From assembly GCA_913020145.1 (NCBI GenBank), contig CAJWAI010000003.1:1243-65242 (forward strand): a stretch of 64,000 nt of DNA, written 5' to 3'. Positions 1 through 64,000 of this stretch are shown in pieces. Within the stretch, counting starts at the first letter, position 1; each line of letters opens with the position of its first letter. The position numbers and the translations under genes were made by a program. This DNA comes from an uncultured Gammaproteobacteria bacterium (GTDB taxonomy: Bacteria > Pseudomonadota > Gammaproteobacteria > Magnimaribacterales > TMED112). Under the pieces are notes generated by a model. That model was not told the DNA's origin. It worked only from the letters and a program-made list of their open reading frames with translations, and ran no database searches.

Positions 1-1934
1 ACAAATGTTTCCATCAGATCGTCTGTAAATGCAATTGCTTCATTTACTTGGCAAGTAATGCACCAAGCTGCAGTGAAATTTATAAAATATGCTCTGTTAC
101 TATTCCTTAGAATATTCTCTTTTTCTAATGACCAAACAAAAGAACCACCTCGTTTCTTTTCTTTACCTTCTTGAAAATCTTCATCATTGTCGGAATACGC
201 AGTCTCCACACTCTCTTGTAAGCCATTACCAGTTAAAGAATATCCAATTTCTACATTTTGTTTAAAATCCCAATTACTCAGGGAATATCCGTATATAAAA
301 CTTAGGATAAGTATGGTTTTTATTAGATGTTTAAAAGCAATTTTTTGAAGCCATACAATAAAACTTATCAAAAATAACCCAATCATTACGATTAGCAATG
401 TATTGGCATTAACTTGATTAGCCAGCACCCACAACAACCAAATTGCAGCTCCAAACATCATAAAACCAAAGAGTTGTTTTATAGACTCCATCCATTGACC
501 AGGCTGAGGTAGAAATTTTACCAATGATGGAAATAAAGCAATTAAGAAATAGGGTAAAGCAAAACCAACAGCTAGCGACAAAAATACTACATATGAATAT
601 ATATCAGGCTGTATAAGAGCAAAACCTAAAGCAGCCCCCATAAAGGGTGCTGTGCATGGCGATGCGACGATCACTGATAAAGCTCCGGTGAAAAAAGAGT
701 TAATTAAACCAGAGCCTTTATTAAAATTTTCAAGCTTTGTTGAGCTTGAAAAAATATCAATATTTGTAACTAGAATCAAACCAATTGAAAAAATTAATAA
801 ACAAAGCAAGGTCACAATAAAAGGACTTTGTAATTGATACCCCCATCCAATTAATTCACCTGCATTTTTGAGAGAAATAAGCAGACTAGCTATGATCATA
901 AATGTCAAAATTACTCCGAACACATATGCAGATGCATTCATGGTTACAGAGGATTTAGATTCATTTGCATTTTTGACTAACGATAGAGCTTTTAATGCAA
1001 TAACTGGCAATACACAGGGCATAAGATTTAAAATCAAGCCACCAAGAAGGGCAAAAATTATTGCAGTCATTAAGCTTATGCCTGATTGCTGAAATGACTG
1101 ATCTTCATTGATCTGTTTTTCAACAAGCACACTTACATCTTTTATTACTGAATTAGAACCCTCAGTTGTTGCATTTGTTTCTGGTTGCTCAATATAGACT
1201 TCTTCATTGACTTCAAAAAAACCGGATTGTGATGAAATTATTCCATGTACCTTTCCATCAAAACTATCAAGCGCTGTAAATGATAGAGATGAATCTAATG
1301 AATCTTGTTCTGTAGAGAAATCTACAATTTGATCGTCATAAGGAAAGAAATAGGAATTACGACCAATTAACTCTGCACTAATCTTGATCTGATTATTTTG
1401 TATCGATGCATTTAAATCTGGAGGGCCTCTGACAGGCACAAGCTTTCTCCATTTTTCTAATTCATTTGGCCTTTCTTCTATATTGAGTATCTTATTTTTT
1501 AAAATTAATTTTAGATTTGCTTCTTCTGGTACACAGATATCATCGCAAACTAGGAATTTAATATTTATGTCTGTTTCATTATCTTTTAAATCAGTTATTT
1601 CTAAATTAAATGGAAATACGACTTCATTTTCATAGCCATAAGTCATTAAAGGTGGGTATTCAATAGTTTGAGGTCCTGGCCATAGATTTTGGTCTATCTT
1701 CCAGCCCTTTACTTGTTTGGATTGAAAAACTGGCGGTCCACCAGAATCACCAGGATTTATCCAATAAGTATGCCATCCTGGAGTAAATACAAATTTATAA
1801 CCCAGATGGATTGTCCCAGATTCAGAGAGAATATTGGTTTTTCCAATTATGGAAATTTCAGCGTGATCAGTCTTAACTGCTTTTGCATCTACTGCAAAAG
1901 CTAAGGTGATCAAAAATAAACTTAAAAATCTCAT
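1..1934 (-). CDS. dsbD: Thiol:disulfide interchange protein DsbD-like (partial; C-terminal end runs off the window start)
   Basis: Absent from the ORF track because its stop lies outside the window. My translation of the minus strand from the ATG at 1934 gives signal peptide MRFLSLFLITLAFA and a DsbD N-domain-like GWHTYWINPGDSGGPP. It continues with a CcdA-type membrane core (NLMPCVLPV and ASPCTAPFMGAALGFA) and a thioredoxin motif WCITCQ near nt 40-60. Plus-strand ORFs 652-837, 868-1092 and 1689-1904 are shadow frames. Confidence 0.8.
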   Translation of the reverse strand, partial: MRFLSLFLITLAFAVDAKAVKTDHAEISIIGKTNILSESGTIHLGYKFVFTPGWHTYWINPGDSGGPPVFQSKQVKGWKIDQNLWPGPQTIEYPPLMTYGYENEVVFPFNLEITDLKDNETDINIKFLVCDDICVPEEANLKLILKNKILNIEERPNELEKWRKLVPVRGPPDLNASIQNNQIKISAELIGRNSYFFPYDDQIVDFSTEQDSLDSSLSFTALDSFDGKVHGIISSQSGFFEVNEEVYIEQPETNATTEGSNSVIKDVSVLVEKQINEDQSFQQSGISLMTAIIFALLGGLILNLMPCVLPVIALKALSLVKNANESKSSVTMNASAYVFGVILTFMIIASLLISLKNAGELIGWGYQLQSPFIVTLLCLLIFSIGLILVTNIDIFSSSTKLENFNKGSGLINSFFTGALSVIVASPCTAPFMGAALGFALIQPDIYSYVVFLSLAVGFALPYFLIALFPSLVKFLPQPGQWMESIKQLFGFMMFGAAIWLLWVLANQVNANTLLIVMIGLFLISFIVWLQKIAFKHLIKTILILSFIYGYSLSNWDFKQNVEIGYSLTGNGLQESVETAYSDNDEDFQEGKEKKRGGSFVWSLEKENILRNSNRAYFINFTAAWCITCQVNEAIAFTDDLMETF

Positions 1935-1960
1935 AAAAGGAAAGGGCGGCTTAGCCGCCC
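1935..1960 (-). terminator. Rho-independent terminator downstream of ibpA
   Basis: On the minus strand GGGCGGC-TAA-GCCGCCC (7-bp GC stem, 1944-1960) is followed by TTTCCTTTT. It lies between the ibpA stop (1965) and the dsbD start (1934). Confidence 0.6.
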
Positions 1961-1964
1961 ACGT

Positions 1965-2381
1965 TTATTTTACCTCAATTACTCGAGGTTTTTTCTCATC
2001 TGGTACAACTCTTTCAAGATTTATTACTAAGAGTCCATTTTTTAATGAAGCTCCAAGTATTTCCAGATCTTCAGCTAATGTAAATTTAAGTTTGAATGCT
2101 CTTTTAGCGATTCCTTTGTGAACAGCCTCAACATCCGAACTATCTTTTTTAGGGCCATCGTATTTAATTGTCATGACACTATCACATAGCTCAATATCTA
2201 CATCTTTTTTATCAATTCCAGCTAGAGCTACCTCTATTTGGAATTTAAGCCCATCCCTATAAATGTTATATGGTGGGTAACTTGATTGAGACTCATTAGA
2301 AATTCTCTCGAGTCTATTTACGAGATTCTCAAAACCTAAAACGCGGTTTGAGAACATTGGGTCAGTAAAATTTATTAACAT
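1965..2381 (-). CDS. ibpA: Small heat-shock protein, Hsp20/alpha-crystallin family (IbpA-like)
   Basis: 138 aa. YPPYNI, IEVALAGIDKKDVDIE, GIAKRAFKLKFTLAE and NGLLVINLERVVPDEKKPRVIEV are colinear with E. coli IbpA as I recall it. Confidence 0.85.
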   Translation of the reverse strand: MLINFTDPMFSNRVLGFENLVNRLERISNESQSSYPPYNIYRDGLKFQIEVALAGIDKKDVDIELCDSVMTIKYDGPKKDSSDVEAVHKGIAKRAFKLKFTLAEDLEILGASLKNGLLVINLERVVPDEKKPRVIEVK

Positions 2382-2441
2382 AATAGTCCTCCTTTAAAGC
2401 AACTTGTTAATGTTTTTGTCGGCCTCACCTGAGCACCAACA
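2382..2441 (-). promoter_or_regulatory. Putative ROSE-like RNA thermometer in the ibpA 5'UTR (two hairpins, the second sequestering the SD)
   Basis: Minus-strand RNA AGUUGCUUUAAAGGAGGACU (2385-2404) folds with UUGCU opposite GGAGG. It has one bulged G and several G-U pairs and lies 3 nt before the AUG. An upstream hairpin GUUGGUGCUCAGGUGAGGCCGAC occupies 2418-2440. A sigma70-like TTGATT-N16-TAGATT sits at 2448-2475. Confidence 0.45.
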
Positions 2442-2512
2442 TCTAATAATCTAATGATAGATCCAAAAAAATCAAGAACTTTTTAACTAAAATGTAACTT
2501 TTACTACTCTTA

Positions 2513-2809
2513 TTGTTGATTTATTTCATAGTAATGGGTAGTATAAGTTACATTATGAGCAGAAACCATAAAAATCTAGTAATATTACTTACAGCAAAGC
2601 GAAAAGAAGCTGAGCTAACACAAGCAAGCCTTGCTGAAGCAGTACAAGTCTCAAGAAAAAGTATAAATGCTATTGAAAATGGAGTGTATGTGCCTACTAC
2701 AGTACTAGCGCTAAAGATTGCTACTGTGCTAAATTGTAGCGTTGAAGAAATATTTAAATTACATGATGGAACTTTTCCATTATTGATGAGGTCAAATGAG
2801 TATGAATAA
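2513..2809 (+). CDS. XRE-family helix-turn-helix transcriptional regulator
   Basis: LTQASLAEAVQVSRKSINAIENGVYVPTTVLALKIATVLNCSVEEIF is a typical HTH_3 domain. The real start is probably the internal Met (MSRNHKNL...). Confidence 0.7.
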   Translation: MLIYFIVMGSISYIMSRNHKNLVILLTAKRKEAELTQASLAEAVQVSRKSINAIENGVYVPTTVLALKIATVLNCSVEEIFKLHDGTFPLLMRSNEYE

Positions 2810-3284
2810 AAAAATACAATCAATAATTCTAATTTCGATTTTAGCTCTTGGCGGTTGTGCTACTGGAGGTTTTTCTCCAGATGTAGTCTCAAGAGATGCT
2901 GCAGGTAAAAGCCAATATGTTCAGTCAGGAACAATTGTTTCAATTAAAAAAGTTACCATTGAGGGAGACAGAGAGAGTGGAAATATTTTTGGCTCTATTC
3001 TTGGTGCAATAGTTGGTTCTAACATCGGTGGTGAAGACGACCAGACCACTCAAGAAGTTGGAGCAGTTGTAGGCACAGCTGTTGGTTCAGTAGTTGGCCA
3101 AGAAACTAGCGAAAGAATTTCAAGAAAAGAGGGTTTAGAAATAATTGTAAAACTTGATTCAAATGAAAGAGAAATTTCTATCGTACAGGAATTATCTACA
3201 GATCCAGATTATGCTTTTAGTGTTGGCGATGAAGTAAGAATTGTAAGGTCTTCTGGAAAGAGCAGAGTAGTGCCTTATAATTAA
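2796..3284 (+). CDS. Outer-membrane lipoprotein with glycine-zipper domain (SlyB/Pcp-like)
   Basis: Lipobox LALGGC and glycine-zipper stretch GSILGAIVGSNIGG...GAVVGTAVGSVVG. Confidence 0.65.
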   Translation: MSMNKKIQSIILISILALGGCATGGFSPDVVSRDAAGKSQYVQSGTIVSIKKVTIEGDRESGNIFGSILGAIVGSNIGGEDDQTTQEVGAVVGTAVGSVVGQETSERISRKEGLEIIVKLDSNEREISIVQELSTDPDYAFSVGDEVRIVRSSGKSRVVPYN

Positions 3285-3288
3285 ATGA

Positions 3289-3723
3289 TTGAATTCAGTA
3301 AACCTTTGGAATAAAGCCCTAGACATTCTCTCCAGAAGAGAGCACTCTGCCTATGAGCTTAAAACTAAGCTAAAAAAGTTTGAGCCTGATGAAAAAGATC
3401 TAAATGAACTCATTGAGAAATTAAAATCATCAAATTTTATTGATGATGAAAGATTTGCCATTGCATTCATTAGATCAAAGGCTCAATCTGGTTATGGACC
3501 TTCTTACATATCTCAGTATCTTCTAAAAAAAAGAGTACCCTCTGATATCTATGATATGAATTCTCTAAATATTGATTGGGAATCAGTATGCAGAGATCAA
3601 TTTGAGAAAAAAAGGCATGGTAAAGATATAAATTTTAAAGAAAAAGAGAAGATTTTAAGATTTTTAGCCTATAGAGGTTTTAGTTATGAAATAATAAAAA
3701 ACGCTCTAAAAGAATACGACTAA
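3289..3723 (+). CDS. recX: Recombination regulator RecX
   Basis: 144 aa. ALDILSRREHSAYELKTKLKK plus repeated three-helix pattern (FIDDERFAIAFIRSK, LAYRGFSYEII). TTG start. There is no recA upstream. Confidence 0.7.
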   Translation: MNSVNLWNKALDILSRREHSAYELKTKLKKFEPDEKDLNELIEKLKSSNFIDDERFAIAFIRSKAQSGYGPSYISQYLLKKRVPSDIYDMNSLNIDWESVCRDQFEKKRHGKDINFKEKEKILRFLAYRGFSYEIIKNALKEYD

Positions 3724-5294
3724 TGGCTTTAGCTAATAAATACAGACCAAATTCATTTTCTGAAGTAATAGGACAGGAAAACGCTGTTATTGCTTTGAGA
3801 AATATTATTAAAAATCAATCTTTTCATAATGGGTATATTTTCTCAGGAACACGCGGAGTTGGTAAAACTACATTGGGCCGATTGTTTGCAAAGGCCCTAA
3901 ACTGTATAAATTATGATGCTAAAAAAGGTGAAACCTGCAATGTCTGCAATAATTGTAAAGAAATACAAAAAAATTCTCACTTAGATCTCATTGAAATTGA
4001 TGCTGCTTCTAGGACAGGCGTTGATGATATGAGAGAGCTATTAGACTCAGTTCAATATAGGCCATCACAAGGCAAGTATAAGGTTTATTTAATAGATGAA
4101 GTTCATATGTTGTCTCCGCAAAGCTTCAATGCAATGCTAAAAACACTAGAAGAACCACCAGGCCATGTAATATTTATGCTTGCTACTACAGAAGCAAATA
4201 AGATTCCCAAAACCATTGTTTCTCGGTGCCTTCAATTTAATCTGAAATTAGTCTCCGATGAATTGATAGCTGGGAATTTAAAAAGAGTTTTTATCAATGA
4301 GGAAGTTACCACTGATGATAAGTCTATCGATTTATTGGTAGAACTAGCTAAAGGGTCAGTTAGAGATTCACTCACTTTAGCAGATCAGGCAATCTCACAT
4401 TGCGATGGCAATCTTACAGAACCAGAGATATCAAAATTACATGGTGTTTTGGATATTTCTTCAACAACTAAATTATTTGAAGCAATCTTTAGCAACTCAG
4501 TAGATGGTGTTGTTAATGAGATTAAGAGATATAAGTCATTGGATGTTAATTACGACATTCTTTTTGATAGAGCTTTAAGCTTCTTGCATACCAATATGGT
4601 TGATAATGTTTTATCAGATGAAGAATCAAACCAAGACCTTCATTTATATTACCAGTTTTTTACTAATGGCTTGATAGATGCAAAGCAAACAGGAAACAAA
4701 AGAGATTGTTTTGACATAGCTGTTCTTAGATGTCTTACATTCGCCGAACAATCGGAAAACAAAGTAAAAAAAAAGCCAAAATTAGTTAAAAAAATAGAAC
4801 CTAAACTAACTGCCACTAAAAAAGAACCTCAAAAAAAAGAAAGTCTAGAAAAACCTATAGAGCCTTTAAAGGATGTAAGCCCTAAAAAAAATGGCATAAA
4901 GCTTTCACCAGATAATTGGCTTGAACTATTTGATCGGCTTGATTTATCTGGTCCTTCAAGAGCATTTTTCTCAAATTTGCAGCTGCAAAAAGTTGAAAAG
5001 AAGACCCTTTTCTTTAGTGGAACTGATTTATTCGCCGAAAGAATTAATGAAGGAGATAGTGTTAATTTAATAGAGTCTTTAAATAGATTAGGTCATGAAG
5101 ACTATTCTGTTGAAGTCGAATCTTCTGAGACTGTGAAAAACACACCTTCACAAGAATGGGTTAAAAATAGAAATAAAGATATTGAAGAATTTAGAAAAGA
5201 AATTATAAGCAGTGAATTAATTATGAATCTTAAAGAAAATTTTGGAGAAGAAATAACAGAGGATAAAATTACTATTATTGATCATGAAGAATGA
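3723..5294 (+). CDS. dnaX: DNA polymerase III subunit gamma/tau
   Basis: KYRPNSFSEVIGQE, Walker A GTRGVGKTT, Zn module CNVCNNC, DEVHMLS, SRC motif VSRCLQF. Confidence 0.95.
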   Translation: MALANKYRPNSFSEVIGQENAVIALRNIIKNQSFHNGYIFSGTRGVGKTTLGRLFAKALNCINYDAKKGETCNVCNNCKEIQKNSHLDLIEIDAASRTGVDDMRELLDSVQYRPSQGKYKVYLIDEVHMLSPQSFNAMLKTLEEPPGHVIFMLATTEANKIPKTIVSRCLQFNLKLVSDELIAGNLKRVFINEEVTTDDKSIDLLVELAKGSVRDSLTLADQAISHCDGNLTEPEISKLHGVLDISSTTKLFEAIFSNSVDGVVNEIKRYKSLDVNYDILFDRALSFLHTNMVDNVLSDEESNQDLHLYYQFFTNGLIDAKQTGNKRDCFDIAVLRCLTFAEQSENKVKKKPKLVKKIEPKLTATKKEPQKKESLEKPIEPLKDVSPKKNGIKLSPDNWLELFDRLDLSGPSRAFFSNLQLQKVEKKTLFFSGTDLFAERINEGDSVNLIESLNRLGHEDYSVEVESSETVKNTPSQEWVKNRNKDIEEFRKEIISSELIMNLKENFGEEITEDKITIIDHEE

Positions 5295-5886
5295 AGAAAC
5301 TTTGTTAGCTCAATTAATCCAGTCATTTAAGATCCTTCCTGGAATTGGAGAAAAATCAGCCCAAAGAATGGCATTTTATCTCTTAGAAAAAAATAGGGAG
5401 GGAGGAAATAATCTTGCAAAATTAATTTCGACCTCTATGGAGCAGATAAGAAATTGTTCCACATGTAGGAATTTAACAGAAGAAGTGGAATGCGAGATTT
5501 GTTCTAATGAAAAAAGAGACAAAAATTTGTTATGTGTCGTTGAAAATCCAACTGACGTAATTGCGATTGAGAGTTCAGGCAGCTTTAAAGGCAAATATTT
5601 TGTTCTGATGGGAAGACTTTCACCAATAGACGGCATCACCCCGGAGAACCTTGGTATACCAATGCTTATTGAGCGTATTAATAATTCAGATATAAAAGAG
5701 ATAATCATTGCTACAAGCCCAACTGTAGAAGGAGATGCAACATCATTTTATATAAATGACCAAATCAAAGACGAAACTGTATTGGTGTCGAGAATTGCAT
5801 ATGGCGTACCAATGGGTGGAGAGCTAGAATACGTAGATAACACAACCTTAAGTAGGGCAATACAAGGAAGAAGGAAGTTAGATTAA
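5278..5886 (+). CDS. recR: Recombination protein RecR
   Basis: [17 protein letters not shown]hH motif, C4 zinc finger CSTCRNL...CEIC, Toprim region [12 protein letters not shown]. Confidence 0.95.
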
Positions 5887-6452
5887 TGACTATAAAGTCT
5901 GACAAATGGATAATAGATCAATCTGAAAAAAATGATTTAATAAAACCATTTGAATCCAATCAAGTAAGAGAAGTTGAGGGAAAAAAAATAGTCTCATATG
6001 GTGTTTCAAGTTATGGCTATGATGTCAGATGTGCAAATGAATTTAAAATATTTACTAATACTCATTCTTCAGTAGTAGACCCAAAAAATTTTGATAAGAA
6101 TAGTTTTATAGATGTCACCGCAGATGAATGCATCATTCCGCCGAATTCATTTGCACTTGCCAGAACAATTGAATATTTCAAGATACCTCGCTCTGTACTT
6201 ACTTTATGCTTGGGTAAATCGACTTATGCTAGATGTGGCATCATAGTAAATGTAACTCCCCTCGAACCAGAGTGGGAAGGTCATGTCACTTTAGAGTTCT
6301 CTAATACCACTAATTTGCCTGCAAAAATTTATGCAAATGAAGGTGTTGCTCAAATGGTCTTTTTTGAAGCTGATGAAATTTGTTCAACAAGCTATAAAGA
6401 TAGAGGCGGCAAGTATCAAGGCCAAAAAGGTGTCACTCTGCCAAAAACTTAG
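5886..6452 (+). CDS. dcd: dCTP deaminase
   Basis: 188 aa. [55 protein letters not shown]. Confidence 0.95.
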
Positions 6453-7113
6453 GCATTTTTTTTAATACAAGTGAATTAATATCCCCATTCTTTAATTCAA
6501 CAAAACTCTTAATAATCATGAAATCTAATTCAGGTGAAATGAAATAAACGATTTTGCCTCCATTCAATGAAGTTGCACTTATTTTTATGCACTCGAATGT
6601 ACCAAAATCCGTTTTGATATTTTCATTTCCTTGCGTTTCATAAGTTCGCTCTACAATGTTTCCTTCATCATTATCGATAACGAATAATTTAAAATTTTTA
6701 ATCCCATTCTTTGCATTTAATCTCATTTGTAGATCACTGCCTAATTGATCAAGAATTTTTTCATCTCTTTCAATGTTGAGATTAAGTTCTTTTGACCTGG
6801 TTAGGTTATTTTCAAATGTAACTTTAAAGTAGTTAGGATCTACACCTGGCACATTGTTGCTAACTTCTGTTAGAGATGACCTAACATCTCCATCACTAAT
6901 CTCTAAACTCGAATCTTGAGAGTATTTAAAAATTATTAAAGGCCTAAGAACAAAGCTTGAAGATATACTGTCTTCAGACTGCACTATGAAATTTCTTTCC
7001 ATATTAAAATTACCAAATTGATGATGAGAAAATGTAAAATTTGCCTTCCAGCTTTTAAAATTTTCAGCGAAGGAAAATAATGGAACTAGCACTAAGAGAA
7101 AAATTTTTTTCAT
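6433..7113 (-). CDS. Secreted hypothetical protein (DUF3108-like by position downstream of purN)
   Basis: Signal peptide [16 protein letters not shown] and beta-rich sequence. The position after purMN matches the usual gammaproteobacterial context. The family call is from recalled synteny only. Confidence 0.45.
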
Positions 7114-7664
7114 TAAATTAATTTTGAAATTGTTTCAGGGTAAATTCTATTTTCTATTTGTTTAACCCTATCAGTGAGACTCTTTACAGTATCATTTAGT
7201 TCAATCTTAAAGGATTCTTGTCTTATTATTGGCCCCGCATCTAATTCATTTATTACATAGTGTATTGTCGTACCATGATACTCATCTTTGGCTTCTAAAG
7301 CTTTTTGATGTGTATTTAACCCAGGATATTTTGGAAGTAATGATGGATGTATATTGATTATTTGGCCTTCCCAGTCATTAACTAATGATTCTGATATTAT
7401 TCTCATATAACCGGCCAAGATAATATAATCCGGATTAATTTTTTCTAAGAATTTAGATACATTATTATCAAAATCTTCCCTAGATTTAAAAACTCTATGG
7501 TCAATAACCTCACATTGAGTATCATATTTGCCGCAGATTTTTATTCCTTCCGCATTAGGGTTGTTTGTAAAAGCACTTATTACTTCATAACCATAATCTG
7601 TTTGCTTATTAAGAATTGATTCAAGGTTCGTTCCTGTACCTGAAAAGAAAACAACTATTTTCAT
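7113..7664 (-). CDS. purN: Phosphoribosylglycinamide formyltransferase
   Basis: FSGTGTNLESIL, ILAGYMRI, INIHPSLLPKYPGLNTHQKALE, GTTIHYV. Confidence 0.95.
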   Translation of the reverse strand: MKIVVFFSGTGTNLESILNKQTDYGYEVISAFTNNPNAEGIKICGKYDTQCEVIDHRVFKSREDFDNNVSKFLEKINPDYIILAGYMRIISESLVNDWEGQIINIHPSLLPKYPGLNTHQKALEAKDEYHGTTIHYVINELDAGPIIRQESFKIELNDTVKSLTDRVKQIENRIYPETISKLI

Positions 7665-8653
7665 ATAAATTTAAAGTCAACTTCACCCTTGTCCGACACA
7701 AAACCAATCTCTATTAATTTCGGATTCTCTTTAATAGCTTTTTTTGCGTTCAATTTATCTAGCACTAAGCAAAAACCAATACCACAGTTGAAAACATTAA
7801 ACATTTCTTCTTCTGAAATATTTCCTAATTCTTTTATCTCTTCAAATATATTTGGTAATGCCCATTTTTTTCTATCTATACATATTGTTTTTCCATTAGC
7901 AATTCTTGATAGATTTTCATTTAAACCACCACCAGTTATATGTGCCATTCCATTAATTTTGCAGACCTTTTTAAGAGCCAAGATATCATTTACATATATA
8001 TTTGTAGGAGTTAATAATTTTTGCATGAGAGAATTGTCAATAACCTTATCTTCGATAATTTGATTTATTAATGAATATCCATTTGAGTGAAACCCAGAGG
8101 AGGGCAGGCCAAGAACTAAATTGTCTGCTTCTATTGATGAACCATCGATTATTTCATCTTTATTGTTAACACCAAGGGAGAAACCCACCAAATCAAAGTT
8201 GTCATTTGTATAGTGATTAGGCATTTCAGCAGTTTCTCCACCAATTAACTCACAACCTGCTAATTTACAACCTTCTAGTATCCCTGAAATGATTTCTTTC
8301 CCTTTTGACCTATCTAATTTTGAACAGCCATAATAATCCAAGAATGCTGTTGGCTTTGCACCACTCGAGATTAAATCGTTAACACACATAGCAACAAGAT
8401 CGATACCAATTGTTTTTAAATTATTAAGCTTTAGAGCAATTTTTATTTTTGTGCCAACACCATCGCATGCCAAAGCATAGACGGGTGAAGAAAATTCGGA
8501 AGGTGTATCGACATATCCAGAAAAGCTGCCAATATTACTCAGAGAATATGATGTAATAGGTTCTCGTGTAAGGTCCTTTATATCTTCTATAAATCTTTGG
8601 CCTTCCTCGATATCAACACCTGTATCTTTGTACTTATTTTTGTTTTTTGTCAT
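7661..8653 (-). CDS. purM: Phosphoribosylformylglycinamidine cyclo-ligase (AIR synthetase)
   Basis: YKDTGVDIEEG, DGVGTKIKIA, DLVAMCVNDL, GGETAEMP, SSGFHSNGYSL. Confidence 0.95.
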   Translation of the reverse strand: MTKNKNKYKDTGVDIEEGQRFIEDIKDLTREPITSYSLSNIGSFSGYVDTPSEFSSPVYALACDGVGTKIKIALKLNNLKTIGIDLVAMCVNDLISSGAKPTAFLDYYGCSKLDRSKGKEIISGILEGCKLAGCELIGGETAEMPNHYTNDNFDLVGFSLGVNNKDEIIDGSSIEADNLVLGLPSSGFHSNGYSLINQIIEDKVIDNSLMQKLLTPTNIYVNDILALKKVCKINGMAHITGGGLNENLSRIANGKTICIDRKKWALPNIFEEIKELGNISEEEMFNVFNCGIGFCLVLDKLNAKKAIKENPKLIEIGFVSDKGEVDFKFI

Positions 8654-8673
8654 AAAATAGTTAATCTTAAATT

Positions 8674-9612
8674 ATGTTTTCTAAGAAAATATTTAGTTCA
8701 GTTGCAATTATATTGTCTTTTATCTCATTGAGTTTCAACTCTATGGCGCAGATTTCTGATAATTTTATTCTTCTTTATGAGAGTTATAGCAAACTTAATC
8801 AAATAGAAGAAATAATTCAAAATTCAGATCAAAAGATCATGAGAAAATATGGAGTAAATCAAAAGTATGTGCAAGAACGAGAAATTAATCTTCAAGCAAC
8901 TAAACATTTCATTGGTTATCAAATAAAAAAATTCAACGATCAAAGATTAGTAGAGTTAAAATTTAGTAAGGATTCCATAGAAAAATTTTTCTTAGATAAT
9001 TCAATTCCCTTTTTAAGCTTTCAGGGTAAAGCCAAAATTTTTATAGGTGCTAATGATTCATTTTTTTCACAATCAAACTTATTTATTTATGAAAGCGAGG
9101 TTTTTCAAAATGAGCTAATTGATTCAAAACTACTGTCATCATTGAATCAAAATATAACTATAGATTATGAATTTTTGGATAATTATCCAGTTTCAAGTTA
9201 TGAGCAACAAGAATTACTACAGAGCATTGAAAGTTCAGAAGAAGGCGACTGGTTAGTATTGTTAATAGATAGATTTGACCTTGATAAATGGAGCATTCAA
9301 TTCCCTAAAACATCTACAATTTACCTTGAGGATGAGATTGAGTTTCAAAATTACCTCTTAGATCAAATTTTGGAAGAAGTTCTTATGATTACCAATGTTA
9401 TTTCTAAAAATAGCTATTCGGTAATATTTGATGCAGAACTTTCACTAGAGCAAATAACAGAACTAGTTGAGACATTATCATTAAGTACAGATATTTTGCA
9501 TTTTAGAGTAAAGAAAATATCTGCCGATGAGATAGAAATTGAATATGAAACCTACCTAGATAAAGATAAAGCTACTGCATTTTTCAAAGAATTAGGTGGA
9601 ACAACAATTTAA
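8674..9612 (+). CDS. Secreted hypothetical protein (DUF2066-like by synteny, divergent from purM and upstream of hda)
   Basis: Signal peptide. The position between purM and hda matches the conserved gammaproteobacterial arrangement. I recognise no motif. Confidence 0.4.
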   Translation: MFSKKIFSSVAIILSFISLSFNSMAQISDNFILLYESYSKLNQIEEIIQNSDQKIMRKYGVNQKYVQEREINLQATKHFIGYQIKKFNDQRLVELKFSKDSIEKFFLDNSIPFLSFQGKAKIFIGANDSFFSQSNLFIYESEVFQNELIDSKLLSSLNQNITIDYEFLDNYPVSSYEQQELLQSIESSEEGDWLVLLIDRFDLDKWSIQFPKTSTIYLEDEIEFQNYLLDQILEEVLMITNVISKNSYSVIFDAELSLEQITELVETLSLSTDILHFRVKKISADEIEIEYETYLDKDKATAFFKELGGTTI

Positions 9613-10319
9613 TGAAAAATATCACCAGAAAAAACCAGCTGTATTTTGACTTCGGCCGTGACTATGATGCAAGCTTAGAAAATTTCTTTTTTTCAAGTAA
9701 GAATCAAGTGCTAAAAAATGAATTAATTGAAACTCTAAACTTTGAGCAGAAAAAGGACATCTTTATTATGGGTGCCAACAACTCAGGCAAGACCTTTTTA
9801 TTAAATTCTCTTTTAAATCATGAGGAGAGCTTATCAAAGGCAAACATATATATAGATTTATCAGAACTTGATGGATCAAAAGATTATTTTACTGATCTTA
9901 ACCAGTTTGATCTAATTTGTTTAGATAATTTTGACAAAATTAATAAAAAAATAGAGGTACAGATATTTAATTTGATAAATGAATGTAGAACTACACCAAT
10001 CAACTTAATTTTTGCATCTAGTTTAAATCCTTCTGAGCTTTCTTTCATGCCTGATTTAATTTCACGGCTGAAGCAGATGAATTATTTCTACATTAATGAG
10101 ATTGAAGATCAAGAAGTTTTGGAGTGCATTATGTTTATAGCAAAAAAATTAAATCTCGATTTCTCTGAGGATGTAATGCGGTTTATTTCAAAACGAATAA
10201 GAAGAGATTTCTCTTCAATAAAAAATACAATTCAACAACTCGAAAAGTTTCTTTACTCAGAAAAAAAAGAGCCAACTAAAAAATCAGTTAGCTCTTTTTT
10301 TAAAGAATATAAGAGTTAG
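9612..10319 (+). CDS. hda: DnaA regulatory inactivator Hda (DnaA-related AAA+)
   Basis: 235 aa. N-terminal QLYFDF clamp-binding-like motif, Walker A GANNSGKTFLL, Walker B LICLDNFD, synteny. Confidence 0.75.
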   Translation: MKNITRKNQLYFDFGRDYDASLENFFFSSKNQVLKNELIETLNFEQKKDIFIMGANNSGKTFLLNSLLNHEESLSKANIYIDLSELDGSKDYFTDLNQFDLICLDNFDKINKKIEVQIFNLINECRTTPINLIFASSLNPSELSFMPDLISRLKQMNYFYINEIEDQEVLECIMFIAKKLNLDFSEDVMRFISKRIRRDFSSIKNTIQQLEKFLYSEKKEPTKKSVSSFFKEYKS

Positions 10320-12166
10320 TAGACTACTTCACATTCAATGCAGTAGATTCTTATATTTCTATATATATCTTCTGTATTAAAGTGATTATTTTTTTCTGTA
10401 TCAAATAAGCTCTTAATAAAATCAAATTGAAACATATAATTTGCAGGTGGTGCCGGAGGAATTACATGTTCAACTTTATAGTCTTCAAGCTCCGCACTTT
10501 CAGCTATATATTTAATAGCATCATCAAGTGTTCCTAGTTCATCTACAAGATTTATTTCAAGTGCCATTTCTCCAGAGTAGACTCTGCCTTTAGCTATTTC
10601 TCTTACTTTCTCAATTGGTATACCTCTATCATTGGCAACTTGTGATGTAAATTTATCGTATGTTGAATAAATTCCTGCTCTGACTAAATTTTCAAATTCT
10701 TCTGGCCAATCCATGGCAGTAAAATCAAAAGCACCATATTTTGTTGTGGAATATCCATCATAATTTATACCCATCCAATCATATATTTTTTCAAAACTGA
10801 ATAGAGTTCCATAAACACCGATTGATCCTGTAATAGTATCTGGTTCTGCATAAATCTTGTCAGCAAGAGAAGATATCCAATATCCACCAGAAGCAGCTAA
10901 TGTACCCATTGAGACGACGACAGGTATTCCTTTTTCTTGAGCTTTCTCAATTTCCCATCTCATATAATCAGAGTCAACGACAGAACCACCAGGAGAACTT
11001 ACCCTTAAGACTATCGCTTTAGTATCTTCATCCTCATGAGCCTCTTTAAGCATATCAACTATGCCATCTGATCCTGCTTGACCATAAACCACTGGGCCAC
11101 CCATAATCGTGCCTTCAACAGTTACTACCTTGATTACATTTTTGCTGCTTGACGGCATATCTTGTTCGATGCTTGCTAAGTAGTCGCGATAATAAACTGC
11201 ATTCAATGCTTCATTATTGTCTTCAGAAGTGCCAAACCTTTCTTTCATACGATCATCAAAATCATCTCTCTCTTCTATTACATCTACCATACCCCATGTC
11301 TTATAAGCTTCGAGTTGATCTACGGAACCATCGATGATCTGTTCAAAAGATTCATCAGCAATCCATTGCAAATCTACTTCTCTATTTTCATAGACAAAAT
11401 CTTTCCATTTTTTCCAGAGAGGCTCATAGAAAGCTAAATTTGCTTTAGCTTCATCACTCATTCTGTCACTAGTGTAAGGTTCTGGACCAGTTTTAAAATC
11501 ACCAGCTGCAAATATTCTTGGAGTTATTAAGAATTTTTCAAAGAAGTTTTTTAGATATTGTCTAGCTCCGCCAAAACCACTAATTGATATTGAGCTATAA
11601 GTTGGAACACTAATTTCAGTAGCTGTCGAAGCTAAAAGATAAGTTCCATCTGTTAAAAAATCACTTCTGACAACTATTTCTTTTCCTGCATCGACTGCTT
11701 CTTTCATTTTCTTAGCTATTGGTAAGGCATACACAATACTTACCCCCAAACCAGAAGGATCAAAAATCATAGCATCAACTCTCTCATCGTTCTTGAAATC
11801 GTCAAAGTATTCAAGCATATCTTGGTATGGGTAGTATATTGTTCCGTTCTGTGAAGGTATCACACCATCTAAATCTTCCCACCACTGTGCTGGAGGAGGA
11901 GTGGGCGGTTGGTCAACAATAACCCCTTGAGGGCTAAATACCACTACTTTTCCTGTAGGGTCAATTTCGTTTGATTCCTGCCATAAAGGGCTGATTAAGC
12001 TTAGAACTACACTTATTGCTATATATAAAAATATACCTGTAGCTAAAGTAAATCTGACCGCTTTCCAAAAGTAGTCTCTGCTTATAGCTATATAACCCCA
12101 AGTAGCAACAAAAAAATTGCTAACTTTAGATAGGAAACTCTCATTTGTTTTTTTCTTCTTTACCAT
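10316..12166 (-). CDS. sppA: Signal peptide peptidase SppA, 67K type
   Basis: 616 aa with two ClpP/crotonase-like halves. GGSVVDSDYMRWEI, MGTLAASGGYWIS. N-terminal TM segment. Confidence 0.9.
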   Translation of the reverse strand: MVKKKKTNESFLSKVSNFFVATWGYIAISRDYFWKAVRFTLATGIFLYIAISVVLSLISPLWQESNEIDPTGKVVVFSPQGVIVDQPPTPPPAQWWEDLDGVIPSQNGTIYYPYQDMLEYFDDFKNDERVDAMIFDPSGLGVSIVYALPIAKKMKEAVDAGKEIVVRSDFLTDGTYLLASTATEISVPTYSSISISGFGGARQYLKNFFEKFLITPRIFAAGDFKTGPEPYTSDRMSDEAKANLAFYEPLWKKWKDFVYENREVDLQWIADESFEQIIDGSVDQLEAYKTWGMVDVIEERDDFDDRMKERFGTSEDNNEALNAVYYRDYLASIEQDMPSSSKNVIKVVTVEGTIMGGPVVYGQAGSDGIVDMLKEAHEDEDTKAIVLRVSSPGGSVVDSDYMRWEIEKAQEKGIPVVVSMGTLAASGGYWISSLADKIYAEPDTITGSIGVYGTLFSFEKIYDWMGINYDGYSTTKYGAFDFTAMDWPEEFENLVRAGIYSTYDKFTSQVANDRGIPIEKVREIAKGRVYSGEMALEINLVDELGTLDDAIKYIAESAELEDYKVEHVIPPAPPANYMFQFDFIKSLFDTEKNNHFNTEDIYRNIRIYCIECEVVY

Positions 12167-12264
12167 AAATTACCTCTTTGAATTAGAAAGTACATAATGC
12201 CTTAAAAGAATATCTTCGGCAAATATAATTAGTTCATATATAATGTTTTTCTTATATTTTTAGC

Positions 12265-12744
12265 ATGAGAATTTTATTAGTCGCATTAACCATTTTTCTT
12301 ACTTCTTGTCAGGGCGAAGATTTAGAAAGTCAGAAAGGAGATTTAGAAAGTCAGAAATTAGATTTAGAAATTTCTCAGGGAGGGTTTTTATCATCTAAAG
12401 AGTTAAGTGATGAAGTTATTGTATTGAATATATGGGCAGACTGGTGTCCTCCATGCATTAAAGAGATGCCGTACTTCAATAAACTGGATAAACTTCCTGA
12501 AGTAACTGTGCTTGGTTTTCACTTCGATCAATTTGATTTACTCGATGAAGCAGAATTACTTGTTTTAATTGAAAAGCTTGGCATGGATTTTGCAAACTTA
12601 AAAACTGATCCTAGAGATATATGGGGCATAGATATTCCAGGACATGTGCCAACAATAATAATCATAAAAGACAATGTGGTAGTAAAAACCATGATTACTC
12701 CCCAGACTTATGAATCACTTCTAGAAGCTATAGAAGTTAGCTAA
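12265..12744 (+). CDS. TlpA/DsbE-like thioredoxin-fold lipoprotein
   Basis: Lipobox FLTSC and redox motif WADWCPPC. Confidence 0.75.
   Translation: MRILLVALTIFLTSCQGEDLESQKGDLESQKLDLEISQGGFLSSKELSDEVIVLNIWADWCPPCIKEMPYFNKLDKLPEVTVLGFHFDQFDLLDEAELLVLIEKLGMDFANLKTDPRDIWGIDIPGHVPTIIIIKDNVVVKTMITPQTYESLLEAIEVS
12316..12378 (+). repeat. 21-nt (7-aa) tandem repeat, about 3 copies, in the lipoprotein linker
   Basis: gaagatttagaaagtcagaaa / ggagatttagaaagtcagaaa / ttagatttagaaatttctcag, encoding EDLESQK-GDLESQK-LDLEISQ directly after the lipobox Cys. Confidence 0.85.
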
Positions 12745-13960
12745 TTACTTTTGATTTAACTTTACCTTTAGCAAACCTTGTTTCTAATACATCATCTTTC
12801 TTCAGTAGTTTTGCATCACTTGCAATCTTGCCATCATTTGTAAATGTTATTGAGTAACCACGACCAAGTATTTGCTCAGGGTTTATGACGCTTAGTTTTT
12901 CTTTTAAAACCTTAAATGCATTAACCTTTTTAGCTAATAAAGCTCCAATTTTGGCATTAATTTCAAGCAAATTTGAATCAAGTCTTAAATACTGTTCTTG
13001 AAGTCTTTGTTTTGGTGAACGTAAGAGCCTTTGAAGGGTCATAAGTTTTTCTGATATTTGATTTATTTTTTGTTTGACTTCTTTGATCAGAGATTGGTTT
13101 AAAAATTTAAAATATTCATTTAACTTGCTGGCTCCTTCACTCACAATCTCTGCAGCTGCTGTTGGCGTAGCCGCTCTGACGTTGGCAATGAAATCAGTCA
13201 AAGTAAAATCTGTTTCATGTCCAACACCGCTTATGACTGGAATATCATATTCAGCTAGGTATCTACAAAGCATTTCGTCATTGAAACTCCAAAGATCTTC
13301 AATTGAGCCACCACCTCGACAAAGAATAACTGCATCAACTGTATTTTTTTTATGGTATTTGCTAATTTTTTTAAGAGATTCTTGTATCGATTCAGCTGAA
13401 CCATCTCCTTGAACTTTAGTTGGAGCTATAAGAACTTCAACATGGGGCGATCTTCTTTGCAAAGTTGAAATTACATCTTTTATCGCAGCTCCATGCGCTG
13501 AAGTGACTACAGCTACTCTATTTATAATCTCAGGCACTTGATCTACATTCTTTTTTTCAAATAAACCCTCAGTGTTTAATTTATTCTTTAATTGTTCATA
13601 ACGACGCATTAATTCGCCAAAACCAGCAAGCTCCATTTTGCTAGCTATCATTTGATACCTACCTGTTTTTTTATAAATGGAAAGTTTGCCTTGCAGTATT
13701 ACTTGATCACCTTCTTTAGGCTTAAATCTTAAATTTATATTTTGGAGTCTAAACATAGTGCAGTTAAGAACAGAGTCAGGATCCTTTATTGAAAAGTACC
13801 AATGACCAGAAGTGCCATATTCACGAAAATTCGATATTTCTCCTGCAACCCATAGAGGAGGGAAGGCCTCATTAAGAAAATCATTGGCTGTTTGATTTAT
13901 TTCAGAAACAGAAAGAATTTCTCTTTGGTCTCCTATAGTTTGATCAGAGTAGTCTTCCAT
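12737..13960 (-). CDS. xseA: Exodeoxyribonuclease VII large subunit
   Basis: LSVSEINQTANDFLNEAFPPLWVAGEISNF, GHWYFSIKD, RGGGSIEDLWSFNDE. Confidence 0.95.
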   Translation of the reverse strand: MEDYSDQTIGDQREILSVSEINQTANDFLNEAFPPLWVAGEISNFREYGTSGHWYFSIKDPDSVLNCTMFRLQNINLRFKPKEGDQVILQGKLSIYKKTGRYQMIASKMELAGFGELMRRYEQLKNKLNTEGLFEKKNVDQVPEIINRVAVVTSAHGAAIKDVISTLQRRSPHVEVLIAPTKVQGDGSAESIQESLKKISKYHKKNTVDAVILCRGGGSIEDLWSFNDEMLCRYLAEYDIPVISGVGHETDFTLTDFIANVRAATPTAAAEIVSEGASKLNEYFKFLNQSLIKEVKQKINQISEKLMTLQRLLRSPKQRLQEQYLRLDSNLLEINAKIGALLAKKVNAFKVLKEKLSVINPEQILGRGYSITFTNDGKIASDAKLLKKDDVLETRFAKGKVKSKVIS

Positions 13961-13987
13961 ATAAAATTATTATATTCTATTCTCTTC

Positions 13988-14064
13988 GCGAGTTTAGCTC
14001 AGTTGGTTAGAGCACCTGCTTTACACGCAGGGGGTCGTAGGTTCGAATCCTACAACTCGCACCA
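13988..14064 (+). tRNA. tRNA-Val (anticodon TAC)
   Basis: Cloverleaf checked by hand. Acceptor GCGAGTT/AACTCGC, D stem GCTC/GAGC, anticodon stem CCTGC/GCAGG with loop TTTACAC, T stem GTAGG/CCTAC with TTCGAAT, encoded CCA. Confidence 0.95.
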
Positions 14065-14072
14065 TTTAGATC

Positions 14073-14510
14073 ATGAAAGAACATATAGAAAAAGCTTTAA
14101 CCTTTCATAGGGATAACAGCGGCACTGGAAAGATATTCCAATTTAAGCTTTTAGAATACAAGGAAGGATTTCTAAAGCTTGAAGCACAATTTCCCGATGA
14201 AACTTTAAATCCTGATGGATCTGTTCAAGGTGGCATGATGACTTCAATGTTAGATGATGTCACAGCCTTACTTTTAGTTATAGAATCAAAAGGAACAATA
14301 TATCCAAGCTCAGTTAACCTTCACTCTCATCATCATAGACCTTTATTTAAGAGCACAGTCACAGCAACAGCTAATTTACTTAAAAAAGGCAAAACTATTG
14401 CTACAGTACAAGGAAGCATTTTTGATAAAGATGACAAATTAGCCGCAACTCTTATGCATACTATTTTTATTTTTAATAGAACGGAAAGATTCAATAAAGA
14501 TAAATCTTAG
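14073..14510 (+). CDS. PaaI-family hotdog-fold thioesterase
   Basis: 145 aa. NPDGSVQGGMMTSMLDDV is the typical PaaI/YbgC-type motif. The ATG lies 8 nt after the tRNA-Val CCA. Confidence 0.75.
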   Translation: MKEHIEKALTFHRDNSGTGKIFQFKLLEYKEGFLKLEAQFPDETLNPDGSVQGGMMTSMLDDVTALLLVIESKGTIYPSSVNLHSHHHRPLFKSTVTATANLLKKGKTIATVQGSIFDKDDKLAATLMHTIFIFNRTERFNKDKS

Positions 14511-14893
14511 TTTTTCTGCAAATTGCTTATTAATTTGAAGCCAATTATTGCTGCAATAACTTCAACAATTAAATAGAAAATAAAAATAGGTGAAGGCATT
14601 CCATCAAGAATGAGACTTAAGGTCCTTCCAGAAGCTATGCCAGTCATAAAAATCGCTAAACTCCAAAGTGCTGGTAAACGTAATTTTTCGTACCGAGCAC
14701 CAATTACCCAAAAAATACATAAAGCAATATATAAACCCATTACTGCCCGAAGTATGTTGGAGAGATTTACGGTGTCGACTTCTATACCATAAAAATTTGG
14801 CATGCTAACAGCAGGATTGCCACCATAAAGTAATGAAACTGGAAACACACCAGCTGCAATAAACAGCAAAAAGAATGATTCCCTTTTCATCAT
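14507..14893 (-). CDS. Small integral membrane protein (4 predicted TM, DUF4345-like)
   Basis: 128 aa with four hydrophobic segments. The family call is tentative. Confidence 0.5.
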   Translation of the reverse strand: MMKRESFFLLFIAAGVFPVSLLYGGNPAVSMPNFYGIEVDTVNLSNILRAVMGLYIALCIFWVIGARYEKLRLPALWSLAIFMTGIASGRTLSLILDGMPSPIFIFYLIVEVIAAIIGFKLISNLQKN

Positions 14894-14904
14894 TAAATTT
14901 TAGC

Positions 14905-14935
14905 AAAAAAAAAGCCCGCTAATGCGGGCTTTTTA
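14905..14935 (-). terminator. Rho-independent terminator downstream of proteorhodopsin
   Basis: Minus strand AAAAAGCCCGC-ATTA-GCGGGCTTTTTTTTT, 16 nt after the proteorhodopsin stop. A-run and T-run on both sides make it potentially bidirectional. Confidence 0.85.
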
Positions 14936-14950
14936 ATAAAAGAAATTGAC

Positions 14951-15688
14951 TTAAGCTTTGCTTACGCCAGAGTCTCTCATAGCTGCATGCCAGATAACTA
15001 ATCCAAATAAGAATTTGTTAACAACATCAGCAAGGTTATATAGTGAGTTCAGGCCAGCAACTTCTGTTCCGTCTCCTGCAATGTAACCCATGTAGTAACC
15101 TATTGGATAGATAATCCAACCAACAGTTACAATCCATTTAATACCATTGAAAGCCATTGCTAGGTTTTCATTTTTAGCAGCTGCGGCAGCTTTTGCTGCA
15201 TCACCGGCCCAGATTAGCCAGATGACATAAGCCCATCCAACTATTCCTATTGCAAAACCGACTTCTGCGCTGTTTTCACCTAACATACCTGCTTCACCCA
15301 TGTATCCTCCAAGGAGCATAACAAGTGAACCTACAAGTAGCTTCCAAAATAAACTTAAACTCACAGCAGTTACTGCTGCAACTATTAAGTAAAATTCTAC
15401 AATCTGTAGAGGGACTGTAATAAGCCAATCTACATATCTAAGCTCAGTTGGTGAACTTGCGTTACCAGCTATGCTTGTGACTTCCCATACTTCTCTCATA
15501 TACATGTAGTGCCAAAAAGCAACAAAACATACGAGACATGCTACGGTAAGCGATGTTTGCCATTCTTTGTTGACTGTGCTTCTCTCCATAAAGAAGAACA
15601 AGCTACCCATCAACATGACGGCTGTGGCTACCCAAAAGGTAAAGCCAGTAAAGTCAGAACTTATGTCATACATAATTCTCTCTCCCAT
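14951..15688 (-). CDS. Proteorhodopsin, proton-pump type (DTE motif), Gln at the spectral tuning position (blue-absorbing type)
   Basis: FWHYMYMR, RYVDWLITVPLQIVEFYL (Asp acceptor, Thr, Glu donor; Q where green variants have L), GYMGEAG, Schiff-base Lys in YNLADVVNKFLFG. The real start is probably the second ATG at 15673, because the first five codons (ATGGGAGAGAGAATT) contain a GGAGAG SD for it. Confidence 0.95.
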   Translation of the reverse strand: MGERIMYDISSDFTGFTFWVATAVMLMGSLFFFMERSTVNKEWQTSLTVACLVCFVAFWHYMYMREVWEVTSIAGNASSPTELRYVDWLITVPLQIVEFYLIVAAVTAVSLSLFWKLLVGSLVMLLGGYMGEAGMLGENSAEVGFAIGIVGWAYVIWLIWAGDAAKAAAAAKNENLAMAFNGIKWIVTVGWIIYPIGYYMGYIAGDGTEVAGLNSLYNLADVVNKFLFGLVIWHAAMRDSGVSKA

Positions 15689-15710
15689 TAATTAATATTA
15701 ATTAGCCCAT

Positions 15711-15739
15711 ATTCTATTGCTCTAAAACATAAAATTCAA
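15711..15739 (-). promoter_or_regulatory. Putative sigma70 promoter of proteorhodopsin
   Basis: Minus strand TTGAAT (15739-15734), 17-nt spacer, TAGAAT (15716-11), about 25-40 nt upstream of the start codons. Confidence 0.5.
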
Positions 15740-15820
15740 CTTTAAATGAGAACCATTCTCAATAAATTAGAGAAAAAAAGTTGTATTAATTGAACATTTG
15801 TACCAAAATCTACAACTCGC

Positions 15821-15898
15821 GGTCCGGTAGTTCAGTTTGGTTAGAATGCCTGCCTGTCACGCAGGAGGTCGAGGGTTCGAGTCCCTTCCGGATCGCCA
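15821..15898 (+). tRNA. tRNA-Asp (anticodon GTC)
   Basis: Acceptor GGTCCGG/CCGGATC (one G-U), GTAGTTCAGTTTGGTTAGAAT D arm, anticodon stem CCTGC/GCAGG with loop CTGTCAC, T arm GAGGG-TTCGAGT-CCCTT, discriminator G, CCA. Confidence 0.95.
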
Positions 15899-15909
15899 AC
15901 TTTGGAAAG

Positions 15910-16338
15910 ATGTTTGTTGATATAGCTTTACAGACAATACTCGCAGCAATAGTGGGTGGGATTTGGCTTACACCTTTGGTAGTAAGTCCAGCCGCTCGAG
16001 CTAGTTTAGATGATGAATCATTAAGATTCTTTTTAAGAGCTTTCTTTTTTAGATTTCATTTATTTATTGTTCTAATGCTGCTCGCATATTTAAGTATTAT
16101 TTATTTCTTTCAATTAGGGGAGTATGAATTAATTTGGTCAAGCACAAAGAATTTTATGATGCTTGTGTTATTGGGCCTTAACTTTTTTAACTTAATTCTT
16201 GGCTTAACAATAAATAATGCAAAAGTTGATACAAATGGGGCATTTTTTAAGATAGTTCACGGCACAAGTGTTGCTATATTTACAGCAACATCTTTTATCT
16301 CTCTGTATTATTTGATTGAAAAATTTATTTCAACTTAA
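15910..16338 (+). CDS. Small integral membrane protein, first gene of the envelope-modification operon
   Basis: The ORF-track ORF 15790-16338 reads through tRNA-Asp. The plausible start is the ATG at 15910 (MFVDIALQTILAAIVGG...). About 142 aa with 4 hydrophobic segments. Its stop abuts the next start (16338/16339). Confidence 0.6.
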   Translation: MFVDIALQTILAAIVGGIWLTPLVVSPAARASLDDESLRFFLRAFFFRFHLFIVLMLLAYLSIIYFFQLGEYELIWSSTKNFMMLVLLGLNFFNLILGLTINNAKVDTNGAFFKIVHGTSVAIFTATSFISLYYLIEKFIST

Positions 16339-17868
16339 ATGACAGGATTATTTAGAAACATTGTTTTACTAGCTCTATTTGTCTGCTTTGTTCCAATCCT
16401 GTTTCTAGGCATCTTTGATTTAGATGAAGGAGCATTTGCTGCTACATCTCTACAAATGCTAATCGATGAACAATATTTTATTCCTACCATAGGAGATGAC
16501 TTGAGGCTTGAAAAGCCAATTTTGACTTACTGGATTCAGACAATATCTATAAGCATCTTTGGATCGAATGAATTTGCTCTGCGACTTCCATCTTTAATTG
16601 CAGCATTGATATGGGCTATCAGTATTGCAGCTTTCATAAAGGAAGAAGATAGAACAATAAAAGGCACTAATATATTTTTAATCTTTTTTACTCTTCCAGG
16701 CATATTTTTAATAAGCTTTGCTGCGACCGCAGACGCTTTTTTAAACACCTTAATCTCTTTAACTTTTATCTCTCTTTACAAATACAGCAAAAATGAAAAA
16801 GCTTCTCATCTTAATAATGCAGCAATCTTTATTGGCATAGGTTTTCTAGTGAAAGGCTTAACAATTGTTTTTCTAGCTGGAGCAATCTTTTTTCTTTATT
16901 TGCTATTTATTGGCCAAATAAAAATATTTTTCAAAGCAATTATGAGCTATAAGCCATGGGCCATTTTCTTTTTAATAATAATCCCTTGGACAGCAGTAAT
17001 ATTTTTAAGACTTGATTTCGATGCTTTTTCTTACTTATTTTTAGGTCAATCTTTTGGAAGGTTTTCAAATACATTTGAAAGTCATACAGGCCCAGTATAT
17101 TACTACTTAATAATGCTGCCATTTTTAATTCTGCCTTTCTTTACCGATTTTTTAAAAGGGCTTTTCAGTTCAAAATTTAAATCTAATAGATTGGATATGT
17201 TTTTTGGAATCTGGTTTTTATTTGTTCTAATATTTTTTTCCTTCTCAAGCACCAAATTGCCGCACTACTTAATTTATGGTTTAACGCCAGCTGTATATTT
17301 TATTGAGAGGCAGCATTTAAAAACAGCAGGAAAATCTTTATCTATTTTTGCTTTTATCTTTCAAATTCTAATTTGGTCCATGCTTCTAGCATTGCCATTC
17401 TATCTTTCATATTTAATTGAGGTAATGCAAACCTATGAAGCTTCATTAAACGCAATTAATACCTTTGCTAAAGATCTTATCTATCAGGTGCTAATAGGCA
17501 TTATCTTATTAACCATTACCATTTGTTTTTTTCTTAAGTACGACAATGTCAAAGTCAAAAAATTATCTGCTTTAGCCTTTACTATCATATTGTCATTTAA
17601 AATAGCGCCATTTTTGCATTCAGTAACTCAGGGAGACATCAAAGAGTTAGGCCTTTATGCTCGTGATGGTGATAAAGAGGTCTCCATGTATAAGGTTAAT
17701 AAACCAAGCTATGCTTTCTATGCACAAAAAAAATCATTTAGAGGTTTAAGATCTAATTCATTAATTCTTACCAGAAAGGATAAATTAGATTTAGTTGATA
17801 AATCTTTTGAAGTGGTTAAAGAAAGTGAGAATTATTTAATTATTGAAATAAAATCCGATGAAAATTAA
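16339..17868 (+). CDS. ArnT-like GT-C glycosyltransferase (family 39/83, PMT_2-type)
   Basis: 509 aa, polytopic. N-terminal DLDEGAFAATSLQMLIDEQYFIPTIGDDLRLEKPILTYWIQTISISIFGSNEFALRLPS matches the ArnT/PMT signature loop (acidic DE motif, KPPL-YW, NEFA-RLPS). Confidence 0.8.
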   Translation: MTGLFRNIVLLALFVCFVPILFLGIFDLDEGAFAATSLQMLIDEQYFIPTIGDDLRLEKPILTYWIQTISISIFGSNEFALRLPSLIAALIWAISIAAFIKEEDRTIKGTNIFLIFFTLPGIFLISFAATADAFLNTLISLTFISLYKYSKNEKASHLNNAAIFIGIGFLVKGLTIVFLAGAIFFLYLLFIGQIKIFFKAIMSYKPWAIFFLIIIPWTAVIFLRLDFDAFSYLFLGQSFGRFSNTFESHTGPVYYYLIMLPFLILPFFTDFLKGLFSSKFKSNRLDMFFGIWFLFVLIFFSFSSTKLPHYLIYGLTPAVYFIERQHLKTAGKSLSIFAFIFQILIWSMLLALPFYLSYLIEVMQTYEASLNAINTFAKDLIYQVLIGIILLTITICFFLKYDNVKVKKLSALAFTIILSFKIAPFLHSVTQGDIKELGLYARDGDKEVSMYKVNKPSYAFYAQKKSFRGLRSNSLILTRKDKLDLVDKSFEVVKESENYLIIEIKSDEN

Positions 17869-18565
17869 TAGTGATCTTATTTTAGGACTAATATTTTTTG
17901 GTCTTGCATTTAGTTTGAAATTTCTACCAAGCTTTGACATTGCGACACTTAAATTTTTTAACAGTTTTTTATTTAATAGCACTTTTTTCACCTATTTTAC
18001 AGAATTTGGTAATGGCTGGTTCGTCGTTGCCTTAGTTATTCCAGTGCTCTCATTCATATCTTATAAATCTACAACTATGTTGTATGTACCAATACAAGCT
18101 TTAATACTCTCTGGGATATATATAGGTCTAATAATTCAGCTATTGAAAGAAGAAATTTTTCCTTTTACTAGACCAGCTTTAGAAGCAATTGAAGGAATAA
18201 ATTATGTTGAGCCAATATTTCGATACGCTACTTTTCCTAGTGGCCATGCTGCAACAATTTTTGGTGTAATTCTAATTTGGTTGCAGTTAGCTTCACAGGA
18301 AAAACAAAAAATTAGTCGACTAATAACTTTTTCAGCTTTAGGTTTTGCAAGTTTTGTTGCTTTATCAAGAGTAATAATAGCGGCCCATTGGTTTACAGAT
18401 ATTTTGGCTAGTCTTGGATTGGTTTTAATATTGAGATCGACGTTATCATTGGATAAAGTTAAAGCTCATCTTATGGAAGGTAACATAGCTAAATATTTTT
18501 CTTACTTTTTAGTTTTTATAGCTTGGGTAGGCATTATTTTCTTTGATATAACTGAGTATTTTTAA
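17858..18565 (+). CDS. PAP2-family lipid phosphatase (LpxE/LpxF/PgpB-like)
   Basis: Three PAP2 motifs: K-x7-RP (KEEIFPFTRP), PSGH (FPSGHAA) and SR-x5-H-x3-D (SRVIIAAHWFTD). About 6 TM. Confidence 0.8.
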   Translation: MKINSDLILGLIFFGLAFSLKFLPSFDIATLKFFNSFLFNSTFFTYFTEFGNGWFVVALVIPVLSFISYKSTTMLYVPIQALILSGIYIGLIIQLLKEEIFPFTRPALEAIEGINYVEPIFRYATFPSGHAATIFGVILIWLQLASQEKQKISRLITFSALGFASFVALSRVIIAAHWFTDILASLGLVLILRSTLSLDKVKAHLMEGNIAKYFSYFLVFIAWVGIIFFDITEYF

Positions 18566-19092
18566 TGAGTCTAGATATAGAGTTCTCAATTTGGCTTGCT
18601 CAGTTTCAATATTTAGATGGTTTTTTTAGCTTTATTTCTACAAGGTGGTTTGCATTTATTCTTGTACTTCTTGCAGGGATTTACTTCTACTACTTAAAAA
18701 AATTCAAAATCTTTATTTTTATATGTTTGGCAACATCATTTGGAGATTTCACTGGAAATATACTAAAAGAGCTTCTTTCAGATACTCGTCCTTGTTTTGG
18801 ATATAGTGAAATCTTTATCCAAGCGGGTTTAATTGAGCATGAATGCGGTTCTCAGTCTACTGGAATGCCATCAAACCATTCCATTAATTTCTTTCTTTTT
18901 ACTACCTTGTTGTGCCTAACAATAAAAAATAAATTTATATCTTCAATTTTTATAATTTCTTCAGTGTTCGTCGCATTATCTAGAGTTTTTTTAATTAAAC
19001 ATTTACTAAGCCAAGTTATAATAGGAGCATTCATAGGAATTTTCTTAGGGATACTTTTTTATAATTTATTTTACAAATGGATCAAAACGTAG
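18565..19092 (+). CDS. Second PAP2-family lipid phosphatase (variant third motif)
   Basis: K-x6-RP (KELLSDTRP), PSNH (MPSNHS) and SR-x5-H-x3-Q (SRVFLIKHLLSQ), where the final Asp is replaced by Gln. Confidence 0.75.
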   Translation: MSLDIEFSIWLAQFQYLDGFFSFISTRWFAFILVLLAGIYFYYLKKFKIFIFICLATSFGDFTGNILKELLSDTRPCFGYSEIFIQAGLIEHECGSQSTGMPSNHSINFFLFTTLLCLTIKNKFISSIFIISSVFVALSRVFLIKHLLSQVIIGAFIGIFLGILFYNLFYKWIKT

Positions 19093-20045
19093 AAGTTTCA
19101 ATTATCTCACCAGTTTTTAATGAATCTGAAAACATCGAGACCTTTGTTACTCGTGTATTTCAAACTATGCAAGAGAGTGGGCTTAGCTGGGAATTAATCA
19201 TCGTTGATGATGGTAGTACCGATGGATCTAGTGATGCTCTCAAAAGACTATCTCAAGAAAAGTCTGAGCTTAGAGTACTAGTATTATCCAAAAATTTTGG
19301 GCAAACACCTGCAATACAAGCAGGGTTCGATATAGCTAGAGGTAAATACTATGTAACTTTAGATAGCGATCTCCAGAATGATCCAAAAGACATACCAAAA
19401 GTTCTCAATAAGCTTATTGATGAAAAATTAGATCTTGTGGTTGGCTGGAGAAAGAATAGGAAGGACAATTTTTTCTTAAGAAACTTTCCTTCAATGATCG
19501 CCAACAATCTGATAGGAAAAATTACAGGGGTAAAGCTCAACGATTATGGTTGCAGTTTAAAAGCTTACAACGCAGCTATTCTAAAAGAAGTTCGACTTTA
19601 CGGTGAAATGCATAGATTTATTCCAGCATGGATGGCTACAAAAATTTCTCCAGATAAAATTAAACAAATAGAAGTTGATCATCATCCAAGATTGGCTGGC
19701 GTTTCTAAATACGGAATTTTTAGAACTTTCAGAGTTTTTATTGACCTAATATCTGTCTATTTCTTTATGAGATTTTTTAGCAGGCCTGGACATTTTTTTG
19801 GCTTAATAGGATTGATATTAGGTTTTGTCGGCGCAGCAATTCTTATATATTTAGTCTCTATTAAATTGTTCTATGGAATTGATATAGGCGATAGACCCTT
19901 ACTCTTAGCTGGCACTTTACTTGTAGTGGTAGGCGTTCAGTTCATAAGCTTGGGCGTTATTGGGGAAATATTAAGTAGAACTTATTATGCTTCAAGCAAA
20001 GAGAAATCTTACTTAGTGAGATGGGATTCTCATGATGAGCAGTGA
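19077..20045 (+). CDS. GT2 polyprenyl-phosphate glycosyltransferase (ArnC/GtrB/DPM1-like)
   Basis: VSIISPVFNESENI, LIIVDDGSTDGS, TLDSDLQNDP (DXD-type), two C-terminal TM helices as in ArnC/GtrB. Confidence 0.85.
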   Translation: MDQNVEVSIISPVFNESENIETFVTRVFQTMQESGLSWELIIVDDGSTDGSSDALKRLSQEKSELRVLVLSKNFGQTPAIQAGFDIARGKYYVTLDSDLQNDPKDIPKVLNKLIDEKLDLVVGWRKNRKDNFFLRNFPSMIANNLIGKITGVKLNDYGCSLKAYNAAILKEVRLYGEMHRFIPAWMATKISPDKIKQIEVDHHPRLAGVSKYGIFRTFRVFIDLISVYFFMRFFSRPGHFFGLIGLILGFVGAAILIYLVSIKLFYGIDIGDRPLLLAGTLLVVVGVQFISLGVIGEILSRTYYASSKEKSYLVRWDSHDEQ

Positions 20046-21396
20046 AATAAAAAATCTTTTTTTCATTATTTTTTCAGCATTAATTCTAAGAATATTATTT
20101 GATGTTATTAATAGCATGGGTATCCATTATGAAGAGGCTCAATATTGGGTTTGGTCACAGAATCCCTCGTTAAGTTATTTAACAAAAGGACCTTTTATTG
20201 CTAATGCAATAGCAATCTCGGAATGGATTTTTGGCTATGGTTATTTAGGGTTGAAGTTTCTTTCTTTCGATGCTTATGCAGGGACTGCATTAATTATTGG
20301 ATTCTGCGCCTATTTAATTTCAGAAGAAAAAACAGCATTTTATTTAGGGGTTATTTTTACTCTTTTTTCACCTGCAATTTTTGCTCTTGGTGGAGTTGCC
20401 ACAACCGATATATTTCTATTTTTCTTTTGGTCATTATGTTTATTAGGCTATGTAAAATTTTTAAAGACAAAAGATAAAAGATGGTTTTATTTGATAGCTA
20501 TTGGTATTGGTTTTGGCGTGCTAACTAAGCTTTCAATAATATTATTTCCTCTATCTGTTCTGCTTTATTTTGCAATATCAGAATATAGAACATATTTACG
20601 TTCAGTAACTTTATACAAAGCCATGCTAGTTGCTTTAACTTTAGGGTTGCCAATATTAATTTGGAATTATCAAAATGACTGGGCTTCTATTCAGCATGAA
20701 TTTGGACACTTAGTTTCAGATAACCCAACAACAAATCCTGAGGTATTGTTTTTTACTTTACTGATCACCATTCCTTCAATTTTATTTGTGTTGAATAAGA
20801 AGTTTTATCAGTTTGCTCAAAGCAAATTGGTTCAACCAATATTGATTCCAACCTTCTTCGTATTGCTATTCTTTCTCTTTAAAAGCATTGCTGGAAAGAT
20901 TCAATTAAACTGGGCCATACCATTATTTATTAGTTTGATTCCTGTAGTTTCAGCTTTTTTATCTAAATTGCGATTTAAATATCTTGTTTTGAATTTCGCT
21001 GGAATAATTCTTTTATTTGTTTTCTCTAATATTAATTTCACTAAAAACTTTACTCCAAACGACCCAATGCATGCATTAAGAGGTTGGGAATCAGAGGTAC
21101 TTGAATTATTTGGAGATTCACCCTATGACATTATTGTCTCAAATGATTATAAGTTACTATCTCTATCCGCATATTACTTAAATGATAGCCAAAATTTATT
21201 CTTAGATAGCCCGAAGAACTCAAGACTTACTTATTATGATCTTTGGGATAAAGCTATAGAGAAGAATGATGCAATTTTATATGTTTCTTATTCAAATAAA
21301 TCTGTTTTAGATAAGTCTTTAGATTGCTCTTATTTGAATAATGTAAATAATCATTCGAGAAAGCAATTAACTCTGTATACTTGTAAAAAGTTATGA
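20032..21396 (+). CDS. Second ArnT-like GT-C glycosyltransferase (family 39/83)
   Basis: 454 aa, polytopic. YEEAQYWVWSQNPSLSYLTKGPF is the typical DEA-YW-WS loop of PMT_2 proteins. Confidence 0.75.
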   Translation: MMSSEIKNLFFIIFSALILRILFDVINSMGIHYEEAQYWVWSQNPSLSYLTKGPFIANAIAISEWIFGYGYLGLKFLSFDAYAGTALIIGFCAYLISEEKTAFYLGVIFTLFSPAIFALGGVATTDIFLFFFWSLCLLGYVKFLKTKDKRWFYLIAIGIGFGVLTKLSIILFPLSVLLYFAISEYRTYLRSVTLYKAMLVALTLGLPILIWNYQNDWASIQHEFGHLVSDNPTTNPEVLFFTLLITIPSILFVLNKKFYQFAQSKLVQPILIPTFFVLLFFLFKSIAGKIQLNWAIPLFISLIPVVSAFLSKLRFKYLVLNFAGIILLFVFSNINFTKNFTPNDPMHALRGWESEVLELFGDSPYDIIVSNDYKLLSLSAYYLNDSQNLFLDSPKNSRLTYYDLWDKAIEKNDAILYVSYSNKSVLDKSLDCSYLNNVNNHSRKQLTLYTCKKL

Positions 21397-22391
21397 GAAT
21401 AGGGATAGTAGGCGCTGGTAAGTTCGGCTTAGCCTTAGCAAAGATAGCGGCAGAAAAAGAAAATCAAGTATTGCTATATTCTAGAAGAATACACGAAGTA
21501 AATTCTATTAATAATGATGGTAAAAGCCTGTCTGGAGTAGTCTTTCCATCAAATGAAAAAACATCAGCCACAGCAACCACTAAAGATTTAGATAATTGTG
21601 ATGTGCTTTTAATAACTGTCCCAAGCAAAGACTTTAGATCAACAATAGAATCTTTAAATATAGATATACAAACAACCAAGATTGTAAGTTGTGTTAAAGG
21701 TTTTGAAGAGAAAACAGGAAAACTAATGTCAGAGATATTGAAGGATGATTTTGGTATGCCAGAAAATAATATTTTTATTCTTAGTGGACCTAATTTATCG
21801 AAAGAAATATCTGATAAAGAATTAACAGGCACAGTCATAGCTGGCTCAGATAAAGATTTTATAAATCAGTTAAGTAAATCAATAAGCAATAATTACTTTA
21901 TACCTTTTTCAAGCTCAGATAGGTATGGAGTTGAGATGGGTGGCGCCATGAAAAATATCTATGCAATTATTTCAGGTTATTTCCATGAAAAAGGAGTAGG
22001 GGAGAATACAATTGGATTGCTTTTAACTAAAAGCTTAGAAGAGATAAGTCTTTATAGTCATGCTCGTGGTGCAAATGCATCAACATTTCTTGGCCTCTCC
22101 GGAGTGGGAGATTTCTTTTCAACAGCACTATCCCAACATTCAAGAAATTATCAATTTGGAAAATTTTTGGCTATGAATAAAGGATCTGCTGAAGCCTTAG
22201 AAATGGTGAATGATACAGTTGAAGGGTTTTTAACCTCGAAGATTGTTCATTCTGATGCAAAGAAAAGAGGTTTAGACTTAAAAATATTGAATTTTTTAAT
22301 CGAACTATATGAAAATCCTAAATCTTTAGATGAAGCAAAAGAAATTTTTCAAACTGATTCTATAGAAGAAGATAGTAAATTTAATTTTTAA
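21393..22391 (+). CDS. gpsA: NAD(P)H-dependent glycerol-3-phosphate dehydrogenase
   Basis: MRIGIVGAGKFGLALA Rossmann fold, GPNLSKEI, GGAMKNIYAI, NTIGLLLTKSLEE. Confidence 0.9.
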   Translation: MRIGIVGAGKFGLALAKIAAEKENQVLLYSRRIHEVNSINNDGKSLSGVVFPSNEKTSATATTKDLDNCDVLLITVPSKDFRSTIESLNIDIQTTKIVSCVKGFEEKTGKLMSEILKDDFGMPENNIFILSGPNLSKEISDKELTGTVIAGSDKDFINQLSKSISNNYFIPFSSSDRYGVEMGGAMKNIYAIISGYFHEKGVGENTIGLLLTKSLEEISLYSHARGANASTFLGLSGVGDFFSTALSQHSRNYQFGKFLAMNKGSAEALEMVNDTVEGFLTSKIVHSDAKKRGLDLKILNFLIELYENPKSLDEAKEIFQTDSIEEDSKFNF

Positions 22392-24115
22392 ATGAAATCT
22401 TTTTTATTTAGATCAGATTCAATCTCATAATCAAATCCAGTAGAAGTTTTGATATTGTCTTTTGTTATTTTTAAATCTTGTATATCTAAAACATCTTTAT
22501 CGAAGTCATAAATTGGTTTAATGTCACTATTTATAGCTATTTCTTTATTTAATGCTCTTTTTTCTTCTGCTTGTTCTTTATTCTTTATCCATTTAGTGAC
22601 ATCAGTCTTACCATATCTCTTCTCTAATAATCCTTGAGTTAAATCAGCTGAAATAAAAGCACTGGTTGCGTTATTTCCACCAAATCCTTTTGAATTCATA
22701 AAGATTATGTCTTTTCTAGAATCAAATTCTCTGTCTTCTAAGAAGTAATCTAAGTTTTCTGTAAATACATCATCGGCCAACTTAGGTATTGTACAAATTC
22801 CTGTTAATTTCTGACTTTCTACAGCACCCATTGCACACCATATTTGATCCATACCTGCCGCACCCATTGTATGGCCTAATTTTGATTTAACAGAAGATAC
22901 AGGTAAATTTTCAATGCCAAATTCTTTTGCAAAAGTAGACATGATATGAGATTCAGTAATTCTGTTAAGAGGCGTTCCTGTGCCATGAGCAAGAAAAGCA
23001 CTTCTTTCTCTTAATACATTCTCTCCAAAAACCGTTTCAATGTCTTTAAATGTCTTTCCAACTGAGAAATAATTTCCTGCTCCAGGACCAGAAATAGATT
23101 TCTTATTACCATCAGCATTTATATTTACATTAAGAAAACTTCCTCTAATATTTGCGCCTGTTTCCATTGCAAGTCTATCGCTCATTAAAATAGCGAAACC
23201 TGACGATTCTCCACATACCATTCCCATATTGTCACCAAAAGGTCTGCAGTAATTTCTATAGTTCAATTCTTCTCCCTCTCCCAATAAACCTTGAAGAGAT
23301 TTCATTCTTTCATCAGTTGCCATAGCGCCCATAGCAGCAAAACCTATATATGCTGGCGGACCCAAAATTGCTTCTGATGCACCAACAATAACCAACTCAC
23401 TTTTACCATTCTTTATCAGCTCGACCCCAGCATTTAAATTATATAAAGAGGTAGCACATGCACCTATGAAATGACCAGTTATACCAAGACTACCAGTGAC
23501 ATATGCATTAATAAAATCAGCTGGCATTTCTGGCAAAGTAAAGGATATTTGCTTGGATGTAGCTCTTTGACCAAGTGGATGTGATGCAAATAAACCATCA
23601 CCAGAATACCTATCCATATTCATGACTGCACAACCGGCAAAACAACCAACTTTATGCCTGCCATATTGATCAATAATTCCTCTTAGATCTAAACCAGTGT
23701 CAGAAAGAGCATCACTCATACCAACTATAGACATGCCTAGCGCTTTAGGGTGTTGTCTAGAGGCATAATGTGTAGTCGGGTCAAGCTTGAAAGGTAATTG
23801 CGCACTCGCATTTGCAGGCATATCGTAGTCATAACTCCAAAAGGTGTCTCTACAGAATTTATATTCAAGCTTTCGCATTAAGGTGTTATCTAAAACATCC
23901 TTTTCGCTATCTTTTAAAAATTTTTTCAAACCTTTTTCATCAAGATCTTCAGGAATCATTTCACATAGAGATAGTACCGACTTAAGGTAATCCATCTTAT
24001 CCGTATCATTTTGCATTTCATAGATCATTCTCGTGTAACCTAAACTATGAGATGCTCTTCCTGTCGGTGTTAAGCCACCGAAACCAACAATGCAAGGAAT
24101 TGGTTTATTAGCCAT
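22388..24115 (-). CDS. fabY: Extended beta-ketoacyl-ACP synthase, KAS I/II fold, FabY-class (PA5174-like)
   Basis: 575 aa. N-terminal PCIVGFGGLTPTGRAS, FINAYVTGSLGITGHFIGACATSLYNL (active-site Cys), AHGTGTPLN and KLGHTMGAAG (two His), NSKGFGGNNA. Long N- and C-terminal extensions are absent from FabB/FabF. Confidence 0.6.
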   Translation of the reverse strand: MANKPIPCIVGFGGLTPTGRASHSLGYTRMIYEMQNDTDKMDYLKSVLSLCEMIPEDLDEKGLKKFLKDSEKDVLDNTLMRKLEYKFCRDTFWSYDYDMPANASAQLPFKLDPTTHYASRQHPKALGMSIVGMSDALSDTGLDLRGIIDQYGRHKVGCFAGCAVMNMDRYSGDGLFASHPLGQRATSKQISFTLPEMPADFINAYVTGSLGITGHFIGACATSLYNLNAGVELIKNGKSELVIVGASEAILGPPAYIGFAAMGAMATDERMKSLQGLLGEGEELNYRNYCRPFGDNMGMVCGESSGFAILMSDRLAMETGANIRGSFLNVNINADGNKKSISGPGAGNYFSVGKTFKDIETVFGENVLRERSAFLAHGTGTPLNRITESHIMSTFAKEFGIENLPVSSVKSKLGHTMGAAGMDQIWCAMGAVESQKLTGICTIPKLADDVFTENLDYFLEDREFDSRKDIIFMNSKGFGGNNATSAFISADLTQGLLEKRYGKTDVTKWIKNKEQAEEKRALNKEIAINSDIKPIYDFDKDVLDIQDLKITKDNIKTSTGFDYEIESDLNKKDFI

Positions 24116-24959
24116 TATTCGATTTCTCCATTGATAAAATTGTATTGTACATTAGAGTATTAATTGTCATTGGCCCAACACCACCAGGAACAGGAGTGTA
24201 AGCTGAAACTATTTCTGTTATGCCATTCATATCAACATCCCCACATTTTTCATCAGGATGATAGCCCGCATCAATTAAGACTGAACCTTTTTTTAGCTTT
24301 TTGCAATCAATAAAATTGGGAATACCTACAGCAGCAACAACTATGTCGGCTATTGCCAGTAACCCATCCAAATCTTTTGATTTTGAGTGTGCCGTAATAG
24401 TTGTTGCATTGGCATTTAACAGCATAGAAACCATAGGTTTGCCTAAAATTTGACTTCGACCCACAACTAAGGCCAGCTTTCCTTCACATACTACGTTATA
24501 TTCTTTTAACAAACGCATTATGCCAAGTGGAGTGCATGAACCAAATGCACTCAAACCCATTGATAAGTTTCCAAAACCCTCTGTTGTTACCCCATCAACA
24601 TCCTTGCTTAAATTTATACGATTAAAACACTTAATTTCATCAATATGCTTAGGAACAGGATGTTGTAGAAGAATGCCGTCTATAGTTTTATCAGCATTAA
24701 GCTCATCGATAAGAGAAAGTAATTCTTCTGTAGTACAAGACTCATTTTTTTCATGTGTAGAGGTTTTAATCCCAATTTCCTTGCAAGCTTTTTCCTTCAT
24801 TGCAACATAAGTTGCTGAAGCAGGATCATCTCCCACAAGAATGGCAGCTAAAGATGGCGATCTTCCCAGATCATTTTTTAATTTAGAGACTTTTTTTGAA
24901 AGTTCTGCCTTATTCTTTTCAGCAAAGGCTTTTCCATCTAATACAACACAACTATTCAC
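24108..24959 (-). CDS. folD: Bifunctional methylenetetrahydrofolate dehydrogenase/cyclohydrolase
   Basis: LAAILVGDDPASATYV, GILLQHPVP, VVGRSQILGKPM, PVPGGVGPMT. Confidence 0.95.
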   Translation of the reverse strand: MNSCVVLDGKAFAEKNKAELSKKVSKLKNDLGRSPSLAAILVGDDPASATYVAMKEKACKEIGIKTSTHEKNESCTTEELLSLIDELNADKTIDGILLQHPVPKHIDEIKCFNRINLSKDVDGVTTEGFGNLSMGLSAFGSCTPLGIMRLLKEYNVVCEGKLALVVGRSQILGKPMVSMLLNANATTITAHSKSKDLDGLLAIADIVVAAVGIPNFIDCKKLKKGSVLIDAGYHPDEKCGDVDMNGITEIVSAYTPVPGGVGPMTINTLMYNTILSMEKSNNG

Positions 24960-25006
24960 TTGTATACCCTTGAGTTAAAAGCATATAGTTTATATGATTT
25001 CCCTTT

Positions 25007-25083
25007 CGGGGCATAGCGCAGTCTGGTAGCGCACCTGGTTTGGGACCAGGTGGTCGCAGGTTCAAATCCTGCTGCCCCGACCA
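25007..25083 (+). tRNA. tRNA-Pro (anticodon TGG)
   Basis: Acceptor CGGGGCA/TGCCCCG, anticodon stem CCTGG/CCAGG with loop TTTGGGA, T arm GCAGG-TTCAAAT-CCTGC, ACCA end. Confidence 0.95.
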
Positions 25084-25160
25084 GCGCCAGTAGCTCAGCT
25101 GGATAGAGCAGTAGCCTTCTAAGCTATTGGTCGGGGGTTCGAATCCTCCCTGGCGCGCCA
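25084..25160 (+). tRNA. tRNA-Arg (anticodon TCT)
   Basis: Acceptor GCGCCAG/CTGGCGC, anticodon loop CTTCTAA, T arm GGGGG-TTCGAAT-CCTCC, GCCA end. It starts at the nucleotide immediately after the CCA of tRNA-Pro. Confidence 0.95.
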
Positions 25161-25166
25161 ATTTAC

Positions 25167-26570
25167 TTAGATGCCAATAGATTTATATGATTCAACTAAT
25201 TTCTTTATTGAGTAAATATAAGCTGTAGTCCTCAAAGAAGGATAATTATTATCATTCCAAATTTCGCTCATATTTTCATATGCTTCTGTCATCATATCTT
25301 CTAAACCTGACCGCACTAAATCTATTTCAGTTGGGCCCTGTTTTAAGATATCTTTTGTTTTTGATGACACCCGTGAACCTGTAGAATTCTCGATAATGCT
25401 TATTAAGGATGCATTTTCATATTCTTTCCTTCTTTTTTCCATCCTTCCAAAACGCATATGTGATAAGTTTCTTACCCACTCAAAATAACTTACAGCAACA
25501 CCTCCTGCATTAGCGTATAAATCGGGAATTATAAGAACACCTTTTTTCGTCAACTCTTCATCAGCTCTTGAAGTTAATGGTCCGTTAGCTCCTTCGCAGA
25601 CAATTTTTGTGTTTAATTTGCCTTGGTTCTCCTCAGTAACTGTTCCTTCTCTTGCAGCTGGAATGAAGATATCAGTTTCTTTAGAAAAAACTTCTTCTCT
25701 ACTCTTAAGTTCGTTCTGATTAGGGTAATCTTTAGGATCCCCTGATTCGTTTAGCCACTTTTTAATAAGATCAACATCTAAACCTTTAGAGTTATAAAAA
25801 GAATGATGGTGTTCAATTACTCCAATAATCTTACATCCATGATCCCGAAGAGCAGCAGCAGCATAGTAGCCAACCTTTCCAAGACCCTCGACTATAATTT
25901 TTTGTGATTTTAAAGGACCTTTTATTTTTGTTTTCTTTACGTCAATGGAACTGAAGAATGAGTTTAAGGCATAAAAGATACCTCGACCAGTAGCTTCGGT
26001 TCTTCCATCAACACCGCCCATATTTTCAGGTTTCCCTGTTACACAAGCAAAAGCATTTATATCATGAGGGTTTAGTCTTTTATATTCATCTGCAATCCAT
26101 GCCATCTCTCTTTTTCCAGTACCCATATCAGGAGCAGGAACATTAAGGCTAGGAGAAATTAAACCTCTTTTGACTAACTCTTCAGTGAATCTTCTTGTAA
26201 TCTTCTCTAATTCTTCCTCGGAGTATTTTTTTGGATCAATTTTCAGGCCTCCTTTTGAACCTCCGAAAGGAACATCAATTACAGCATTTTTAAAAGTCAT
26301 CAACGCTGCCATTGCTTCTATTTCAGATGTTTTTATATGAGGGCTATATCTTATCCCTCCTTTTACTGGCTCAAGATGTTCTGAGTGTACAGCTCTCCAT
26401 CCAGTGAATGTTTTTATGCCGGATTCTAGCTTTACACCAAACCTAATAGTATGCGTGCTATTACACGATTTTATTTGATTTGCTAGACCTCGTTTCACTC
26501 CAAGAATTTTGACAGCATCGTCAAACATTTTGGAAATGCTTTTTAAGAATACATTATTGTCCGATCCCAT
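25167..26570 (-). CDS. Glutamate dehydrogenase (Glu/Leu/Phe/Val dehydrogenase family)
   Basis: 467 aa. VPFGGSKGGLKIDP catalytic Lys motif, PAPDMGT, GRTEATGRG, Rossmann VEGLGKVG. Confidence 0.9.
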   Translation of the reverse strand: MGSDNNVFLKSISKMFDDAVKILGVKRGLANQIKSCNSTHTIRFGVKLESGIKTFTGWRAVHSEHLEPVKGGIRYSPHIKTSEIEAMAALMTFKNAVIDVPFGGSKGGLKIDPKKYSEEELEKITRRFTEELVKRGLISPSLNVPAPDMGTGKREMAWIADEYKRLNPHDINAFACVTGKPENMGGVDGRTEATGRGIFYALNSFFSSIDVKKTKIKGPLKSQKIIVEGLGKVGYYAAAALRDHGCKIIGVIEHHHSFYNSKGLDVDLIKKWLNESGDPKDYPNQNELKSREEVFSKETDIFIPAAREGTVTEENQGKLNTKIVCEGANGPLTSRADEELTKKGVLIIPDLYANAGGVAVSYFEWVRNLSHMRFGRMEKRRKEYENASLISIIENSTGSRVSSKTKDILKQGPTEIDLVRSGLEDMMTEAYENMSEIWNDNNYPSLRTTAYIYSIKKLVESYKSIGI

Positions 26571-26636
26571 TTATCGGCCCCCCTTATAATTGCATAATAA
26601 TGATATAATTTTTTTGCTCAAAGGTCACAAAAATAT

Positions 26637-26714
26637 GGTGGGTGTAGCTCAGTTGGTTAGAGCGCCGGTTTGTGGCACCGGAGGCCGAGGGTTCAAATCC
26701 CTTCATCCACCCCA
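26637..26714 (+). tRNA. tRNA-His (anticodon GTG, with encoded G-1)
   Basis: G-1 plus acceptor GTGGGTG/CATCCAC, anticodon stem CCGGT/ACCGG with loop TTGTGGC, discriminator C pairing with G-1, CCA. Confidence 0.95.
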
Positions 26715-26795
26715 TTAAATCAAATATATCTAAATTACTGATTTTAAAAAAAACTATTCTGTATATAATTAAATTTGATTCAAAAAAAAACATAA

Positions 26796-28163
26796 ATGAA
26801 AAATATTCTAGTAGCACTATTGCTTGTTTTCTCCAGTTTCATATTTTCTCAAAGCTATTACAGCTCTAATGCAAAAAGTAATGGTGCGGATAAAGTGCTT
26901 ACTTGGTTGCAGTACATGGCAATAATAGAAGAGGGCATGGCAATCGAATATGGTTCTGCATCTTTTCGAAATAATATTTTAGAAATTAATGATTTGAAAA
27001 TTTCTGATTTTAACAGAGTAGATTTTGATACATTGAATACAGAAAACCTTTCATTGGGCGATTTGATTTCAGAGGGCTCAACTGGGATTGGCGAAGGTAG
27101 AGGCTATAGTCCAGAAGGATCATGGACAGTAAGAAAAATTAAAATAAACCTTAAATATTTTGAAGATCTGCTAAATTTTTCGAAAACGAGAGATATAAAA
27201 TCACTTGAAAAGATGTATAAAACTCAAAGTTTTTTTGAAATAGATGGTTTTAGTGTTCCAATTGACCCAATTCTTGAAGAAGCTATCTTGCCTGATAGCG
27301 AATTAAGCTATACCCAGGAATTAGTATTGAGTAGAGCAGCAAAGTATCTAAACGATATAAGCATTAAGGTCGAAACTAAAGCTAGAGGAAAGTTAAGAGC
27401 AGATGCCATCATGACTGTAAATCTAAATGATGAATTATCTCTACTTTATTCATTAGATTCATCTATAGATGGAGATAGCTTAGGTTATCAATATTTCAAC
27501 ATACTAGAGAAAATAGTAAGTCCATTTGAAGTAGTTGCACAGAATCTTGAGACATTTATATCTGCTACCTCAGATGACTGTCCAAATCTATATAAAAAAA
27601 ATAATCTTGATGCTTGGCTTGCCTATGATCTAGGTGAATACTGCGATTCAGCATATGAACTGCTTGATGAAATTGACCTGGAATCAGAATTTGATGATTT
27701 CGATGATCTGGCCTCTGATAATGAATTATTGCTAATGTCCAATCCACTGGGAAGTAAAATTTATGGCTTCAAAGTAAATCTAAATTGGTCTGATAGAGTT
27801 CTTCGTGATGCTTCTATTTTGTCTGGAGGCGTTATTGATACAACACTTTTAGCTCTTAAAGGTATTTTTGATACTAGATTAAATAAACTAGAGTTTAATC
27901 AGTTACTTTATCAATTTTCTGGACCTGAATTTGGTGCAATAGTCTCTAGCATTTTTCAGGGAGATGAGACTTATAGAGAATATTCAAAATATCAACCAAG
28001 AATTAAAACTTTTGCAAATCGTCCACAGGGGATAGGCATAAGCTTTAAATCTAGGTCAGGAATTGACCAAGATTATCTTCTTTATATCTCTGAAAACCCA
28101 CTATTAATGACCTCATTGCTCGATGATGCAGAATTTGAGCTACTTTTAAACAAAAGAAATTAA
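26796..28163 (+). CDS. Secreted hypothetical protein, no recognisable domain
   Basis: 455 aa. Signal peptide MKNILVALLLVFSSFIFSQS and acidic block DEIDLESEFDDFDDLASDNE. I recognise no motifs. Confidence 0.6.
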   Translation: MKNILVALLLVFSSFIFSQSYYSSNAKSNGADKVLTWLQYMAIIEEGMAIEYGSASFRNNILEINDLKISDFNRVDFDTLNTENLSLGDLISEGSTGIGEGRGYSPEGSWTVRKIKINLKYFEDLLNFSKTRDIKSLEKMYKTQSFFEIDGFSVPIDPILEEAILPDSELSYTQELVLSRAAKYLNDISIKVETKARGKLRADAIMTVNLNDELSLLYSLDSSIDGDSLGYQYFNILEKIVSPFEVVAQNLETFISATSDDCPNLYKKNNLDAWLAYDLGEYCDSAYELLDEIDLESEFDDFDDLASDNELLLMSNPLGSKIYGFKVNLNWSDRVLRDASILSGGVIDTTLLALKGIFDTRLNKLEFNQLLYQFSGPEFGAIVSSIFQGDETYREYSKYQPRIKTFANRPQGIGISFKSRSGIDQDYLLYISENPLLMTSLLDDAEFELLLNKRN

Positions 28164-28212
28164 TTAATTCAGCAAAGTTTATACTATTTATATAGAAGTT
28201 TTTTATAAAATA

Positions 28213-28241
28213 CTTGAAGTTTTATAAAATAAGCCTATATT
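28213..28241 (+). promoter_or_regulatory. Putative sigma32 (heat-shock) promoter of lon
   Basis: CTTGAA (28213-18), 15-nt spacer, CCTATATT (28234-41), compared with consensus CTTGAA-N13-17-CCCCATNT. It lies 24 nt upstream of the lon ATG. Confidence 0.4.
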
Positions 28242-28264
28242 TTAGTTAAATAAGCAGTAAATTA

Positions 28265-30580
28265 ATGAAATCTGAAGACATAAAACTAAAAATCAAAATG
28301 CCAATGATCCCTTTAAGGGACGTTGTTATCTTTCCGAATACTGTTTCAACCTTATTTGTAGGAAGAGAAAAGTCTATTTTTTCTCTGGAAGATGCACTTA
28401 GAAGCAATAAAAAAATATTTTTAATAGCACAAAATTCTCCTTCAAATGAAGAGCCAACAATTAAAGACCTTCCTAACATTGGAACTATCTCAACTCTATT
28501 GCAGATGATAAAACTACCAGATGGAACAGTAAAAATATTAGTTGAAGGCATTCAAAGAGCAAAATTGGATACTATCTCAACTTCAGAGGGTTATTTTGCA
28601 GAAATAGAAAAAATAGAAGAAATGATTGAAGACTCAAAATATGAAAGAGACCTTCTTTCAACTATAAAAAATCAGTTTACTGAGTTTGTTTCAGTATCTA
28701 GGAAAGTTTCTCATGAAATAATTAATCAAGTTGAATCGATGGGCAATCTATCAAAGGCAGTGGATATCATTTCTTCAAATATTCATCTCTCAGTAAAAGA
28801 CAAGCAGGAAATATTAGAAAAGGTGAATGTGATTGAAAGAGCCGAATTTCTTTCTAGTTTGCTTGAAGCGCAGATAGAGCTTATTGAAGTAGAACAGAGG
28901 ATCAGAGGCAGGGTTAGAAAACAAATGGAGAAATCTCAAAAGGAGTATTTCCTAAATGAACAGATTAAAGCTGCTCAAAAAGAGCTTGGAGATATAAGTG
29001 ATGAAAAGAACGAGCTTGATGAGCTTCAGAAAAAGATCGAAGAGACCAAATTATCAAAAGAAGCCTTAGAAAAAGTCAGTTCAGAATTTTCAAAATTAAG
29101 ACAAATGTCTCCAATGTCAGCTGAAGCTACTGTTGTAAGAACTTTTATAGAAACATTGCTCGACGTGCCATGGAGTAAAACCACAAAAATTAATGTAGAC
29201 CTAAACAAAGCTAAAGAGATACTAGATGAAGATCATTATGGTTTAAAAGAAGTTAAAGAAAGAATTCTTGAATATCTTGCTGTACAAAAAAGAGTCAAAA
29301 AGATGAAAGCTCCAGTGCTATGTTTTGTTGGACCTCCAGGGGTTGGAAAAACATCACTGGGAGAGTCAATTGCAAGATCAGTTAACAGAGAATTTACAAG
29401 ATTATCACTTGGTGGAGTAAGAGATGAAGCTGAGATAAGAGGGCATAGAAAAACTTATATTGGTTCTATGCCAGGCAAAATTATACAAAAGTTATCAAAA
29501 GGAAAAGTGAAAAATCCACTCTTTCTACTAGATGAAATTGATAAGATTGGAATGGATCATAGAGGAGATCCAAGCTCAGCTCTATTGGAAGTCCTTGATC
29601 CAGAACAAAATAATAAATTTAACGATCATTACTTAGAAGTTGATTACGATTTATCAGAAGTGATGTTCATATGCACCGCAAATTCACTAAACATACCTCC
29701 AGCTCTTTTGGACCGAATGGAAATAATTAGGTTGCCAGGATACATAGAAGATGAAAAATTAAATATTGCAAAAAATTATTTAGTTCCAAGGAACAAACAG
29801 AAAAATGGATTAAAAGAAAATGAAATTACTTTTAGTGATAATTCTATTTTAAAAATTATAAGAAATTATACTCGTGAGGCAGGTGTTAGAAGTTTAGACA
29901 GAGAGATAAATAAAGTCTGCAGGAAGAAGGTCAAAGACCTTTCTATTGGAGGTAAGGCAACAAAGCTTATTGATAATAGGGTCGTAAGAAATATTCTAGG
30001 CCCAGAAAAATTTAAATATGGCGAACATGATGATCAAAATTCATTAGGTCAAGTAAATGGTTTGGCATGGACTTCAGTAGGTGGCGAACTTTTACAAATT
30101 GAAGCGGCACTAACTGCTGGTAAAGGCAGAATAATAAAAACAGGATCATTGGGTGATGTCATGCAGGAGTCTATACAGGCTGCTCTAACGGTTGCAAAAA
30201 ATATTTTTCAAAAAACTAAAACGAAAAAAGATCTCTTTGAAAAACATGATTTGCACATTCATGTTCCTGAAGGAGCAACACCAAAAGATGGTCCGAGTGC
30301 AGGCATAACAATGTGCACAGCCATAACTTCTTTAGCATTAGGAAAAAAAGTAAAAGCGAATCTCGCAATGACTGGAGAGATAACATTAGCAGGAAAGGTT
30401 CTCAAAATTGGAGGCCTAAAAGAGAAGCTAATAGCTGCCAAGAGAAGTGGTATAACCAATGTAATAATACCTAAAGAAAATACTGGTGATTTAGAAGAAA
30501 TGGAAACTAATATTTTAAGAGATCTAAATATTATTCCAGTAATAAATATAACTGAAGTACTGAAAGAAGCACTTGTGTGA
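28265..30580 (+). CDS. lon: ATP-dependent Lon protease
   Basis: 771 aa. Walker A GPPGVGKTS, LLDEIDK, catalytic DGPSAG...K dyad region, HYGLKEVKERILEYLAV. Confidence 0.97.
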   Translation: MKSEDIKLKIKMPMIPLRDVVIFPNTVSTLFVGREKSIFSLEDALRSNKKIFLIAQNSPSNEEPTIKDLPNIGTISTLLQMIKLPDGTVKILVEGIQRAKLDTISTSEGYFAEIEKIEEMIEDSKYERDLLSTIKNQFTEFVSVSRKVSHEIINQVESMGNLSKAVDIISSNIHLSVKDKQEILEKVNVIERAEFLSSLLEAQIELIEVEQRIRGRVRKQMEKSQKEYFLNEQIKAAQKELGDISDEKNELDELQKKIEETKLSKEALEKVSSEFSKLRQMSPMSAEATVVRTFIETLLDVPWSKTTKINVDLNKAKEILDEDHYGLKEVKERILEYLAVQKRVKKMKAPVLCFVGPPGVGKTSLGESIARSVNREFTRLSLGGVRDEAEIRGHRKTYIGSMPGKIIQKLSKGKVKNPLFLLDEIDKIGMDHRGDPSSALLEVLDPEQNNKFNDHYLEVDYDLSEVMFICTANSLNIPPALLDRMEIIRLPGYIEDEKLNIAKNYLVPRNKQKNGLKENEITFSDNSILKIIRNYTREAGVRSLDREINKVCRKKVKDLSIGGKATKLIDNRVVRNILGPEKFKYGEHDDQNSLGQVNGLAWTSVGGELLQIEAALTAGKGRIIKTGSLGDVMQESIQAALTVAKNIFQKTKTKKDLFEKHDLHIHVPEGATPKDGPSAGITMCTAITSLALGKKVKANLAMTGEITLAGKVLKIGGLKEKLIAAKRSGITNVIIPKENTGDLEEMETNILRDLNIIPVINITEVLKEALV

Positions 30581-30714
30581 ACCATTCATACTGTGTAATG
30601 TCAACAAAATGACCATGAAATAAAGTTGATTTATTTAAGTGGAAAATCTTGATTTATTAATTTTTAACGTCTAATGTTATTAAAAGCCTGTAACAGGGCA
30701 TTTGAGGAGATTTT

Positions 30715-30990
30715 ATGAATAAGGCTGATTTAATCGACATGGTTGCCAGTGAAACTGGTAGCACTAAAGTTGACGCTGCTAAAGCACTAGATGCTGTTGT
30801 GGACGCTGTAACAGGAGCACTATCGAACGGAGATTCTGTATCGTTAGTAGGCTTTGGAACCTTTTCTGTAAGACACAGAGCTGCTAGAGAGGGTATTAAC
30901 CCACAGAATCCATCACAGAAGATTCACATTCCTGCTGCAAACGTACCAGTTTTCAAAGCAGGTAAAGCATTAAAAGCTGCAGTAAACTAA
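30715..30990 (+). CDS. hupB: DNA-binding protein HU
   Basis: MNKADLID..., GFGTFSVRHRAAREGINPQN, VPVFKAGKALK. Strong SD GAGGAG. lon-hupB-ppiD synteny. Confidence 0.95.
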   Translation: MNKADLIDMVASETGSTKVDAAKALDAVVDAVTGALSNGDSVSLVGFGTFSVRHRAAREGINPQNPSQKIHIPAANVPVFKAGKALKAAVN

Positions 30991-30999
30991 ATTAACTGA

Positions 31000-32868
31000 G
31001 TGATCAGTTTCTTACGGAATAGGCTACAAGGAATTGTAGCCTTTTCTTTTCTAGGCATTGTCGCCCTAACTTTTGCGTTTTTGGGGCTGCCCACTTTTAC
31101 GCAAACATTTACTGAAAATAATTATGCAACAATTGGGAACTACAGTATTTCTCAGTCAGAATATTTCAGATCTAGATCACAAGTAGAGCAAAATCTTAGA
31201 GAACAATTTGGGGAAGGAATAGATTTTAGTGATCCTGCTTTAATAGATGCAATTCAAAATTTGACGAATAATTCACTTATTGAAAAATATACGATAATAA
31301 ATTTTTTTGATGAAATAGGAATTGAGATACCAGATAGTCATGCTGAAACAGAACTTTCTAAAATCGATTCTTTTAATGTAGATGGAAAATTTGATCAAGA
31401 ACTCTTCAAGAACTACCTAATAAATTTCAATTTAACCAAACAAGATCTGGTTGAAGACTATAAGTCAGATTTAAAATTAAATTTAGCAGTATCTCTTCTT
31501 GATGCTACATCAAATAGTTATGCTTCATCAACAAATCAATATTTAGATTTACTTACTGAAAGAAGAACGGTGCAATATGTAAAATTAGATGAATCTAATG
31601 TAAGCAAGGATTTTGTCTCAACCGAAGATGAACTTCTTAATTACTATGATTCAAATAAAGATCAATTTCTTATTCCCGAAAAAAGATCATATTACGCTGC
31701 AACTTTCAATAAGGAAGTTTTGAATATTGCTGTAAACGAAGAAGTTGTAAGATCGGCATATGATCAATACCTTTTAAGTATTCCTTCCCCAGAAAAAAGA
31801 GTCGCTCATGTGATGCTAATAGGCTCAAATTATGAAAATGAAGATACATTGAACAACAAAGTGAACGAAGTTGAGAGTGATTTATTGAATATTGGTTTCA
31901 CAGATGCAGTAAAAAAATATTCAGAAGATTTAGGCACTGCTGATATTGGAGGCGACTTGGGTTTTACTAATGGAGAGGTTTTTCCAGTAGAATTTGAGAC
32001 ACAAATTGCAGACTTAAGCTTAAATGAAGTGTCGCAACCTATATTCTATGAAGGTAATGTACACTTCTTATCCATAACAGAGGTTGAATCATTTCAAATA
32101 CCATCATTTGAGGATAAACAAACTGATTTATCTAATGAGATTGCTCAAATTAACTATGAAGACAAAATAAATGAGTTTGTAAAACTTTTATCAGGAACAA
32201 ATTCTGATATTACAGAAGTTAAAGAGTTTGCTGATTCCTTTTCTTTAACACTAACAAAATATGAAGCAAAATCTTTTCTTGATGTTGACTTTTCTAGCGA
32301 AAATTCAAACATCTTATTTCAAACAACATTGGGAACCTGGTCAGATCCATTACAAATTACACCAGAAGAACATATATTTGCTTTTGTCTTTGATGAGATT
32401 CCATCTGATTTTGAAAGTTATGAAGATGTTGTGGAACAAATAGAACAAATAATCCAAAAACAAAAGAGAACTAGCTATCTTGAAGAAATTTATGCAGATA
32501 TTTCTGATTTTTCACTAGACAAAGAGTCATTGACTAATCTTTTTAGTATTAAAAGTTTTAAAGTCGAGCAGCTCAAAAACATCAACAGATCTACTTCATT
32601 GCTAAATAATGAGATGGTAAATATCATTTTTAGCGAATATGAAACTGATGTTGTTAAGAAAGAGTTATTACAAGATGGGCTATTGCTTTATACGGTTTCA
32701 AATAGAATGAGTGGCGATATCTCTAAAGTAGCACCAGAAGACAGAGAATCCATAGAAATCGAAGTTAAAGCAGGGCTTCTTCAGCTAATTTTCAACAATT
32801 TAAGAGCAGAGTATGATTTTGATAACAAATTGGTTATAAACCCTCAATTTGCTAGTCAAAATCAATAG
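31000..32868 (+). CDS. ppiD: Periplasmic chaperone / peptidyl-prolyl isomerase PpiD
   Basis: 622 aa. N-terminal anchor FSFLGIVALTFAFLG, parvulin-like HVMLI...GGDLGF, synteny after hupB. GTG start. Confidence 0.85.
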   Translation: MISFLRNRLQGIVAFSFLGIVALTFAFLGLPTFTQTFTENNYATIGNYSISQSEYFRSRSQVEQNLREQFGEGIDFSDPALIDAIQNLTNNSLIEKYTIINFFDEIGIEIPDSHAETELSKIDSFNVDGKFDQELFKNYLINFNLTKQDLVEDYKSDLKLNLAVSLLDATSNSYASSTNQYLDLLTERRTVQYVKLDESNVSKDFVSTEDELLNYYDSNKDQFLIPEKRSYYAATFNKEVLNIAVNEEVVRSAYDQYLLSIPSPEKRVAHVMLIGSNYENEDTLNNKVNEVESDLLNIGFTDAVKKYSEDLGTADIGGDLGFTNGEVFPVEFETQIADLSLNEVSQPIFYEGNVHFLSITEVESFQIPSFEDKQTDLSNEIAQINYEDKINEFVKLLSGTNSDITEVKEFADSFSLTLTKYEAKSFLDVDFSSENSNILFQTTLGTWSDPLQITPEEHIFAFVFDEIPSDFESYEDVVEQIEQIIQKQKRTSYLEEIYADISDFSLDKESLTNLFSIKSFKVEQLKNINRSTSLLNNEMVNIIFSEYETDVVKKELLQDGLLLYTVSNRMSGDISKVAPEDRESIEIEVKAGLLQLIFNNLRAEYDFDNKLVINPQFASQNQ

Positions 32869-33649
32869 ATTGGATATTGTATCCACCATCAACGTAGATA
32901 GTTTGGCCAGTTATTCCACTTGACATATCACTTAACAAGAAAGTCGCGGTATTTCCAACCTCTTGAGCAGTTATATTCCTTGCTAATGGTGTATTTGCAC
33001 CATGTTTACTCAACATAGACTTAAAACCCTTTATCCCAGAAGCAGCCAAGGTTTTTATTGGTCCAGCAGATATAGAGTTAACTCTGACCCCTTTTTTACC
33101 TAAAGTAGAGGCAAAATACCTAACACTCGCTTCTAGACTAGCTTTAGCCATGCCCATAACATTATAATTAGGGGTAGCTTGTTGTGATCCTATGTAAGTT
33201 AAGGTAATTATTGAAGAATTGTCACTCATATGTGGGTATGCTTCTTTAATTAGACCTGAAAAGCTGTAAGAGCTTATATCATGGGCTGTTTGGAAGCCTT
33301 CCCTTGAAATACATTCTTCAATATTTCCTGAAAGTTGATTTGCAGGCGCAAAACCGACAGAGTGAACGATTCCATCTATTTTGCCCCATTTATCTACTGT
33401 ATTTTTGATGAGATCCTTTATTTCAGTATCATTTGAGAGATCGCACATATGCGTGAGGTCGCCATCATGATTTTTTGAAAATTCATTGATAAATTTCTCG
33501 AAACGCTCATTTTGAAAGCTAAAACCCAATTTAGCTCCATTTTTATGTAAAGATTCAGCTATACCGGCAGCAATTGAATACTTATTTGCAAGCCCAACAA
33601 TTAGTATTTTTTTGTTTTTAACCATTTGTGAATTATAGATCATTATCAA
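32852..33649 (-). CDS. fabI: Enoyl-ACP reductase (NADH), FabI
   Basis: ILIVGLANKYSIAAGIAESL, HSVGFAP, Y-x6-K (YNVMGMAKASLE), NSISAGPIKTLAASG. The probable start is the internal Met (MVKNKKIL). Confidence 0.95.
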   Translation of the reverse strand: MIMIYNSQMVKNKKILIVGLANKYSIAAGIAESLHKNGAKLGFSFQNERFEKFINEFSKNHDGDLTHMCDLSNDTEIKDLIKNTVDKWGKIDGIVHSVGFAPANQLSGNIEECISREGFQTAHDISSYSFSGLIKEAYPHMSDNSSIITLTYIGSQQATPNYNVMGMAKASLEASVRYFASTLGKKGVRVNSISAGPIKTLAASGIKGFKSMLSKHGANTPLARNITAQEVGNTATFLLSDMSSGITGQTIYVDGGYNIQSIDFD

Positions 33650-33821
33650 ATAAATATTGAAAATTAACAGTAAAAATAGCTAAATACCCCATAATAAGTA
33701 GCTTTTATAGTTTTTTAACCAAAAAACAACAAAAATGTGTCTTTTATATGTCTTAAATCGTGTTTAAGTAGCTTAAATGGGTTATCATCACAGCTATATA
33801 ACTTTTATAAAAGGGTAAAAT

Positions 33822-36662
33822 ATGAATATATTCAAATATTTACTTAGTCTGATTCTTTTGGTTTCAGTCTCTGGGTATACTTATGCTCAGGAGAGTGAGG
33901 AAGCCGAAGAAGCAGTTGAAGAAGTTGTTATCACTGGTTCACGTATTAAAAGGAAGTCTATCAATAGTTCTTCTGTAGTGACTACGATAACAAGAGATGA
34001 GATTGACGAGAGTCAAGCTCTTTTAACTGCTGATGTGTTAAGACTGTCTACCTATAACACTTTTGGATCATTTGATCCAACATCTGGTTCTAGTGCACAG
34101 TCAAACGCAACAGTCAACCTTAGAGGTCTTGGATCATCAAGAACTCTAGTACTTATGGATGGTAGAAGAATGCCTGGTTCACCTCATTTAGGTGGTGCTG
34201 GCGCAGCCAACATTAACATGATTCCATCAGTAGCTGTCGAAAGAATAGAAATTCTTGCTGACGGTGCATCATCTGTTTACGGATCTGATGCGATAGCTGG
34301 TGTTGTTAACGTTGTTACCAAAAAAGGATTCGATGGACTACAGTTTGAGTTCAGAGATGGAACTAGAGATCGTGATGATGGTAAAGAACAGTCATTATCA
34401 TTTGTTTATGGCGCAACCACAGATAAGGGTTACTTTACTCTTATGGCTGAGCATGACATGAGAGACGAAATCTATCTAAGAGATAGATGGTACTCTGCTG
34501 CTAGAGCAGACGACTTAAATGGTGATGGAGTTATCGACTTATATTCTGAAACATATGGATTAAGCTGGTACTCAAGAAACCTTGCTGACCCTGTAACTGG
34601 TAACATTCATGCTGCTGGTGTTAATGGTGATGCATGTCCTGGTTCTCCTGAAAATCCTGTTGATGGATTCTGGGGGCCAAACTTTGGTGGTGCTGCATTT
34701 GGACAAGGTCCAACAGAACAGCCATCATGGGGTGGTAACCCAATAGGTATCTGCGGATACGCTTGGGCGGACATTATGGTTCAAAACGCTGAGATTACTA
34801 GAGATACTGTAACAGGTAACTTTGAGTATGCTATAGCTGATAATCTGGACCTTTATTCAAGATTAAGTGTTGTTAGAAACCAATCAACTGGTAGATTCGC
34901 TCCGCCAGCTGCAAGATATCCTGGTCTTCTAGCTTCAGATCCTGCTAACCCATATGATGTGGCTGTTACTGGATACTGGAGATGGACTGAAATAGGAAAC
35001 AGAGGTTCAGACTTCACAGATGATGCTTGGGATTTTGTAACTCAATTAACTTATCAAATGAATGATAACGTTGAGCTTGCAACAAGCATGCAAGTAAACA
35101 ACTTCTATGGAGTTGATGTAGGAAGATACTTCCTTGATTACGCAGGCCTAGATTCAAACTTATACCAAGGGATTCCTTTTGGTTCTGAAGATGGAATCTA
35201 TGCTATGAGCGCAACAACTCTTGTAGAATATGGAAACGACTACAAAAAATATGATGTAACAGCTCAGGTTGATAACCTAATGGCTCTTCCTGGCGGAACT
35301 GTTTCGGCATTAGTAGGTTATGAGTATTTTGAAAATGAATATTCAGCAGACTATGACAAGCACTCCGAAGGTGGTCTAGTTGGTGGTTCAGCTGGTAACT
35401 CAGGTTCAGGTTATAGAGACGTAACTTCAATGTTTGGTGAAGTTTTACTTCCTGTAATGGATAACCTAGAAGTAACAGCTTCATTTAGAAATGATGAGTA
35501 CTCTGATGTTGGTGAATCAACATCATTTAAACTTGGTGCTCTTTATGTGCCTAGCTTTATACCTGGTACTACAATGAAGTTTAATGTTTCAGAAGGTTTT
35601 AGAGCTCCAACAATGGATACTCTTTATGCCGTTACAACATTCAGTGCTAACACAGCTTACGACTATAAAGTCTGTGCATCTGATGGTGTATCAACTGTAG
35701 ATTGTCCTTCAAGACAGATTTCAACATTAATTACTGCTAACCCAGATGTTGGTGCTGAAGATTCTGAAGGTATGACATTCAGTATTGATATGGACCTTGG
35801 TGCATTTACTCCTGTATTAGATGGTTTAACTGCTAGATTTGATACTTATTCAATCACAGTTAATAACGCTATTACAAGTGCTGGTACACAAAGTGTTATG
35901 TGGAATGACTACGTAGGCGGTACATTGCTTACTGATAACTACGAGTATTATGATTCTGCAGGAATTTCAGGCGATGGTACAGCCGCAGGTAATCCTGTTG
36001 GAACAGGCACAAGTGAAACCTGTCCAGCTGGCGCTACATATGTTAAGAGATTAGGTGTATACGACTCAGTATATGTCATCAGATCTTGTGCAAATGGTAG
36101 AGCAGATTACGTTGGAGCAAGTACTGTAAACGTTGGTGTAGTAGAAGTCACTGGTATGGATCTATTCTTAGATTATTCCATGGACGTTCCATCATGGGCA
36201 ATAGCTGGAGAAGGTACATTAAACTTCTTCATGGACTATTCAAATATGGAAGAATACATGACTGACGCTTTCGTAGGAAGTTCAAGAACGGTTAACAATG
36301 TTAACTTCTCAGGTACTCCACAAGAGAGATATAACTTGGGTGTAAACTACTCATTTGATAACTATTATGTATCTCTAATTATGAGAACTATTGGAGACTA
36401 TTACCTTGATTCAGAAGCCGAAACTATCGGTGGTGAGCTAACTGGTGGTATTGTTACTGCTGGTGATAAGCAAGATGTATATTCAACTATGGATTTACAG
36501 CTTGGTGCTGACCTTGGTTCAATGGGTAAAGTTACATTTGGTATCCTCAACTTGGATGATGAAGATCCTTTACCAGATAGCGGCAATAATTATGACGCTT
36601 ATCTAAGTCTTTATGACAATAGAGGTATGACTTCATATTTCAAATGGAAACTTAACTTTTAA
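33822..36662 (+). CDS. TonB-dependent receptor
   Basis: 946 aa. Signal peptide, acidic linker plus plug region EEVVITGSRIKR, IERIEILADGASSVYGSDAIAGVVNVVTKKG, C-terminal beta-barrel ending in F. Confidence 0.93.
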   Translation: MNIFKYLLSLILLVSVSGYTYAQESEEAEEAVEEVVITGSRIKRKSINSSSVVTTITRDEIDESQALLTADVLRLSTYNTFGSFDPTSGSSAQSNATVNLRGLGSSRTLVLMDGRRMPGSPHLGGAGAANINMIPSVAVERIEILADGASSVYGSDAIAGVVNVVTKKGFDGLQFEFRDGTRDRDDGKEQSLSFVYGATTDKGYFTLMAEHDMRDEIYLRDRWYSAARADDLNGDGVIDLYSETYGLSWYSRNLADPVTGNIHAAGVNGDACPGSPENPVDGFWGPNFGGAAFGQGPTEQPSWGGNPIGICGYAWADIMVQNAEITRDTVTGNFEYAIADNLDLYSRLSVVRNQSTGRFAPPAARYPGLLASDPANPYDVAVTGYWRWTEIGNRGSDFTDDAWDFVTQLTYQMNDNVELATSMQVNNFYGVDVGRYFLDYAGLDSNLYQGIPFGSEDGIYAMSATTLVEYGNDYKKYDVTAQVDNLMALPGGTVSALVGYEYFENEYSADYDKHSEGGLVGGSAGNSGSGYRDVTSMFGEVLLPVMDNLEVTASFRNDEYSDVGESTSFKLGALYVPSFIPGTTMKFNVSEGFRAPTMDTLYAVTTFSANTAYDYKVCASDGVSTVDCPSRQISTLITANPDVGAEDSEGMTFSIDMDLGAFTPVLDGLTARFDTYSITVNNAITSAGTQSVMWNDYVGGTLLTDNYEYYDSAGISGDGTAAGNPVGTGTSETCPAGATYVKRLGVYDSVYVIRSCANGRADYVGASTVNVGVVEVTGMDLFLDYSMDVPSWAIAGEGTLNFFMDYSNMEEYMTDAFVGSSRTVNNVNFSGTPQERYNLGVNYSFDNYYVSLIMRTIGDYYLDSEAETIGGELTGGIVTAGDKQDVYSTMDLQLGADLGSMGKVTFGILNLDDEDPLPDSGNNYDAYLSLYDNRGMTSYFKWKLNF

Positions 36663-36682
36663 TAGTTAACCTGAATATATTT

Positions 36683-36710
36683 AAGGGCTGCTTCGGCAGC
36701 CCTTTTTTTT
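36683..36710 (+). terminator. Rho-independent terminator after the TonB-dependent receptor
   Basis: AAGGGCTGC-TTCG-GCAGCCCTT followed by a T-run. The gloB stop codon (36709-11, minus strand) sits at the end of the T-tract. Confidence 0.9.
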
Positions 36711-37440
36711 AGAAGTTATCTTTTCTGATTCTTAGCTCTTTAAAACAATCTTCATCTTTTAAGCTTTTAATATCGTCAGGAACTGTTTCTAGAAGAAAAG
36801 GGTTTATTTTTCTTTCAATTTTTAATGTTGAAGGCAATGTAATTTGATTCATGGATCTTTTTTTTAATGTTTCTGTATATTTTTTTTTGATAAATTCACT
36901 ATTAATTTGAGATATAACAAATTCTAAATTAGAAAGTGTGTATTCATGCCCGCAATATATTTTAGTTTCATCTGGGAGTTGATTAATCTTCTGTATAGAA
37001 CCATGGAGCTGATCGTAAGTACCTTCAAAAAGCCTTCCACAACCAGCTGAGAACAAAGTATCCCCACAAAACAATACTTTAGTCTGCTTGTTATAAAATG
37101 CTATGTGATCAAGTGTATGTCCAGGTGTTTCGATTATTCTGAATTCATGCCCTAAAGTTTTGATAAGATCGTCTTCAACAAGAGCGGTATCTATTCCATC
37201 TATATTTTCGTTCTTAGGTCCATATACCTTTCCGGACATATATTTTTTTAGTTCTAACAAACCACCAGTATGATCATAGTGATGATGAGTAATTAAAATA
37301 TCTTTAAGTTTTAATTTTTTTTCTTCAAGAATGTCGAGTACCGGGTTTGAATCTCCTGGGTCGATGACTGTAATAGAGTCATCGATTTGAATTGCCCAAA
37401 TATAATTATCAGTAAATGCAGGTATATCAAAGATATTCAT
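36709..37440 (-). CDS. gloB: Hydroxyacylglutathione hydrolase (glyoxalase II)
   Basis: ITHHHYDHTGG metallo-beta-lactamase motif, TPGHTLDHI, CGHEYT. Confidence 0.92.
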   Translation of the reverse strand: MNIFDIPAFTDNYIWAIQIDDSITVIDPGDSNPVLDILEEKKLKLKDILITHHHYDHTGGLLELKKYMSGKVYGPKNENIDGIDTALVEDDLIKTLGHEFRIIETPGHTLDHIAFYNKQTKVLFCGDTLFSAGCGRLFEGTYDQLHGSIQKINQLPDETKIYCGHEYTLSNLEFVISQINSEFIKKKYTETLKKRSMNQITLPSTLKIERKINPFLLETVPDDIKSLKDEDCFKELRIRKDNF

Positions 37441-37459
37441 TACTTTATAATTAGATTAT

Positions 37460-37894
37460 ATGTCTATTAAAGTATATACAGATGGTGCTTGTAAAGGTAA
37501 CCCTGGACCAGGAGGATGGGGGGCTTTGATCATAGATGGACATTCTACAGAAGAGCTTTATGCTGGAAACCCAGACACAACAAACAATCAAATGGAAATG
37601 CAAGCGGCAATTGAGGCATTAAAACATTTAAAAGGAACTTCAGAGCTTATAGAGCTTTATACGGACTCGAATTATTTAAGACAAGGCATTACCGAATGGA
37701 TTGTAAATTGGAAATCAAATAATTGGCGAACAGCATCTAAAAAACCAGTAGCTAATAGAGACCTGTGGATGGAAATAGATGAACTATCAAATACTCTAAA
37801 TGTTGAGTGGCATTGGGTAAAAGGACATGATGGAGATCCAGGTAATGAAAGGGCCGATTATTTAGCTAATCTAGGAGCAGATAGTGTCAGTTAG
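37460..37894 (+). CDS. rnhA: Ribonuclease HI
   Basis: VYTDGACKGNPGPGGWG, TNNQMEMQAAIEAL, TDSNYL, WHWVKGHDGDPGNERAD. Confidence 0.95.
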   Translation: MSIKVYTDGACKGNPGPGGWGALIIDGHSTEELYAGNPDTTNNQMEMQAAIEALKHLKGTSELIELYTDSNYLRQGITEWIVNWKSNNWRTASKKPVANRDLWMEIDELSNTLNVEWHWVKGHDGDPGNERADYLANLGADSVS

Positions 37895-38582
37895 ATTAAT
37901 ATCCTTTGATACTGAGACTACAGGACTAGACTTCTCAACTGGTGATAGAGTTATTGAAATAGGTTGCGTAGAAATTTTAGGTAGAGAAAAGTCAGGTAAT
38001 GAATTTCAGAGCTATATAAATCCTGAAGGAAAAGATATAAGCAAAGAAGCACAAGAAATAACCAATATTTCACCAGAGCAACTTAGTGAGGCTCCTAAAT
38101 TTAAAGATATAGCTGATAAATTTATTGATTTTATAAAAGGTGCTGAGTTAGTTATACATAATGCAGAATTTGATATCGGGTTTATTAACAATGAATTAAA
38201 CAAGATTAAACATCAAGTTTCTGATATCAGAGACATTTGTACAGTATTTGATACTTTAGTTCATGCTAGAAAAGCTTTTCCTGGCCAAAGAAATAATTTA
38301 GATGCATTATCCAATAGATTGGGCATATCTGGTTACGACAGGACTCACCATGGAGCTTTACTCGATGCGCAAATACTTGCAGATACATATTTAAGTCTGA
38401 CAGGAGGCCAAGTAACATTTAATCTAGCTGAAAATATAACTAATTCAGATACAGAAGAGAATAAGTCGAAAAAAAGTAATTTACAGTTCATCAAATTCTC
38501 TAGCAATAATAAAGATGAATTAGAACATAATAAATTTACAAAAATCATGACAGAAAGAAGAGAAAAAGAGACTAATAGATGA
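37884..38582 (+). CDS. dnaQ: DNA polymerase III subunit epsilon (3'-5' proofreading exonuclease)
   Basis: ExoI FDTETTG, ExoII VIHNAEFDIGFIN, ExoIII HGALLDAQILADTYL. Confidence 0.93.
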   Translation: MSVRLISFDTETTGLDFSTGDRVIEIGCVEILGREKSGNEFQSYINPEGKDISKEAQEITNISPEQLSEAPKFKDIADKFIDFIKGAELVIHNAEFDIGFINNELNKIKHQVSDIRDICTVFDTLVHARKAFPGQRNNLDALSNRLGISGYDRTHHGALLDAQILADTYLSLTGGQVTFNLAENITNSDTEENKSKKSNLQFIKFSSNNKDELEHNKFTKIMTERREKETNR

Positions 38583-39871
38583 CAAAAAAAATTGTTACAA
38601 GGTTTGCTCCAAGCCCAACAGGCTATCTCCACATTGGTGGAGTAAGAACAGCACTTTTTAATTTCGTTTTTTCACGAAAAAATAATGGAACTTTTTTAGT
38701 TCGCATAGAAGACACAGATAAAGAAAGATCAGAAGAGCAATACATTACCGCTATCATGGATGGTTTAGATTGGGTTGGGCTCAATCCAGATCATGAGCCA
38801 ATAAAACAAAGTGATAGATTTAATATTTATAAAGATGAAGCTTTCAGACTGGTAGAAGAGGGTAAAGCATATAAGGATGATGGTGCAATAAGACTAAAGG
38901 TCAATAAAGAAGGCTCGACATTAGTTAAGGATTTAGTTTACGGAGATATTGAATTTCTCAATAAAGAATTGGACGATTTAGTAATTTTAAGAAGTGATAA
39001 TTCACCAACTTATCATTTTTGTAATGTAATAGATGACAATTTTCAGCAAGTAACGCACATAATTAGAGGAGAAGACCATTTGCCTAATACTCCGAAACAA
39101 ATCCAAATTGTAAATGCACTTAATTATCATGGTTTTGAGTATGCCCATTTACCACTAGTGCTTGGAGAGGATAAAAAGAGATTATCAAAAAGACATGCAG
39201 CCACAGATTTGATGTCTTATAAAGAAGAAGGTTATCTGCCTGAGGCTGTATTAAATATGTTGGCAAAATTAGGTTGGTCAAATACAGAAAAAGATATATT
39301 TACAATAAATGATTTAATTAAAATATTTGATGTAAGTGATATTCAAAGATCAGGAGCTGTATTCGACAAAGAAAGACTTAACTTTATTAATCAGAATCAT
39401 ATGGCAATGAAAACTGATGATGAATTAGTTAATCTACTTGGAATTTTTAATGAACAAAACGGATTCTCGCTGTCTGAACATCATGATCCTAAAAGGTTAG
39501 TGAGACTCTGTGTAGGAAGTGGCAATAATTTTTCGGAAATATCAAATTTTATAAAACCATTTATAATCGATTTTGAAGAATACAATAAAGCTGACTTTAA
39601 CAAACACCTCTTAGGAAGCGAAAACGTTCTAAATTATTTTAAAGAATCTATCCATTCAATAGATGATTGGAATGAAGCAAAATTTGAGGAGATTATTAAT
39701 TCTGCTATGAAAGATTTGGATCTACCAATGCCTAAAATTGGTCTACCTTTAAGAGTAGCTTTAGTTGGAAGAGCAAAATCTCCTCCTCTTAGCTCAACTA
39801 TTTATTTAATAGATAAAAATAAAATAGTTCAGAGATTAGATAAAGCGTTAAAGATTATTTCTGAACACTAA
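38579..39871 (+). CDS. gltX: Glutamate--tRNA ligase (short, 430 aa)
   Basis: RFAPSPTGYLHIGGVRTALFN (HIGH), IEDTD, RLSKRH (KMSKS). About 40 aa shorter than E. coli GltX as I recall it. Confidence 0.85.
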   Translation: MTKKIVTRFAPSPTGYLHIGGVRTALFNFVFSRKNNGTFLVRIEDTDKERSEEQYITAIMDGLDWVGLNPDHEPIKQSDRFNIYKDEAFRLVEEGKAYKDDGAIRLKVNKEGSTLVKDLVYGDIEFLNKELDDLVILRSDNSPTYHFCNVIDDNFQQVTHIIRGEDHLPNTPKQIQIVNALNYHGFEYAHLPLVLGEDKKRLSKRHAATDLMSYKEEGYLPEAVLNMLAKLGWSNTEKDIFTINDLIKIFDVSDIQRSGAVFDKERLNFINQNHMAMKTDDELVNLLGIFNEQNGFSLSEHHDPKRLVRLCVGSGNNFSEISNFIKPFIIDFEEYNKADFNKHLLGSENVLNYFKESIHSIDDWNEAKFEEIINSAMKDLDLPMPKIGLPLRVALVGRAKSPPLSSTIYLIDKNKIVQRLDKALKIISEH

Positions 39872-41555
39872 CTTTGGCATCTGGTCTACGCAAATCAGCA
39901 AAACCAAAATTAACACCATCTTTGATATGAATGCTTTGAGTGCTTCCCATAGTTTTTGATTCTTTTGGTTTGTGCCCATAGCTCTCGAGCATTCTTTTAG
40001 TATCGTTATTTAATGTTTTTTCTACTTGAAGGCTGTAATAAGGCCAATCTTGATGAATTCTAGGCATCATTGTTGCTAAGCCAATATCAAGGTCAAAATC
40101 TATCACATTTATTAGGACTTGTAGATTAATTGCTGGTATTTTAGAACCTCCAGGAGAGCCTGTAATGAGCTCTAAACTTCCATTTTCATCAAAAACCATT
40201 ACAGGACTCATTGTACTCATAGGTCGCTTAAAAGGCTCAAGTTTGTTTGCTTCTGATGTGCTTCTACTTATTGATTTTTCTAAGCCATAATTACTAGCAA
40301 AATTATTCATTTGGCTATTTGTCAGAATGCCTGTTCCTGGGATTGTAACCCCAGAACCAAATGAGTAACCCAAAGTATAAGTAACTGATACAGCATTTCC
40401 GCTATCATCAACTATTGAATAGTGAGTCGTATCTTCTGATTCTTTATATTTAGACTCAATTGATCTTGTAACTCTATTTATTCGATCTGAAGAAGTAGTT
40501 TTTTTGAAATCAATTTCTTTTGCCCTTCGATTGCCATTATCATTTGACAACATATCCTTCAAAGGCGCAGAATAAAATTTTGGATCACCAATAAATTTGG
40601 ATCTGTTTTGGTGACCATGTTTCAATGATTCAGCAAGAATATGTAAGTATTGTGCGCTATTTGGTTTTAGATCGCTGTAATCAAAGTTTTTCAAGATTTG
40701 TAAGGCAGTTAGAATAACAACACCACCACCACTTGGAGGGCCTTGAGCAAAAATAGATTTATCTCTGTATTCAATTGAAATTGGTTGAGTTATATTTGTT
40801 TTATATCTCTTCAAGTCAGACTTTCTTATTAAGCCTCCATTTTCTATCATGGCTTTTTCAATTTTGTCTGCAATTTCACCGTCATAAAAACCAGCTTTAC
40901 CTTCATCTCTTATTTTTATCAAGGTCTCAGCTAGATCCAATAATTTAATCTTGCCCCCAACTTTTAGGTTTTCATCTAGATATACTCTAGTTGACTCTTT
41001 ATCACGTGTAAGAGTCTTAGTATTTTGTATTGCACCATAAAGATCATTTGTAAGTGGAATGCCTTCAATACATAGATCAATAGTAGGTTGAATTAGATCT
41101 TTCATATCCATAGAACCATAGAGCTCATGAGCTGTAAAAAGACCATCTACAGTTCCAGGTACAGCTATAGCCTTATACCCTGATCTAGATAATGAGCTTT
41201 GATGCTCACCATCTTTTCTATAAACATCAGGTGTAGCAAGTTCAGGAGACATAGATCTAAAATCTAGACTTACAATAGTCTTATTTTCTGCATCATATAT
41301 GAGCATAAAACCACCACCACCTATATTTCCAGCTCTTGGTAGAGTTGCCGTTAATGCAAAGCCTACAGCAACAGCTGCATCTATCGCATTTCCTCCTTTG
41401 GATAGGATCTCTGCTCCTATATCTGAGGCAATATAATTTTGAGATACAACCATCCCTCTATCGGACACTGTAGGATGAAAAGGATGTGAGTACTCAAGAT
41501 ACTCTTGTGATCTTACAAAAAGTGATAAAAGTAGTAATACAGATAAACGCAACAT
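39855..41555 (-). CDS. ggt: Gamma-glutamyltransferase (periplasmic)
   Basis: 566 aa. Signal peptide MLRLSVLLLLSLFV, GGNAIDAAVA, autoprocessing nucleophile region EDTTHYSIVD, GSPGGSKI. Confidence 0.93.
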   Translation of the reverse strand: MLRLSVLLLLSLFVRSQEYLEYSHPFHPTVSDRGMVVSQNYIASDIGAEILSKGGNAIDAAVAVGFALTATLPRAGNIGGGGFMLIYDAENKTIVSLDFRSMSPELATPDVYRKDGEHQSSLSRSGYKAIAVPGTVDGLFTAHELYGSMDMKDLIQPTIDLCIEGIPLTNDLYGAIQNTKTLTRDKESTRVYLDENLKVGGKIKLLDLAETLIKIRDEGKAGFYDGEIADKIEKAMIENGGLIRKSDLKRYKTNITQPISIEYRDKSIFAQGPPSGGGVVILTALQILKNFDYSDLKPNSAQYLHILAESLKHGHQNRSKFIGDPKFYSAPLKDMLSNDNGNRRAKEIDFKKTTSSDRINRVTRSIESKYKESEDTTHYSIVDDSGNAVSVTYTLGYSFGSGVTIPGTGILTNSQMNNFASNYGLEKSISRSTSEANKLEPFKRPMSTMSPVMVFDENGSLELITGSPGGSKIPAINLQVLINVIDFDLDIGLATMMPRIHQDWPYYSLQVEKTLNNDTKRMLESYGHKPKESKTMGSTQSIHIKDGVNFGFADLRRPDAKVSVQK

Positions 41556-43048
41556 CAGAATATTAACGGAAGCACATAAATACAGAATACCGTAACAATT
41601 ACGATTCCTGCAATATTAAAATAGAGCCCAGCTCTCATCATCTGGCCGATACTAAATTTCTCTGAACCATATACTATTGCATTAGGAGGTGTGGCAACTG
41701 GCAACATAAAAGCACAACTTGAAGCTAGAGCTACTGGAATTGCAAGTTGTGCAATTAAGCTTAAGTCTTTAGAGCCATCTGGCATTAAGTTTTGTTCTGA
41801 TATTGCTAGAAGGATCATTATTGGAACAAAGGTCATTGTAGTAGCTTGATTACTGGTAAGTTCGGTAAGGAAAACAATTAACACAACGATTAATAAGATT
41901 AATAGCCCAGCATTTAAAGTTGGAATGGAATCTCCAATCCATTGTCCTAAACCAGAATCCATTATTGCGTTAGCCATAGATAGACCGCCACCAAAGAGAA
42001 TTAATATGCCCCAGGGTAATTTTGTTGTAGTACTCCATTCTATTAATCCTGAACCACTACTAGATCTGGTTATAAAAACAGCCAAAGCAGCAATTATGGC
42101 TATACCATAATCTGTTAGACCACTTAAGAAAGATAAATTGTCTAATAAGTCTCTAGTCATCCATGCTAAGGCAGTGAAACAAAATATTATGAGGACTCTT
42201 TTTTCATTAACACTTATTTTCCCTAGATCTGCATACATTTTGTTTAAGGATCTTTTTGTTTCATCAGTTGCACTGATATGGACAGGAAAGATTATATTAG
42301 TAAGTAGCCACCAACCAGCTAGCAGCATAACAAATGATATTGGCGCTGCTAAAAGCATCCACTTATAGAAGGATACTTGGACTTCTTGCTCTTGAATTAA
42401 ACTTATAACCACTATGTTTGGTCCGGTGCCAATAGGAGTTGCCATTCCGCCGATTGTTGCTGCATAAGCAATTCCTAACAACAAAGCAGTTTGAAAATTC
42501 GAGAAATCTTTATCTAAAGAAGTTGTTTTCTGTACAACACCAGCAATAGCCAGACCTATGGGCAGCAACATAAGGGTAGTTGAAGTATTCATAATCCACA
42601 TACTAATCAAAGCACTAACAAGCATAAAACCGCCTATTAAATATTTGGCATCTGTACCAATAGATAAGAGCATTCTTAAAGCAATCCTTTTATGAAGGTT
42701 TACCTTTTCTATAGCAAGAGCCAAAATAAAGCCACCTAAAAATAGAAATACATTAGGATGTGCATATGGAGATGCAACCTCTGCAAAAGCATTTTTCGCT
42801 GGGTTCGTTGAGTCAATGAACTCTAGCTCATATATTCCTAATAAAGGAAATAATACCAAAGGTATGAGAGCAGTAGCTGGTAGTGGTATTGCTTCTGTTG
42901 CCCACCAGCATGCCATTAATAATACAACACCTGCAACATGCCAAGCTTCACTTGATAGTTCTCCAGGAGGAGAGGTGAGTAGAGTAAAAAAGAAAAGAAT
43001 TAATCCAGAAACAAAACCTATAAATTTTGGACTAGAAATATTGCTCAT
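41555..43048 (-). CDS. DASS/SLC13-family sodium-coupled anion symporter
   Basis: 497 aa, polytopic. Two hairpin-type SNT/SNQ-like motifs (MNTSTTLMLLP, ELTSNQATT), typical of the divalent anion:Na+ symporter family. It overlaps the ggt start by 1 nt. Confidence 0.8.
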   Translation of the reverse strand: MSNISSPKFIGFVSGLILFFFTLLTSPPGELSSEAWHVAGVVLLMACWWATEAIPLPATALIPLVLFPLLGIYELEFIDSTNPAKNAFAEVASPYAHPNVFLFLGGFILALAIEKVNLHKRIALRMLLSIGTDAKYLIGGFMLVSALISMWIMNTSTTLMLLPIGLAIAGVVQKTTSLDKDFSNFQTALLLGIAYAATIGGMATPIGTGPNIVVISLIQEQEVQVSFYKWMLLAAPISFVMLLAGWWLLTNIIFPVHISATDETKRSLNKMYADLGKISVNEKRVLIIFCFTALAWMTRDLLDNLSFLSGLTDYGIAIIAALAVFITRSSSGSGLIEWSTTTKLPWGILILFGGGLSMANAIMDSGLGQWIGDSIPTLNAGLLILLIVVLIVFLTELTSNQATTMTFVPIMILLAISEQNLMPDGSKDLSLIAQLAIPVALASSCAFMLPVATPPNAIVYGSEKFSIGQMMRAGLYFNIAGIVIVTVFCIYVLPLIF

Positions 43049-43080
43049 AAAAAAAGGAGGCGCGAAATTAATCGCGCCTC
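43049..43080 (-). terminator. Intra-operon hairpin with T-run (attenuator or terminator) between the TonB receptor and the DASS symporter
   Basis: Minus strand GAGGCGCGA-TTAATT-TCGCGCCTC (9-bp stem, 43057-43080) followed by TTTTTTT that runs directly into the symporter ATG (43048). Confidence 0.75.
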
Positions 43081-43096
43081 AAACAAAAAACAAGAT

Positions 43097-46057
43097 TTAG
43101 TATGTAAATCTCAAATCGACGTAGAAGTTTCTTCTTAGATTATTATCTAAATCTTCAAAGTAACCCATTCTAGAAGAAGCTAAAGGAGCTCTTTCGTCTT
43201 CTAGGTTGTTTACGCCCATTCTTATTCTTAGATCACTTTCAGCAAAATTTGTGTAGTAATCTGTATACAAGTTCATTGTCTTATGCGGTGCTACGCCCCA
43301 CATTGCGCCTGCAGATGAAAGAGTTCTGTCTTCCCAAACAGTACTTCTAGCATTCTGATTCCATCCAACAGCCCAATCGCCACGTCTAAATCTAAGAGAA
43401 GTATAAGTTTTTCTCTTCGGCGCACCGTTTATAGCAAGAAGGTTTCCATAACCATCAATTGCTGTTAGTGGAACAGTTCCTGCATCCATAGCTTCATCTA
43501 TTGATGCTAGTTCAGCACCATAGCCTTGTGATTTATGAGTAAGCATTGAGATCTGATGCTTGAATGACCATGTGCCATTAAATGGCCACATTGATTCCCA
43601 ATCCAAGTAGAGACCTGCATCCCAACCTTCAACTGTTCTAGCAGCTAAGTTGGCATACTTGTCTTCAACTCTTTCTGCTAAACCAAATGGACAAATACCA
43701 GCATCTAAGAAAGTTTGAGGGTTGTCTGGTGCTTGTCTTACTACAGCTGGGTTACCAACTACAGCAGCACAATTTGAAAGATCATTTTGTTGTAATCTTA
43801 ATAGTAGGTCATACAACATATGGTTCTCTTCACCAAACAATCCAATAGTGTTGGTTGATTCAATAGACCATAGATCATAAGTCAATGTTAAGGCATCAAA
43901 CTCTAGAACCATACCAATAGTAGTATTTTCTGACTCTTCAGCTTTTAGTGCGCTACTACCTGTAGCAGCTCTTTGAACAGCATATCTACCATCAGAATCA
44001 TCAGTATCAGCACCAAGAGCAATTGCATACTTAGTAGCAGCATCATTTCTGGTATTGTTTCTAACAACTAGACTTTCGTTGATTGTAATTAAGTTAGGAG
44101 CTCTAAAAGTATCTTGTGTTGATCCTCTAAATTTAAGAATATCAGACACTCTCCAACCAAAAGCCAATCTTGGAACTTCTGTACCTTCAAAGTCTGAATA
44201 TGCTTCAGCTCTGTAAGCAAGCTGTAAATCAAGTTGCTGAATGAAAGGAACCTTTTGCTCAGGACTTACTACAGGAACATCTAATTCTAAGTAGTAGGAG
44301 TTAACTGTTCTATTACCACTGCCATCAGGTGTTGGACTACTATTTACAACATCTGAAACATAAGGGTATGTATCGCCAGCACTTGTTGAAAGACTGCCGC
44401 TAGTTTTTCTTTCAGTAAAGACAATAGTTCCATCAAGTCTTGGGTCTCTATCGTCCCTGAAGGAATCACTTCTAAATTCATAACCAACTGCAACTCCTAT
44501 CCAACCTGCTTTAGTTTCAAAAACATTAGGATTTGAAAATCTCATATCAAAGGTTGTCATAGTTCTTTCATTGTTTCTAAATACGTCTACGACTGCAGGA
44601 CCAATTCCGCCTGGAGTTAAGTCAACAGGATTATGAGATACTCTAGGACTTGTATATACTCCGCCACCATTGAAGGGGTTGTAAGCGTTAGCTCCAGTGG
44701 CTTGTAATAGTTGGTCAATTAAAGTATTTGAAACTCTGTTATGAGTAACATCTTCTGCTTCAGCAGTTGAGTATGATACTGCAGATTCCCAATCCCATCC
44801 TGCTTCAGTAACGCCTCTAAGACCCATTAACATTCTATTGGTCTCTTTATCGTTATCGACAATTCTTGGTCCAGCATCAACAAATCTATAGTTATCCATT
44901 AAAAGTGCTTTACCAGTAAAGTTATAAGGGTTCGTAGCTGGAACTACGTGTTTTACAGATGAGAAAGGAGCAGAGGAGTGCCTATTACCATTATATTCAC
45001 TTCTATACTGACCAAATTCTGCAAATGCTTCACGTCCATCACCTAAGTCATGGTTAATGAAAAGGAAAGTATTATGTCTTTGAACATCACCTAGAACATC
45101 TCTTTGTCCATTCCAGTTATGGATAAGGTTGCCGGCTGTATCTTTAGCAGCACAAACACCATTTCCTAAATTTAGTACACAATCAGGGTCTCCAGCAGGG
45201 TAAATTAAGAACTCACCTGAACCATCTGTATAAGCAGCAGTACCACTCATATCAAATTGTCCCCATGCTGAGTTAGATGAACATCTATAGAAAGCACTAT
45301 TAAACTGATCTGGAACTAGATCATCATAATCACATCTACCCATGATTTCATCTTCAGCAGCTGCAACTCTGTCTCTGTCATAAAAACTAAAAAACATTGA
45401 AACATTAGTTTTTCCACCATTAAAGTCTTGACCCCATTTCATTGAGAATTTATGGTCATCACGATTAAAGTGTTGCCAGTTCTGGAATCTTCCTCTCATC
45501 TCGAAACCTACAAAATCTGTTTCAAGAACATTGTTTACAACACCAGCAACAGCATCGGAACCATAAACAGCTCCTGCACCATCTCTAAGTATTTCAACTC
45601 TATCTACTAGAGATACTGGTATATTGTTTGAATTTACTGTGGCGACTGGAACATAACTTCCACCTACTTCTTCCGTTTGGTATGAAGGAGTAGAAATCAT
45701 TCTTCTACCATTCAATAGGACAAGTGTATTACCTGTACCTAGAGATCTGATATCAAACGCACCTACGTCACCTCTTGAAGCGTTAACACCTCCGCCGTTT
45801 GAACCGACGTCGTTAAACTGGTTAACACCTTGTTCTGTAATAGTTGCTAAAAGCTCATCACCAGAATTGACACCTCTATCATCGATATCATCCTTGGTAA
45901 TAACCGTAACCGGCAAAGCTTCATTAATTCTGGCGCCTTTAATTTGCGTACCAGTAACAACCACTTCTTCTACATCATTACTGTCATCTGCTTCCTGTGC
46001 ATTCACAGAAAAAACGACAGCACACATTAATAAAATTAAATATTTAATCTTGGTCAT
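43097..46057 (-). CDS. TonB-dependent receptor
   Basis: 986 aa. Signal peptide, EEVVVTGTQIKG plug start, VDRVEILRDGAGAVYGSDAVAGVVNNVL, C-terminal RFTY. Confidence 0.93.
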   Translation of the reverse strand: MTKIKYLILLMCAVVFSVNAQEADDSNDVEEVVVTGTQIKGARINEALPVTVITKDDIDDRGVNSGDELLATITEQGVNQFNDVGSNGGGVNASRGDVGAFDIRSLGTGNTLVLLNGRRMISTPSYQTEEVGGSYVPVATVNSNNIPVSLVDRVEILRDGAGAVYGSDAVAGVVNNVLETDFVGFEMRGRFQNWQHFNRDDHKFSMKWGQDFNGGKTNVSMFFSFYDRDRVAAAEDEIMGRCDYDDLVPDQFNSAFYRCSSNSAWGQFDMSGTAAYTDGSGEFLIYPAGDPDCVLNLGNGVCAAKDTAGNLIHNWNGQRDVLGDVQRHNTFLFINHDLGDGREAFAEFGQYRSEYNGNRHSSAPFSSVKHVVPATNPYNFTGKALLMDNYRFVDAGPRIVDNDKETNRMLMGLRGVTEAGWDWESAVSYSTAEAEDVTHNRVSNTLIDQLLQATGANAYNPFNGGGVYTSPRVSHNPVDLTPGGIGPAVVDVFRNNERTMTTFDMRFSNPNVFETKAGWIGVAVGYEFRSDSFRDDRDPRLDGTIVFTERKTSGSLSTSAGDTYPYVSDVVNSSPTPDGSGNRTVNSYYLELDVPVVSPEQKVPFIQQLDLQLAYRAEAYSDFEGTEVPRLAFGWRVSDILKFRGSTQDTFRAPNLITINESLVVRNNTRNDAATKYAIALGADTDDSDGRYAVQRAATGSSALKAEESENTTIGMVLEFDALTLTYDLWSIESTNTIGLFGEENHMLYDLLLRLQQNDLSNCAAVVGNPAVVRQAPDNPQTFLDAGICPFGLAERVEDKYANLAARTVEGWDAGLYLDWESMWPFNGTWSFKHQISMLTHKSQGYGAELASIDEAMDAGTVPLTAIDGYGNLLAINGAPKRKTYTSLRFRRGDWAVGWNQNARSTVWEDRTLSSAGAMWGVAPHKTMNLYTDYYTNFAESDLRIRMGVNNLEDERAPLASSRMGYFEDLDNNLRRNFYVDLRFTY

Positions 46058-46173
46058 ATTGAGACCCCCCTCATTATTAGTTTATTTAACTAGAAAACAT
46101 TGTATTTTTCAAGTTTTAAAACACATTGAATTAATTTAAAACAAAGGTGTTTAGCCATCTTAAATTTTGATTT

Positions 46174-46866
46174 ATGACTTTTTTTCATCCATTAAGCTAT
46201 ACTCAGAAGCTTGAGGAGAAAATTATGAAGAATTTTATATTAAAAATAGTAGGACTCATACTTGTTTTAGTTACGCTTACAGCTTGTGGCGGAGGAAACG
46301 TCAATATGGTAAAAACTGGTGTATTTAATGACTATCAGGGCACTACTGTTGGAGACGCATTTGACAGTTGGAGTATGTGTGAAAACACTTCTTGGACCGA
46401 ATTTCAAACAGAAAATGGTAGAAATATTGTGGAGTATAAGTGTAATGCATCTACACAAGGCTATGACAATTTAATTAATGTACTCAATAGTTTTGATGCA
46501 GCCGTTATAGAGAGTATAACTGAAACGATATGTGCGCCAATTGCAATAGCTCAGCTATATTCAGGTGGACCAGCATGTAAATTTACAATGAAAAGACTCA
46601 AAAGTGTTCTTAGAGATGGAATAACTTATACAGTACAATTTCAAGTAAACCTAGATGATAGCTTTGAAATTTCATATTTGGGAGCTTCAAGCCCTAATGT
46701 TGGAGAAATTAGTTTATGGGAAGCTGATATATTGACTCCAGTAGATTTTTTAGATTATGTCATGTATAACAATGCATACTTGAATGAAACATCAACAGGC
46801 GGACCAGTAGATATTATATCAAGTAATATAGCGACTCTTGGCGATATGGAGCTATTGAATAGATAA
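46174..46866 (+). CDS. Hypothetical lipoprotein, divergent from the TonB receptor
   Basis: The likely true start is the ATG at 46225, preceded by GAGGAG, giving MKNFILKIVGLILVLVTLTACGG (lipobox). It has several Cys and no recognisable domain. Confidence 0.6.
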   Translation: MTFFHPLSYTQKLEEKIMKNFILKIVGLILVLVTLTACGGGNVNMVKTGVFNDYQGTTVGDAFDSWSMCENTSWTEFQTENGRNIVEYKCNASTQGYDNLINVLNSFDAAVIESITETICAPIAIAQLYSGGPACKFTMKRLKSVLRDGITYTVQFQVNLDDSFEISYLGASSPNVGEISLWEADILTPVDFLDYVMYNNAYLNETSTGGPVDIISSNIATLGDMELLNR

Positions 46867-46881
46867 ATTAAACTATAGATA

Positions 46882-46957
46882 GGGGCCATAGCTCAGCTGG
46901 GAGAGCGCAACGCTGGCAGTGTTGAGGTCAGGGGTTCGATCCCCCTTGGCTCCACCA
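46882..46957 (+). tRNA. tRNA-Ala (anticodon GGC)
   Basis: Acceptor GGGGCCA/TGGCTCC with the G3-U70 identity pair, anticodon loop CTGGCAG, T arm AGGGG-TTCGATC-CCCCT, ACCA. Confidence 0.95.
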
Positions 46958-46965
46958 TTTAAAAT

Positions 46966-47445
46966 ATGGAAATATCATTTATTGGCTGGATTCATACTAT
47001 TTTAGGTACTCTAGCGATTTTTGTAGCAGTTTTTATAATCGCAACAAAAGGCTTTATCAGTGCAAAGAATTTATTAGGCAAATTTTATTTAGTTGCAACG
47101 GCGATAACTGCAGCTACCGCACTAATGCTATATCAAAACGGAGGTTTTAATCTCGCCCATCTTTTAGCCGTCTTTACTTTAATTGCTATTTTATTAGGAT
47201 TGGCCTCCGAGGAATATAATATTTTTGGTTTCTCAAAGTATATTCAAGCAATGTCATACACTGGGAGCATTCTTTTTCATTTGATACCCGGCATTGCTGA
47301 AGTAAATAAGAGATTACCTTTAGATAATCCCATGGGCCTTTCTGTAGATGATCCTATAAATATTTGTTATTACCTGATTTTCACTATAGTTTGTGGAGTA
47401 ACAATTCTGATTCAATGGATCTATATTTGGAAGAATAAAGCTTAG
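46966..47445 (+). CDS. Integral membrane protein, unknown function
   Basis: 159 aa with 4-5 hydrophobic segments. The ATG lies 8 nt after tRNA-Ala. Confidence 0.5.
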   Translation: MEISFIGWIHTILGTLAIFVAVFIIATKGFISAKNLLGKFYLVATAITAATALMLYQNGGFNLAHLLAVFTLIAILLGLASEEYNIFGFSKYIQAMSYTGSILFHLIPGIAEVNKRLPLDNPMGLSVDDPINICYYLIFTIVCGVTILIQWIYIWKNKA

Positions 47446-47849
47446 TTATTTTTTTTCCACAATGAGTGTAAGAAATAGAACCAAAAACCGTTGAGAATAG
47501 GTTCAATAATGGCATCTACAGCAGCATCACTAAAAGAAACATTAAAAATAAAAGATGCCCACAATGTTGCAATACAAAAGTGCCCTAAAGTATAAATAGA
47601 CGTAAGAGATAATGTGCCTAATGAATTCTTTGCAATTCTATGAAGTAAGTAAAACCAGAAACCATTAATTATCGGTTCAATAATGGCATCTGCTGCCGCT
47701 AGAGAAAAAGATGCATTAAAAATTAAAGTTGCGCAGGCCCAAGCAATGATGATATGCCCAATTGTGTAAACTATTGCTAACCCTAAGCTGCCAACTTCTT
47801 TTATTCTGGAGTTAAGCTCTTTTTTTGCTGATAGTATTAGTTCAGTCAT
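47442..47849 (-). CDS. Membrane protein made of two tandem DUF2061-like halves
   Basis: 135 aa. The halves IGHIIIAWACATLIFNASFSLAAADAIIEPIINGFWFYLLHRIAKN and LGHFCIATLWASFIFNVSFSDAAVDAIIEPILNGFWFYFLHSLWKK are clearly homologous. Confidence 0.6.
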   Translation of the reverse strand: MTELILSAKKELNSRIKEVGSLGLAIVYTIGHIIIAWACATLIFNASFSLAAADAIIEPIINGFWFYLLHRIAKNSLGTLSLTSIYTLGHFCIATLWASFIFNVSFSDAAVDAIIEPILNGFWFYFLHSLWKKNN

Positions 47850-47855
47850 CGAAGT

Positions 47856-48599
47856 TTAATTGTATTGCTTTTTGTGCTCTAAGTAAGCTTTCCAAGCAAT
47901 TTCTTGTAGAAATGTTAAATCTTTTTCAGAAATTTGGTTTAGATAATTATATTTAAGTCCTTCAGGAGAGGAATTTGTAATCATAGAAAATACTACATAA
48001 GAACCTAAGTAGGTTCCTAGCAGTCCAGGATGAGTTCCATCTGGATGATGCAACATTATATTGGGTCTTTCCTTGTATGCCATTTCATAGGCTATTCCTA
48101 CAGGAGCAACTTTAGAATTACTTTTCTTTCCTGCATCGTAATAGGCCAGTTTTATTTTTTTAATTAAATTTTTCTCATATCTAGGATCGTTATCAAGATA
48201 GGCGTGAGTCATATATAAAGCTGTTTGTATTCCAATTTTTTGGGCTTTTTTGCTGTAATTCACAGCTGTATCTGTAAATATAGACCTTAATTCTGAGGTA
48301 GTAACCTCCTTGCTACCACCTTGCATGATCAGTAAATCTATTTGTCGATCTAGTTGAAGGTTTTTGTAATCGAGTAAGTGCTCAATATTATGGTTATTTA
48401 ATCTAGAACCTCCAATTGTTGCTGATTTTGTGATGATGTCTTCATCATCATAGTATTCGATAAGCATCCTCTCTACATGATTATGAACACTATCGTTATA
48501 ATAGAGATAACTATTACCTACAAATAAAATTCTTTTTGGGTATTCAGCAAGCAATAGATTAGACAATAGAATTATTAAAAAAATTTTTAAATATTTCAT
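47856..48599 (-). CDS. Secreted SGNH/GDSL-like hydrolase (tentative)
   Basis: Signal peptide. ILFVGNSYLYYN resembles SGNH block I (GNS in place of GDS). HPDGTHPG lies near the C-terminus. Confidence 0.45.
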   Translation of the reverse strand: MKYLKIFLIILLSNLLLAEYPKRILFVGNSYLYYNDSVHNHVERMLIEYYDDEDIITKSATIGGSRLNNHNIEHLLDYKNLQLDRQIDLLIMQGGSKEVTTSELRSIFTDTAVNYSKKAQKIGIQTALYMTHAYLDNDPRYEKNLIKKIKLAYYDAGKKSNSKVAPVGIAYEMAYKERPNIMLHHPDGTHPGLLGTYLGSYVVFSMITNSSPEGLKYNYLNQISEKDLTFLQEIAWKAYLEHKKQYN

Positions 48600-49018
48600 G
48601 CCTTTATGTTCTTATGCATAGCAGTAAATACAATTTTAGAAATTAAATTTCCCATCTCATCTTCTATTTTTACATCCCATATAGATGTGGTCTTTCCTAA
48701 GTGATTAGGAGAAGCAGTGGCATATACGAAACCTTCGGTAATGCTTTTTATATGGTTTGCTGTCAGACTCAAGCCAACGACCGTTTTCTTGCTAGGGTCT
48801 ACAGTTAAATATGCAGCACAACTAGCTGTACTTTCTGCAATAACACATGAAGCACCACCATGAAGCAGACCTAAAGGCTGACGAGTTTTTTCATTTACAG
48901 GCATTTTCGCTTTTAAAAAATCATTCCCTAGTTCAACAAATTCAATTTCTAAAAGCTTGTCTATATTTATTGAGGAACGAAAATCTTCAATTTTATAGTT
49001 TTTAAACCATATGCTCAT
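48596..49018 (-). CDS. PaaI/EntH-type hotdog-fold thioesterase
   Basis: 140 aa. NEKTRQPLGLLHGGASCVIAESTAS is the classic YbdB/PaaI motif. Confidence 0.8.
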   Translation of the reverse strand: MSIWFKNYKIEDFRSSINIDKLLEIEFVELGNDFLKAKMPVNEKTRQPLGLLHGGASCVIAESTASCAAYLTVDPSKKTVVGLSLTANHIKSITEGFVYATASPNHLGKTTSIWDVKIEDEMGNLISKIVFTAMHKNIKA

Positions 49019-49242
49019 AGAGGCATTATATCGAATTAGAAAATATAAACATTATTATCAAAATCAATAAAATAGCTAATAAAAAAGGATAATTTTTTCT
49101 ATAAACAGCAAAAAAAACTTACAAATACACGTTTTTTACAAAAAAAATATGACTATTAACTAAAAAAGGCATAAAATATATTTAAATTAATTATCGCTGC
49201 CTAGATCAGAATGTCTGGCCCAACTTCCATTCTGCAATACAA

Positions 49243-50592
49243 CTAGGTAGCGATTTTTTTTCTTAGGGCTATTTGTTCTTTTGTAAAATTTAATGTTGAA
49301 CTTGGATTATTTTGTTGAACATCAACACATAAATTTTGATGGCTTTTGTCTACTGGAAGCCAAGGCTCGTTATTAGAGAAACCAAAATTTTGTAATTTAG
49401 ATTTCCAAGGTATAGGAATTCTACAGCCATCCCTACCTTTAAATTCTGGCCAGAAGTTTTTTCCAAAGGGATCTTGTATATAGTCATATTCAACATCAGA
49501 CTCTAGTAATCCTAGTTCCTCGCCTTGATAAATACAGATATTGCCTTTCAGTCCAAGCAGTTTTTCCATAATTATTTGTGGGTCTTTATTTACTCTGCTA
49601 GCAATACGTTTTGAATCATGATTACTAAATGCCCAACATGGCCATGATTTAGGGTGATTTTTAAAGAAATTTTCTACTACACCATCTATGGTTTCAAAAT
49701 TAACATCTTCTGATAGAAATTCGAAGCAGTATGCCATATGAAGTCTTTTTTCATTAGTGTAATCACCAATAGTCTCAAGAGGATCCTCAGAAACAATCTC
49801 CCCTATGGAAATAGCATCATATTTATCTAGTAGGCCTCTAATTTTTTCCAAGTAAGGAATAACTTCCGGTCTGGTATTGTCATATGCATGAATTTGTAAG
49901 CCATAAGGATTGTCTTTATTGAAACCAAGAGGACGTACTAATTCAGGGTCTTTAGAGGGATTATTTCGCAGTTCTTTATCGTGAAATAAAAAGTTGATAA
50001 CATCAAACCTGAAACCATCTACACCAAACTTAAGCCAGTATTCAATCTCTTCAAGCATTTGATTTTGAACTTCTTCATTGTGAAAATTTAGATCAGGTTG
50101 CGATGTAAGAAAATTATGTAAATAGTATTGTTCACGATTTTCATTCCACTCCCATGAGCTGCCACCAAATACTGATAACCAATTATTAGGGGCGACATGC
50201 GACCTTCCATCTTGCCAGACATACCAATCTGAAAATTTGTTTTCCTTGGATTCTTTACTTTTTTTAAACCATTCATGTTGATCAGAAGTATGACTTAACA
50301 CGAGGTCAGTAATAACTTTTAAATTTTTATTATGAAATATGTCTAACAGCTTTTTGAAATCCTCATTTGAGCCAAAGAGAGTATCTACTTTTCTGTAATC
50401 AGAGACATCATAGCCAAAGTCTTTTTGCGGCGACTTAAAAAAAGGAGATATCCATACATAGTCAACTCCTAGATCAGAGATGTAATCAATTTTCTTGGTA
50501 ATTCCATTTAAATCACCAACCCCATTACCAGATGTGTCTAAAAAACTTCTTGGATATATTTGGTAGATAATTTTATTTTTCCAATCGTCCAT
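49243..50592 (-). CDS. GH13 alpha-glucosidase / oligo-1,6-glucosidase-like, apparently lacking the C-terminal domain
   Basis: 449 aa. IYQIYPRSF, GDLNGI, GVDYVWISPFFKSP, DLVLSHTS, GFRFDVINF, GEIV, FSNHDSKR (GH13 regions I-IV). The ORF ends right after the LRKK helix that normally precedes an approximately 80-90 aa domain C. Confidence 0.75.
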   Translation of the reverse strand: MDDWKNKIIYQIYPRSFLDTSGNGVGDLNGITKKIDYISDLGVDYVWISPFFKSPQKDFGYDVSDYRKVDTLFGSNEDFKKLLDIFHNKNLKVITDLVLSHTSDQHEWFKKSKESKENKFSDWYVWQDGRSHVAPNNWLSVFGGSSWEWNENREQYYLHNFLTSQPDLNFHNEEVQNQMLEEIEYWLKFGVDGFRFDVINFLFHDKELRNNPSKDPELVRPLGFNKDNPYGLQIHAYDNTRPEVIPYLEKIRGLLDKYDAISIGEIVSEDPLETIGDYTNEKRLHMAYCFEFLSEDVNFETIDGVVENFFKNHPKSWPCWAFSNHDSKRIASRVNKDPQIIMEKLLGLKGNICIYQGEELGLLESDVEYDYIQDPFGKNFWPEFKGRDGCRIPIPWKSKLQNFGFSNNEPWLPVDKSHQNLCVDVQQNNPSSTLNFTKEQIALRKKIAT

Positions 50593-50644
50593 AATTAATT
50601 TTATTGAGTATTGCCTTTATCAATTATAGGTATACATTAATTAT

Positions 50645-52267
50645 ATGAATAGTTTGGATTACTTAATTGTAGGTTTATATGCTGTAAGTTTAATTGCCAT
50701 AGCTACTTATGTTTCCATCTCAAAAAAAGGCGAAAAGAAAACAGCAGAAGACTATTTTTTAGCAGGAAGATCATTGCCTTGGTGGGCTATAGGCGCTTCT
50801 CTCATAGCTGCAAACATATCATCAGATCAACTTATAGGCATGAATGGAGATGCTTATGCATTTGGCATAGCAATTGCTACATATGAATGGACAGCAGCAG
50901 TAGCATTAATTGTCATAGGTAAATTTTTATTACCGGTGTATTTAAAGCAGCAAGTTTTTACTATGCCGCAATTATTACTACAACGTTTTGATAAAAGAGT
51001 AAGCACTATGCTGGCTATCTTGATGCTCATTATGTATGTGATGGTTATTTTGCCAGTCGTACTTTGGATGGGGGCCAAGGCTATAAATAATCTTACAGGT
51101 TTAGATCTTATCTTATCGATGATTCTTTTAGGCGCTTTATCTCTTGCTTATTCCTTATATGGGGGTCTCAAATCTGTGGCTATGACAGATATTATTCAAG
51201 TAGCTTTACTAGTTTTCTCTGGCTTATATGTTTCTTACTTAGGTTTAAATGCTATTTCTGATGGAAATGGAGTCATAGAAGGCTTCATGATGCTTCAAAG
51301 TGAATTTCCAGAAAAGTTTGATGCCATTTTATCTTATACACCAAAGGCAGAAGACCCAGAAGCATATGCAAATTATGTAAAGCTCCCTGGCATTTGGGTA
51401 TTAATTGGTGGTCTTTGGATTGGACATTTCTATTATTGGGGCACTAACCAATACATTACTCAAAGAGCGCTTGGTGCAAAAAGCTTAAATGAAGCTCAGA
51501 ACGGATTGATGTTCGCAGGAGTACTTAAAATTTTCATGCCAATAGTTGTTGTTTTGCCAGGCCTAATTGCTGTAGCGCTTGAAGGAAGCCCTAATTTCCC
51601 TTCGTTGATCAACCCTGAGAATAACGAGGTTGATAGAACGAATGCTTATCCTTCCATGTTGTCATTGTTGCCAAATGGAATGTTAGGTCTTGCATTTGCT
51701 GCGCTGATTGCTGCAATTGTTTCTTCTTTAGCATCACTATCAAATAGCGTTAGCACAATCTTTACTATGGATATTTATAGAAAAGATCAAGATATCAATA
51801 ATCCAAGCTTAGTAAATATCGGTAGAGCAGCAGGATTGGCAGGCCTAGTGGTTTCTATTATTGTGGCTCCAATATTTCTTGGAAGTCTGCCTTCAGCTTT
51901 TCAATATGTTCAGGAATATATGGGGCTTTTTAGCCCAGTAATTTTGTTTGTATTTTTATCAGCAATTTTTGTTAGGACCTCTAACTCAAGATCTGTTTTA
52001 ATTGGTTCAATTGCCGGTCTTATTTCAGGTGTGGCTATGAAATTGTATGTCCTCAATGTTGAAGAAGCACTAATAGAACCTTTTTTCCATCAAATGCTAG
52101 TTTCATTTGGAGTAGCTTTTATATTTAGCTATTTATTTTCTGGTTCAAAGACCAATCAAAAAGTTTTTCAATTTTCAAACGAAGATTTTAGAACTTCGAA
52201 ACTTTTCAATGCAGGATCAATATTTATTATTGTAATGCTGGTGTTTATCTATACCACTTACTTTTAA
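50645..52267 (+). CDS. Sodium:solute symporter (SSF/SGLT family)
   Basis: 540 aa. DYFLAGRSLPWWAIGASLIAANISSDQLIGMNG, GGLKSVAMTDIIQ, WGTNQYITQRALGAKS. Confidence 0.88.
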   Translation: MNSLDYLIVGLYAVSLIAIATYVSISKKGEKKTAEDYFLAGRSLPWWAIGASLIAANISSDQLIGMNGDAYAFGIAIATYEWTAAVALIVIGKFLLPVYLKQQVFTMPQLLLQRFDKRVSTMLAILMLIMYVMVILPVVLWMGAKAINNLTGLDLILSMILLGALSLAYSLYGGLKSVAMTDIIQVALLVFSGLYVSYLGLNAISDGNGVIEGFMMLQSEFPEKFDAILSYTPKAEDPEAYANYVKLPGIWVLIGGLWIGHFYYWGTNQYITQRALGAKSLNEAQNGLMFAGVLKIFMPIVVVLPGLIAVALEGSPNFPSLINPENNEVDRTNAYPSMLSLLPNGMLGLAFAALIAAIVSSLASLSNSVSTIFTMDIYRKDQDINNPSLVNIGRAAGLAGLVVSIIVAPIFLGSLPSAFQYVQEYMGLFSPVILFVFLSAIFVRTSNSRSVLIGSIAGLISGVAMKLYVLNVEEALIEPFFHQMLVSFGVAFIFSYLFSGSKTNQKVFQFSNEDFRTSKLFNAGSIFIIVMLVFIYTTYF

Positions 52268-52743
52268 AATTTAAGCTCTTTTGTTGAAATCAAGATGCCA
52301 TTTTGATCACAATAAGCCCAGTCATTTCTGTTTATTGAAGTGTTGCCAAAATTTAATGTCTCAGATCTGCTTCCTTGACCTTTTTTCTTACTTCTTTTTG
52401 GTGAACTTGCTATAGCCATAATGCCTATAGATAGACTTGATAGTATTTCAACATCTCTTACACAACCGTTTATGACTATTCCAGACCAATTATTATCTAT
52501 TGCTTTGGCAGCTAACATATCACCGAGAAGAGCACACTTCATCGACTTAGAGCCATCAACAAAAAGCAATCTATTATTGCCATTCTCCTCTAATATTTCT
52601 TTTACATACGAATTGTCATCAGGACAAATTGCTGTCTCTATTTGCCCATGGAAAGATTTAATACTTCCATAATGATTAAAAGAAAGTTCAATGACTTTTG
52701 CATCGTCGTTTTGGTCAGATAAATCAGGAGTTGAAAACATCAC
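52264..52743 (-). CDS. rraA: RraA-family protein (RNase E regulator / HMG aldolase fold)
   Basis: TPDLSD, LFVDGSKSMKCALLGDMLAAKAIDNNWSGIVINGCVRDV. Confidence 0.85.
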   Translation of the reverse strand: MMFSTPDLSDQNDDAKVIELSFNHYGSIKSFHGQIETAICPDDNSYVKEILEENGNNRLLFVDGSKSMKCALLGDMLAAKAIDNNWSGIVINGCVRDVEILSSLSIGIMAIASSPKRSKKKGQGSRSETLNFGNTSINRNDWAYCDQNGILISTKELKF

Positions 52744-52778
52744 AATAGTATTTTACATCAGCAACCAAATAATTCATT

Positions 52779-53738
52779 ATGACAAATGAAATGCAGAAAT
52801 TTTTTATCACCTTAATTTTACTTTTTTCATCATTTTTATTTTCTAATTCTAAGCCAGTGGCGATAGTTGTGCATGGTGGGGCAGGTTGGTTTGAAAATAT
52901 GCCAGAAGAACAAGTTGAAGGTATTATGAAAGGCCTAGAAGACTCAATGAATATTGGATATGAGATTCTCAATAATGGCGGCTCAAGTTTAGATGCGGTT
53001 GAACAAGCAATAATTCATCTCGAAAACGACCCACTCTTTAATGCAGGCAAGGGGGCAGTTTATACATCTGAACTTAGACAAGAACTTGATGCTTCTATTA
53101 TGCATGGGCTTAATAATGATGCCGGAGCTGTAGCATCAGTAACAAATGTCAAAAACCCTATTTCTCTAGCACGTTATGTTATGGAGAATACTGATCATGT
53201 AATGTTCTCATCAAGAGGAGCTGAGAGGGTCGCTAAAGATGGAGGTTTAGATATTGTTTACCCAAGTTATTTCTACCAAAAAGATAGATTAGAAGATGCC
53301 AAAAGAATAAAAAAAGAAAAAAATAAAATGGGAACAGTCGGAGTAGTAGCAATTGATATGGAAGGAAATATTACTGCTGGAACCTCTACAGGAGGAATGA
53401 CTAATAAGATGCCTGGTCGAATCGGAGATTCTCCTATCATTGGAGCAGGTACATGGGCTGAAAACAATGTTTGTGGCGTATCTGCAACAGGACATGGCGA
53501 GTATTTCATAAGATTTAATGTGGCAAATGAAATATGTGACTTAATTAAGTATAAATCTAAAAATGTTAATGAAGCAGCTGAGATAGTTATTGAAAAACTA
53601 AAATCTATTGGAGCAGATGGAGGGGTCATAGTATTAGACTCTGAAGGAAATGCAGCAATGACTTTTAATACTCCAGCTATGGCAAGAGCCTATAAAAATT
53701 CTAAGGGCGAACAGCTAGTAAAAATATATAAAGATTGA
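52779..53738 (+). CDS. iaaA: Isoaspartyl peptidase / L-asparaginase (Ntn hydrolase)
   Basis: VHGGAG, NAGKGAVYT, autoprocessing GTVGVVAID, TSTGGMTNK, GAGTWAE. Confidence 0.9.
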   Translation: MTNEMQKFFITLILLFSSFLFSNSKPVAIVVHGGAGWFENMPEEQVEGIMKGLEDSMNIGYEILNNGGSSLDAVEQAIIHLENDPLFNAGKGAVYTSELRQELDASIMHGLNNDAGAVASVTNVKNPISLARYVMENTDHVMFSSRGAERVAKDGGLDIVYPSYFYQKDRLEDAKRIKKEKNKMGTVGVVAIDMEGNITAGTSTGGMTNKMPGRIGDSPIIGAGTWAENNVCGVSATGHGEYFIRFNVANEICDLIKYKSKNVNEAAEIVIEKLKSIGADGGVIVLDSEGNAAMTFNTPAMARAYKNSKGEQLVKIYKD

Positions 53739-53980
53739 AAACCTTTCTTGAACAGAATCTATTAAATCTAGATCTTCATGGCGTAAGACATCATGAAGTA
53801 AAAGTTATGGTTGAAGATTTCATACTAAATAATCAAGAACAATTACCCTTAATAATAATTTGTGGTAATTCATCAAAGATGATTGAACTAGTAAGTCAAG
53901 CTTTAAAAGATATCAGTGTAAATTTTGAAGAAACAAGATACGGTAGAATAAGAGTGAATTCATTAGATGCGCAAACTTAA
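53735..53980 (+). CDS. Small Smr-domain-like protein
   Basis: 81 aa. LDLHGVRHHEVKVMVEDFI ... LIIICGNS resembles the Smr LDLHG / IIHGKG pattern. TTG start overlapping the iaaA stop. Confidence 0.45.
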   Translation: MKTFLEQNLLNLDLHGVRHHEVKVMVEDFILNNQEQLPLIIICGNSSKMIELVSQALKDISVNFEETRYGRIRVNSLDAQT

Positions 53981-55070
53981 AATAATTCAGATTCTCCCAA
54001 CATTGAATACAGGCGGTGTTGAAAGAGGGGTCTTAGATTTCAATAAATATTTAATAGGAAAAGGCCATGAATCATACGTAATATCTAACGGCGGCAGACA
54101 GGTAAAAAATTTAATTGATGATGGGGGTAAGCATATACATTTGCAGATAGCAGAGAAAAGTTTATTTACTCTTTTTCAGGCAAAAAAACTTGCTGATGTA
54201 ATTAATGAAATATCTCCAGATGTAATACATATCAGATCAAGAATCCCAGCCTGGGTTTTACAGCTTTCCAAATTATTTATCAAGAACCCAAGACCTTTAA
54301 TATTTTCGACTTTTCACGGACTATATAGCACACCCTTTTATAGCAGAATAATGGCTAGTTTCGATAGGGTAATTGCTATATCCAAAACAGTTGAAACATA
54401 CATTTATGAAAACTATGAGAGACATTTAAAAAAGCCACCAATGCTTATTTATAGGGGGTCAGACGAATCTTATTTTTCACCTAATTTTGAACCAAAACCT
54501 GGGTATATTGATAATTTCTATAGAAAATTGCCTAATTTATTAAATAAAAAAATTGTTGCTTTTCCAGGAAGACTTTCATCGTGGAAAGGACAAGAATCTT
54601 TTATTAAATTAATCTCTGAATTGCCTGATGATTTTTCTGGACTAATTGTTGGGCCTTATAATAATGCTAAGAAAAAATATTTTAAGCGCTTAAATAAACT
54701 TATCGAGAATTACAACACCAAAAGTAGAGTTTTTTTCTATGACGCAAAGGATGACATTAGAGAAATTTATTACCTGTCTGATCTAGTGATGAATCTTTCT
54801 ACTACACCTGAACCATTTGGACGCACTATTCTTGAAGCAGCAATGATGAACAAAAAAATCATTGGCTGGGATCGAGGTGGTGTTGGCGAAGTTTTAGATA
54901 TGTTCTATCCACAAGGAAAAGTTGAATTTGGTAATTTCAAATCTTTGGCAGAAACTGTGGAGAATCTATCTATTTCAGGAGAAAGACCATCAAATGTATT
55001 CCTTACCTCAGAGCTTATGCATTCTAAAACTGTTTCGTTTTATCTCGACACTCTAGAAAATAAATCTTGA
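53967..55070 (+). CDS. GT4 (group 1) glycosyltransferase
   Basis: KIIQILPTLNTGGVERGV N-terminus. C-terminal EPFGRTILEAAMMNKKIIGWDRGG (E-x7-E region). Confidence 0.8.
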   Translation: MRKLKIIQILPTLNTGGVERGVLDFNKYLIGKGHESYVISNGGRQVKNLIDDGGKHIHLQIAEKSLFTLFQAKKLADVINEISPDVIHIRSRIPAWVLQLSKLFIKNPRPLIFSTFHGLYSTPFYSRIMASFDRVIAISKTVETYIYENYERHLKKPPMLIYRGSDESYFSPNFEPKPGYIDNFYRKLPNLLNKKIVAFPGRLSSWKGQESFIKLISELPDDFSGLIVGPYNNAKKKYFKRLNKLIENYNTKSRVFFYDAKDDIREIYYLSDLVMNLSTTPEPFGRTILEAAMMNKKIIGWDRGGVGEVLDMFYPQGKVEFGNFKSLAETVENLSISGERPSNVFLTSELMHSKTVSFYLDTLENKS

Positions 55071-56020
55071 TAAATTCTAATAACTTTTTTAGTTTGAACT
55101 GAAAGTAGATTTTCTTCTTTAACCTTCTTAAAGCACTCTTCTTGTAGCATCTCTAATTCATGAACATTATCGACCCATTGATAAAGTAAATCTTTAAAAC
55201 TCTCATCATTAATTTCAGCAAGAGATGAGGTAGGAAGAAAGTTACTCATAATGCCACATTTAGTTGAAAGTACTGGGACATTACAGAAAAGAGATTCAAA
55301 TAAAACTTTTGGCGAACCTTCTCTATCAGAAGGTATTACTAATGCTTTCGCTTTTGAGAACAGCGCAGCAACATCATTTGTTTCAGGCTCTAATGATATT
55401 TGATCAGACAAATTCAGATCTTCAATTAAATTTTGCATTTCACTCTTTGACGCACCTTCGCCAACCATAATTAATTTTTGATCTATGCCTTTCCAAGCAT
55501 TAATTAGTCTTTTAGGATTCTTGACGGGCTCAAACCTACCCAAATAAAGAAAATATTCGCCTTCAGATCTTGAATAATTATTAAATCTGCTTTCATCGAC
55601 CCAATTTTCTAAAACCATGGAATTTGATGAAGATATTTTTTCTAGTGACTTTTGGCTAGCTCCAAATATAAAGTCTGTTTTTTCAAAAGGAGAAATGTTC
55701 TTCTTAGTCCCATGAATAGTAGAAACATGAAGATCTAGATGATTAAATTTGTTAACAATATTAGTCATCTTGCTTGCATGAGTATGCAATATATCAGGAG
55801 CTATGGAATTAATTATTTTTTTAGTCTGATTCAGCAGAATGGGCGAATGTCTCCATTGATTGGTATCTAAAACTCTATACTCACAACGAAAATTTTCTTT
55901 CAAGCTTTCAGGGCCTACAACAATGACTTCATGGCTTTGTGATTGTTCATAGGAAAGCTCTTCTAAGTGTCTTTCTAACCCAGCAAATACTTTGCTCGAA
56001 AATAGGTGCAAGATTTTCAT
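55040..56020 (-). CDS. GT4 (group 1) glycosyltransferase
   Basis: MKILHLFSSKVFAGLERH, YLGRFEPVKN, PSDREGSPKVLFESLFCNVPVL. Confidence 0.8.
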   Translation of the reverse strand: MKILHLFSSKVFAGLERHLEELSYEQSQSHEVIVVGPESLKENFRCEYRVLDTNQWRHSPILLNQTKKIINSIAPDILHTHASKMTNIVNKFNHLDLHVSTIHGTKKNISPFEKTDFIFGASQKSLEKISSSNSMVLENWVDESRFNNYSRSEGEYFLYLGRFEPVKNPKRLINAWKGIDQKLIMVGEGASKSEMQNLIEDLNLSDQISLEPETNDVAALFSKAKALVIPSDREGSPKVLFESLFCNVPVLSTKCGIMSNFLPTSSLAEINDESFKDLLYQWVDNVHELEMLQEECFKKVKEENLLSVQTKKVIRIYQDLFSRVSR

Positions 56021-56931
56021 AGCCTTTCTAATAATTCTTCAACTACTCTTTTTACTTCTTTAAGGTGTATATTTTTTTGAGGATGAATCAAATCTATATC
56101 TTTAACTGATCGCGACAACAGAAACCGTTTTGTATTTATATAGCCCAAAGAGCCATCACTTTTTAATCTATCAATGTTTTTGCTAACCTTCGTAGAACTT
56201 TCACCATGTTCACTAGCATGTTTTTCATGATGAAAGACATAAACTTTTGTTTTTGTTGAAAGCGCTTCATAAAGCACTGAGACACTTTCAGGAGTAATAA
56301 ATGTTATTTCATTTGTTTGCATTTCTTTCGATAGCCAATCTGAAGAAGTTTCCTTCCAGTTAAAGAATTTTGCATTACCCTTATGTTTTGGAGTAGGCAT
56401 ATTTGGAGATCTAGGCGAAGTGGTTATTGTCCATTGGTAATCATCAAACTTTTCATTTAGCAACCATTCTATCTGTTGGTGGACAACTTTTTTTCGAAAA
56501 TGAAAATGTCTACTTTTCCCACCTATCACCATTAGGCCTTTCTTTTTGTTTGTTTCTTGATCTGAATATCTTGATAATACGCCTTTAGTCGTTATGACAT
56601 TTTTAGGTTTTCCTAAGTGATACTTGTCCATATCTGGCACTATTGCTATATCGAACCATTGCGTAGGCCTTAAAGAAGGTTTCATCAGTACAATGGTTTT
56701 TGCACCTTGACGATTTTTTTTAGCTTTTAACATATGTTTATGTGAGCTATTACCAGCTCCTAAGATAATATCGGGCATTGAATCGTGACCTTGATAATCA
56801 GTGAAATTATGTAATTTGATTCTTTTATGCTTCTCAAATTCAGAAATAAGGGCTTCTATTTGCTTTTCATGGCCTTTTTTTCCATCTTTAAAGGCCCAAA
56901 TGGTAATTTCTTCTTTCTGTTTAAGGGACAT
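56017..56931 (-). CDS. ELM1/GtrOC1-family putative glycosyltransferase (Mito_fiss_Elm1 domain)
   Basis: IWAFKDGKKGHEKQIEAL, PDIILGAGNSSH, VLMKPSLRPTQWFDIAIVPDMD. This pattern matches my recollection of the ELM1-like family found in LOS outer-core loci. Confidence 0.6.
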   Translation of the reverse strand: MSLKQKEEITIWAFKDGKKGHEKQIEALISEFEKHKRIKLHNFTDYQGHDSMPDIILGAGNSSHKHMLKAKKNRQGAKTIVLMKPSLRPTQWFDIAIVPDMDKYHLGKPKNVITTKGVLSRYSDQETNKKKGLMVIGGKSRHFHFRKKVVHQQIEWLLNEKFDDYQWTITTSPRSPNMPTPKHKGNAKFFNWKETSSDWLSKEMQTNEITFITPESVSVLYEALSTKTKVYVFHHEKHASEHGESSTKVSKNIDRLKSDGSLGYINTKRFLLSRSVKDIDLIHPQKNIHLKEVKRVVEELLERL

Positions 56932-56949
56932 AGATTAAAATAATGATAC

Positions 56950-57723
56950 ATGGATCAGAATAATCAATACAAATCTGTTTTTTTATCAGATATACATTTA
57001 GGTTTTGGTGGCTGCCAAAGCGATAAGCTTGACCTTTTCCTTAGCAATCTAAAATGCGAAGAGCTATATCTTGTAGGGGATATTATTGATTTTTGGGCAA
57101 TGGAAGATAATTTCTATTGGCCAGATCTACATACTAAGATAATAGACAGGTTTATTGATCTTAAAGAACAAGGTGTAGATGTAAAATATATTTCTGGCAA
57201 TCACGATGACCCATTAAGAGAAGATAGGATTTTGGAGGATCTTTATAATAGGGGTGAGCCTTATCACACAATAATTAATCAATTAGATAGATTAGATCAT
57301 TCTGAGCAATACGACTTTATGTCAAAAAAGCATGGAAAAATTTTGCTGATTCACGGAGATCAATATGACTCCGTAACTTCTAATGCAAAATGGGTGTCTA
57401 AGCTTGGGGGTTTAATTTACGACGGACTCATACATATAAACCGCCCACTTTCAAAACGCTTAAAAGCTTTAACAAAAAGACTTGTAGATGGAGCTAGTGG
57501 ATTTCATAGAAAAGTAAAAAATGAATGTCATAAAGGCGGATATGCTGGTTTAATGTGTGGACATAATCACAGGCCTGAAATTAAAAAATTCGAAAACCAT
57601 TTTTATCTAAATACTGGCGATTGGGTAGAATCTTGTTCTGCTATAGTTGAGCTAACAGATGGTTCTATTCAGCTAATAAAAATGGATAATGACAATAATA
57701 TTATTAAAGTCGCAGAGTTATGA
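56950..57723 (+). CDS. plcP: PlcP-like metallophosphoesterase (LpxH-related; phospholipase C of the lipid-renovation pathway)
   Basis: VFLSDIHLGFGGCQSDKLDLFLSNLKCEELYLVGDIIDFWAM, SGNHDD, IHGDQYD, GHNHRP. The GC(Q) insertion after DxHLG and GDIID-W are typical of PlcP-type rather than LpxH-type enzymes as I recall them. A GT4 gene follows with a 4-nt overlap. Confidence 0.65.
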   Translation: MDQNNQYKSVFLSDIHLGFGGCQSDKLDLFLSNLKCEELYLVGDIIDFWAMEDNFYWPDLHTKIIDRFIDLKEQGVDVKYISGNHDDPLREDRILEDLYNRGEPYHTIINQLDRLDHSEQYDFMSKKHGKILLIHGDQYDSVTSNAKWVSKLGGLIYDGLIHINRPLSKRLKALTKRLVDGASGFHRKVKNECHKGGYAGLMCGHNHRPEIKKFENHFYLNTGDWVESCSAIVELTDGSIQLIKMDNDNNIIKVAEL

Positions 57724-58712
57724 AGAAAATTTTAATAATTACTGATGCATGGAAGCCCCAAGTTAACGGAGTAGTAACAACTATGACTACTGTAGTAGAA
57801 AGGTTAGAGAAAAAAGGTTTTCATGTAGATGTAATTCATCCTGGCTTGTTTCATACATTTCCACTTCCAAATTATCCGGAGATATCTGTAGCGTGGAATT
57901 TTTGGGATCTTAAAAAGAAAATAAAAAAACTTGAACCAGACTTTTTTCATATCTCTGTTGAAGGACCGCTAGGGCTTACAGCTAGACATTATTGTTTAGA
58001 ACATAAAATACCTTATACATCATGCATCCATACTAAATTTCCTGAGTATGTATACGAGAGATTTGGTATTGGTCTTGATGCCACTAAAGGACTGTTAAAA
58101 TGGTTCCATAATTCTGCTGCTAAAACACTTGTTAACACTAAAAGCCACATGGAGGACCTAACGTCTGATGGTTTCACTGACCTTTTTTTATGGTCAAGAG
58201 GATTTGATGAAAAAATCTTTTACCCAGCTAAGGAAGGAAGCAAAAAAAAATATTTGCTTTATGTTGGCAGAGTTGCAGTTGAAAAAAATATAGAAGAGTT
58301 TTTAAAAATGGAATCTAATTTACCTAAAGTGGTAGTCGGTGGTGGACCTAGCCTTAAGTCATACCAAAAAAAATACCCAGATGTTGAATTTGTTGGATTC
58401 AAGGTAGGTAATGAGTTAGCGGATTTTTATAGAGATGCTGCATGCTTTGTATTCCCATCTAAAACAGATACATTTGGTATTGTTCTAATTGAAGCTCTTG
58501 CATGTGGAACGCCAATAGCTGGCTTTAATGTCACTGGTCCTAAAGATATTGTAATAGAGGGTGTAAATGGATCTCTTGATGAAGAAAATCTTAGTTTAGC
58601 TGTACAAAGAGCACTTGAAGTTACAAGAGAATCAACATTTGAATCCTCAAAAACTTATACTTGGGATAGAGTTGCAGACCAATTTATAGATTCACTAATA
58701 CCAATTAAATAA
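57720..58712 (+). CDS. agt: GT4 glycosyltransferase, Agt-like (diacylglycerol glycosyl/glucuronosyl transferase candidate)
   Basis: MKKILIITDAWKPQVNGVVTTM, FPLPNYPEI, YVGRVAVEKN, PSKTDTFGIVLIEALACGTPIAG. Translationally coupled to plcP. Confidence 0.6.
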   Translation: MKKILIITDAWKPQVNGVVTTMTTVVERLEKKGFHVDVIHPGLFHTFPLPNYPEISVAWNFWDLKKKIKKLEPDFFHISVEGPLGLTARHYCLEHKIPYTSCIHTKFPEYVYERFGIGLDATKGLLKWFHNSAAKTLVNTKSHMEDLTSDGFTDLFLWSRGFDEKIFYPAKEGSKKKYLLYVGRVAVEKNIEEFLKMESNLPKVVVGGGPSLKSYQKKYPDVEFVGFKVGNELADFYRDAACFVFPSKTDTFGIVLIEALACGTPIAGFNVTGPKDIVIEGVNGSLDEENLSLAVQRALEVTRESTFESSKTYTWDRVADQFIDSLIPIK

Positions 58713-58713
58713 G

Positions 58714-59433
58714 ATGTTTGTTTTTTATCCACTTTCAGACGATAACCCAACAACAAGAACACCAATTCTGACTTGGGCATTAATTGGGATTAATGTTCTT
58801 ATTTTTCTTTATCAGCTTTCTATTGGCGATGCATCTAATAATAGACTTATAAGCGACTATGGTGTTAGGCCAAGTGTGTTCACAGATTTTAGTGATCTTC
58901 ATACAATTATCACTTCTGCATTTTTACATGCAGATATCTGGCATTTATTTTTTAATATGTTGTTTCTATATATTTATGGAGACAACATTGAAGCTTATTT
59001 AGGCCGAGTTAATTTTATGATCTTCTATGCTCTTGGAGGTCTTTCTGCAGCATTATTACAATCTATGTTTTCGGGAGGCATGGATGTCCCGATGATAGGT
59101 GCAAGCGGCTGCATATCTGCAATCATGGGAGCCTATTGGGTTCTTTACCCCAAAGCTAAAATTAATGTTTTTCTTTGGATATTTATTTTTATTCAATTTA
59201 TAAAAGTTCCTGCCAGCATAGTAATTGGATTCTGGATACTTGAGCAATTGATTTCTGCAGGTAATGGCTCATACGATGGCGTAGCATATTTTGCTCATAT
59301 AGGAGGGTTCATATTTGGATATGTTGGAATAAAATTCTTTTTTAAGGAATACGTTCAATACGAGGAAATTAGCGAAGGTGACTTGCCAATATCCAGAAAA
59401 AATAAATCTCAAGGACTAACAAAAGATGATTGA
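58714..59433 (+). CDS. Rhomboid-family intramembrane serine protease
   Basis: HADIWHLFFNMLFL, catalytic Ser in GASGCISAIMGAY, catalytic His in FAHIGGFIFG. Confidence 0.88.
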   Translation: MFVFYPLSDDNPTTRTPILTWALIGINVLIFLYQLSIGDASNNRLISDYGVRPSVFTDFSDLHTIITSAFLHADIWHLFFNMLFLYIYGDNIEAYLGRVNFMIFYALGGLSAALLQSMFSGGMDVPMIGASGCISAIMGAYWVLYPKAKINVFLWIFIFIQFIKVPASIVIGFWILEQLISAGNGSYDGVAYFAHIGGFIFGYVGIKFFFKEYVQYEEISEGDLPISRKNKSQGLTKDD

Positions 59434-59716
59434 TAAAATAGAGGAAAGACTATTAAAAAATATTCAATGCATTCATCTTGAGGTTATAGATGAAAGTCCA
59501 AATCATGGCGGGTATGATGGCTCAGTTTCTCATGTAAAAATAATTATTGTTTCCGATGAGTTTAGTGATCAATCTCTAATTAATAGACATAAGTTGGTTT
59601 ATAAAGCTATGGAAGACTTTGTAGGGCAAATACACGCAATATCCATAGTTTCAAAAACTAGCAATCAATGGGAAGAATCTAATGAATATCTTAGTTCTCC
59701 CGAGTGTGCTAAATAA
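59426..59716 (+). CDS. BolA-family protein
   Basis: 96 aa. LEVIDESPNHGG...SHVKIIIVSDEF...INRHKLVYKAM...IHAISI. Confidence 0.8.
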   Translation: MIDKIEERLLKNIQCIHLEVIDESPNHGGYDGSVSHVKIIIVSDEFSDQSLINRHKLVYKAMEDFVGQIHAISIVSKTSNQWEESNEYLSSPECAK

Positions 59717-61983
59717 TGATTCGAGACTTCTTTCAAAAAATAATTAGTCACAAATATTTATTTTTATTTGGATTATTTCTACTCTTAGGCACTTCTTTAC
59801 TTGGGTTAAATAATTTTAGATTTGATGCTTCGTCTGAGACTTTAGTTCTTGATAGTGACGCTGATTATCAAATCTATAATCAAATAAACGATGAATTCGG
59901 CACTTCAGAATACGTAATCTTAGCAATTAAAAATGACCAGATGTTTTCTCAAGAAACATTAATTCAACTAAAAGCTATACAAGATAAACTCCTTGCTTTA
60001 GAAGTCGTAAGTGATGTTGTGTCAATCTTAGATGCACCTATATTTGAACAACCAAAGGTATCTTTAATTAAATCAGCCGATAACGATAAGTATTTGTTAA
60101 TCGATAAACTTGATTTAGATAAAGCAAAACATGAATTGAGCACAAGCCCAATTTTTAATGAGTTAGTAATTAGCAAAAATGGTGAAGTTACAGCTATGCA
60201 GATCAACTTATATGATAGAGATGATTATTCACAAGCTGTAGCTGAAATAAGAGCTATTATTAATAGCAATCAGACATTTGAAATGCATCTAGCTGGCCCA
60301 GCAATGATAGTGGTCGATACAATAGATTTTATTAAAGCTGATGTGAACACATTCGGCACTCTAACTGTAATTATATTTTTCATATTGCTTACTTTATTTT
60401 TTAGAGACCTTTGGTCAGTATCAGTAGTTATATTAAATGCCGGCTTAGTTATGCTTTTTACGATGGGCATTTTAGGCTTGTTCGATTGGCCAATAAGCAT
60501 AGTCTCTTCAAATTTTCTTGCTCTTTTGTTGATTGCATCAATTGCGATATCAATTCACATTCTTGTTAAAGTTCAAGATGGTATTGAAGAGGGCATTACC
60601 AACGCTGAATCATTTTCAAAAATTATTACACCATGTTTCTATGCAGCTTTGACAACAGCTGTAGGATTTTTATCTCTAATTTTAAGTGACATTAAGCCTG
60701 TAATTGATTTCGGAAAAATGATGGCTGTTGGAGTTTGCTTAAATTTCTTCGTATCATTTATTTTTATTCCCTGCACTCTAGCCATTAGAAATATAACAGC
60801 GAATAAAAATAAGAGTCTAGTGCCTTTTTTCTATAACAATATTTATTTAACAGGTAGAAGCTTGATTAGAAAATTTTATCTTCCAATTCTTTTAATTAGT
60901 TTTCCTTTATTCTTTTATTTCAGCTCGAATCTAAAAGTTGAGAATAAATTTATTGATTACTTCAATGAAAATACTGAGATCTATCAGGGTATGTCTTTGA
61001 TAGATGATAAATTGGGAGGCACAACTCCAATAGAAGTAATTTTAGAGTTACCCGAAGAAGAATTTTACATCGATGAAGATGATCTTTTTTTTAGTGAAGG
61101 TTCAGAAACAGTCACTTATTGGTGGCGTGAAAAGAACATGGATATTTTAGAAGAAATTCAAGAAGGTTTAACTGAATTTGATGCTTTAGGGAAAGCTTTA
61201 AGTCTAGTAAATGGAGTCCAACTAGCTGAAAGATTAAATGATGGCAATGAAATTGGCGATTTAGAGCTGGCATTTGTAAAAAATTCTTTGATTGAAAGCG
61301 AGAAAGCTAAAGATCTATTAAATGAATTCATCTCAGAAGATGAGAGAAGTGCAAGAATAACAATCAGAACGATTGATTCATTTGACGGCATAAATCGAAA
61401 TCAACTTCTATTAGATGTAGATAATTTTCTTTCTGAAACATTATCTGATACTGACGTCAGTTATACCGTAAGTGGTCTAGGAGTTTTATATAACAACTTG
61501 TTGCAGAGCTTATTCAGCTCACAAATAAAAACTATATCTTTGGTTTTCGCAGCAATTTTTTTAATGCTATTGGTCTTATTTAGATCATTTTTAAATGCAT
61601 TATTTATTATTGTTGTACCAGCATTTTCTGTTGGCGTTGTTCTTTCTTTAATGAGCATATTCAATATTCCGTTAGATATCATGACTATTACAATTGCATC
61701 TATATCAGTTGGAATGTCTGTCGATTATTCGATACATTTTGCTTGGAGATATCTACAAGAGAGAAAAAAATCACAAGAAAATAGTGAAAAAGAAACAATC
61801 TATTCTACTGGTAGAGCTATATTGATTACAGGACTAACAATTATCGTAGGATTTTTAATCTTCATGTTCTCTAATTTTAATCCTACAGTTTTATTTGGTA
61901 TTTTTTCAGCGCTTGCAATTTATATAAGTATGGTGATGTCATTCCGTTTTTTACCTGCGCTTTTGGATTTAAATTTTAAATAA
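59716..61983 (+). CDS. MMPL/RND-superfamily transporter (HpnN/MmpL-like, sterol-sensing-domain type)
   Basis: 755 aa. Topology is 1 TM, large loop, 5 TM, repeated twice. The last TM bundle carries SVGMSVDYSIHFAWRY. Confidence 0.75.
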   Translation: MIRDFFQKIISHKYLFLFGLFLLLGTSLLGLNNFRFDASSETLVLDSDADYQIYNQINDEFGTSEYVILAIKNDQMFSQETLIQLKAIQDKLLALEVVSDVVSILDAPIFEQPKVSLIKSADNDKYLLIDKLDLDKAKHELSTSPIFNELVISKNGEVTAMQINLYDRDDYSQAVAEIRAIINSNQTFEMHLAGPAMIVVDTIDFIKADVNTFGTLTVIIFFILLTLFFRDLWSVSVVILNAGLVMLFTMGILGLFDWPISIVSSNFLALLLIASIAISIHILVKVQDGIEEGITNAESFSKIITPCFYAALTTAVGFLSLILSDIKPVIDFGKMMAVGVCLNFFVSFIFIPCTLAIRNITANKNKSLVPFFYNNIYLTGRSLIRKFYLPILLISFPLFFYFSSNLKVENKFIDYFNENTEIYQGMSLIDDKLGGTTPIEVILELPEEEFYIDEDDLFFSEGSETVTYWWREKNMDILEEIQEGLTEFDALGKALSLVNGVQLAERLNDGNEIGDLELAFVKNSLIESEKAKDLLNEFISEDERSARITIRTIDSFDGINRNQLLLDVDNFLSETLSDTDVSYTVSGLGVLYNNLLQSLFSSQIKTISLVFAAIFLMLLVLFRSFLNALFIIVVPAFSVGVVLSLMSIFNIPLDIMTITIASISVGMSVDYSIHFAWRYLQERKKSQENSEKETIYSTGRAILITGLTIIVGFLIFMFSNFNPTVLFGIFSALAIYISMVMSFRFLPALLDLNFK

Positions 61984-62754
61984 AACTTTAAAATTATTTG
62001 TAGTTAAATTTCCTAATTTGTCCTCTGAAATATCTAGCTCTTTAGCTATAACAGATAGAATATGATTAAGGTACTTCGGTTCGTTCCGATTATTTTTTAC
62101 TTTGGTCTTTAAATCTTTAGGTAATAAGTATGGAGCATCAGTTTCAATTAACATTCTATCTATAGGAATGTATTTCAATAAACTTTTAACTTCATTACCT
62201 CTCTTAGGGTCACAAATCCATCCAGTAATACCTATATAAAGACCTAAATCAAGAAAACTTTTTAATTCTTCTTTGGTGCCTGTAAAACAATGGACGATGC
62301 TTGGAGACAAGTGATCTATGGCATTGTTTAAAATTGGATAAAAGTCGGAAAAAGCATCTCTATGATGTAAAAAGGCTGGCAGTTTAGTTTCTACAGCAAG
62401 CTCTAGCAAAGCTTCAAAGCATTTCTTTTGTATATTATGACTTTGAAAGTTTCTAAAATAATCTAAACCTATTTCTCCGATTGCTTTTACAGAATTATGG
62501 CTAGCATACTGTTTTAAATTTTTATAGGTTCCAGGTTTTAGTTCAGAAGAGTAATGTGGATGTATTCCCACTCCAGCAAATATATTTTCTGGAAATTTTT
62601 CGCATGTTTTTAGTATATCCTCAATCTCTATTTCTCTTGATGCAGGACAAAAAAGATATTCAATATTAGAAGAGATTGAATCATCAATGACCAAATCTAA
62701 GTCATTTTTAAAACTATCATGTGTGAAATTGAAACAACTATCTGCTAATAACAT
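61969..62754 (-). CDS. TatD-family metal-dependent hydrolase/DNase
   Basis: GVGIHPH, AIGEIGLDY, FLHHRDA, VHCFTG, IETDAPYL. Confidence 0.88.
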   Translation of the reverse strand: MLLADSCFNFTHDSFKNDLDLVIDDSISSNIEYLFCPASREIEIEDILKTCEKFPENIFAGVGIHPHYSSELKPGTYKNLKQYASHNSVKAIGEIGLDYFRNFQSHNIQKKCFEALLELAVETKLPAFLHHRDAFSDFYPILNNAIDHLSPSIVHCFTGTKEELKSFLDLGLYIGITGWICDPKRGNEVKSLLKYIPIDRMLIETDAPYLLPKDLKTKVKNNRNEPKYLNHILSVIAKELDISEDKLGNLTTNNFKVLFKI

Positions 62755-63639
62755 TTGAAATTAATTTTGATAAACTCTAACCTAGTCCAAATGAGATTCC
62801 AAGGAACAAAAAAATATATAGCATCAGATGACTTGAAGTTAGCGGTTGATGCTGCTCTAAATCTAGAGAAACCCCTGTTAATAAAGGGAGAGCCTGGTAC
62901 AGGTAAAACTATGCTTGCAGTTGAGGCTGCAGATGCTCTAGGAATGCGTTTAATTGAGTGGCACATCAAATCAACAACAAAAGCTACACAAGGCTTATAT
63001 GAATATGATGCAGTATCAAGATTAAGAGATTCACAATTAGGCGATGAGAAGGTTAAAGATGTTGCAAACTATATTGTTAAAGGAAAACTTTGGGATGCAT
63101 TTACTTCAGAAGAACAAGTCGTGCTTTTAGTTGATGAGATAGACAAAGCTGATATTGAATTCCCAAATGACTTATTGCAAGAGTTAGACAGAATGGAATT
63201 CTATTGCTACGAGCTAGACAAGACTATAAAAGCTAAAAAAAGACCATTGGTGATAATCACATCAAACAATGAAAAAGATTTACCAGATGCATTCTTAAGA
63301 AGATGTTTTTTTCACTATATAGCATTCCCTGATAGAGAGGGATTAGAAAAAATTGTGAACGTCCATATACCTAAAATCAAAAAGAAACTTCTTAAAGATG
63401 CGTTTGATGTATTCTTTGATATAAGAAAAGTTCCAGGACTTAAAAAGAAACCATCAACTTCTGAATTAATCGATTGGTTAAAGCTGATAGTGTCCGATGA
63501 TTTAGCTCAAGAGGTGCTTGCTTCTGATCAAAGTAAATTAATCCCTCCATTATATGGAGCATTAATAAAAAACGAACAGGACGTTGAATTATTGCAACGT
63601 CTTGCTTTTATGAGCAGAAGAGATTCAAGTGTTAATTAA
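62755..63639 (+). CDS. MoxR-like AAA+ ATPase (AAA_5 type)
   Basis: Walker A GEPGTGKT, Walker B LLVDEIDKA, ITSNNEKDLPDAFLRRC. The likely real start is the ATG at 62791 (MRFQGTKKY). Confidence 0.85.
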   Translation: MKLILINSNLVQMRFQGTKKYIASDDLKLAVDAALNLEKPLLIKGEPGTGKTMLAVEAADALGMRLIEWHIKSTTKATQGLYEYDAVSRLRDSQLGDEKVKDVANYIVKGKLWDAFTSEEQVVLLVDEIDKADIEFPNDLLQELDRMEFYCYELDKTIKAKKRPLVIITSNNEKDLPDAFLRRCFFHYIAFPDREGLEKIVNVHIPKIKKKLLKDAFDVFFDIRKVPGLKKKPSTSELIDWLKLIVSDDLAQEVLASDQSKLIPPLYGALIKNEQDVELLQRLAFMSRRDSSVN

Positions 63640-64000
63640 TCTTTTTAACACAGTAAGAGCATATGGAATACCAGCAAGTGTTAGGGAATTTCTAGATCTA
63701 TTAAATGCACTTGAGAAAAAAATAGTTTTTGCTGATTGGAATGAATTTTACTATCTATCAAGATCTGTTTTAGTTAAAGATGAAAAGTACTTTGATAAAT
63801 TTGATAGAGCCTTCGATATCTATTTTAGAGGTATTGAAAATTTAGATGACATTTTTAAAACCATAATTCCAGATGAATGGTTAAGAGAGCAATTTAAAAA
63901 GAATCTATCCTCAGAAGATCTTAAAAAAATTAAGGATTTAGGTGGCTTAGAGAAATTAATGGAAGAATTTAAGAAGCGTCTTGAAGAACAAAAGAAAGCT
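63629..64000 (+). CDS. VWA-domain (CoxE-like) partner of the MoxR ATPase, partial (continues past window end)
   Basis: Not in the ORF track (no stop in window). My translation from the GTG at 63629 gives (M)LINLFNTVRAYGIPASVREFLDLLNALEKKIVFADWNEFYYLSRSVLVKDEKYFDKFDRAF..., the typical N-terminus of CoxE-like VWA proteins. It overlaps the ATPase gene by 11 nt. Confidence 0.65.
   Translation, partial: MLINLFNTVRAYGIPASVREFLDLLNALEKKIVFADWNEFYYLSRSVLVKDEKYFDKFDRAFDIYFRGIENLDDIFKTIIPDEWLREQFKKNLSSEDLKKIKDLGGLEKLMEEFKKRLEEQKKA

What the first reader, a model, noticed from the sequence alone, without database searches (positions are those of the whole stretch)
14050..15820. Proteorhodopsin islet inserted between tRNA-Val and tRNA-Asp, bounded by an exact 11-nt repeat of the tRNA-Val 3' end
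Seen: CTACAACTCGC, the 3' strand of the tRNA-Val T-stem/acceptor stem (14050-14060), recurs exactly at 15810-15820 (13 of 16 identical when extended 5'). The second copy directly abuts G1 of tRNA-Asp (15821). The 1.75 kb between the copies holds only three genes. These are a PaaI thioesterase starting 8 nt after the tRNA, a 128-aa 4-TM protein, and proteorhodopsin with its own near-consensus promoter (15711-15739) and strong terminator (14905-14935). Established: integration into tRNA 3' ends leaves a displaced partial copy of the tRNA 3' end as a direct repeat, and proteorhodopsin is known to spread laterally. Inference: an ancestral adjacent Val-Asp tRNA pair was split by site-specific insertion of a small photosystem cassette whose integrase has since been lost. 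Oddities: the distal copy lacks the discriminator and CCA and has zero spacer to tRNA-Asp. No retinal biosynthesis genes (crtEIBY/blh) are in the window.
Basis: partly seen in the sequence, partly recalled or inferred. Interest (0 to 1): 0.65.

Follow-up and report, generated by a model that had tools for sequence, protein, structure and literature searches.

The report
SAR86 proteorhodopsin cassette between two tRNAs
The light-driven proton pump gene of this marine SAR86 bacterium sits in an old, conserved slot between two tRNA genes; the 11-base "insertion scar" is most likely part of the next tRNA's promoter, yet the slot's contents do seem to have been swapped between lineages.

Summary
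CTACAACTCGC occurs at 14050-14060 (3' end of tRNA-Val) and at 15810-15820, touching tRNA-Asp. Between them lie a hotdog thioesterase, a DUF4345 protein and proteorhodopsin (PR).

A recent integrase-borne islet is not supported.
- All eight complete SAR86 relatives in this XseA cluster (identity 94-53%) and eight complete population contigs carry thioesterase and PR between the same two tRNAs.
- No empty site was found in 241 million metagenome records.
- No integrase or transposase family was found in the window, and base composition is unremarkable.
- The second 11-mer lies inside a conserved 40-nt block with -35/-10-like hexamers 17 nt apart, probably the tRNA-Asp promoter and leader. It varies at 5 of 11 positions across relatives, while tRNA-Val never does. 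Its match is weakly significant (2 of 3000 shuffles).

Parts of the islet idea survive.
- A very distant relative has PR alone between tRNA-Val and tRNA-Asp.
- Genes inside the interval give a different tree (300/300 bootstraps) from ten flanking genes, and relatedness switches at the two tRNAs.
- In one close lineage, synteny ends 2 nt after the tRNA-Val CCA.

Best reading: an ancient PR slot whose cassette is exchanged by homologous recombination anchored in the tRNA genes.

The parts
12737..13960 (-). xseA (exonuclease VII large subunit). Left flanking core gene, used as the anchor for all comparisons.
   Evidence: Pfam Exonuc_VII_L plus OB fold; homologues and loci.
13988..14064 (+). tRNA-Val(TAC) with encoded CCA. 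Left boundary of the cassette. Its 3' end is identical in all lineages of the clade; the gene differs at two anticodon-stem bases between lineages A/E and B-D.
   Evidence: ARAGORN and Rfam; sequences compared.
14050..14060 (+). 11-mer copy 1: the last 4 nt of the T-stem 3' strand plus the 7-nt acceptor 3' strand of tRNA-Val.
14073..14510 (+). Hotdog-fold (4HBT / TIGR00369, PaaI-like) thioesterase. It starts 8 nt after the tRNA-Val CCA and is probably co-transcribed with the tRNA.
   Evidence: Present in all 8 complete relatives, starting 7-10 nt after the tRNA.
14507..14893 (-). DUF4345 membrane protein (128 aa, four hydrophobic segments). Present only in lineages A and C.
   Evidence: Pfam; presence and absence across loci.
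14909..14934 (-). Intrinsic terminator after PR: 11-bp stem, 4-nt loop, flanked by A and T runs.
   Evidence: (I16).
14951..15673 (-). Proteorhodopsin, 240 aa from M6, no signal peptide. Carries the Asp/Thr/Glu proton-pump residues (YVDWLITVPLQIVEFY), Gln at the spectral-tuning site, and the Schiff-base Lys in NLADVVNKF.
   Evidence: Pfam Bac_rhodopsin 1.8e-42; 240-aa gene calls in population contigs; sequences.
15711..15739 (-). PR promoter-like site, TTGAAT-17-TAGAAT. The -35 block TTCAACTTTA (plus-strand reading) is largely conserved in the clade.
15748..15760 (.). Palindrome GAGAACCATTCTC between the two divergent promoters, found only in lineage A. Possible operator; function unknown.
   Evidence: Alignment A2.
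15776..15809 (+). Inferred tRNA-Asp promoter: an A-tract, -35 TTGTAT (15781-15786), a 17-nt spacer, and -10 CAAAAT (15804-15809).
   Evidence: AAAGTTGTA and TTTGTACCAAAAT are almost invariant (one L002 substitution), and the hexamer spacing is fixed, in 8 lineage representatives. PR is divergent, so the promoter must lie in this spacer. The match to consensus is only 7 of 12 and one search does not list it.
15810..15820 (+). 11-mer copy 2: the stretch between the -10 box and G1 of tRNA-Asp (discriminator, start site and short leader).
   Evidence: It varies at 5 of 11 positions among relatives. It is an exact copy only in this species and L001.
15821..15898 (+). tRNA-Asp(GTC). Right boundary of the cassette. 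Nearly invariant in the clade (one 1-nt D-loop indel).
15910..16338 (+). 142-aa membrane ORF starting 11 nt after tRNA-Asp. First gene of a glycosyltransferase/PAP2 operon (PMT_2, PAP2, PAP2, GT2, PMT_2, GpsA). Right flanking core genes.
   Evidence: conserved in all lineages.

Best explanation
This is the long-standing chromosomal proteorhodopsin locus of a SAR86 clade. It is not a recently integrated element.

The interval holds three compact transcription units (this layout is inferred, not mapped):
1. tRNA-Val with the thioesterase riding 8 nt behind it.
2. PR on the opposite strand, with its own promoter and terminator, followed by DUF4345.
3. tRNA-Asp with its own promoter, leading a glycosyltransferase operon.

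The second 11-mer is the piece of the tRNA-Asp promoter between the -10 box and the mature 5' end. It is kept because it belongs to that promoter and leader. Its identity to the tRNA-Val 3' end in this genome is most likely a coincidence that arose early in the clade, or at most a very old relic.

Independently of the 11-mer, the segment between the two tRNA genes behaves as an exchangeable cassette. Two cassette types exist (thioesterase-DUF4345-PR and thioesterase-PR). Their relationships contradict those of the flanking genes.

The most likely mechanism, which is inferred and not shown, is uptake of DNA from another SAR86 lineage followed by a double crossover. The anchors would be the near-identical tRNA-Val and tRNA-Asp genes and the conserved promoter block beside tRNA-Asp.
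For: Antiquity and conservation
- Eight complete loci from genomes with XseA identity 94-53% all have tRNA-Val, thioesterase, PR and tRNA-Asp in this order, and synteny continues on both sides.
- Eight complete population-level contigs are identical in architecture; two more are cut at PR.
- These lineages fill one 50%-identity XseA cluster. The next XseA representatives are only about 40% identical.
- A relative with 33-37% XseA identity has XseA...tRNA-Val-PR-tRNA-Asp...GpsA. The window also has GpsA downstream.
- No Val-Asp junction with a 0-30 nt spacer was found in the metagenome collection, and no IMG/VR contig carries the tRNA-Val 3' 25-mer.
- No integrase or transposase family was found in the window. 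GC is 0.33-0.41 against a window mean of 0.338.

Promoter reading of the 11-mer
- The AAAGTTGTA and TTTGTACCAAAAT blocks are almost invariant, and the 17-nt hexamer spacing is conserved. The 11-mer itself varies at 5 positions, while the tRNA-Val 3' end is invariant.
- Other tRNAs in the window show similarly tight packing: promoter-like hexamers 8-20 nt upstream, ORFs 8-11 nt downstream, and a zero spacer between tRNA-Pro and tRNA-Arg.
- The distant relative has TTGCAG-16-TATGAT at the same place and no copy of its own tRNA-Val end.

Cassette exchange
- In all 10 flanking genes, lineage B (L004-6) is nearest to A or C, with D at or near the bottom. In thioesterase and PR, B is nearest to D: 0.67 against 0.55 and 0.53, and 0.88 against 0.64 and 0.77.
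- Quartet-informative sites give 14 of 15 for AC|BD inside the interval, against 20/23/24 for the three topologies outside (Fisher p = 3e-5).
- Neighbour-joining bootstraps give AC|BD 300/300 inside. The concatenated flanks give AB|CD 226/300.
- The identity ranking flips at tRNA-Val and flips back at tRNA-Asp.
- DUF4345 presence follows the cassette tree.
- L008 and L009 share a block of about 950 nt (PR, promoters, tRNA-Asp) at 84-95% identity, within flanks at about 50-84%. Four-fold degenerate sites are 0.78 identical in PR against 0.36-0.41 in the flanks.
- In lineage E (XseA protein 81%), homology to the window stops 2 nt after the tRNA-Val CCA.
Against: - The promoter is inferred from conservation and position only. 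Its hexamers match the sigma-70 consensus at 7 of 12 positions and the scan did not list it. No transcription start site data are available.
- The likely ancestral leader (A and D share CTACAACTC) already matched the tRNA-Val end at 10-11 of 11 positions. The resemblance is therefore old, and a chance of roughly 1 in 1000 for this pair of sequences is not negligible evidence for common origin.
- The flank topology rests on about 12 kb around the locus and is only moderately supported (75%; the right flank alone prefers AD|BC). No genome-wide species tree was available.
- PR evolves unusually fast at the protein level in lineage A, which could distort distance-based trees.
- Where PR lies in lineage E could not be determined.
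Confidence: 0.6

Rival explanations
1. In an ancestor of SAR86, an integrase-bearing element carrying PR integrated into the 3' end of tRNA-Val within an adjacent Val-Asp pair. The integrase was later lost. The displaced tRNA end (attR) lost ACCA and was co-opted as the discriminator and leader of the tRNA-Asp promoter, which explains its survival.
For: - Val(TAC)-Asp pairs 2-4 nt apart exist in other bacteria (L058, L069).
- PR alone sits between the two tRNAs in a deep relative.
- The 11-mer match is stronger than expected for this sequence pair (2 of 3000 shuffles) and was probably already present in the clade ancestor.
- The tRNA-Val 3' end is a synteny breakpoint in lineage E.
Against: - No integrase family was found, and there is no room for a remnant: the non-coding gaps are 8, 57 and 147 nt.
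- The repeat lacks the discriminator and CCA. It cannot be the original junction without an extra deletion.
- There is no further tRNA-Val similarity upstream of the 11-mer.
- The deep relative shows no repeat of its own, different tRNA-Val end, nor of the window-type end.
- The repeat drifts in relatives while its surroundings are conserved as a promoter.
- No phage or other IMG/VR contig carries this tRNA-Val end as a possible attP.
- No empty site was found.
Confidence: 0.12
2. Everything is vertical. The interval is an ordinary conserved core locus, the 11-mer is pure coincidence, and the tree conflict between inside and outside is an artefact of unequal rates, saturation and selection on PR.
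For: - Between the window and L001/L002, PR is 79-84% identical in protein against 92-98% for the flanks. Four-fold degenerate sites are equally diverged (0.70-0.76 against 0.64-0.74), so in that comparison the discordance is a rate effect and not a replacement.
- Synonymous sites of the flanks are saturated at the deeper nodes.
- Site counts in the flanks are star-like.
- PR is probably highly expressed and codon-biased.
Against: - The thioesterase, a different kind of protein, gives the same AC|BD split 300/300.
- DUF4345 presence and absence follows that split.
- The ranking of B-A, B-C and B-D nucleotide identities flips exactly at tRNA-Val and flips back at tRNA-Asp.
- The L008/L009 block has sharp edges, and its four-fold-site identity (0.78) is far above the 0.38-0.60 seen for PR in other deep pairs.
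- Lineages B and D are each represented by single-cell genomes, which argues against binning chimeras.
Confidence: 0.2
3. The 11-mer is kept for a function of its own, unrelated to tRNA-Val. TACAACT (15811-15817) is the reverse complement of AGTTGTA (15779-15785) in the -35 region. The two could be half-sites of an operator that brackets the tRNA-Asp promoter.
For: - The 7-bp inverted repeat can be read directly in the sequence.
- L007 and L008 carry a second TACAAC upstream that is palindromic with their -35 block GTTGTA.
- TACA is invariant within the 11-mer.
Against: - A 7-bp inverted repeat within 50 AT-rich bases is not unusual (my estimate is about 0.1 expected by chance).
- Changes in relatives are not consistently compensatory.
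- No regulator is known or encoded nearby.
Confidence: 0.05

Closest known systems
tRNA-targeted genomic islands and integrative elements (P4-like prophages, ICEs, pathogenicity islands)
   Same: The segment begins at the 3' end of a tRNA gene. A short direct repeat of that 3' end lies at the far boundary. The cargo is a niche-adaptive gene known to move laterally. In lineage E the tRNA 3' end is a synteny breakpoint.
   Different: No integrase family was found and there is no space for a remnant. The repeat is only 11 nt and lacks the discriminator and CCA. It is embedded in a conserved promoter. The segment is occupied in every complete relative found and no empty site turned up. Base composition is ordinary.
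Replacement-type flexible genomic islands exchanged by double crossover in conserved flanks (for example O-antigen and glycosylation islands of marine bacteria; the SAR11 hypervariable region between rRNA genes). Recalled from my own knowledge of the literature.
   Same: The phylogeny inside a bounded segment conflicts with the flanks. The boundaries coincide with extremely conserved stable-RNA genes that can serve as recombination anchors.
   Different: The segment is tiny (1.3-1.8 kb). The swapped versions carry the same gene families rather than unrelated gene sets. Only about two cassette types have been seen so far.
Laterally transferred proteorhodopsin photosystems (PR with crtEIBY and blh)
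   Same: PR is the mobile unit, with its own promoter and terminator.
   Different: There are no retinal or carotenoid genes in the window. This agrees with the reported lack of the pathway in SAR86 (PMC3358033). The evidence here points to exchange within SAR86, not between phyla.
[quoted passage not shown]
   Same: Same protein family, same bacterial group, and a single-gene PR unit.
   Different: It is a different chromosomal site (Fpg and a CoaD-like gene | PR | small ORF | SDR) with no tRNAs. Those PRs have a signal peptide and are only 51-52% identical to the window PR.
Mixed tRNA-mRNA operons (for example E. coli thrU-tyrU-glyT-thrT-tufB) and stable-RNA promoters with a GC-rich discriminator. 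Recalled from my own knowledge.
   Same: ORFs begin 8-11 nt after tRNA-Val, tRNA-Asp and tRNA-Ala. The leader ends in TCGC just before the tRNA.
   Different: Co-transcription and the start site are inferred here and have not been measured.

Membership tests
Integrase-mediated tRNA-integrated island | A tyrosine or serine recombinase gene (or its remnant) at one end | tested here: not met
   Pfam on the three cargo genes and on 56 further long ORFs of the window found no integrase or transposase family. The non-coding gaps in the interval are 8, 57 and 147 nt.
Integrase-mediated tRNA-integrated island | Direct repeat of the tRNA 3' end, normally through the discriminator and CCA, at the distal boundary | tested here: inconclusive
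   An exact 11-nt repeat is present, but it lacks ACCA. It is reached by 2 of 3000 shuffles. It degrades to 8-10 of 11 in relatives. It is absent in the deep relative L080.
Integrase-mediated tRNA-integrated island | Presence/absence polymorphism: an empty attachment site in related genomes | tested here: not met
   There were 0 hits for the tRNA-Val 3' end followed by 0-30 nt and the tRNA-Asp 5' end in metagenome contigs. All 8 complete genome loci and all 8 complete population contigs are occupied. Lineage E shows a different junction rather than an empty site.
Integrase-mediated tRNA-integrated island | Atypical base composition relative to the host | tested here: not met
   GC is 0.329 for the thioesterase, 0.351 for DUF4345 and 0.411 for PR, against a window mean of 0.338. 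SppA windows reach 0.41 as well.
Proteorhodopsin (light-driven proton pump) | Seven-helix Bac_rhodopsin fold with the Schiff-base Lys and the Asp/Thr/Glu carboxylate motif | tested here: met
   Pfam PF01036 at 1.8e-42. The motifs YVDWLITVPLQIVEFY and NLADVVNKF align with the EBAC31A08-type PR. Gln at the tuning position suggests blue absorption; that rule comes from established knowledge and was not measured here.
Proteorhodopsin photosystem cassette | Linked retinal synthesis genes (crtEIBY, blh) | tested here: not met
   None was found among the window ORFs scanned. This is consistent with PMC3358033.
Sigma-70 promoter of a stable-RNA gene (reading of 15776-15820) | -35 and -10 hexamers at 16-18 nt spacing, close to the transcript start | tested here: inconclusive
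   TTGTAT-17-CAAAAT matches the consensus at only 7 of 12 positions and is not listed. However, the blocks are almost invariant and the hexamer spacing is conserved in 8 lineage representatives. The deep relative has TTGCAG-16-TATGAT at the same place.
Sigma-70 promoter of a stable-RNA gene (reading of 15776-15820) | A mapped transcription start site | not testable with these tools
   This needs 5'-end RNA sequencing or metatranscriptome read mapping.
Replacement island exchanged by homologous recombination | Highly conserved anchors on both sides | tested here: met
   tRNA-Val is identical in lineages B, C and D and differs at 2 nt in A and E. tRNA-Asp is identical apart from a 1-nt indel. 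A conserved promoter block of about 40 nt adjoins tRNA-Asp.
Replacement island exchanged by homologous recombination | The phylogeny inside conflicts with the flanks, with switch points at the anchors | tested here: met
   AC|BD 300/300 inside; AB|CD 226/300 for the ten flanking genes; the identity ranking flips at both tRNAs.
Replacement island exchanged by homologous recombination | Conflict confirmed against a genome-wide species tree | not tested
   Only about 10 kb on each side was available for each locus.

The most novel reading that the evidence does not exclude
The Val-Asp tRNA pair is a dedicated docking slot for light-harvesting cassettes across the SAR86 order. On this reading, a tRNA-Val-targeted integration delivered proteorhodopsin into an adjacent Val-Asp pair in an early SAR86 ancestor. 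Its distal attachment-site scar survives as the 11-mer because it was co-opted as the discriminator and leader of the tRNA-Asp promoter. The slot has since been used repeatedly to swap PR variants between lineages.
Probability: 0.12. Interest if true: 0.6.

Novelty: new member of a known kind. Interest (0 to 1): 0.4.

Why it matters
SAR86 is one of the most abundant bacterial groups in the surface ocean, and proteorhodopsin was first discovered in it.

If the PR gene sits in a fixed slot between two near-invariant tRNA genes, and the slot's contents are exchanged between lineages, that gives a concrete and testable route for how PR variants spread without any mobile-element machinery. Variants with different colour tuning, or with and without DUF4345, could move this way. 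It would also explain why assemblies tend to break at PR.

It further shows that a short tRNA-end repeat in a very compact, AT-rich genome is not enough on its own to call an integration scar.

The ordinary part of the result matters as well. The locus is old, conserved and promoter-dense, so the finding as written should not be catalogued as a mobile islet.

Tried and rejected
- An exact look-up of the 245-aa PR ORF found nothing. The real start is M6, giving 240 aa.
- The empty-site scan of metagenomes and the viral-contig scan for the tRNA-Val end both found nothing.
- The second metagenome scan looked for SAR86-type tRNA-Asp with a base other than A at -9. It returned 53 contigs with non-SAR86 sequence upstream of the tRNA; the seven inspected included other bacteria and two phage-like contigs. 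It could not give the number of standard-leader copies.
- I tested whether PR in this genome was replaced relative to L001/L002, because it is 79-84% identical in protein against 92-98% for the flanks. I rejected this: synonymous divergence is the same as in the flanks, so it is fast protein evolution.
- A search for residual tRNA-Val homology upstream of the 11-mer found none.
- I checked the apparent resemblance of the L080 leader (TTCGAA...AACTATCGC) to the window-type tRNA-Val. It is not above shuffles.
- I compared the 142-aa ORF after tRNA-Asp with the small ORFs (142 and 147 aa) after EBAC-type PR. There is no similarity.
- I tried to reach outgroups through XseA. The representative search shows a gap from 53% to about 40% identity. 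One outgroup contig was too short. Three long ones (L087-89) keep the XseA-Redoxin-SppA-Hda-PurM synteny but have no tRNA or PR within 6 kb, so they are neither empty nor occupied sites.
- Literature searches found no description of tRNA-flanked PR in SAR86.
Its best hit was 96% identical, which was adequate for retrieving that PR clade.


Full report
**1. What is in the sequence**

- tRNA-Val(TAC) lies at 13988-14064 and tRNA-Asp(GTC) at 15821-15898.
- CTACAACTCGC occurs at 14050-14060 and 15810-15820, and nowhere else in the window on either strand, even with one mismatch. The second copy ends one base before G1 of tRNA-Asp.
- The 1756 nt between the tRNAs are almost entirely coding. They hold a 4HBT/TIGR00369 hotdog thioesterase (14073-14510, starting 8 nt after the CCA), a DUF4345 membrane protein (14507-14893, minus strand) and a Bac_rhodopsin protein.
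- Gene callers start PR at M6 (14951-15673, 240 aa).
- The window PR carries the Asp/Thr/Glu pump residues, the Schiff-base lysine, and Gln at the colour-tuning site. It has no signal peptide.
- The PR promoter-like site (TTGAAT-17-TAGAAT, 15739->15711) and a strong terminator (14934->14909) are both found.
- Pfam scans of 59 long ORFs across the window found no integrase, transposase, carotenoid or Blh family.
- GC content of the three genes is 0.33-0.41, against 0.338 for the window.

**2. Whose genome, and how old the arrangement is**

I used XseA, the gene next to tRNA-Val, as an anchor. It retrieved nine loci from species-representative genomes, several of them labelled SAR86 cluster bacterium, with XseA identity from 94% to 53%.
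- All eight loci that reach far enough have tRNA-Val, thioesterase, PR (opposite strand) and tRNA-Asp, with collinear genes on both sides.
- DUF4345 is present in the window, L001, L002 and L007. It is absent in L004-6 and L008-9.
- Eight complete metagenome contigs with an identical XseA have identical architecture. Two more end at or inside PR.
- An exhaustive search of 50%-identity representatives shows these lineages form one isolated XseA cluster. The next relatives are only about 40% identical.
- A scan of 241 million metagenome records for the tRNA-Val 3' end, then 0-30 nt, then the tRNA-Asp 5' end found nothing. No IMG/VR contig carries the tRNA-Val 3' end.

**3. The second 11-mer is part of a conserved promoter region**

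PR is transcribed away from tRNA-Asp, so tRNA-Asp needs its own promoter within the spacer upstream of it.
- In an alignment of eight lineage representatives, two blocks are almost invariant (one substitution in L002). The first is an A-tract with GTTGTA (-35 TTGTAT, 15781-15786). The second is TTTGTACCAAAAT (-10 CAAAAT, 15804-15809). The two hexamers are always 17 nt apart.
- These 11 nt are less conserved than the boxes. The variants are CTACAACTTGC (L002), CTACACTTCGC (L004-6), TTACACTTCGC (L007), CTACAACTCAC (L008) and CTACATCTCAC (L009). The tRNA-Val 3' end is identical in all of them.
- An exact second copy exists only in this species and in L001.
- The hexamers match the sigma-70 consensus at only 7 of 12 positions and the generic scan did not list them. 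The promoter is therefore an inference from position and conservation.
- The rest of the genome fits this reading. tRNA-Pro has TTGAGT-17-TATGAT ending 8 nt before the tRNA. ORFs start 8, 11 and 8 nt after tRNA-Val, tRNA-Asp and tRNA-Ala. tRNA-Pro and tRNA-Arg touch with no spacer. The 8-nt gap to the thioesterase is therefore this genome's normal style and not a sign of insertion.

**4. How unlikely is the match?**

- tRNA-Val aligned against the 132-nt spacer scores 23, which 2 of 3000 shuffles reach. Once the 11-mer is removed, nothing exceeds chance.
- In relatives, the same test falls to non-significance in L004, L007 and L009.
- A fortuitous exact 12-mer links the tRNA-Val D-arm to the PR coding sequence in the same 3 kb.
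- The second copy lacks the discriminator and CCA. A true displaced tRNA end directly fused to tRNA-Asp would need an extra deletion.
- Lineages A and D share CTACAACTC, so the resemblance probably dates to the clade ancestor. I cannot exclude an old relic, but the evidence for one is weak.

**5. Deeper relatives**

- That PR type lies in a different locus (Fpg and a CoaD-like gene | PR | small ORF | SDR) without tRNAs. This matches the SDR-flanked locus described for SAR86 A-D (PMC3358033).
- A third, very abundant PR (P0222) lies alone between a typical gammaproteobacterial tRNA-Val(TAC) and tRNA-Asp, in the same orientation. XseA lies 1.3 kb to one side and HSP90-GpsA to the other.
- That XseA is only 33-37% identical to the window clade. 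The window also has GpsA downstream of the tRNA-Asp operon.
- In that relative, the tRNA-Asp leader follows a good TTGCAG-16-TATGAT. It matches neither its own tRNA-Val end nor the window's.
- tRNA-Val(TAC) followed within 2-4 nt by tRNA-Asp occurs in unrelated bacteria (L058, L069).
- Another SAR86-like lineage (XseA 39%) keeps the XseA-Redoxin-SppA-Hda-PurM synteny but has no tRNA or PR within 6 kb.

Together these results make it plausible that PR entered an adjacent Val-Asp pair very early. They give no support to the 11-mer as the scar of that event.

**6. The interval nevertheless behaves as a cassette**

I call the lineages A (window, L001, L002), B (L004-6), C (L007) and D (L008-9).
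- In all ten flanking genes, B is closest to A or C, with D at or near the bottom. In the thioesterase and PR, B is closest to D: 0.67 against 0.55 and 0.53, and 0.88 against 0.64 and 0.77.
- Quartet-informative sites are 14 of 15 for AC|BD inside the interval, and 20/23/24 for the three topologies outside (Fisher p = 3e-5).
- Neighbour-joining bootstraps give AC|BD 300/300 for each inner gene. They give AB|CD 226/300 for the concatenated flanks.
- In a sliding window, B-A identity exceeds B-D throughout xseA. The order flips at tRNA-Val and flips back at tRNA-Asp.
- DUF4345 presence (A and C) follows the cassette tree.
- Within D, L008 and L009 share a block of about 950 nt (PR, the promoters and tRNA-Asp) at 84-95% identity, while their flanks are about 50-84% identical. 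Four-fold degenerate sites are 0.78 identical in PR against 0.36-0.41 in neighbouring genes.
- B and D each include single-cell genomes, so binning chimeras are unlikely.
- By contrast, the low PR protein identity between the window and L001/L002 comes with normal synonymous divergence. That case is fast protein evolution in the 5' two-thirds of PR, not replacement.
- In lineage E (XseA protein 81%: L003, L090, L091), homology to the window runs from 8209 to 14066 and stops 2 nt after the tRNA-Val CCA. Beyond it come a bidirectional terminator, a convergent TonB-dependent receptor, an RraA-like gene and a GH3 gene. I had no look-ups left to find where PR lies in that lineage.

**7. Mechanism**

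Shown:
- The slot is old and conserved.
- Promoter-like blocks are conserved.
- The history inside the slot is discordant with the history outside it.
- The boundaries of that discordance fall at the tRNAs.

Inferred:
- tRNA-Val and the thioesterase, and tRNA-Asp and the downstream operon, are co-transcribed. PR is a separate unit with its own promoter and terminator.
- Cassettes are replaced by double crossover. The anchors would be the near-identical 77-78-nt tRNA genes and the conserved block of about 40 nt beside tRNA-Asp. No integrase is needed.
- The 11-mer plays no part in this exchange.

**8. Comparison with known systems, and novelty**

- The locus resembles tRNA-associated islands in position only. 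It fails three of four defining tests: integrase, empty site and composition.
- It works more like the small replacement islands that marine bacteria exchange through conserved flanks. It is also reminiscent of the SAR11 variable region held between rRNA genes (my recollection, not tested here).
- Lateral movement of PR and the lack of retinal genes in SAR86 are already known.
- I found no paper describing the tRNA-Val/tRNA-Asp frame or cassette-level exchange in SAR86.
- I rate it a new member of a known kind, with moderate interest.

**9. Limits**

- No transcription data were available.
- The flank tree rests on about 12 kb and is only moderately supported.
- There is no genome-wide species tree.
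- Lineage E is unresolved.

Noticed in passing
window 25007-25160: tRNA-Pro(TGG) and tRNA-Arg(TCT) abut with no spacer: the CCA of one is followed directly by G1 of the next. The same pair is adjacent in L008 and L009.
   Followed up: partly
window 14065-14072, 15899-15909, 46958-46965: Protein-coding ORFs begin 8, 11 and 8 nt after the CCA of tRNA-Val, tRNA-Asp and tRNA-Ala on the same strand. This suggests that tRNA-led mRNAs are a general habit of this streamlined genome.
   Followed up: partly
window 15748-15760: A 13-nt palindrome, GAGAACCATTCTC, lies between the divergent PR and tRNA-Asp promoters. It is present only in the window, L001 and L002 (as GAGAAnnATTCTC). The other lineages lack this ~20-nt segment of the spacer. 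It may be an operator.
   Followed up: no
window 13996-14007 and 15441-15452: The exact 12-mer AGCTCAGTTGGT is shared by the tRNA-Val D-arm and the PR coding sequence. It is a fortuitous repeat longer than the 11-mer of the finding.
   Followed up: yes
window 15779-15785 and 15811-15817; L007 and L008 spacers: AGTTGTA in the -35 region is the reverse complement of TACAACT inside the 11-mer. L007 and L008 also carry a TACAAC upstream that is palindromic with their -35 block.
   Followed up: partly
window 15171-15690 (5' two-thirds of PR): This part of PR is 72-79% identical in nucleotides to L001/L002 over most of its length (lower at the 5' end against L001), against about 90% in the flanks. 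There are indels in the loop after helix B. Four-fold degenerate sites are no more diverged than in neighbouring genes, so this is rapid protein evolution. Two metagenome contigs (L018, L019) end at or inside PR.
   Followed up: yes
L008 8475-9430 against L009: A block of about 950 nt (PR, both promoters and tRNA-Asp) is 84-95% identical between two lineages whose flanking genes are about 50-84% identical. It looks like a recent PR-only exchange.
   Followed up: partly
L090 and L091 1-4396; L003 start: In the lineage with 81% XseA identity, homology to the window ends 2 nt after the tRNA-Val CCA. A bidirectional terminator, a convergent TonB-dependent receptor, an RraA-like gene and a GH3 gene follow instead of the PR cassette. 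The species-representative contig L003 ends at this tRNA.
   Followed up: partly
L073-L078, L082: PR of the EBAC31A08 type occupies a second, tRNA-free locus (ParE/GyrB-like, TolC-like, Fpg, CoaD-like | PR | small ORF | SDR). SAR86 therefore has at least two PR sites.
   Followed up: partly
L033 1290-1366, L037 4952-5028: Phage-like marine contigs (peptide deformylase-like, radical-SAM-like and ATP-grasp-like ORFs by my reading; GC 0.32) carry a tRNA-Asp that is 75 of 77 identical to the SAR86 tRNA-Asp. They may come from a phage of SAR86 or of a similar host.
   Followed up: no
window 12737-13960: XseA is 407 aa in this lineage and in lineage E. It is 448-451 aa in the other SAR86 lineages and outgroups, a loss of roughly 40 residues.
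   Followed up: no
window 48596-49018: A second 4HBT hotdog thioesterase gene lies 34 kb from the one beside tRNA-Val.
   Followed up: no

What the first reader, a model, noticed from the sequence alone, without database searches (positions are those of the whole stretch)
15910..21396. Compact operon with two ArnT-like GT-C transferases, two PAP2 phosphatases and one ArnC/GtrB-like GT2: candidate system for phosphate-free, glycosylated lipid A
Seen: six ORFs plus gpsA lie on one strand with spacing from 0 to -16 nt. The junction 16338/16339 abuts, and overlaps occur at 17858-17868, 19077-19092, 20032-20045 and 21393-21396. The operon begins 11 nt after tRNA-Asp. Both polytopic proteins (509 and 454 aa) carry the ArnT/PMT_2 N-terminal loop signature. 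Both PAP2 proteins carry the KxRP / PS(G/N)H / SRx5Hx3(D/Q) triad. The GT2 has the DXD core plus two C-terminal TM helices, typical of polyprenyl-phosphate sugar synthases. Established: this enzyme logic decorates lipid A in several systems: E. coli/Salmonella ArnC-ArnT, Francisella FlmF-FlmK with LpxE/LpxF, Rhizobium RgtE-RgtD with LpxE/LpxF, and Bordetella LgmA-LgmB. Inference: the cluster is a minimal, self-contained kit to remove the 1- and 4'-phosphates and replace them with sugar. There are no arnA/arnB/deacetylase-type genes, so the donor is probably an unmodified hexose or uronic acid. Two GT-C paralogues suggest two acceptor positions. The leading 142-aa 4-TM protein could be an accessory or flippase component. 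Together with plcP-agt at 56.9 kb, this would make both membranes phosphorus-sparing. I do not know of a description of such a system in this type of organism, and I cannot verify that from here.
Basis: partly seen in the sequence, partly recalled or inferred. Interest (0 to 1): 0.75.

Follow-up and report, generated by a model that had tools for sequence, protein, structure and literature searches.

The report
SAR86 lipid A phosphate-to-sugar remodelling operon
A tightly packed operon in an abundant ocean bacterium (SAR86) most likely strips the phosphates from the outer-membrane lipid anchor (lipid A) and puts sugars in their place. This chemistry is already known from rhizobia and Aquifex, but I found no description of it in marine plankton, where phosphorus is scarce.

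Summary
After tRNA-Asp, seven same-strand genes abut or overlap: a 142-aa membrane protein, an ArnT-family GT-C (GTC1), two PAP2 phosphatases (PAPa, PAPb), an ArnC/GtrB-like GT2, a second distant GT-C (GTC2), and gpsA.

The window is SAR86, and the cluster is syntenic across SAR86 genomes. Comparative genomics supports a lipid A reading:
- In 41 of 55 non-SAR86 loci with an intact GTC1 from other phyla, GTC1 sits beside a PAP2 family. That family's best solved relative is Aquifex LpxE, a validated lipid A 1-phosphatase.
- GTC2 sits beside a PAP2 whose best match is the NCBIfam LpxF (4'-phosphatase) model. In one lineage it instead sits beside a PAPb-type PAP2, in the same PAPb-GT2-GTC2 order as here.
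- The gene order GT2-GTC1-PAP2 matches Mesorhizobium rgtE-rgtF-lpxE.

The operon therefore looks like two phosphatase/transferase pairs sharing one lipid-sugar donor synthase.

Limits:
- Neither SAR86 PAP2 is LpxF-type.
- GTC2 is missing from 7 of 19 informative SAR86 loci.
- The sugar is unknown.
- The 142-aa protein is a SAR86-only orphan with no evidence of flippase function.
- RgtD/RgtF orthology could not be tested.

Verdict: a new member of a known kind, of moderate interest. Mass spectrometry of lipid A from the cultured SAR86 isolate could test it, provided that isolate carries the operon.

The parts
15821..15898 (+). tRNA-Asp(GTC), 11 nt upstream of the first ORF. The operon is probably transcribed from the same promoter.
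   Evidence: ARAGORN; Rfam tRNA 65.9 bits; sequence.
15910..16338 (+). 142-aa small membrane protein (S142) with 3-4 TM segments. It is a SAR86-specific orphan. Its role is unknown, and a flippase or accessory role is only a guess.
   Evidence: No Pfam or NCBIfam hit even at E<=1. Only 9 representative clusters among 1.84 billion proteins. 54-78% identical across SAR86 and always directly upstream of GTC1. hhalign against the LPG_synthase_TM family gives probability 0.3%. Hydropathy.
16339..17868 (+). GTC1: ArnT-family (GT-C, PMT_2) polyprenyl-phosphate-sugar-dependent glycosyltransferase. Proposed to glycosylate the dephosphorylated 1-position of lipid A.
   Evidence: Pfam PMT_2 3.6e-16. NCBIfam ArnT 1.4e-31 but below its cut-off. 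PDB ArnT 5EZM: 1e-12 with the single sequence, 7.9e-44 with the family profile. E. coli ArnT scores 170 bits against the family HMM. ArnT residues K85, K203, R270 and Y345 are conserved in 76/76 sequences, while R58 is Ala in 74/76. A PAP2 lies directly downstream in 41 non-SAR86 loci.
17858..18565 (+). PAPa: PAP2 lipid phosphatase of the LpxE-like family that accompanies GTC1. Proposed lipid A 1-phosphatase.
   Evidence: Pfam PAP2 8e-15. 64 bits against the HMM of GTC1-adjacent PAP2s, which itself hits Aquifex LpxE 6EBU at 94.5 bits. hhalign probability 99.4, score 149, against 86 for the LpxF-like family. The profile including PAPa hits 6EBU at 4e-28. K..RP and PSGH are present in all 21 SAR86 loci and SRx5Hx3D in 20 of 21.
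18565..19092 (+). PAPb: compact 175-aa PAP2 with invariant PSNH, H-x3-Q and a Cys pair in the periplasmic loop. It is the partner of GT2-GTC2. Proposed second (4') lipid A phosphatase.
   Evidence: Pfam PAP2 1.7e-19. AF2 model pLDDT 89.8; best PDB fold is Aquifex LpxE (TM 0.70/0.74), then YodM. Its only non-SAR86 relatives lie in LPG_synthase_TM-PAPb-GT2-GTC2 clusters. Motifs are invariant in 21 loci. No LpxF model hit.
19077..20045 (+). GT2: ArnC/GtrB/DPM-synthase-type polyprenyl-phosphate glycosyltransferase. It makes the lipid-linked sugar donor on the cytoplasmic face.
   Evidence: Pfam Glycos_transf_2 1e-31. NCBIfam ArnC 1.3e-55 full length, below its cut-off. PDB ArnC 9BHC 6.5e-50 and GtrB 5EKP 9e-35, both full length. 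Two C-terminal TM helices. 45% identical to the Nitrosophilus cluster GT2.
20032..21396 (+). GTC2: second GT-C (PMT_2/PMT), an ancient paralogue only distantly related to ArnT. Proposed to glycosylate the second (4') position. It is variably present in SAR86.
   Evidence: Pfam PMT_2 6.5e-15 and PMT 9.5e-10. 28% identity over 142 aa to GTC1. It has its own orthologues: 29% over 399 aa to the Nitrosophilus 482-aa protein and 192 bits to the N_GTC2 HMM. PDB profile hit to ArnT is only 9e-4. Adjacent to an LpxF-like PAP2 in 8 loci. Absent from 7 of 19 informative SAR86 loci.
21393..22391 (+). gpsA (NAD(P)H glycerol-3-phosphate dehydrogenase), overlapping GTC2 by 4 nt. It is a co-transcribed housekeeping neighbour and probably not part of the system.
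   Evidence: Pfam and NCBIfam. It follows GT2 directly where GTC2 is missing.

Best explanation
This is a lipid A remodelling operon of the SAR86 clade, built from two phosphatase/glycosyltransferase pairs that share one donor synthase.

**Proposed steps**
1. The GT2 (19077-20045) loads a sugar from a nucleotide sugar onto undecaprenyl phosphate at the cytoplasmic face. The enzyme class is shown by homology; the sugar is unknown.
2. The lipid-linked sugar is flipped to the periplasmic face by an unidentified flippase. This step is inferred. Elsewhere an LPG_synthase_TM protein adjoins the GT2; in SAR86 the orphan 142-aa protein is the only candidate nearby.
3. After export of core-lipid A, PAPa (LpxE-like) removes the 1-phosphate. 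GTC1 (ArnT family) then transfers the sugar onto the freed position, as RgtF does after LpxE in Mesorhizobium.
4. PAPb removes the second (4') phosphate, and GTC2, where present, adds a sugar there.

The assignment of positions is an inference from partner genes in other genomes. SAR86 lineages without GTC2 would make a lipid A that is dephosphorylated at that position but not glycosylated there.

The product would be a lipid A with fewer or no phosphates. Tight coupling to the conserved housekeeping gene gpsA suggests constitutive production.
For: **Domain identities**.

**Organism and synteny**
- The window is SAR86.
- The cluster is syntenic in about 20 SAR86 loci, between proteorhodopsin and gpsA.

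**The two GT-Cs**
- They are ancient paralogues, each with its own orthologue in a five-gene cluster of Nitrosophilus labii (Campylobacterota).

**Module structure across 80 genome loci**
- GT2-GTC1-PAP2 recurs in 41 non-SAR86 loci: Chromatiaceae, Neptunomonas, Vibrio albus, Zhongshania, Gemmatimonadota, Lentisphaeria.
- GTC2-PAP2 forms a second adjacent pair in 8 loci.

**Identity of the partner phosphatases**
- The HMM of the GTC1-adjacent PAP2s hits Aquifex LpxE 6EBU at 94.5 bits, above YodM (47) and PgpB (40). AaLpxE is an experimentally validated lipid A 1-phosphatase (PMC6581854).
- The GTC2-adjacent PAP2 matches NCBIfam LpxF NF045633 over its full length (5.7e-52 and 6.7e-34).
- PAPa groups with the LpxE-like family (hhalign 99.4%).
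- PAPb-like PAP2s occur outside SAR86 only in LPG_synthase_TM-PAPb-GT2-GTC2 clusters.
- The PAPb model's best fold match is AaLpxE.
- Catalytic motifs of both PAP2s are conserved in the SAR86 loci.
- The same LpxE-like PAP2 family pairs with EptA-like genes and dgkA on a Glaciecola plasmid.

**GTC1 active site**
- It keeps ArnT's carrier-phosphate-binding residues but lacks R58, which in ArnT helps orient the lipid A phosphate (residue roles from PMC8306577).

**Literature precedents**
- The gene order equals M. loti rgtE-rgtF(549 aa)-lpxE(271 aa) (PMC5644692).
- O. carboxidovorans has adjacent rgtE, lpxE and rgtF and a lipid A carrying two GalA (PMC7663294).
- Phosphate-free mannosylated lipid A is reported for purple sulfur bacteria (PMC2233673). 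These are the taxa best represented among GTC1 hits.
Against: - There is no chemical or genetic evidence for SAR86.
- Taken alone, the SAR86 PAP2 profiles do not prefer LpxE. PAPa scores YodM 38.7 against AaLpxE 33.8 bits; PAPb scores YodM 46.5 against AaLpxE 27.8.
- PAPb's best NCBIfam hit is an undecaprenyl-diphosphatase, weakly.
- LpxE itself also dephosphorylates C55-PP and PGP (PMC6581854), so housekeeping roles are possible.
- Neither SAR86 PAP2 hits the LpxF model.
- PAPb is retained where GTC2 is lost, so its function does not depend on GTC2.
- GTC2 has no characterised relative here, and core sugars could be its acceptor, as for RgtA-C.
- The window contains no sugar-nucleotide gene or flippase gene.
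- RgtD, RgtE and RgtF sequences could not be obtained, so orthology to the characterised enzymes is untested.
Confidence: 0.62

Rival explanations
1. One or both PAP2s are housekeeping lipid phosphatases: undecaprenyl-pyrophosphate recycling and/or phosphatidylglycerol-phosphate phosphatase. They would be placed with gpsA in a streamlined genome. The GT2 and GT-C proteins would glycosylate something other than lipid A, and the phosphatases would merely supply Und-P.
For: - PAPb's best NCBIfam hit is the undecaprenyl-diphosphatase SepP (1.9e-5) and PAPa's is PgpB (0.003).
- SAR86-only HMMs score B. subtilis PGP phosphatase YodM at or above AaLpxE.
- AaLpxE itself rescues PGP and C55-PP phosphatase deficiency (PMC6581854).
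- gpsA, a phospholipid precursor enzyme, overlaps the cluster.
- PAPb persists without GTC2.
Against: - A polyprenyl-P-sugar cycle regenerates Und-P, not Und-PP, so no dedicated pyrophosphatase is needed.
- PAP2/GT-C adjacency is conserved across phyla in different gene orders.
- The partner families elsewhere are closest to lipid A phosphatases LpxE and LpxF.
- gpsA is not linked to the module outside SAR86.
Confidence: 0.17
2. The GT-Cs decorate the LPS core or another periplasmic glycan or protein rather than the lipid A backbone, as RgtA/B/C, GtrC or PMT-like enzymes do. One PAP2 may still dephosphorylate lipid A without sugar replacement.
For: - GTC2 is only remotely ArnT-like and hits both PMT and PMT_2.
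- Rhizobial RgtA-C of the same superfamily act on core sugars (cited in PMC9393093, reference list).
- GTC2 is dispensable in many SAR86 lineages.
- An LPS-core-like glycosyltransferase cluster lies in the same window.
Against: - GTC2 is adjacent to an LpxF-like or a PAPb-like phosphatase in 10 loci.
- GTC1 is adjacent to an LpxE-like PAP2 in 41 loci.
- No MIR or PMT_4TMC domains and no GtrA-like gene were found.
Confidence: 0.13
3. This is a classical ArnT-type modification. A sugar is added onto the lipid A phosphates without removing them, masking charge as in polymyxin resistance. The PAP2s would be unrelated.
For: GTC1's closest characterised relatives are ArnT enzymes, and the GT2's closest are ArnC enzymes.
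Against: - Both fall far below the equivalog cut-offs (109.7 against 567 bits; 188.6 against 529 bits).
- There are no arnA, arnB, arnD or deacetylase genes.
- ArnT R58 is replaced by Ala in 74 of 76 family members.
- The family is consistently paired with phosphatases.
Confidence: 0.05

Closest known systems
Rhizobial Rgt/Lpx system: Mesorhizobium loti rgtE-rgtF-lpxE cluster, and Rhizobium leguminosarum RgtD with LpxF (also O. carboxidovorans, Caulobacter)
   Same: The logic is the same. A GT2 makes bactoprenyl-P-GalA. PAP2 phosphatases LpxE and LpxF remove the 1- and 4'-phosphates at the periplasmic face. GT-C enzymes RgtF and RgtD then add the sugar (PMC9393093, PMC7663294). The gene order GT2-GT-C(about 520-550 aa)-PAP2(about 270-290 aa) seen in relatives of GTC1 equals rgtE-rgtF(549)-lpxE(271) (PMC5644692).
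   Different: Sequence orthology to RgtD, RgtE and RgtF was not tested because the sequences were not obtainable. SAR86 has a single fused operon with a rearranged order, two LpxE/YodM-like PAP2s and no LpxF-type enzyme, an orphan 142-aa protein, and an unknown sugar.
Aquifex aeolicus LpxE (aq_1706, PDB 6EBU), and the GalA-substituted, phosphate-free lipid A of Aquifex pyrophilus
   Same: It is the best solved relative of the GTC1-partner PAP2 family (94.5 bits; E=4e-28 with the profile). It is also the best fold match of the PAPb model (TM 0.70/0.74). It is a compact six-helix PAP2 with a periplasmic active site.
   Different: Identity to PAPb is about 19%. AaLpxE has PSGD where PAPa has PSGH and PAPb has PSNH. 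AaLpxE is trifunctional (lipid A, C55-PP, PGP), so homology does not fix the substrate (PMC6581854).
Francisella FlmF1/FlmF2-FlmK with LpxE/LpxF
   Same: It uses ArnC-like GT2 donor synthases and an ArnT-like GT-C. The 4'-phosphate is removed by LpxF, and mannose is added in a phosphate-free linkage (PMC2233673).
   Different: A single GT-C (FlmK) transfers both sugars, and GalN is added onto the retained 1-phosphate. The genes are dispersed and a deacetylase is needed. SAR86 has two GT-Cs, one GT2, and no amino-sugar genes nearby.
Enterobacterial ArnC-ArnT (arnBCADTEF)
   Same: GT2 and GTC1 are homologous over their full lengths to ArnC and ArnT. The Und-P-binding residues are conserved.
   Different: Both fall below the equivalog thresholds. 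There are no arnA/B/D/E/F genes. R58 is replaced. The acceptor is presumably a hydroxyl rather than a phosphate. Phosphatases are part of the cluster.
Xanthomonas arnT-lpxE-eptA cluster next to raxRH (PMC8306577)
   Same: It is a gammaproteobacterial cluster joining an ArnT-like gene of unknown sugar specificity to an LpxE-like PAP2.
   Different: It is coupled to EptA and a two-component system. It has no second GT-C, no second PAP2 and no adjacent GT2. Its function is likewise only predicted.

Membership tests
ArnT family (GT-C, GT83; Pfam PMT_2) | Significant full-length similarity to ArnT profiles and structure | tested here: met
   GTC1: PMT_2 3.6e-16. The family profile against 5EZM gives 7.9e-44 over about 390 residues. 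E. coli ArnT scores 170 bits. GTC2 is only marginal (9e-4; 20 bits).
ArnT family (GT-C, GT83; Pfam PMT_2) | Residues binding the undecaprenyl-phosphate carrier (E84, K85, R270, Y345) and K203 | tested here: met
   K85, K203, R270 and Y345 are identical in 76 of 76 GTC1-family sequences. E84 is D or E in 74 of 76. Residue roles are from PMC8306577.
ArnT family (GT-C, GT83; Pfam PMT_2) | D55/R58 ion pair that orients the lipid A phosphate acceptor | tested here: not met
   D55 is conserved, but R58 is Ala in 74 of 76 sequences; it is Arg in E. coli and C. metallidurans ArnT.
ArnT equivalog (L-Ara4N transferase) | Score above the NCBIfam equivalog cut-off, and presence of Ara4N donor genes (arnA/B/D) | tested here: not met
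   109.7 bits against a cut-off of 567. No arnA/B/D-like genes in the operon or window.
Polyprenyl-phosphate glycosyltransferases (ArnC/GtrB/DPMS/RgtE type GT2) | GT-A catalytic domain with a DXD motif plus two C-terminal TM helices, homologous over its full length to ArnC and GtrB | tested here: met
   PF00535 1e-31. ArnC structures 6.5e-50 over residues 6-314 and GtrB 9e-35. Two TM helices at 244-262 and 277-295. Below the ArnC equivalog cut-off (188.6 against 529), so the sugar is not assigned.
LpxE (lipid A 1-phosphatase, PAP2) | Tripartite PAP2 motif KX6RP / PSGH / SRX5HX3D | tested here: met
   PAPa: K-x6/7-RP, PSGH, SRx5Hx3D. PAPb: KX6RP, PSNH, SRx5Hx3Q. Present in all 21 PAPb and 20 of 21 PAPa across the SAR86 loci. 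H. pylori LpxE also lacks the final Asp (PMC6581854).
LpxE (lipid A 1-phosphatase, PAP2) | Closer to a validated LpxE than to PGP or Und-PP phosphatases | tested here: inconclusive
   The GTC1-partner family HMM scores AaLpxE 94.5, YodM 46.6 and PgpB 39.9, and PAPa joins that family (64 bits; hhalign 99.4%). SAR86-only HMMs give the reverse: PAPa scores YodM 38.7 against AaLpxE 33.8, and PAPb 46.5 against 27.8. The PAPb fold is best matched by 6EBU.
LpxE (lipid A 1-phosphatase, PAP2) | Removes the 1-phosphate of lipid A | not testable with these tools
   Needs expression in E. coli WBB06 and lipid A mass spectrometry, as was done for aq_1706 (PMC6581854).
LpxF (lipid A 4'-phosphatase; NCBIfam NF045633) | Match to the LpxF model | tested here: not met
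   Neither PAPa nor PAPb hits LpxF at E<=0.01. Both score about 22 bits or less against the HMM of LpxF-like PAP2s, and hhalign scores are lower than for the LpxE-like family. By contrast, the PAP2 next to GTC2 in Nitrosophilus and Catenovulum hits LpxF at 5.7e-52 and 6.7e-34, below the 400-bit cut-off.
Rgt system (RgtE/RgtF/RgtD GalA transferases) | Clustered order rgtE-rgtF-lpxE | tested here: inconclusive
   The order is met in relatives: GT2-GTC1-PAP2 in 30 or more loci, compared with M. loti (PMC5644692). SAR86 is rearranged to GTC1-PAPa-PAPb-GT2-GTC2.
Rgt system (RgtE/RgtF/RgtD GalA transferases) | Sequence orthology to RgtF, RgtD and RgtE | not tested
   Reference sequences could not be reached. 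The only apparently alphaproteobacterial locus (L085) turned out to be Nevskiales-like. A plasmid tblastn gave only generic ArnT-like hits.
Rgt system (RgtE/RgtF/RgtD GalA transferases) | Supply of UDP-GalA (UDP-glucose dehydrogenase and UDP-GlcA 4-epimerase) | tested here: inconclusive
   An SDR closest to 5U4Q (2e-140) and to B. cereus UDP-GlcA 4-epimerase 6ZL6 (7e-47) follows the PAP2 in 8 non-SAR86 loci. No such gene lies in the 64-kb window. The rest of the SAR86 genome was not searchable.
GtrABC O-antigen glucosylation | GtrA-type small flippase (PF04138) next to GtrB and GtrC | tested here: not met
   The 142-aa protein has no Pfam hit at E<=1 and no homologues outside SAR86.
Protein O-mannosyltransferases (PMT, GT39) | PMT N-terminal domain together with MIR and PMT_4TMC domains | tested here: not met
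   Only PMT_2 or PMT N-terminal hits were found, with no MIR or PMT_4TMC.

The most novel reading that the evidence does not exclude
SAR86, one of the most abundant bacterial groups in the surface ocean, would constitutively build a lipid A with no phosphate. It would do so with a compact operon that fuses two modules of a widespread but uncharacterised system:
- ArnT-like GTC1 with an LpxE-like PAP2.
- A previously unstudied GT-C family (GTC2) with a new PSNH/H-x3-Q PAP2 subtype in place of LpxF.

A lineage-specific 142-aa membrane protein would replace the MprF-like (LPG_synthase_TM) flippase used by other bacteria.

By my own rough estimate (no tool result), a cell of about 1 um2 surface carries several 10^5 lipid A molecules. 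Their 1- and 4'-phosphates would then equal a quarter to a half of the phosphorus in a 1.25-Mb genome. On that basis the outer membrane would be a real and so far overlooked term in the phosphorus budget of oligotrophic plankton.
Probability: 0.3. Interest if true: 0.72.

Novelty: new member of a known kind. Interest (0 to 1): 0.5.

Why it matters
Phosphorus sparing in marine bacteria has been studied for phospholipids (PlcP/Agt-type remodelling). Lipopolysaccharide has not had the same attention. A full-text search found no paper in its top-ranked results that links SAR86 with ArnT, LpxE, LpxF or PAP2.

If the operon works as proposed:
[quoted passage not shown] That affects cellular P quota, divalent-cation bridging, susceptibility to phage and cationic peptides, and the endotoxic activity of marine LPS.
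- Function could be assigned to a module found in more than 500 genome loci across Gammaproteobacteria, Campylobacterota, Aquificota, Gemmatimonadota and Lentisphaeria. This includes a candidate lipid-sugar flippase (LPG_synthase_TM) and an uncharacterised GT-C family.

A SAR86 isolate now exists (PMC11582366), so the prediction can be tested directly.

Tried and rejected
1. **Reaching RgtF through an apparent alphaproteobacterial GTC1 (L085, 'Rhodospirillales bacterium').** Its relatives are Nevskia, Solimonas and other Nevskiales, so it gave no link to Rhizobiales.
2. **tblastn of GTC1 against plasmids, to find Azospirillum or rhizobial rgtF.** This returned only half-length generic ArnT-like hits in Cupriavidus, Ralstonia and Pantoea.
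3. **Papers not held in the library.** Brown et al. 2012 and 2013 (rgtA-F) and Meissner et al. 1988 (Chromatiaceae lipid A) could not be read. The Chromatiaceae statement therefore rests on the citation in PMC2233673.
4. **The 142-aa protein as a truncated or divergent LPG_synthase_TM flippase.** Rejected: the HMM finds no hit and hhalign gives 0.3%.
5. **The 142-aa protein as ArnE/F- or GtrA-like.** There is no Pfam hit at E<=1. Its structure was not predicted, because only single-sequence input would have been allowed.
6. **PAPb as a diverged LpxF.** Rejected on HMM and hhalign scores.
7. **Sugar-nucleotide, flippase or extra PAP2/GT-C genes elsewhere in the window.** None were found.
8. **Promoter and terminator scan.** Uninformative: fewer promoter-like sites than in shuffles, and the terminator-like hits lie inside ORFs.

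Full report
**1. What is in the sequence**

The + strand between 15.8 and 22.4 kb carries the following:
- tRNA-Asp, 15821-15898
- a 142-aa ORF, 15910-16338
- a 509-aa ORF, 16339-17868
- a 235-aa ORF, 17858-18565
- a 175-aa ORF, 18565-19092
- a 322-aa ORF, 19077-20045
- a 454-aa ORF, 20032-21396
- gpsA, 21393-22391

The junctions are 0, -11, -1, -16, -14 and -4 nt.

Pfam gives PMT_2 for both large proteins, PAP2 for both small ones, Glycos_transf_2 for the 322-aa protein, and nothing for the 142-aa protein.

NCBIfam places the 509-aa protein nearest ArnT (1.4e-31) and the GT2 nearest ArnC (1.3e-55). Both are far below the equivalog cut-offs.

Hydropathy shows two C-terminal helices in the GT2 and at least 9-10 helices in the GT-Cs.

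**2. Organism and conservation**

The proteins occur on many marine metagenome contigs, including a 191-kb contig.

A scan of one genome per species found the closest loci in gammaproteobacterial MAGs and in SAGs and MAGs labelled SAR86, including the closed TMED112-A1 genome. The window's roughly 33% G+C, proteorhodopsin gene and TonB-dependent receptors fit SAR86.

The cluster sits in the same place in about 20 SAR86 species-level loci: proteorhodopsin on one side, gpsA, a long ketoacyl synthase and folD on the other.

GTC2 is missing from 7 of 19 informative loci. In four of these gpsA follows the GT2 directly. Both PAP2 genes, with intact motifs, are always kept.

**3. The two GT-Cs are different families**

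GTC1 and GTC2 share only 28% identity over 142 residues. Each has its own orthologue in a GT-C/PAP2/PAP2/GT-C/GT2 cluster of Nitrosophilus labii (Campylobacterota).

The GTC1 family aligns with C. metallidurans ArnT over about 390 residues (E=7.9e-44). E. coli ArnT scores 170 bits against its HMM.

The ArnT residues that bind the carrier phosphate (K85, R270, Y345; E84 as D or E) and K203 are conserved in all 76 family members examined. R58, which pairs with D55 to orient the lipid A phosphate in ArnT (roles from PMC8306577), is alanine in 74 of 76. This fits, but does not prove, an acceptor without phosphate.

GTC2 is only marginally similar to ArnT (E=9e-4).

**4. Gene neighbourhoods elsewhere give the functional clue**

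I called and classified ORFs in 80 genome loci.

- **Module A.** GT2-GTC1-PAP2 recurs in Chromatiaceae, Neptunomonas, Vibrio albus, Zhongshania, Nevskiales, Gemmatimonadota and Lentisphaeria. Of 55 non-SAR86 loci with an intact GTC1, 41 have a PAP2 directly downstream.
- **Module B.** GTC2-PAP2 lies next to module A in Catenovulum, Alteromonadaceae, Halieaceae, Gallionellaceae, Photobacterium and Cellvibrionaceae.

An HMM of the module-A PAP2s hits Aquifex aeolicus LpxE (6EBU) at 94.5 bits, well above YodM (46.6) and PgpB (39.9) (with the tool's own profile, 4e-28). AaLpxE is a validated lipid A 1-phosphatase from a genus whose lipid A carries GalA instead of phosphate (PMC6581854).

The module-B PAP2 is a separate family. 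It matches the NCBIfam LpxF (lipid A 4'-phosphatase) model over its full length: 5.7e-52 for Nitrosophilus and 6.7e-34 for Catenovulum, both below the equivalog cut-off.

Module A has the same order and gene sizes as M. loti rgtE-rgtF-lpxE (PMC5644692). O. carboxidovorans, whose lipid A has two GalA residues, has rgtE, lpxE and rgtF adjacent (PMC7663294).

Two further genes often travel with the modules:
- An LPG_synthase_TM (MprF-flippase-like) protein adjoins the GT2 in 24 loci.
- An SDR follows the PAP2 in 8 loci. It is closest to the K. pneumoniae entry 5U4Q and to B. cereus UDP-glucuronate 4-epimerase. This hints at GalA as the donor sugar in those taxa.

The same LpxE-like PAP2 family sits with EptA-like genes and dgkA on a Glaciecola plasmid. 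An arnT-lpxE-eptA cluster has been noted in Xanthomonas (PMC8306577).

**5. Where the SAR86 proteins fit**

*PAPa* belongs with the module-A, LpxE-like family: 64 bits, and hhalign 99.4% with score 149 against 86 for the LpxF-like family.

*PAPb* is a compact PAP2 with invariant PSNH, H-x3-Q and a loop Cys pair.
- It is not LpxF-like.
- Its AF2 model (pLDDT 89.8) is best matched by AaLpxE (TM 0.70/0.74), then YodM.
- Its only relatives outside SAR86 (31-34% identity, 99 bits, same variant motifs) lie in LPG_synthase_TM-PAPb-GT2-GTC2 clusters of an unidentified marine lineage with 63% G+C.
- That is the same PAPb-GT2-GTC2 order as in SAR86.

The SAR86 operon therefore reads as GTC1-PAPa (module A without its own GT2) fused to PAPb-GT2-GTC2 (a variant of module B), with one GT2 serving both.

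**6. The 142-aa protein**

- It has no family hit even at E<=1.
- It has only nine representative clusters among 1.84 billion proteins, apparently confined to SAR86-type sequences.
- It has no similarity to LPG_synthase_TM.
- It is better conserved (54-78% identity) than the enzymes, and always lies upstream of GTC1.

Its role is unknown. A flippase function is a guess based on position alone.

**7. Mechanism, and what is shown versus inferred**

*Shown by homology*
- a polyprenyl-phosphate sugar synthase
- an ArnT-family transferase
- a second GT-C
- two PAP2 phosphatases with intact catalytic motifs

*Shown by comparative genomics*
- each GT-C family is coupled to a PAP2
- the partner families are those of lipid A 1- and 4'-phosphatases

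*Inferred*
- lipid A is the substrate in SAR86
- PAPa and GTC1 act at C-1, and PAPb and GTC2 at C-4'
- the sugar is GalA or a hexose
- expression is constitutive

*The main rival.* The LpxE/YodM-type PAP2s may serve Und-PP or PGP phosphatase housekeeping in a streamlined genome. SAR86-only profiles score YodM at least as high as AaLpxE, and LpxE enzymes are multifunctional (PMC6581854).

**8. Novelty**

Replacement of lipid A phosphates by sugars through LpxE/LpxF plus RgtE/RgtF/RgtD-type enzymes is established in Rhizobiales. It is inferred for Aquifex and Caulobacter (PMC7663294, PMC9393093). Francisella and purple sulfur bacteria have phosphate-free mannose on lipid A (PMC2233673).

I found no paper linking SAR86 with such genes.

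New here are:
- the host lineage
- the fused architecture
- the PAPb subtype as GTC2 partner
- the orphan 142-aa gene

I file it as a new member of a known kind. Interest is moderate because of the ecological weight of SAR86 and the link to phosphorus economy.

**9. Other features in the window**

The plcP/agt-like pair at 56.95-58.7 kb has the expected Metallophos and GT4 domains. It follows a set of LPS-core-like glycosyltransferases.

Noticed in passing
window 14951-15688 (-): A proteorhodopsin gene (Bac_rhodopsin in the syntenic loci) lies divergently, immediately upstream of tRNA-Asp and the operon. This adjacency is conserved in SAR86 loci L001 and L003.
   Followed up: partly
window 22388-24115 (-): A 575-aa atypical beta-ketoacyl synthase with weak ketoacyl-synt N and C hits and a long C-terminal extension. 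It is convergent with gpsA, overlaps it by 4 nt, and is syntenic across SAR86.
   Followed up: no
window 53967-58712: Two GT4 glycosyltransferases and an ELM1-like (PF06258) protein form an LPS-core-like set. They are followed by a Metallophos (257 aa) plus GT4 (330 aa) pair with the architecture of plcP-agt phospholipid-to-glycolipid remodelling genes, then a rhomboid protease.
   Followed up: partly
window 59716-61983 (+): An MMPL-family (RND-like lipid exporter) protein of 755 aa lies just downstream of the plcP-agt-like pair.
   Followed up: no
window 26796-28163 (+) and 46174-46866 (+): ORFs of 455 aa and 230 aa with no Pfam hit at the thresholds used.
   Followed up: no
GTC1 family (window 16339-17868; loci L001-L085): ArnT Arg58, which pairs with Asp55 to orient the lipid A phosphate, is Ala in 74 of 76 family members. 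All carrier-binding residues are kept. This may be a sequence signature separating transferases that act on a hydroxyl from those that act on a phosphate.
   Followed up: partly
L088 6037-10079 and L090 6037-10076: An unidentified marine lineage with 63% G+C carries LPG_synthase_TM, a PAPb-like PAP2 (190 aa), a GT2 and a GTC2-type GT-C as a four-gene cluster near lgt and thyA. These are the only non-SAR86 relatives of PAPb.
   Followed up: partly
L004 5315-11349 (Nitrosophilus labii AP022826): A complete GTC2, LpxF-like PAP2, LpxE-like PAP2, GTC1, GT2, LPG_synthase_TM cluster in a cultured deep-sea Campylobacterota species. This organism is tractable for testing the whole system.
   Followed up: partly
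L070 9464-10024 (Desulfurobacterium MAG): The PAP2 next to GTC1 has PSAD in place of PSGH. This mirrors the His-to-Asp change (PSGD) reported for Aquifex LpxE and suggests an Aquificota-wide variant.
   Followed up: no
L092 6875-13862 (Glaciecola sp. plasmid pGLAAG01): An LpxE-like PAP2 is followed by two sulfatase-family (EptA-like) genes, two hypothetical genes and a diacylglycerol kinase, flanked by IS elements. This looks like a mobile lipid A phosphoethanolamine module in a marine Alteromonadales plasmid.
   Followed up: no
SAR86 loci L003, L014, L018-L020, L022, L023: These SAR86 lineages lack GTC2 at the locus but keep PAPb with intact motifs. They would be predicted to make a differently decorated lipid A, giving a natural presence/absence contrast for testing.
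   Followed up: partly

What the first reader, a model, noticed from the sequence alone, without database searches (positions are those of the whole stretch)
56950..61983. plcP-agt phosphorus-sparing lipid-renovation pair fused into one operon with a rhomboid protease, BolA and an MMPL/RND transporter
Seen: five plus-strand genes have junctions of -4, +1, -8 and -1 nt (57720/57723, 58712/58714, 59426/59433, 59716). The first is an LpxH-related metallophosphoesterase with the DIHLG-x-GGCQ and GDIIDFW pattern. The second is a 330-aa GT4 beginning KILIITDAWKPQVNGVV. Established: in Sinorhizobium, Agrobacterium, SAR11 and marine roseobacters the PlcP phospholipase C and the Agt glycosyltransferase together convert phospholipids into glucosyl and glucuronosyl diacylglycerols under phosphate starvation. 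MMPL/HpnN-type RND proteins move lipids (trehalose monomycolate, hopanoids) out of the inner membrane. Inference (the new part): the co-transcribed MMPL transporter may deliver the surrogate glycolipids to the outer membrane, with the rhomboid and BolA as envelope-remodelling accessories. That would extend the two-gene renovation module into a synthesis-plus-trafficking system. I found no Pho box in the 18-nt spacer or in the adjacent sequence.
Basis: partly seen in the sequence, partly recalled or inferred. Interest (0 to 1): 0.7.

Follow-up and report, generated by a model that had tools for sequence, protein, structure and literature searches.

The report
Known lipid-renovation pair, incidental downstream neighbours
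The first two genes are a genuine copy of the known PlcP-Agt system that swaps phospholipids for sugar lipids when phosphorus is scarce, but the rhomboid, BolA and MmpL-type transporter genes packed behind them sit there through inherited gene order in a very compact genome, not as a demonstrable lipid-trafficking extension.

Summary
The five plus-strand genes and their junctions (-4, +1, -8, -1 nt) are exactly as described. Gene 1 is a PlcP-type phospholipase C, not LpxH: it scores 227 bits against a PlcP profile, where H. influenzae LpxH scores 43, and it falls far below the curated LpxH cut-offs. Gene 2 is an Agt/GTcp-type diacylglycerol glycosyltransferase. It scores 427 bits against an Agt profile and keeps every mutagenesis-validated GTcp residue except Thr162, which is Ser. 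The plcP-agt pairing is already published, as is PlcP in SAR86. The proposed synthesis-plus-trafficking system is not supported. In 79 of 80 plcP loci from other lineages no rhomboid, BolA or MMPL homologue lies within 10 kb. In 33 deeper relatives the rhomboid...BolA...MMPL...TatD...AAA order persists with unrelated genes interspersed and no plcP or agt. One relative has plcP-bolA-MMPL without agt or rhomboid. Tight junctions are the norm in this genome: 25 of 35 same-strand pairs are 1 nt apart or less, and coding density is 94%. The transporter does have an MmpL-type fold, but its substrate is unknown. No canonical Pho box precedes plcP in this lineage. Verdict: a new, divergent member of a known system; low interest.

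The parts
56950..57723 (+). plcP: PlcP-type metallophosphoesterase (phospholipase C releasing diacylglycerol). Belongs to a divergent subclade with lineage-specific indels in the lid region.
   Evidence: Pfam Metallophos. LpxH equivalog models score 36-41 bits against cut-offs of 134-190, N-terminus only. A PlcP profile scores it 226.6 bits against 43.1 for H. influenzae LpxH. The NJ tree places it in the PlcP family, far from LpxH. Metal-binding motifs DxH, GD, GNH, H and GHxH are invariant; indels are visible in alignment A1.
57720..58712 (+). agt: GT4 diacylglycerol glycosyltransferase of the Agt/GTcp group. Its start codon overlaps the plcP stop (ATGA).
   Evidence: GT4 domains. An Agt profile scores it 427 bits against 26 and 6 for the window's other GT4s. 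It is 40-42% identical to SAR11 Agt and 44-47% to other plcP-adjacent Agts. GRVAVEKN, FPSKTDTFG, the His-Asp dyad, Glu and Trp are conserved as in GTcp.
58714..59433 (+). Rhomboid-family intramembrane serine protease. Catalytic GxSG (Ser131) and His195 are present. Substrate unknown.
   Evidence: Pfam Rhomboid, 107 bits. Motifs checked. Sits about 5 kb from bolA in group B relatives and is absent from the locus in L008.
59426..59716 (+). bolA: BolA-proper type protein (not the IbaG/YrbA type).
   Evidence: Pfam BolA. E. coli BolA 2dhm E=1.9e-16 against YrbA 3.7e-4. Found upstream of the MMPL gene in every relative with enough sequence.
59716..61983 (+). MMPL/HAE3-like RND-superfamily transporter with 12 TM helices and two periplasmic domains. 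Substrate unknown.
   Evidence: Pfam MMPL, 151 bits; TIGR00921 197.9 bits, below its cut-off of 351.9. AF2 model pLDDT 75. Foldseek matches MmpL4/5/3 at TM 0.70-0.75 and HpnN at 0.65-0.68, with 12-15% identity.
56017..56931 (-). Divergent neighbour: ELM1-family (GT-B-like) gene. Its start lies 18 nt from the plcP start, so the plcP promoter must lie inside its coding sequence. It belongs to the conserved flank and is not claimed as part of the system.
   Evidence: Pfam Mito_fiss_Elm1, 131.8 bits. Spacer sequence. Syntenic in group A and L008.
61969..62754 (-). Convergent neighbour: TatD-family nuclease overlapping the MMPL 3' end by 15 nt. It marks the end of the co-directional run and belongs to the conserved flank.
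   Evidence: Pfam TatD_DNase. Syntenic in groups A and B and in L008.

Best explanation
The locus has two layers. The first is a genuine, translationally coupled plcP-agt lipid-renovation pair. PlcP cleaves the phospho-headgroup from membrane phospholipids to give diacylglycerol, and Agt transfers glucose or glucuronate from a UDP-sugar onto that diacylglycerol, producing phosphorus-free glycolipids. The second layer is an older, lineage-specific gene order (rhomboid ... bolA ... MMPL ... tatD ... AAA-ATPase) that exists independently of plcP-agt. In this very compact marine gammaproteobacterial genome the intervening genes have been lost, so the backbone genes now abut plcP-agt with overlapping stop and start codons. 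The five genes are probably read from one transcript because there is no room for signals between them. That is a consequence of compaction, not evidence that the transporter, protease and BolA serve glycolipid trafficking. Shown: the family identities, the synteny patterns and the junction statistics. Inferred: the enzymatic activities (from orthology and conserved catalytic residues), co-transcription, and compaction as the cause of adjacency.
For: PlcP identity. Agt identity and validated residues. plcP-agt adjacency recurs in 32-37 of 80 loci from SAR11, Burkholderia, Pseudomonas, Planctomycetes and others, mostly with junctions of 8 nt or less, and is published as the 'type 2' context. 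No rhomboid, BolA or MMPL similarity at E<=0.01 within +/-10 kb of plcP in 79 of 80 other-lineage loci. Group B relatives (33 loci, MMPL 37-39% identical, AAA about 75%): bolA is present upstream of the MMPL gene in 24 of 24 covered loci and the rhomboid in 12 of 12, with no PlcP or Agt hit in any of the 33. The interspersed genes are DUF3604, MFS, Ogt, TrhO and a CoA-transferase. L008 has GT-GT-Elm1-plcP-bolA-MMPL without agt or rhomboid. In group A the flanks (GT, GT, Elm1, TatD, AAA) are conserved as well as the five genes. Across the window, 25 of 35 same-strand pairs are 1 nt apart or less, 11 of 12 convergent pairs overlap and 93.6% is coding. Other tight runs join unrelated genes: recR-dcd, and an ArnT-like gene with gpsA. 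A subclade tolerates an amidohydrolase gene inserted between plcP and agt with overlapping junctions.
Against: Within the window's own lineage the five-gene arrangement is conserved over considerable divergence (PlcP down to 50%, MMPL down to 51% identity) in 37 of 38 informative loci. Selection for co-expression therefore cannot be excluded. The transporter does have the fold of lipid or lipophile exporters, and how surrogate glycolipids reach the outer membrane is not known. L008 again places plcP directly next to bolA-MMPL. No expression data were available.
Confidence: 0.8

Rival explanations
1. One reading: the five genes form a synthesis-plus-trafficking operon. The MmpL-type transporter extracts the newly made glycolipids from the inner membrane for delivery to the outer membrane, and the rhomboid and BolA act as envelope-remodelling accessories.
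For: Contiguous, overlapping genes conserved across group A. MmpL-type fold shared with lipid and lipophile exporters. L008 also has plcP beside bolA-MMPL.
Against: No co-occurrence outside the lineage: 0 of 79 loci. The three genes keep their order without plcP-agt in 33 deeper relatives. Flanking genes are equally syntenic. Tight junctions are the genome norm. SAR11, Pseudomonas and Burkholderia carry plcP-agt with no such transporter within 10 kb of it. No paper in the library links PlcP with MMPL.
Confidence: 0.08
2. Regulatory rewiring without trafficking: in this lineage plcP-agt has lost PhoB control and is expressed constitutively, or under a general envelope or stress programme, as part of a housekeeping transcript. 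This would give a permanently phosphorus-sparing membrane.
For: A canonical Pho box with 3 mismatches or fewer lies upstream of plcP in 25 of 77 other-lineage loci, against 1 of 71 coding controls. Group A shows only background (2 of 37, wrong strand). The 18-nt divergent spacer leaves no intergenic promoter space. The locus sits in a housekeeping region.
Against: SAR11 loci also lack a consensus match, yet a SAR11 isolate changes its lipids on phosphate starvation. AT-rich streamlined genomes may use divergent PhoB sites. SAR86 transcribes phoBRU in the field. No expression data exist for this locus.
Confidence: 0.12
3. Gene 1 is the organism's LpxH (the lipid A pathway UDP-2,3-diacylglucosamine hydrolase), as several source databases label its relatives, and the GT4 is an LPS-related transferase.
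For: JGI and NCBI automatic names for homologues. Weak LpxH HMM and PDB similarity. LPS-type GT genes lie upstream.
Against: LpxH equivalog scores of 36-41 bits against cut-offs of 134-190, N-terminus only. A 227-bit against 43-bit PlcP-profile discrimination. The tree places it within PlcP. Its partner is an Agt orthologue with DAG-binding residues. From established knowledge, Pseudomonas has both LpxH and PlcP, so the two are paralogous families.
Confidence: 0.02

Closest known systems
PlcP-Agt lipid-renovation pair of 'Candidatus Pelagibacter' sp. HTCC7211 (PB7211_983 / PB7211_960 = GTcp) and of P. aeruginosa (PA3219-PA3218)
   Same: Same two families in the same order, typically with a tight junction. 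The window's Agt is 40-42% identical to Agt in SAR11 single-cell genomes, and its PlcP 36-38%. GTcp catalytic, UDP-sugar-binding and DAG-binding residues are conserved. This is the 'type 2' plcP context of Sebastian et al. 2016.
   Different: This PlcP belongs to a deep, divergent subclade (40% identity or less to all others sampled) with +15 and -15 aa indels in the lid-equivalent region. Thr162 of GTcp is Ser. There is no canonical Pho box, unlike Pseudomonas and Burkholderia. The pair is embedded in a co-directional run with rhomboid, bolA and MMPL genes.
LpxH (UDP-2,3-diacylglucosamine hydrolase; e.g. H. influenzae 5K8K)
   Same: Same calcineurin-like metallophosphoesterase superfamily, the same metal-binding motifs and a similar length.
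   Different: Only E=2e-7 and 24% identity. Fails both curated LpxH models. Separated by a long branch in the tree.
Mycobacterial MmpL3/MmpL4/MmpL5 and Burkholderia HpnN (MMPL-type RND lipid/lipophile exporters)
   Same: Overall 12-TM, two-periplasmic-domain fold; TM-score 0.70-0.75 to MmpL4/5/3 and 0.65-0.68 to HpnN. Pfam MMPL.
   Different: 12-15% identity. Sequence similarity is confined to the C-terminal TM bundle. All curated subfamily cut-offs are missed. No MmpS-like, AcpM-like or hopanoid-synthesis partner genes lie nearby. Substrate unknown.
E. coli BolA and GlpG
   Same: The BolA is of the BolA-proper type (E=1.9e-16 to 2DHM). The rhomboid has the GxSG/His catalytic dyad.
   Different: Both score below the curated equivalog cut-offs. 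The rhomboid lacks GlpG's N-terminal cytoplasmic domain (239 aa; its match starts at model position 93). No known link of either to glycolipid synthesis.

Membership tests
PlcP (LpxH-like phospholipase C of lipid renovation) | Full-length similarity to PlcP proteins that is clearly stronger than similarity to LpxH | tested here: met
   A profile of 32 agt-adjacent PlcPs from other lineages scores the window protein 226.6 bits against 43.1 for H. influenzae LpxH. The NJ tree agrees.
PlcP (LpxH-like phospholipase C of lipid renovation) | Intact metallophosphoesterase metal-binding motifs | tested here: met
   D14, H16, D44, N84, H85, H135, H205 and H207 are invariant in alignment A1.
PlcP (LpxH-like phospholipase C of lipid renovation) | Genomic pairing with a non-phosphorus-lipid synthesis gene (agt, btaAB, etc.) | tested here: met
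   An Agt orthologue follows with a 4-nt overlap. This is the context type defined in PMC4796936.
PlcP (LpxH-like phospholipase C of lipid renovation) | Phospholipase C activity on PE/PG/PC releasing diacylglycerol | not testable with these tools
   Needs an enzyme assay or complementation of a plcP mutant.
PlcP (LpxH-like phospholipase C of lipid renovation) | Induction by phosphate limitation / Pho box upstream | tested here: not met
   No site with 3 mismatches or fewer on the correct strand in group A (2 of 37, background level), against 25 of 77 in other lineages. This is inconclusive for regulation itself, because SAR11 loci also lack the consensus.
Agt / GTcp group of GT4 (DAG glycosyltransferase) | GRVAXEKN and FPSXTDTFG UDP-sugar motifs and the His104-Asp256 dyad (Asp, not Glu) | tested here: met
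   GRVAVEKN, FPSKTDTFG, and His in CIHTKF aligned with the SAR11 His.
Agt / GTcp group of GT4 (DAG glycosyltransferase) | DAG-binding residues Thr162, Arg163, Trp320 | tested here: met
   Ser-Arg (WSRG against WTRG) and Trp (YTWD) are aligned. There is one conservative change, Thr to Ser.
Agt / GTcp group of GT4 (DAG glycosyltransferase) | Synthesis of MGlc-DAG / MGlcA-DAG | not testable with these tools
   Needs heterologous expression and lipidomics.
LpxH | Score above the curated equivalog cut-offs (TIGR01854 190 bits; NF003743 134 bits) | tested here: not met
   36.3 and 41.1 bits, covering residues 8-86 only.
MmpL / HpnN-type lipid exporters | MMPL domain and a 12-TM RND fold with two periplasmic domains | tested here: met
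   Pfam MMPL 151 bits. AF2 model plus Foldseek TM 0.65-0.75.
MmpL / HpnN-type lipid exporters | Membership of a characterised subfamily (HpnN, MmpL3, HAE3) by curated cut-off | tested here: not met
   HpnN 96.8 bits (cut-off 751.85) and 45 (1100); MmpL3 18.2 (1400); HAE3 197.9 (351.9).
MmpL / HpnN-type lipid exporters | Genomic linkage to the biosynthesis genes of its cargo across lineages | tested here: not met
   Linked to plcP-agt only in its own lineage: 0 of 79 elsewhere, and 0 of 33 deeper relatives have plcP-agt at the locus.
BolA family | BolA domain, BolA-proper rather than IbaG type | tested here: met
   Pfam 71 bits. 2DHM E=1.9e-16 against 1NY8 3.7e-4.
Rhomboid proteases | Rhomboid domain with the catalytic Ser (GxSG) and His | tested here: met
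   Pfam 107 bits. GASG at residue 129 and His195.

The most novel reading that the evidence does not exclude
In this streamlined, low-phosphorus-adapted gammaproteobacterial lineage, plcP-agt has been freed from canonical PhoB control and fixed into a single transcript with an MmpL-type transporter. That transporter has been co-opted to move the surrogate glycolipids out of the inner membrane, which would make it the first dedicated glycolipid export step of lipid renovation.
Probability: 0.07. Interest if true: 0.6.

Novelty: new member of a known kind. Interest (0 to 1): 0.2.

Why it matters
As it stands, this adds a divergent gammaproteobacterial (probably SAR86-like) branch to the known PlcP-Agt lipid-renovation system, which matters for reading phosphorus-stress genes in ocean metagenomes. 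It is also a cautionary example: in streamlined genomes, overlapping stop and start codons and conserved gene order do not by themselves indicate a functional module. If the transporter did move surrogate glycolipids, it would address an open question, namely how non-phosphorus lipids reach the outer membrane. Nothing found here favours that over inherited synteny.

Tried and rejected
It served for cross-lineage context, and close relatives came instead from an MMPL-anchored metagenome scan.
2. L120 looked like a group A genome lacking plcP-agt-rhomboid. It is 99.4% identical to L119 from a breakpoint inside the rhomboid 3' end, so it is a likely assembly chimera or rearrangement and was discarded as evidence.
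3. The homologue search with the MMPL protein returned only close relatives in its top 120, so it said nothing about wider bolA-MMPL linkage.
4. The promoter and terminator scans gave counts at or below shuffle expectation and are uninformative.
5. Attempts to fix the taxon through cluster names gave only 'Gammaproteobacteria bacterium' and one evidently mislabelled TMED152 MAG. A SAR86 affiliation stays an inference.
6. No second LpxH-like gene and no pho/pst or lpx genes are in the window, so the 'other lpxH in the genome' criterion could not be tested.
7. No paper in the library links PlcP and MMPL.

Full report
**Observation.** The window carries five co-directional ATG-initiated ORFs at 56950-57723, 57720-58712, 58714-59433, 59426-59716 and 59716-61983. 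The junctions are as reported: an ATGA overlap, a 1-nt spacer, an 8-nt overlap and a TAATG overlap. The quoted peptide motifs are present. Pfam and NCBIfam assign the genes to Metallophos, GT4, Rhomboid, BolA and MMPL. The run is bounded upstream by a divergent ELM1-family gene whose start lies 18 nt away, and downstream by a convergent TatD gene that overlaps the MMPL gene by 15 nt. The same arrangement, with identical proteins, occurs on many Tara Oceans and JGI marine metagenome contigs. MAG labels say only 'Gammaproteobacteria bacterium'. A SAR86-like affiliation is my inference from the 33% GC, the compactness, the TonB-receptor content and the published presence of PlcP in SAR86.

**Gene 1 is PlcP, not LpxH.**
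- The curated LpxH equivalog models score it 36-41 bits against cut-offs of 134-190, and only over residues 8-86.
- The best solved LpxH matches at E=2e-7.
- I built a profile from 32 PlcP proteins that sit directly upstream of an Agt gene in unrelated lineages. It scores the window protein 226.6 bits and H. influenzae LpxH 43.1 bits. The LpxH sequence was taken from the alignment printed, residues 4-236.
- A neighbour-joining tree without bootstrap places the window's lineage as a monophyletic, deep branch with the PlcP proteins of SAR11, Pseudomonas and Burkholderia. A long branch separates all of them from LpxH.
- All metal-binding motifs are invariant.
- The lineage carries a +15 aa and a -15 aa indel in the central, lid-equivalent region and is at most 40% identical to any other PlcP sampled. 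It is therefore a divergent subclade.

**Gene 2 is an Agt/GTcp orthologue.**
- An Agt profile scores it 427 bits, against 26 and 6 bits for the two other GT4 genes in the window.
- It is 40-42% identical to the Agt of SAR11 single-cell genomes and 44-47% to others.
- The biochemical study of the SAR11 enzyme defines two motifs (GRVAXEKN and FPSXTDTFG), a His104-Asp256 dyad, Gly, Arg, Lys, Thr, Phe, Gly and Glu donor-site residues, and DAG-binding Thr162, Arg163 and Trp320 (PMC8231724).
- The window protein has GRVAVEKN and FPSKTDTFG, the aligned His, Asp-Thr-Phe-Gly, Glu and Trp, and Ser-Arg in place of Thr-Arg.

**The plcP-agt pair is general and already described.**
- In the 80 plcP loci recovered from species-representative genomes, an Agt orthologue follows plcP directly in about 32-37. 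The junction is 8 nt or less in 24 of 33 measured cases.
- This is the 'type 2' context of Sebastian et al. 2016, who also reported PlcP in SAR86 (PMC4796936).
- The P. aeruginosa PA3219-PA3218 pair is a characterised example (PMC8528852).

**The downstream trio is not linked to plcP-agt outside this lineage.**
- Even at E<=0.01 with no coverage filter, 79 of the 80 loci show no rhomboid, BolA or MMPL similarity within +/-10 kb of plcP.
- The one exception, L008 (a Gammaproteobacteria MAG), shares the whole region: GT, GT, Elm1, plcP, bolA, MMPL, a CoA-transferase, TatD, a thioesterase and AAA. It has neither agt nor the rhomboid.

**The MMPL-anchored metagenome scan gave 80 loci in two groups.**
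- *Group A* (47 loci, MMPL 51-95% identical): 37 of 38 loci with enough upstream sequence carry plcP, agt, rhomboid and bolA in order. The thirty-eighth, L099, fits a subclade variant with a 531-aa amidohydrolase gene inserted between plcP and agt. The flanks (GT, GT, Elm1 upstream; TatD, AAA downstream) are conserved as well as the five genes.
- *Group B* (33 loci, MMPL 37-39%, AAA about 75% identical): no locus has any PlcP or Agt hit. bolA lies upstream of the MMPL gene in 24 of 24 covered loci, and the rhomboid about 5 kb further upstream in 12 of 12. The interspersed genes are unrelated: DUF3604, an MFS transporter, Ogt, a TrhO-type rhodanese and a CoA-transferase.
- The order rhomboid...bolA...MMPL...tatD...AAA therefore predates, and is independent of, plcP-agt. 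Adjacency in the window's lineage is best explained by loss of the interspersed genes.

**Tight junctions are the rule in this genome.**
- A simple gene call gives 61 genes and 93.6% coding.
- 25 of 35 same-strand neighbour pairs are 1 nt apart or less (median -1), and 11 of 12 convergent pairs overlap. These figures use maximal ORFs, which slightly favours overlaps.
- Other tight runs join unrelated functions, for example dnaX-recR-dcd, and an ArnT-like gene with gpsA.
- The amidohydrolase insertion sits between plcP and agt with overlapping junctions too.
- The rest of the window is housekeeping: purMN, sppA, xseA, folD, gdhA, lon, ppiD, fabI, gltX, TonB-dependent receptors.

**The three downstream proteins.**
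- The transporter matches solved RND proteins by sequence only in its C-terminal TM bundle: MmpL4 3e-10, Dispatched 1e-9, HpnN 7e-6, MmpL3 1e-5. It misses every curated subfamily cut-off.
- An AlphaFold model (pLDDT 75, pTM 0.71) superposes on MmpL4/5/3 at TM 0.70-0.75 and on HpnN at 0.65-0.68, with 12-15% identity.
- It therefore plausibly works like a lipid or lipophile exporter, but its cargo is unknown and nothing ties it to glycolipids.
- BolA is of the E. coli BolA type.
- The rhomboid has its catalytic Ser and His.

**Regulation.**
- The consensus CTGTCATNNNNCTGTCAT, the one used in the Pseudomonas work, gives 5 matches in the window against 5.8 expected, none near plcP.
- As a positive control, 25 of 77 other-lineage loci have a site with 3 mismatches or fewer within 300 nt upstream of plcP, all on the coding strand, against 1 of 71 coding controls.
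- Group A shows only background: 2 of 37, on the wrong strand.
- SAR11 loci also show none, although a SAR11 isolate changes its lipids when phosphate-starved. SAR86 transcribes phoBRU in the field. Absence of the consensus does not establish constitutive expression.
- Promoter and terminator scans were uninformative.

**Verdict.**
- The identification of plcP-agt is correct but already known.
Inherited synteny plus genome compaction explains the arrangement better.
- What is modestly new: a divergent PlcP subclade with lid indels, the apparent lack of a canonical Pho box, and a lineage-specific five-gene run.
- I rate it a new member of a known kind, with low interest, and give about 7% to the reading that the transporter has been co-opted for glycolipid export.

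Noticed in passing
window 15790-22391 (+): A tight seven-gene run holds two ArnT-like PMT_2 glycosyltransferases, two PAP2 phosphatases, a GT2 (ArnC-like) and gpsA. It looks like a lipid A or undecaprenyl-phosphate-sugar modification cluster. Lipid A dephosphorylation would be a second phosphorus-sparing envelope trait in the same organism.
   Followed up: no
L129:6398-7993 (also L097, L103, L107, L127; L099 compatible): A subclade of the window's lineage carries a 531-aa Amidohydro_3 gene inserted between plcP and agt with overlapping junctions (-4, -8). It is either unrelated cargo or an unrecognised third component of the module.
   Followed up: partly
window 56950-57723, residues ~92-106 and ~165: The PlcP of this lineage has a 15-aa insertion and a 15-aa deletion relative to canonical PlcP, in the region equivalent to the LpxH lid. 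All catalytic motifs are kept. A changed membrane or substrate interface is possible.
   Followed up: partly
window 56650-56950, and upstream of plcP in L085-L139: No canonical Pho box precedes plcP in this lineage (2 of 37, wrong strand), against 25 of 77 other-lineage loci and 1 of 71 coding controls. SAR11 loci also lack it. The 18-nt divergent spacer forces both promoters into coding sequence.
   Followed up: yes
L147:3757-12481; L008:9992-13805: bolA lies upstream of the MmpL-type transporter gene in every relative examined, down to 37% transporter identity. A TrhO/UPF0176 gene sits between them in group B, and the two genes overlap directly in L008. This is a deep, unexplained bolA-MMPL linkage independent of plcP-agt.
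   Followed up: partly
L120:1898-2428: This contig is 99.4% identical to L119 from nt 2307 onward, but is joined upstream to lepA and oxidoreductase genes through a breakpoint inside the rhomboid 3' end, creating a 176-aa fusion ORF. It is probably an assembly chimera, or possibly a real rearrangement.
   Followed up: yes
window 53967-56931: Two GT4 genes and an ELM1-family (GT-B-like) gene lie directly upstream of plcP and stay syntenic with it even in the distant L008, which lacks agt. They are presumably LPS/LOS core genes, but their persistent adjacency to plcP was not explained.
   Followed up: no
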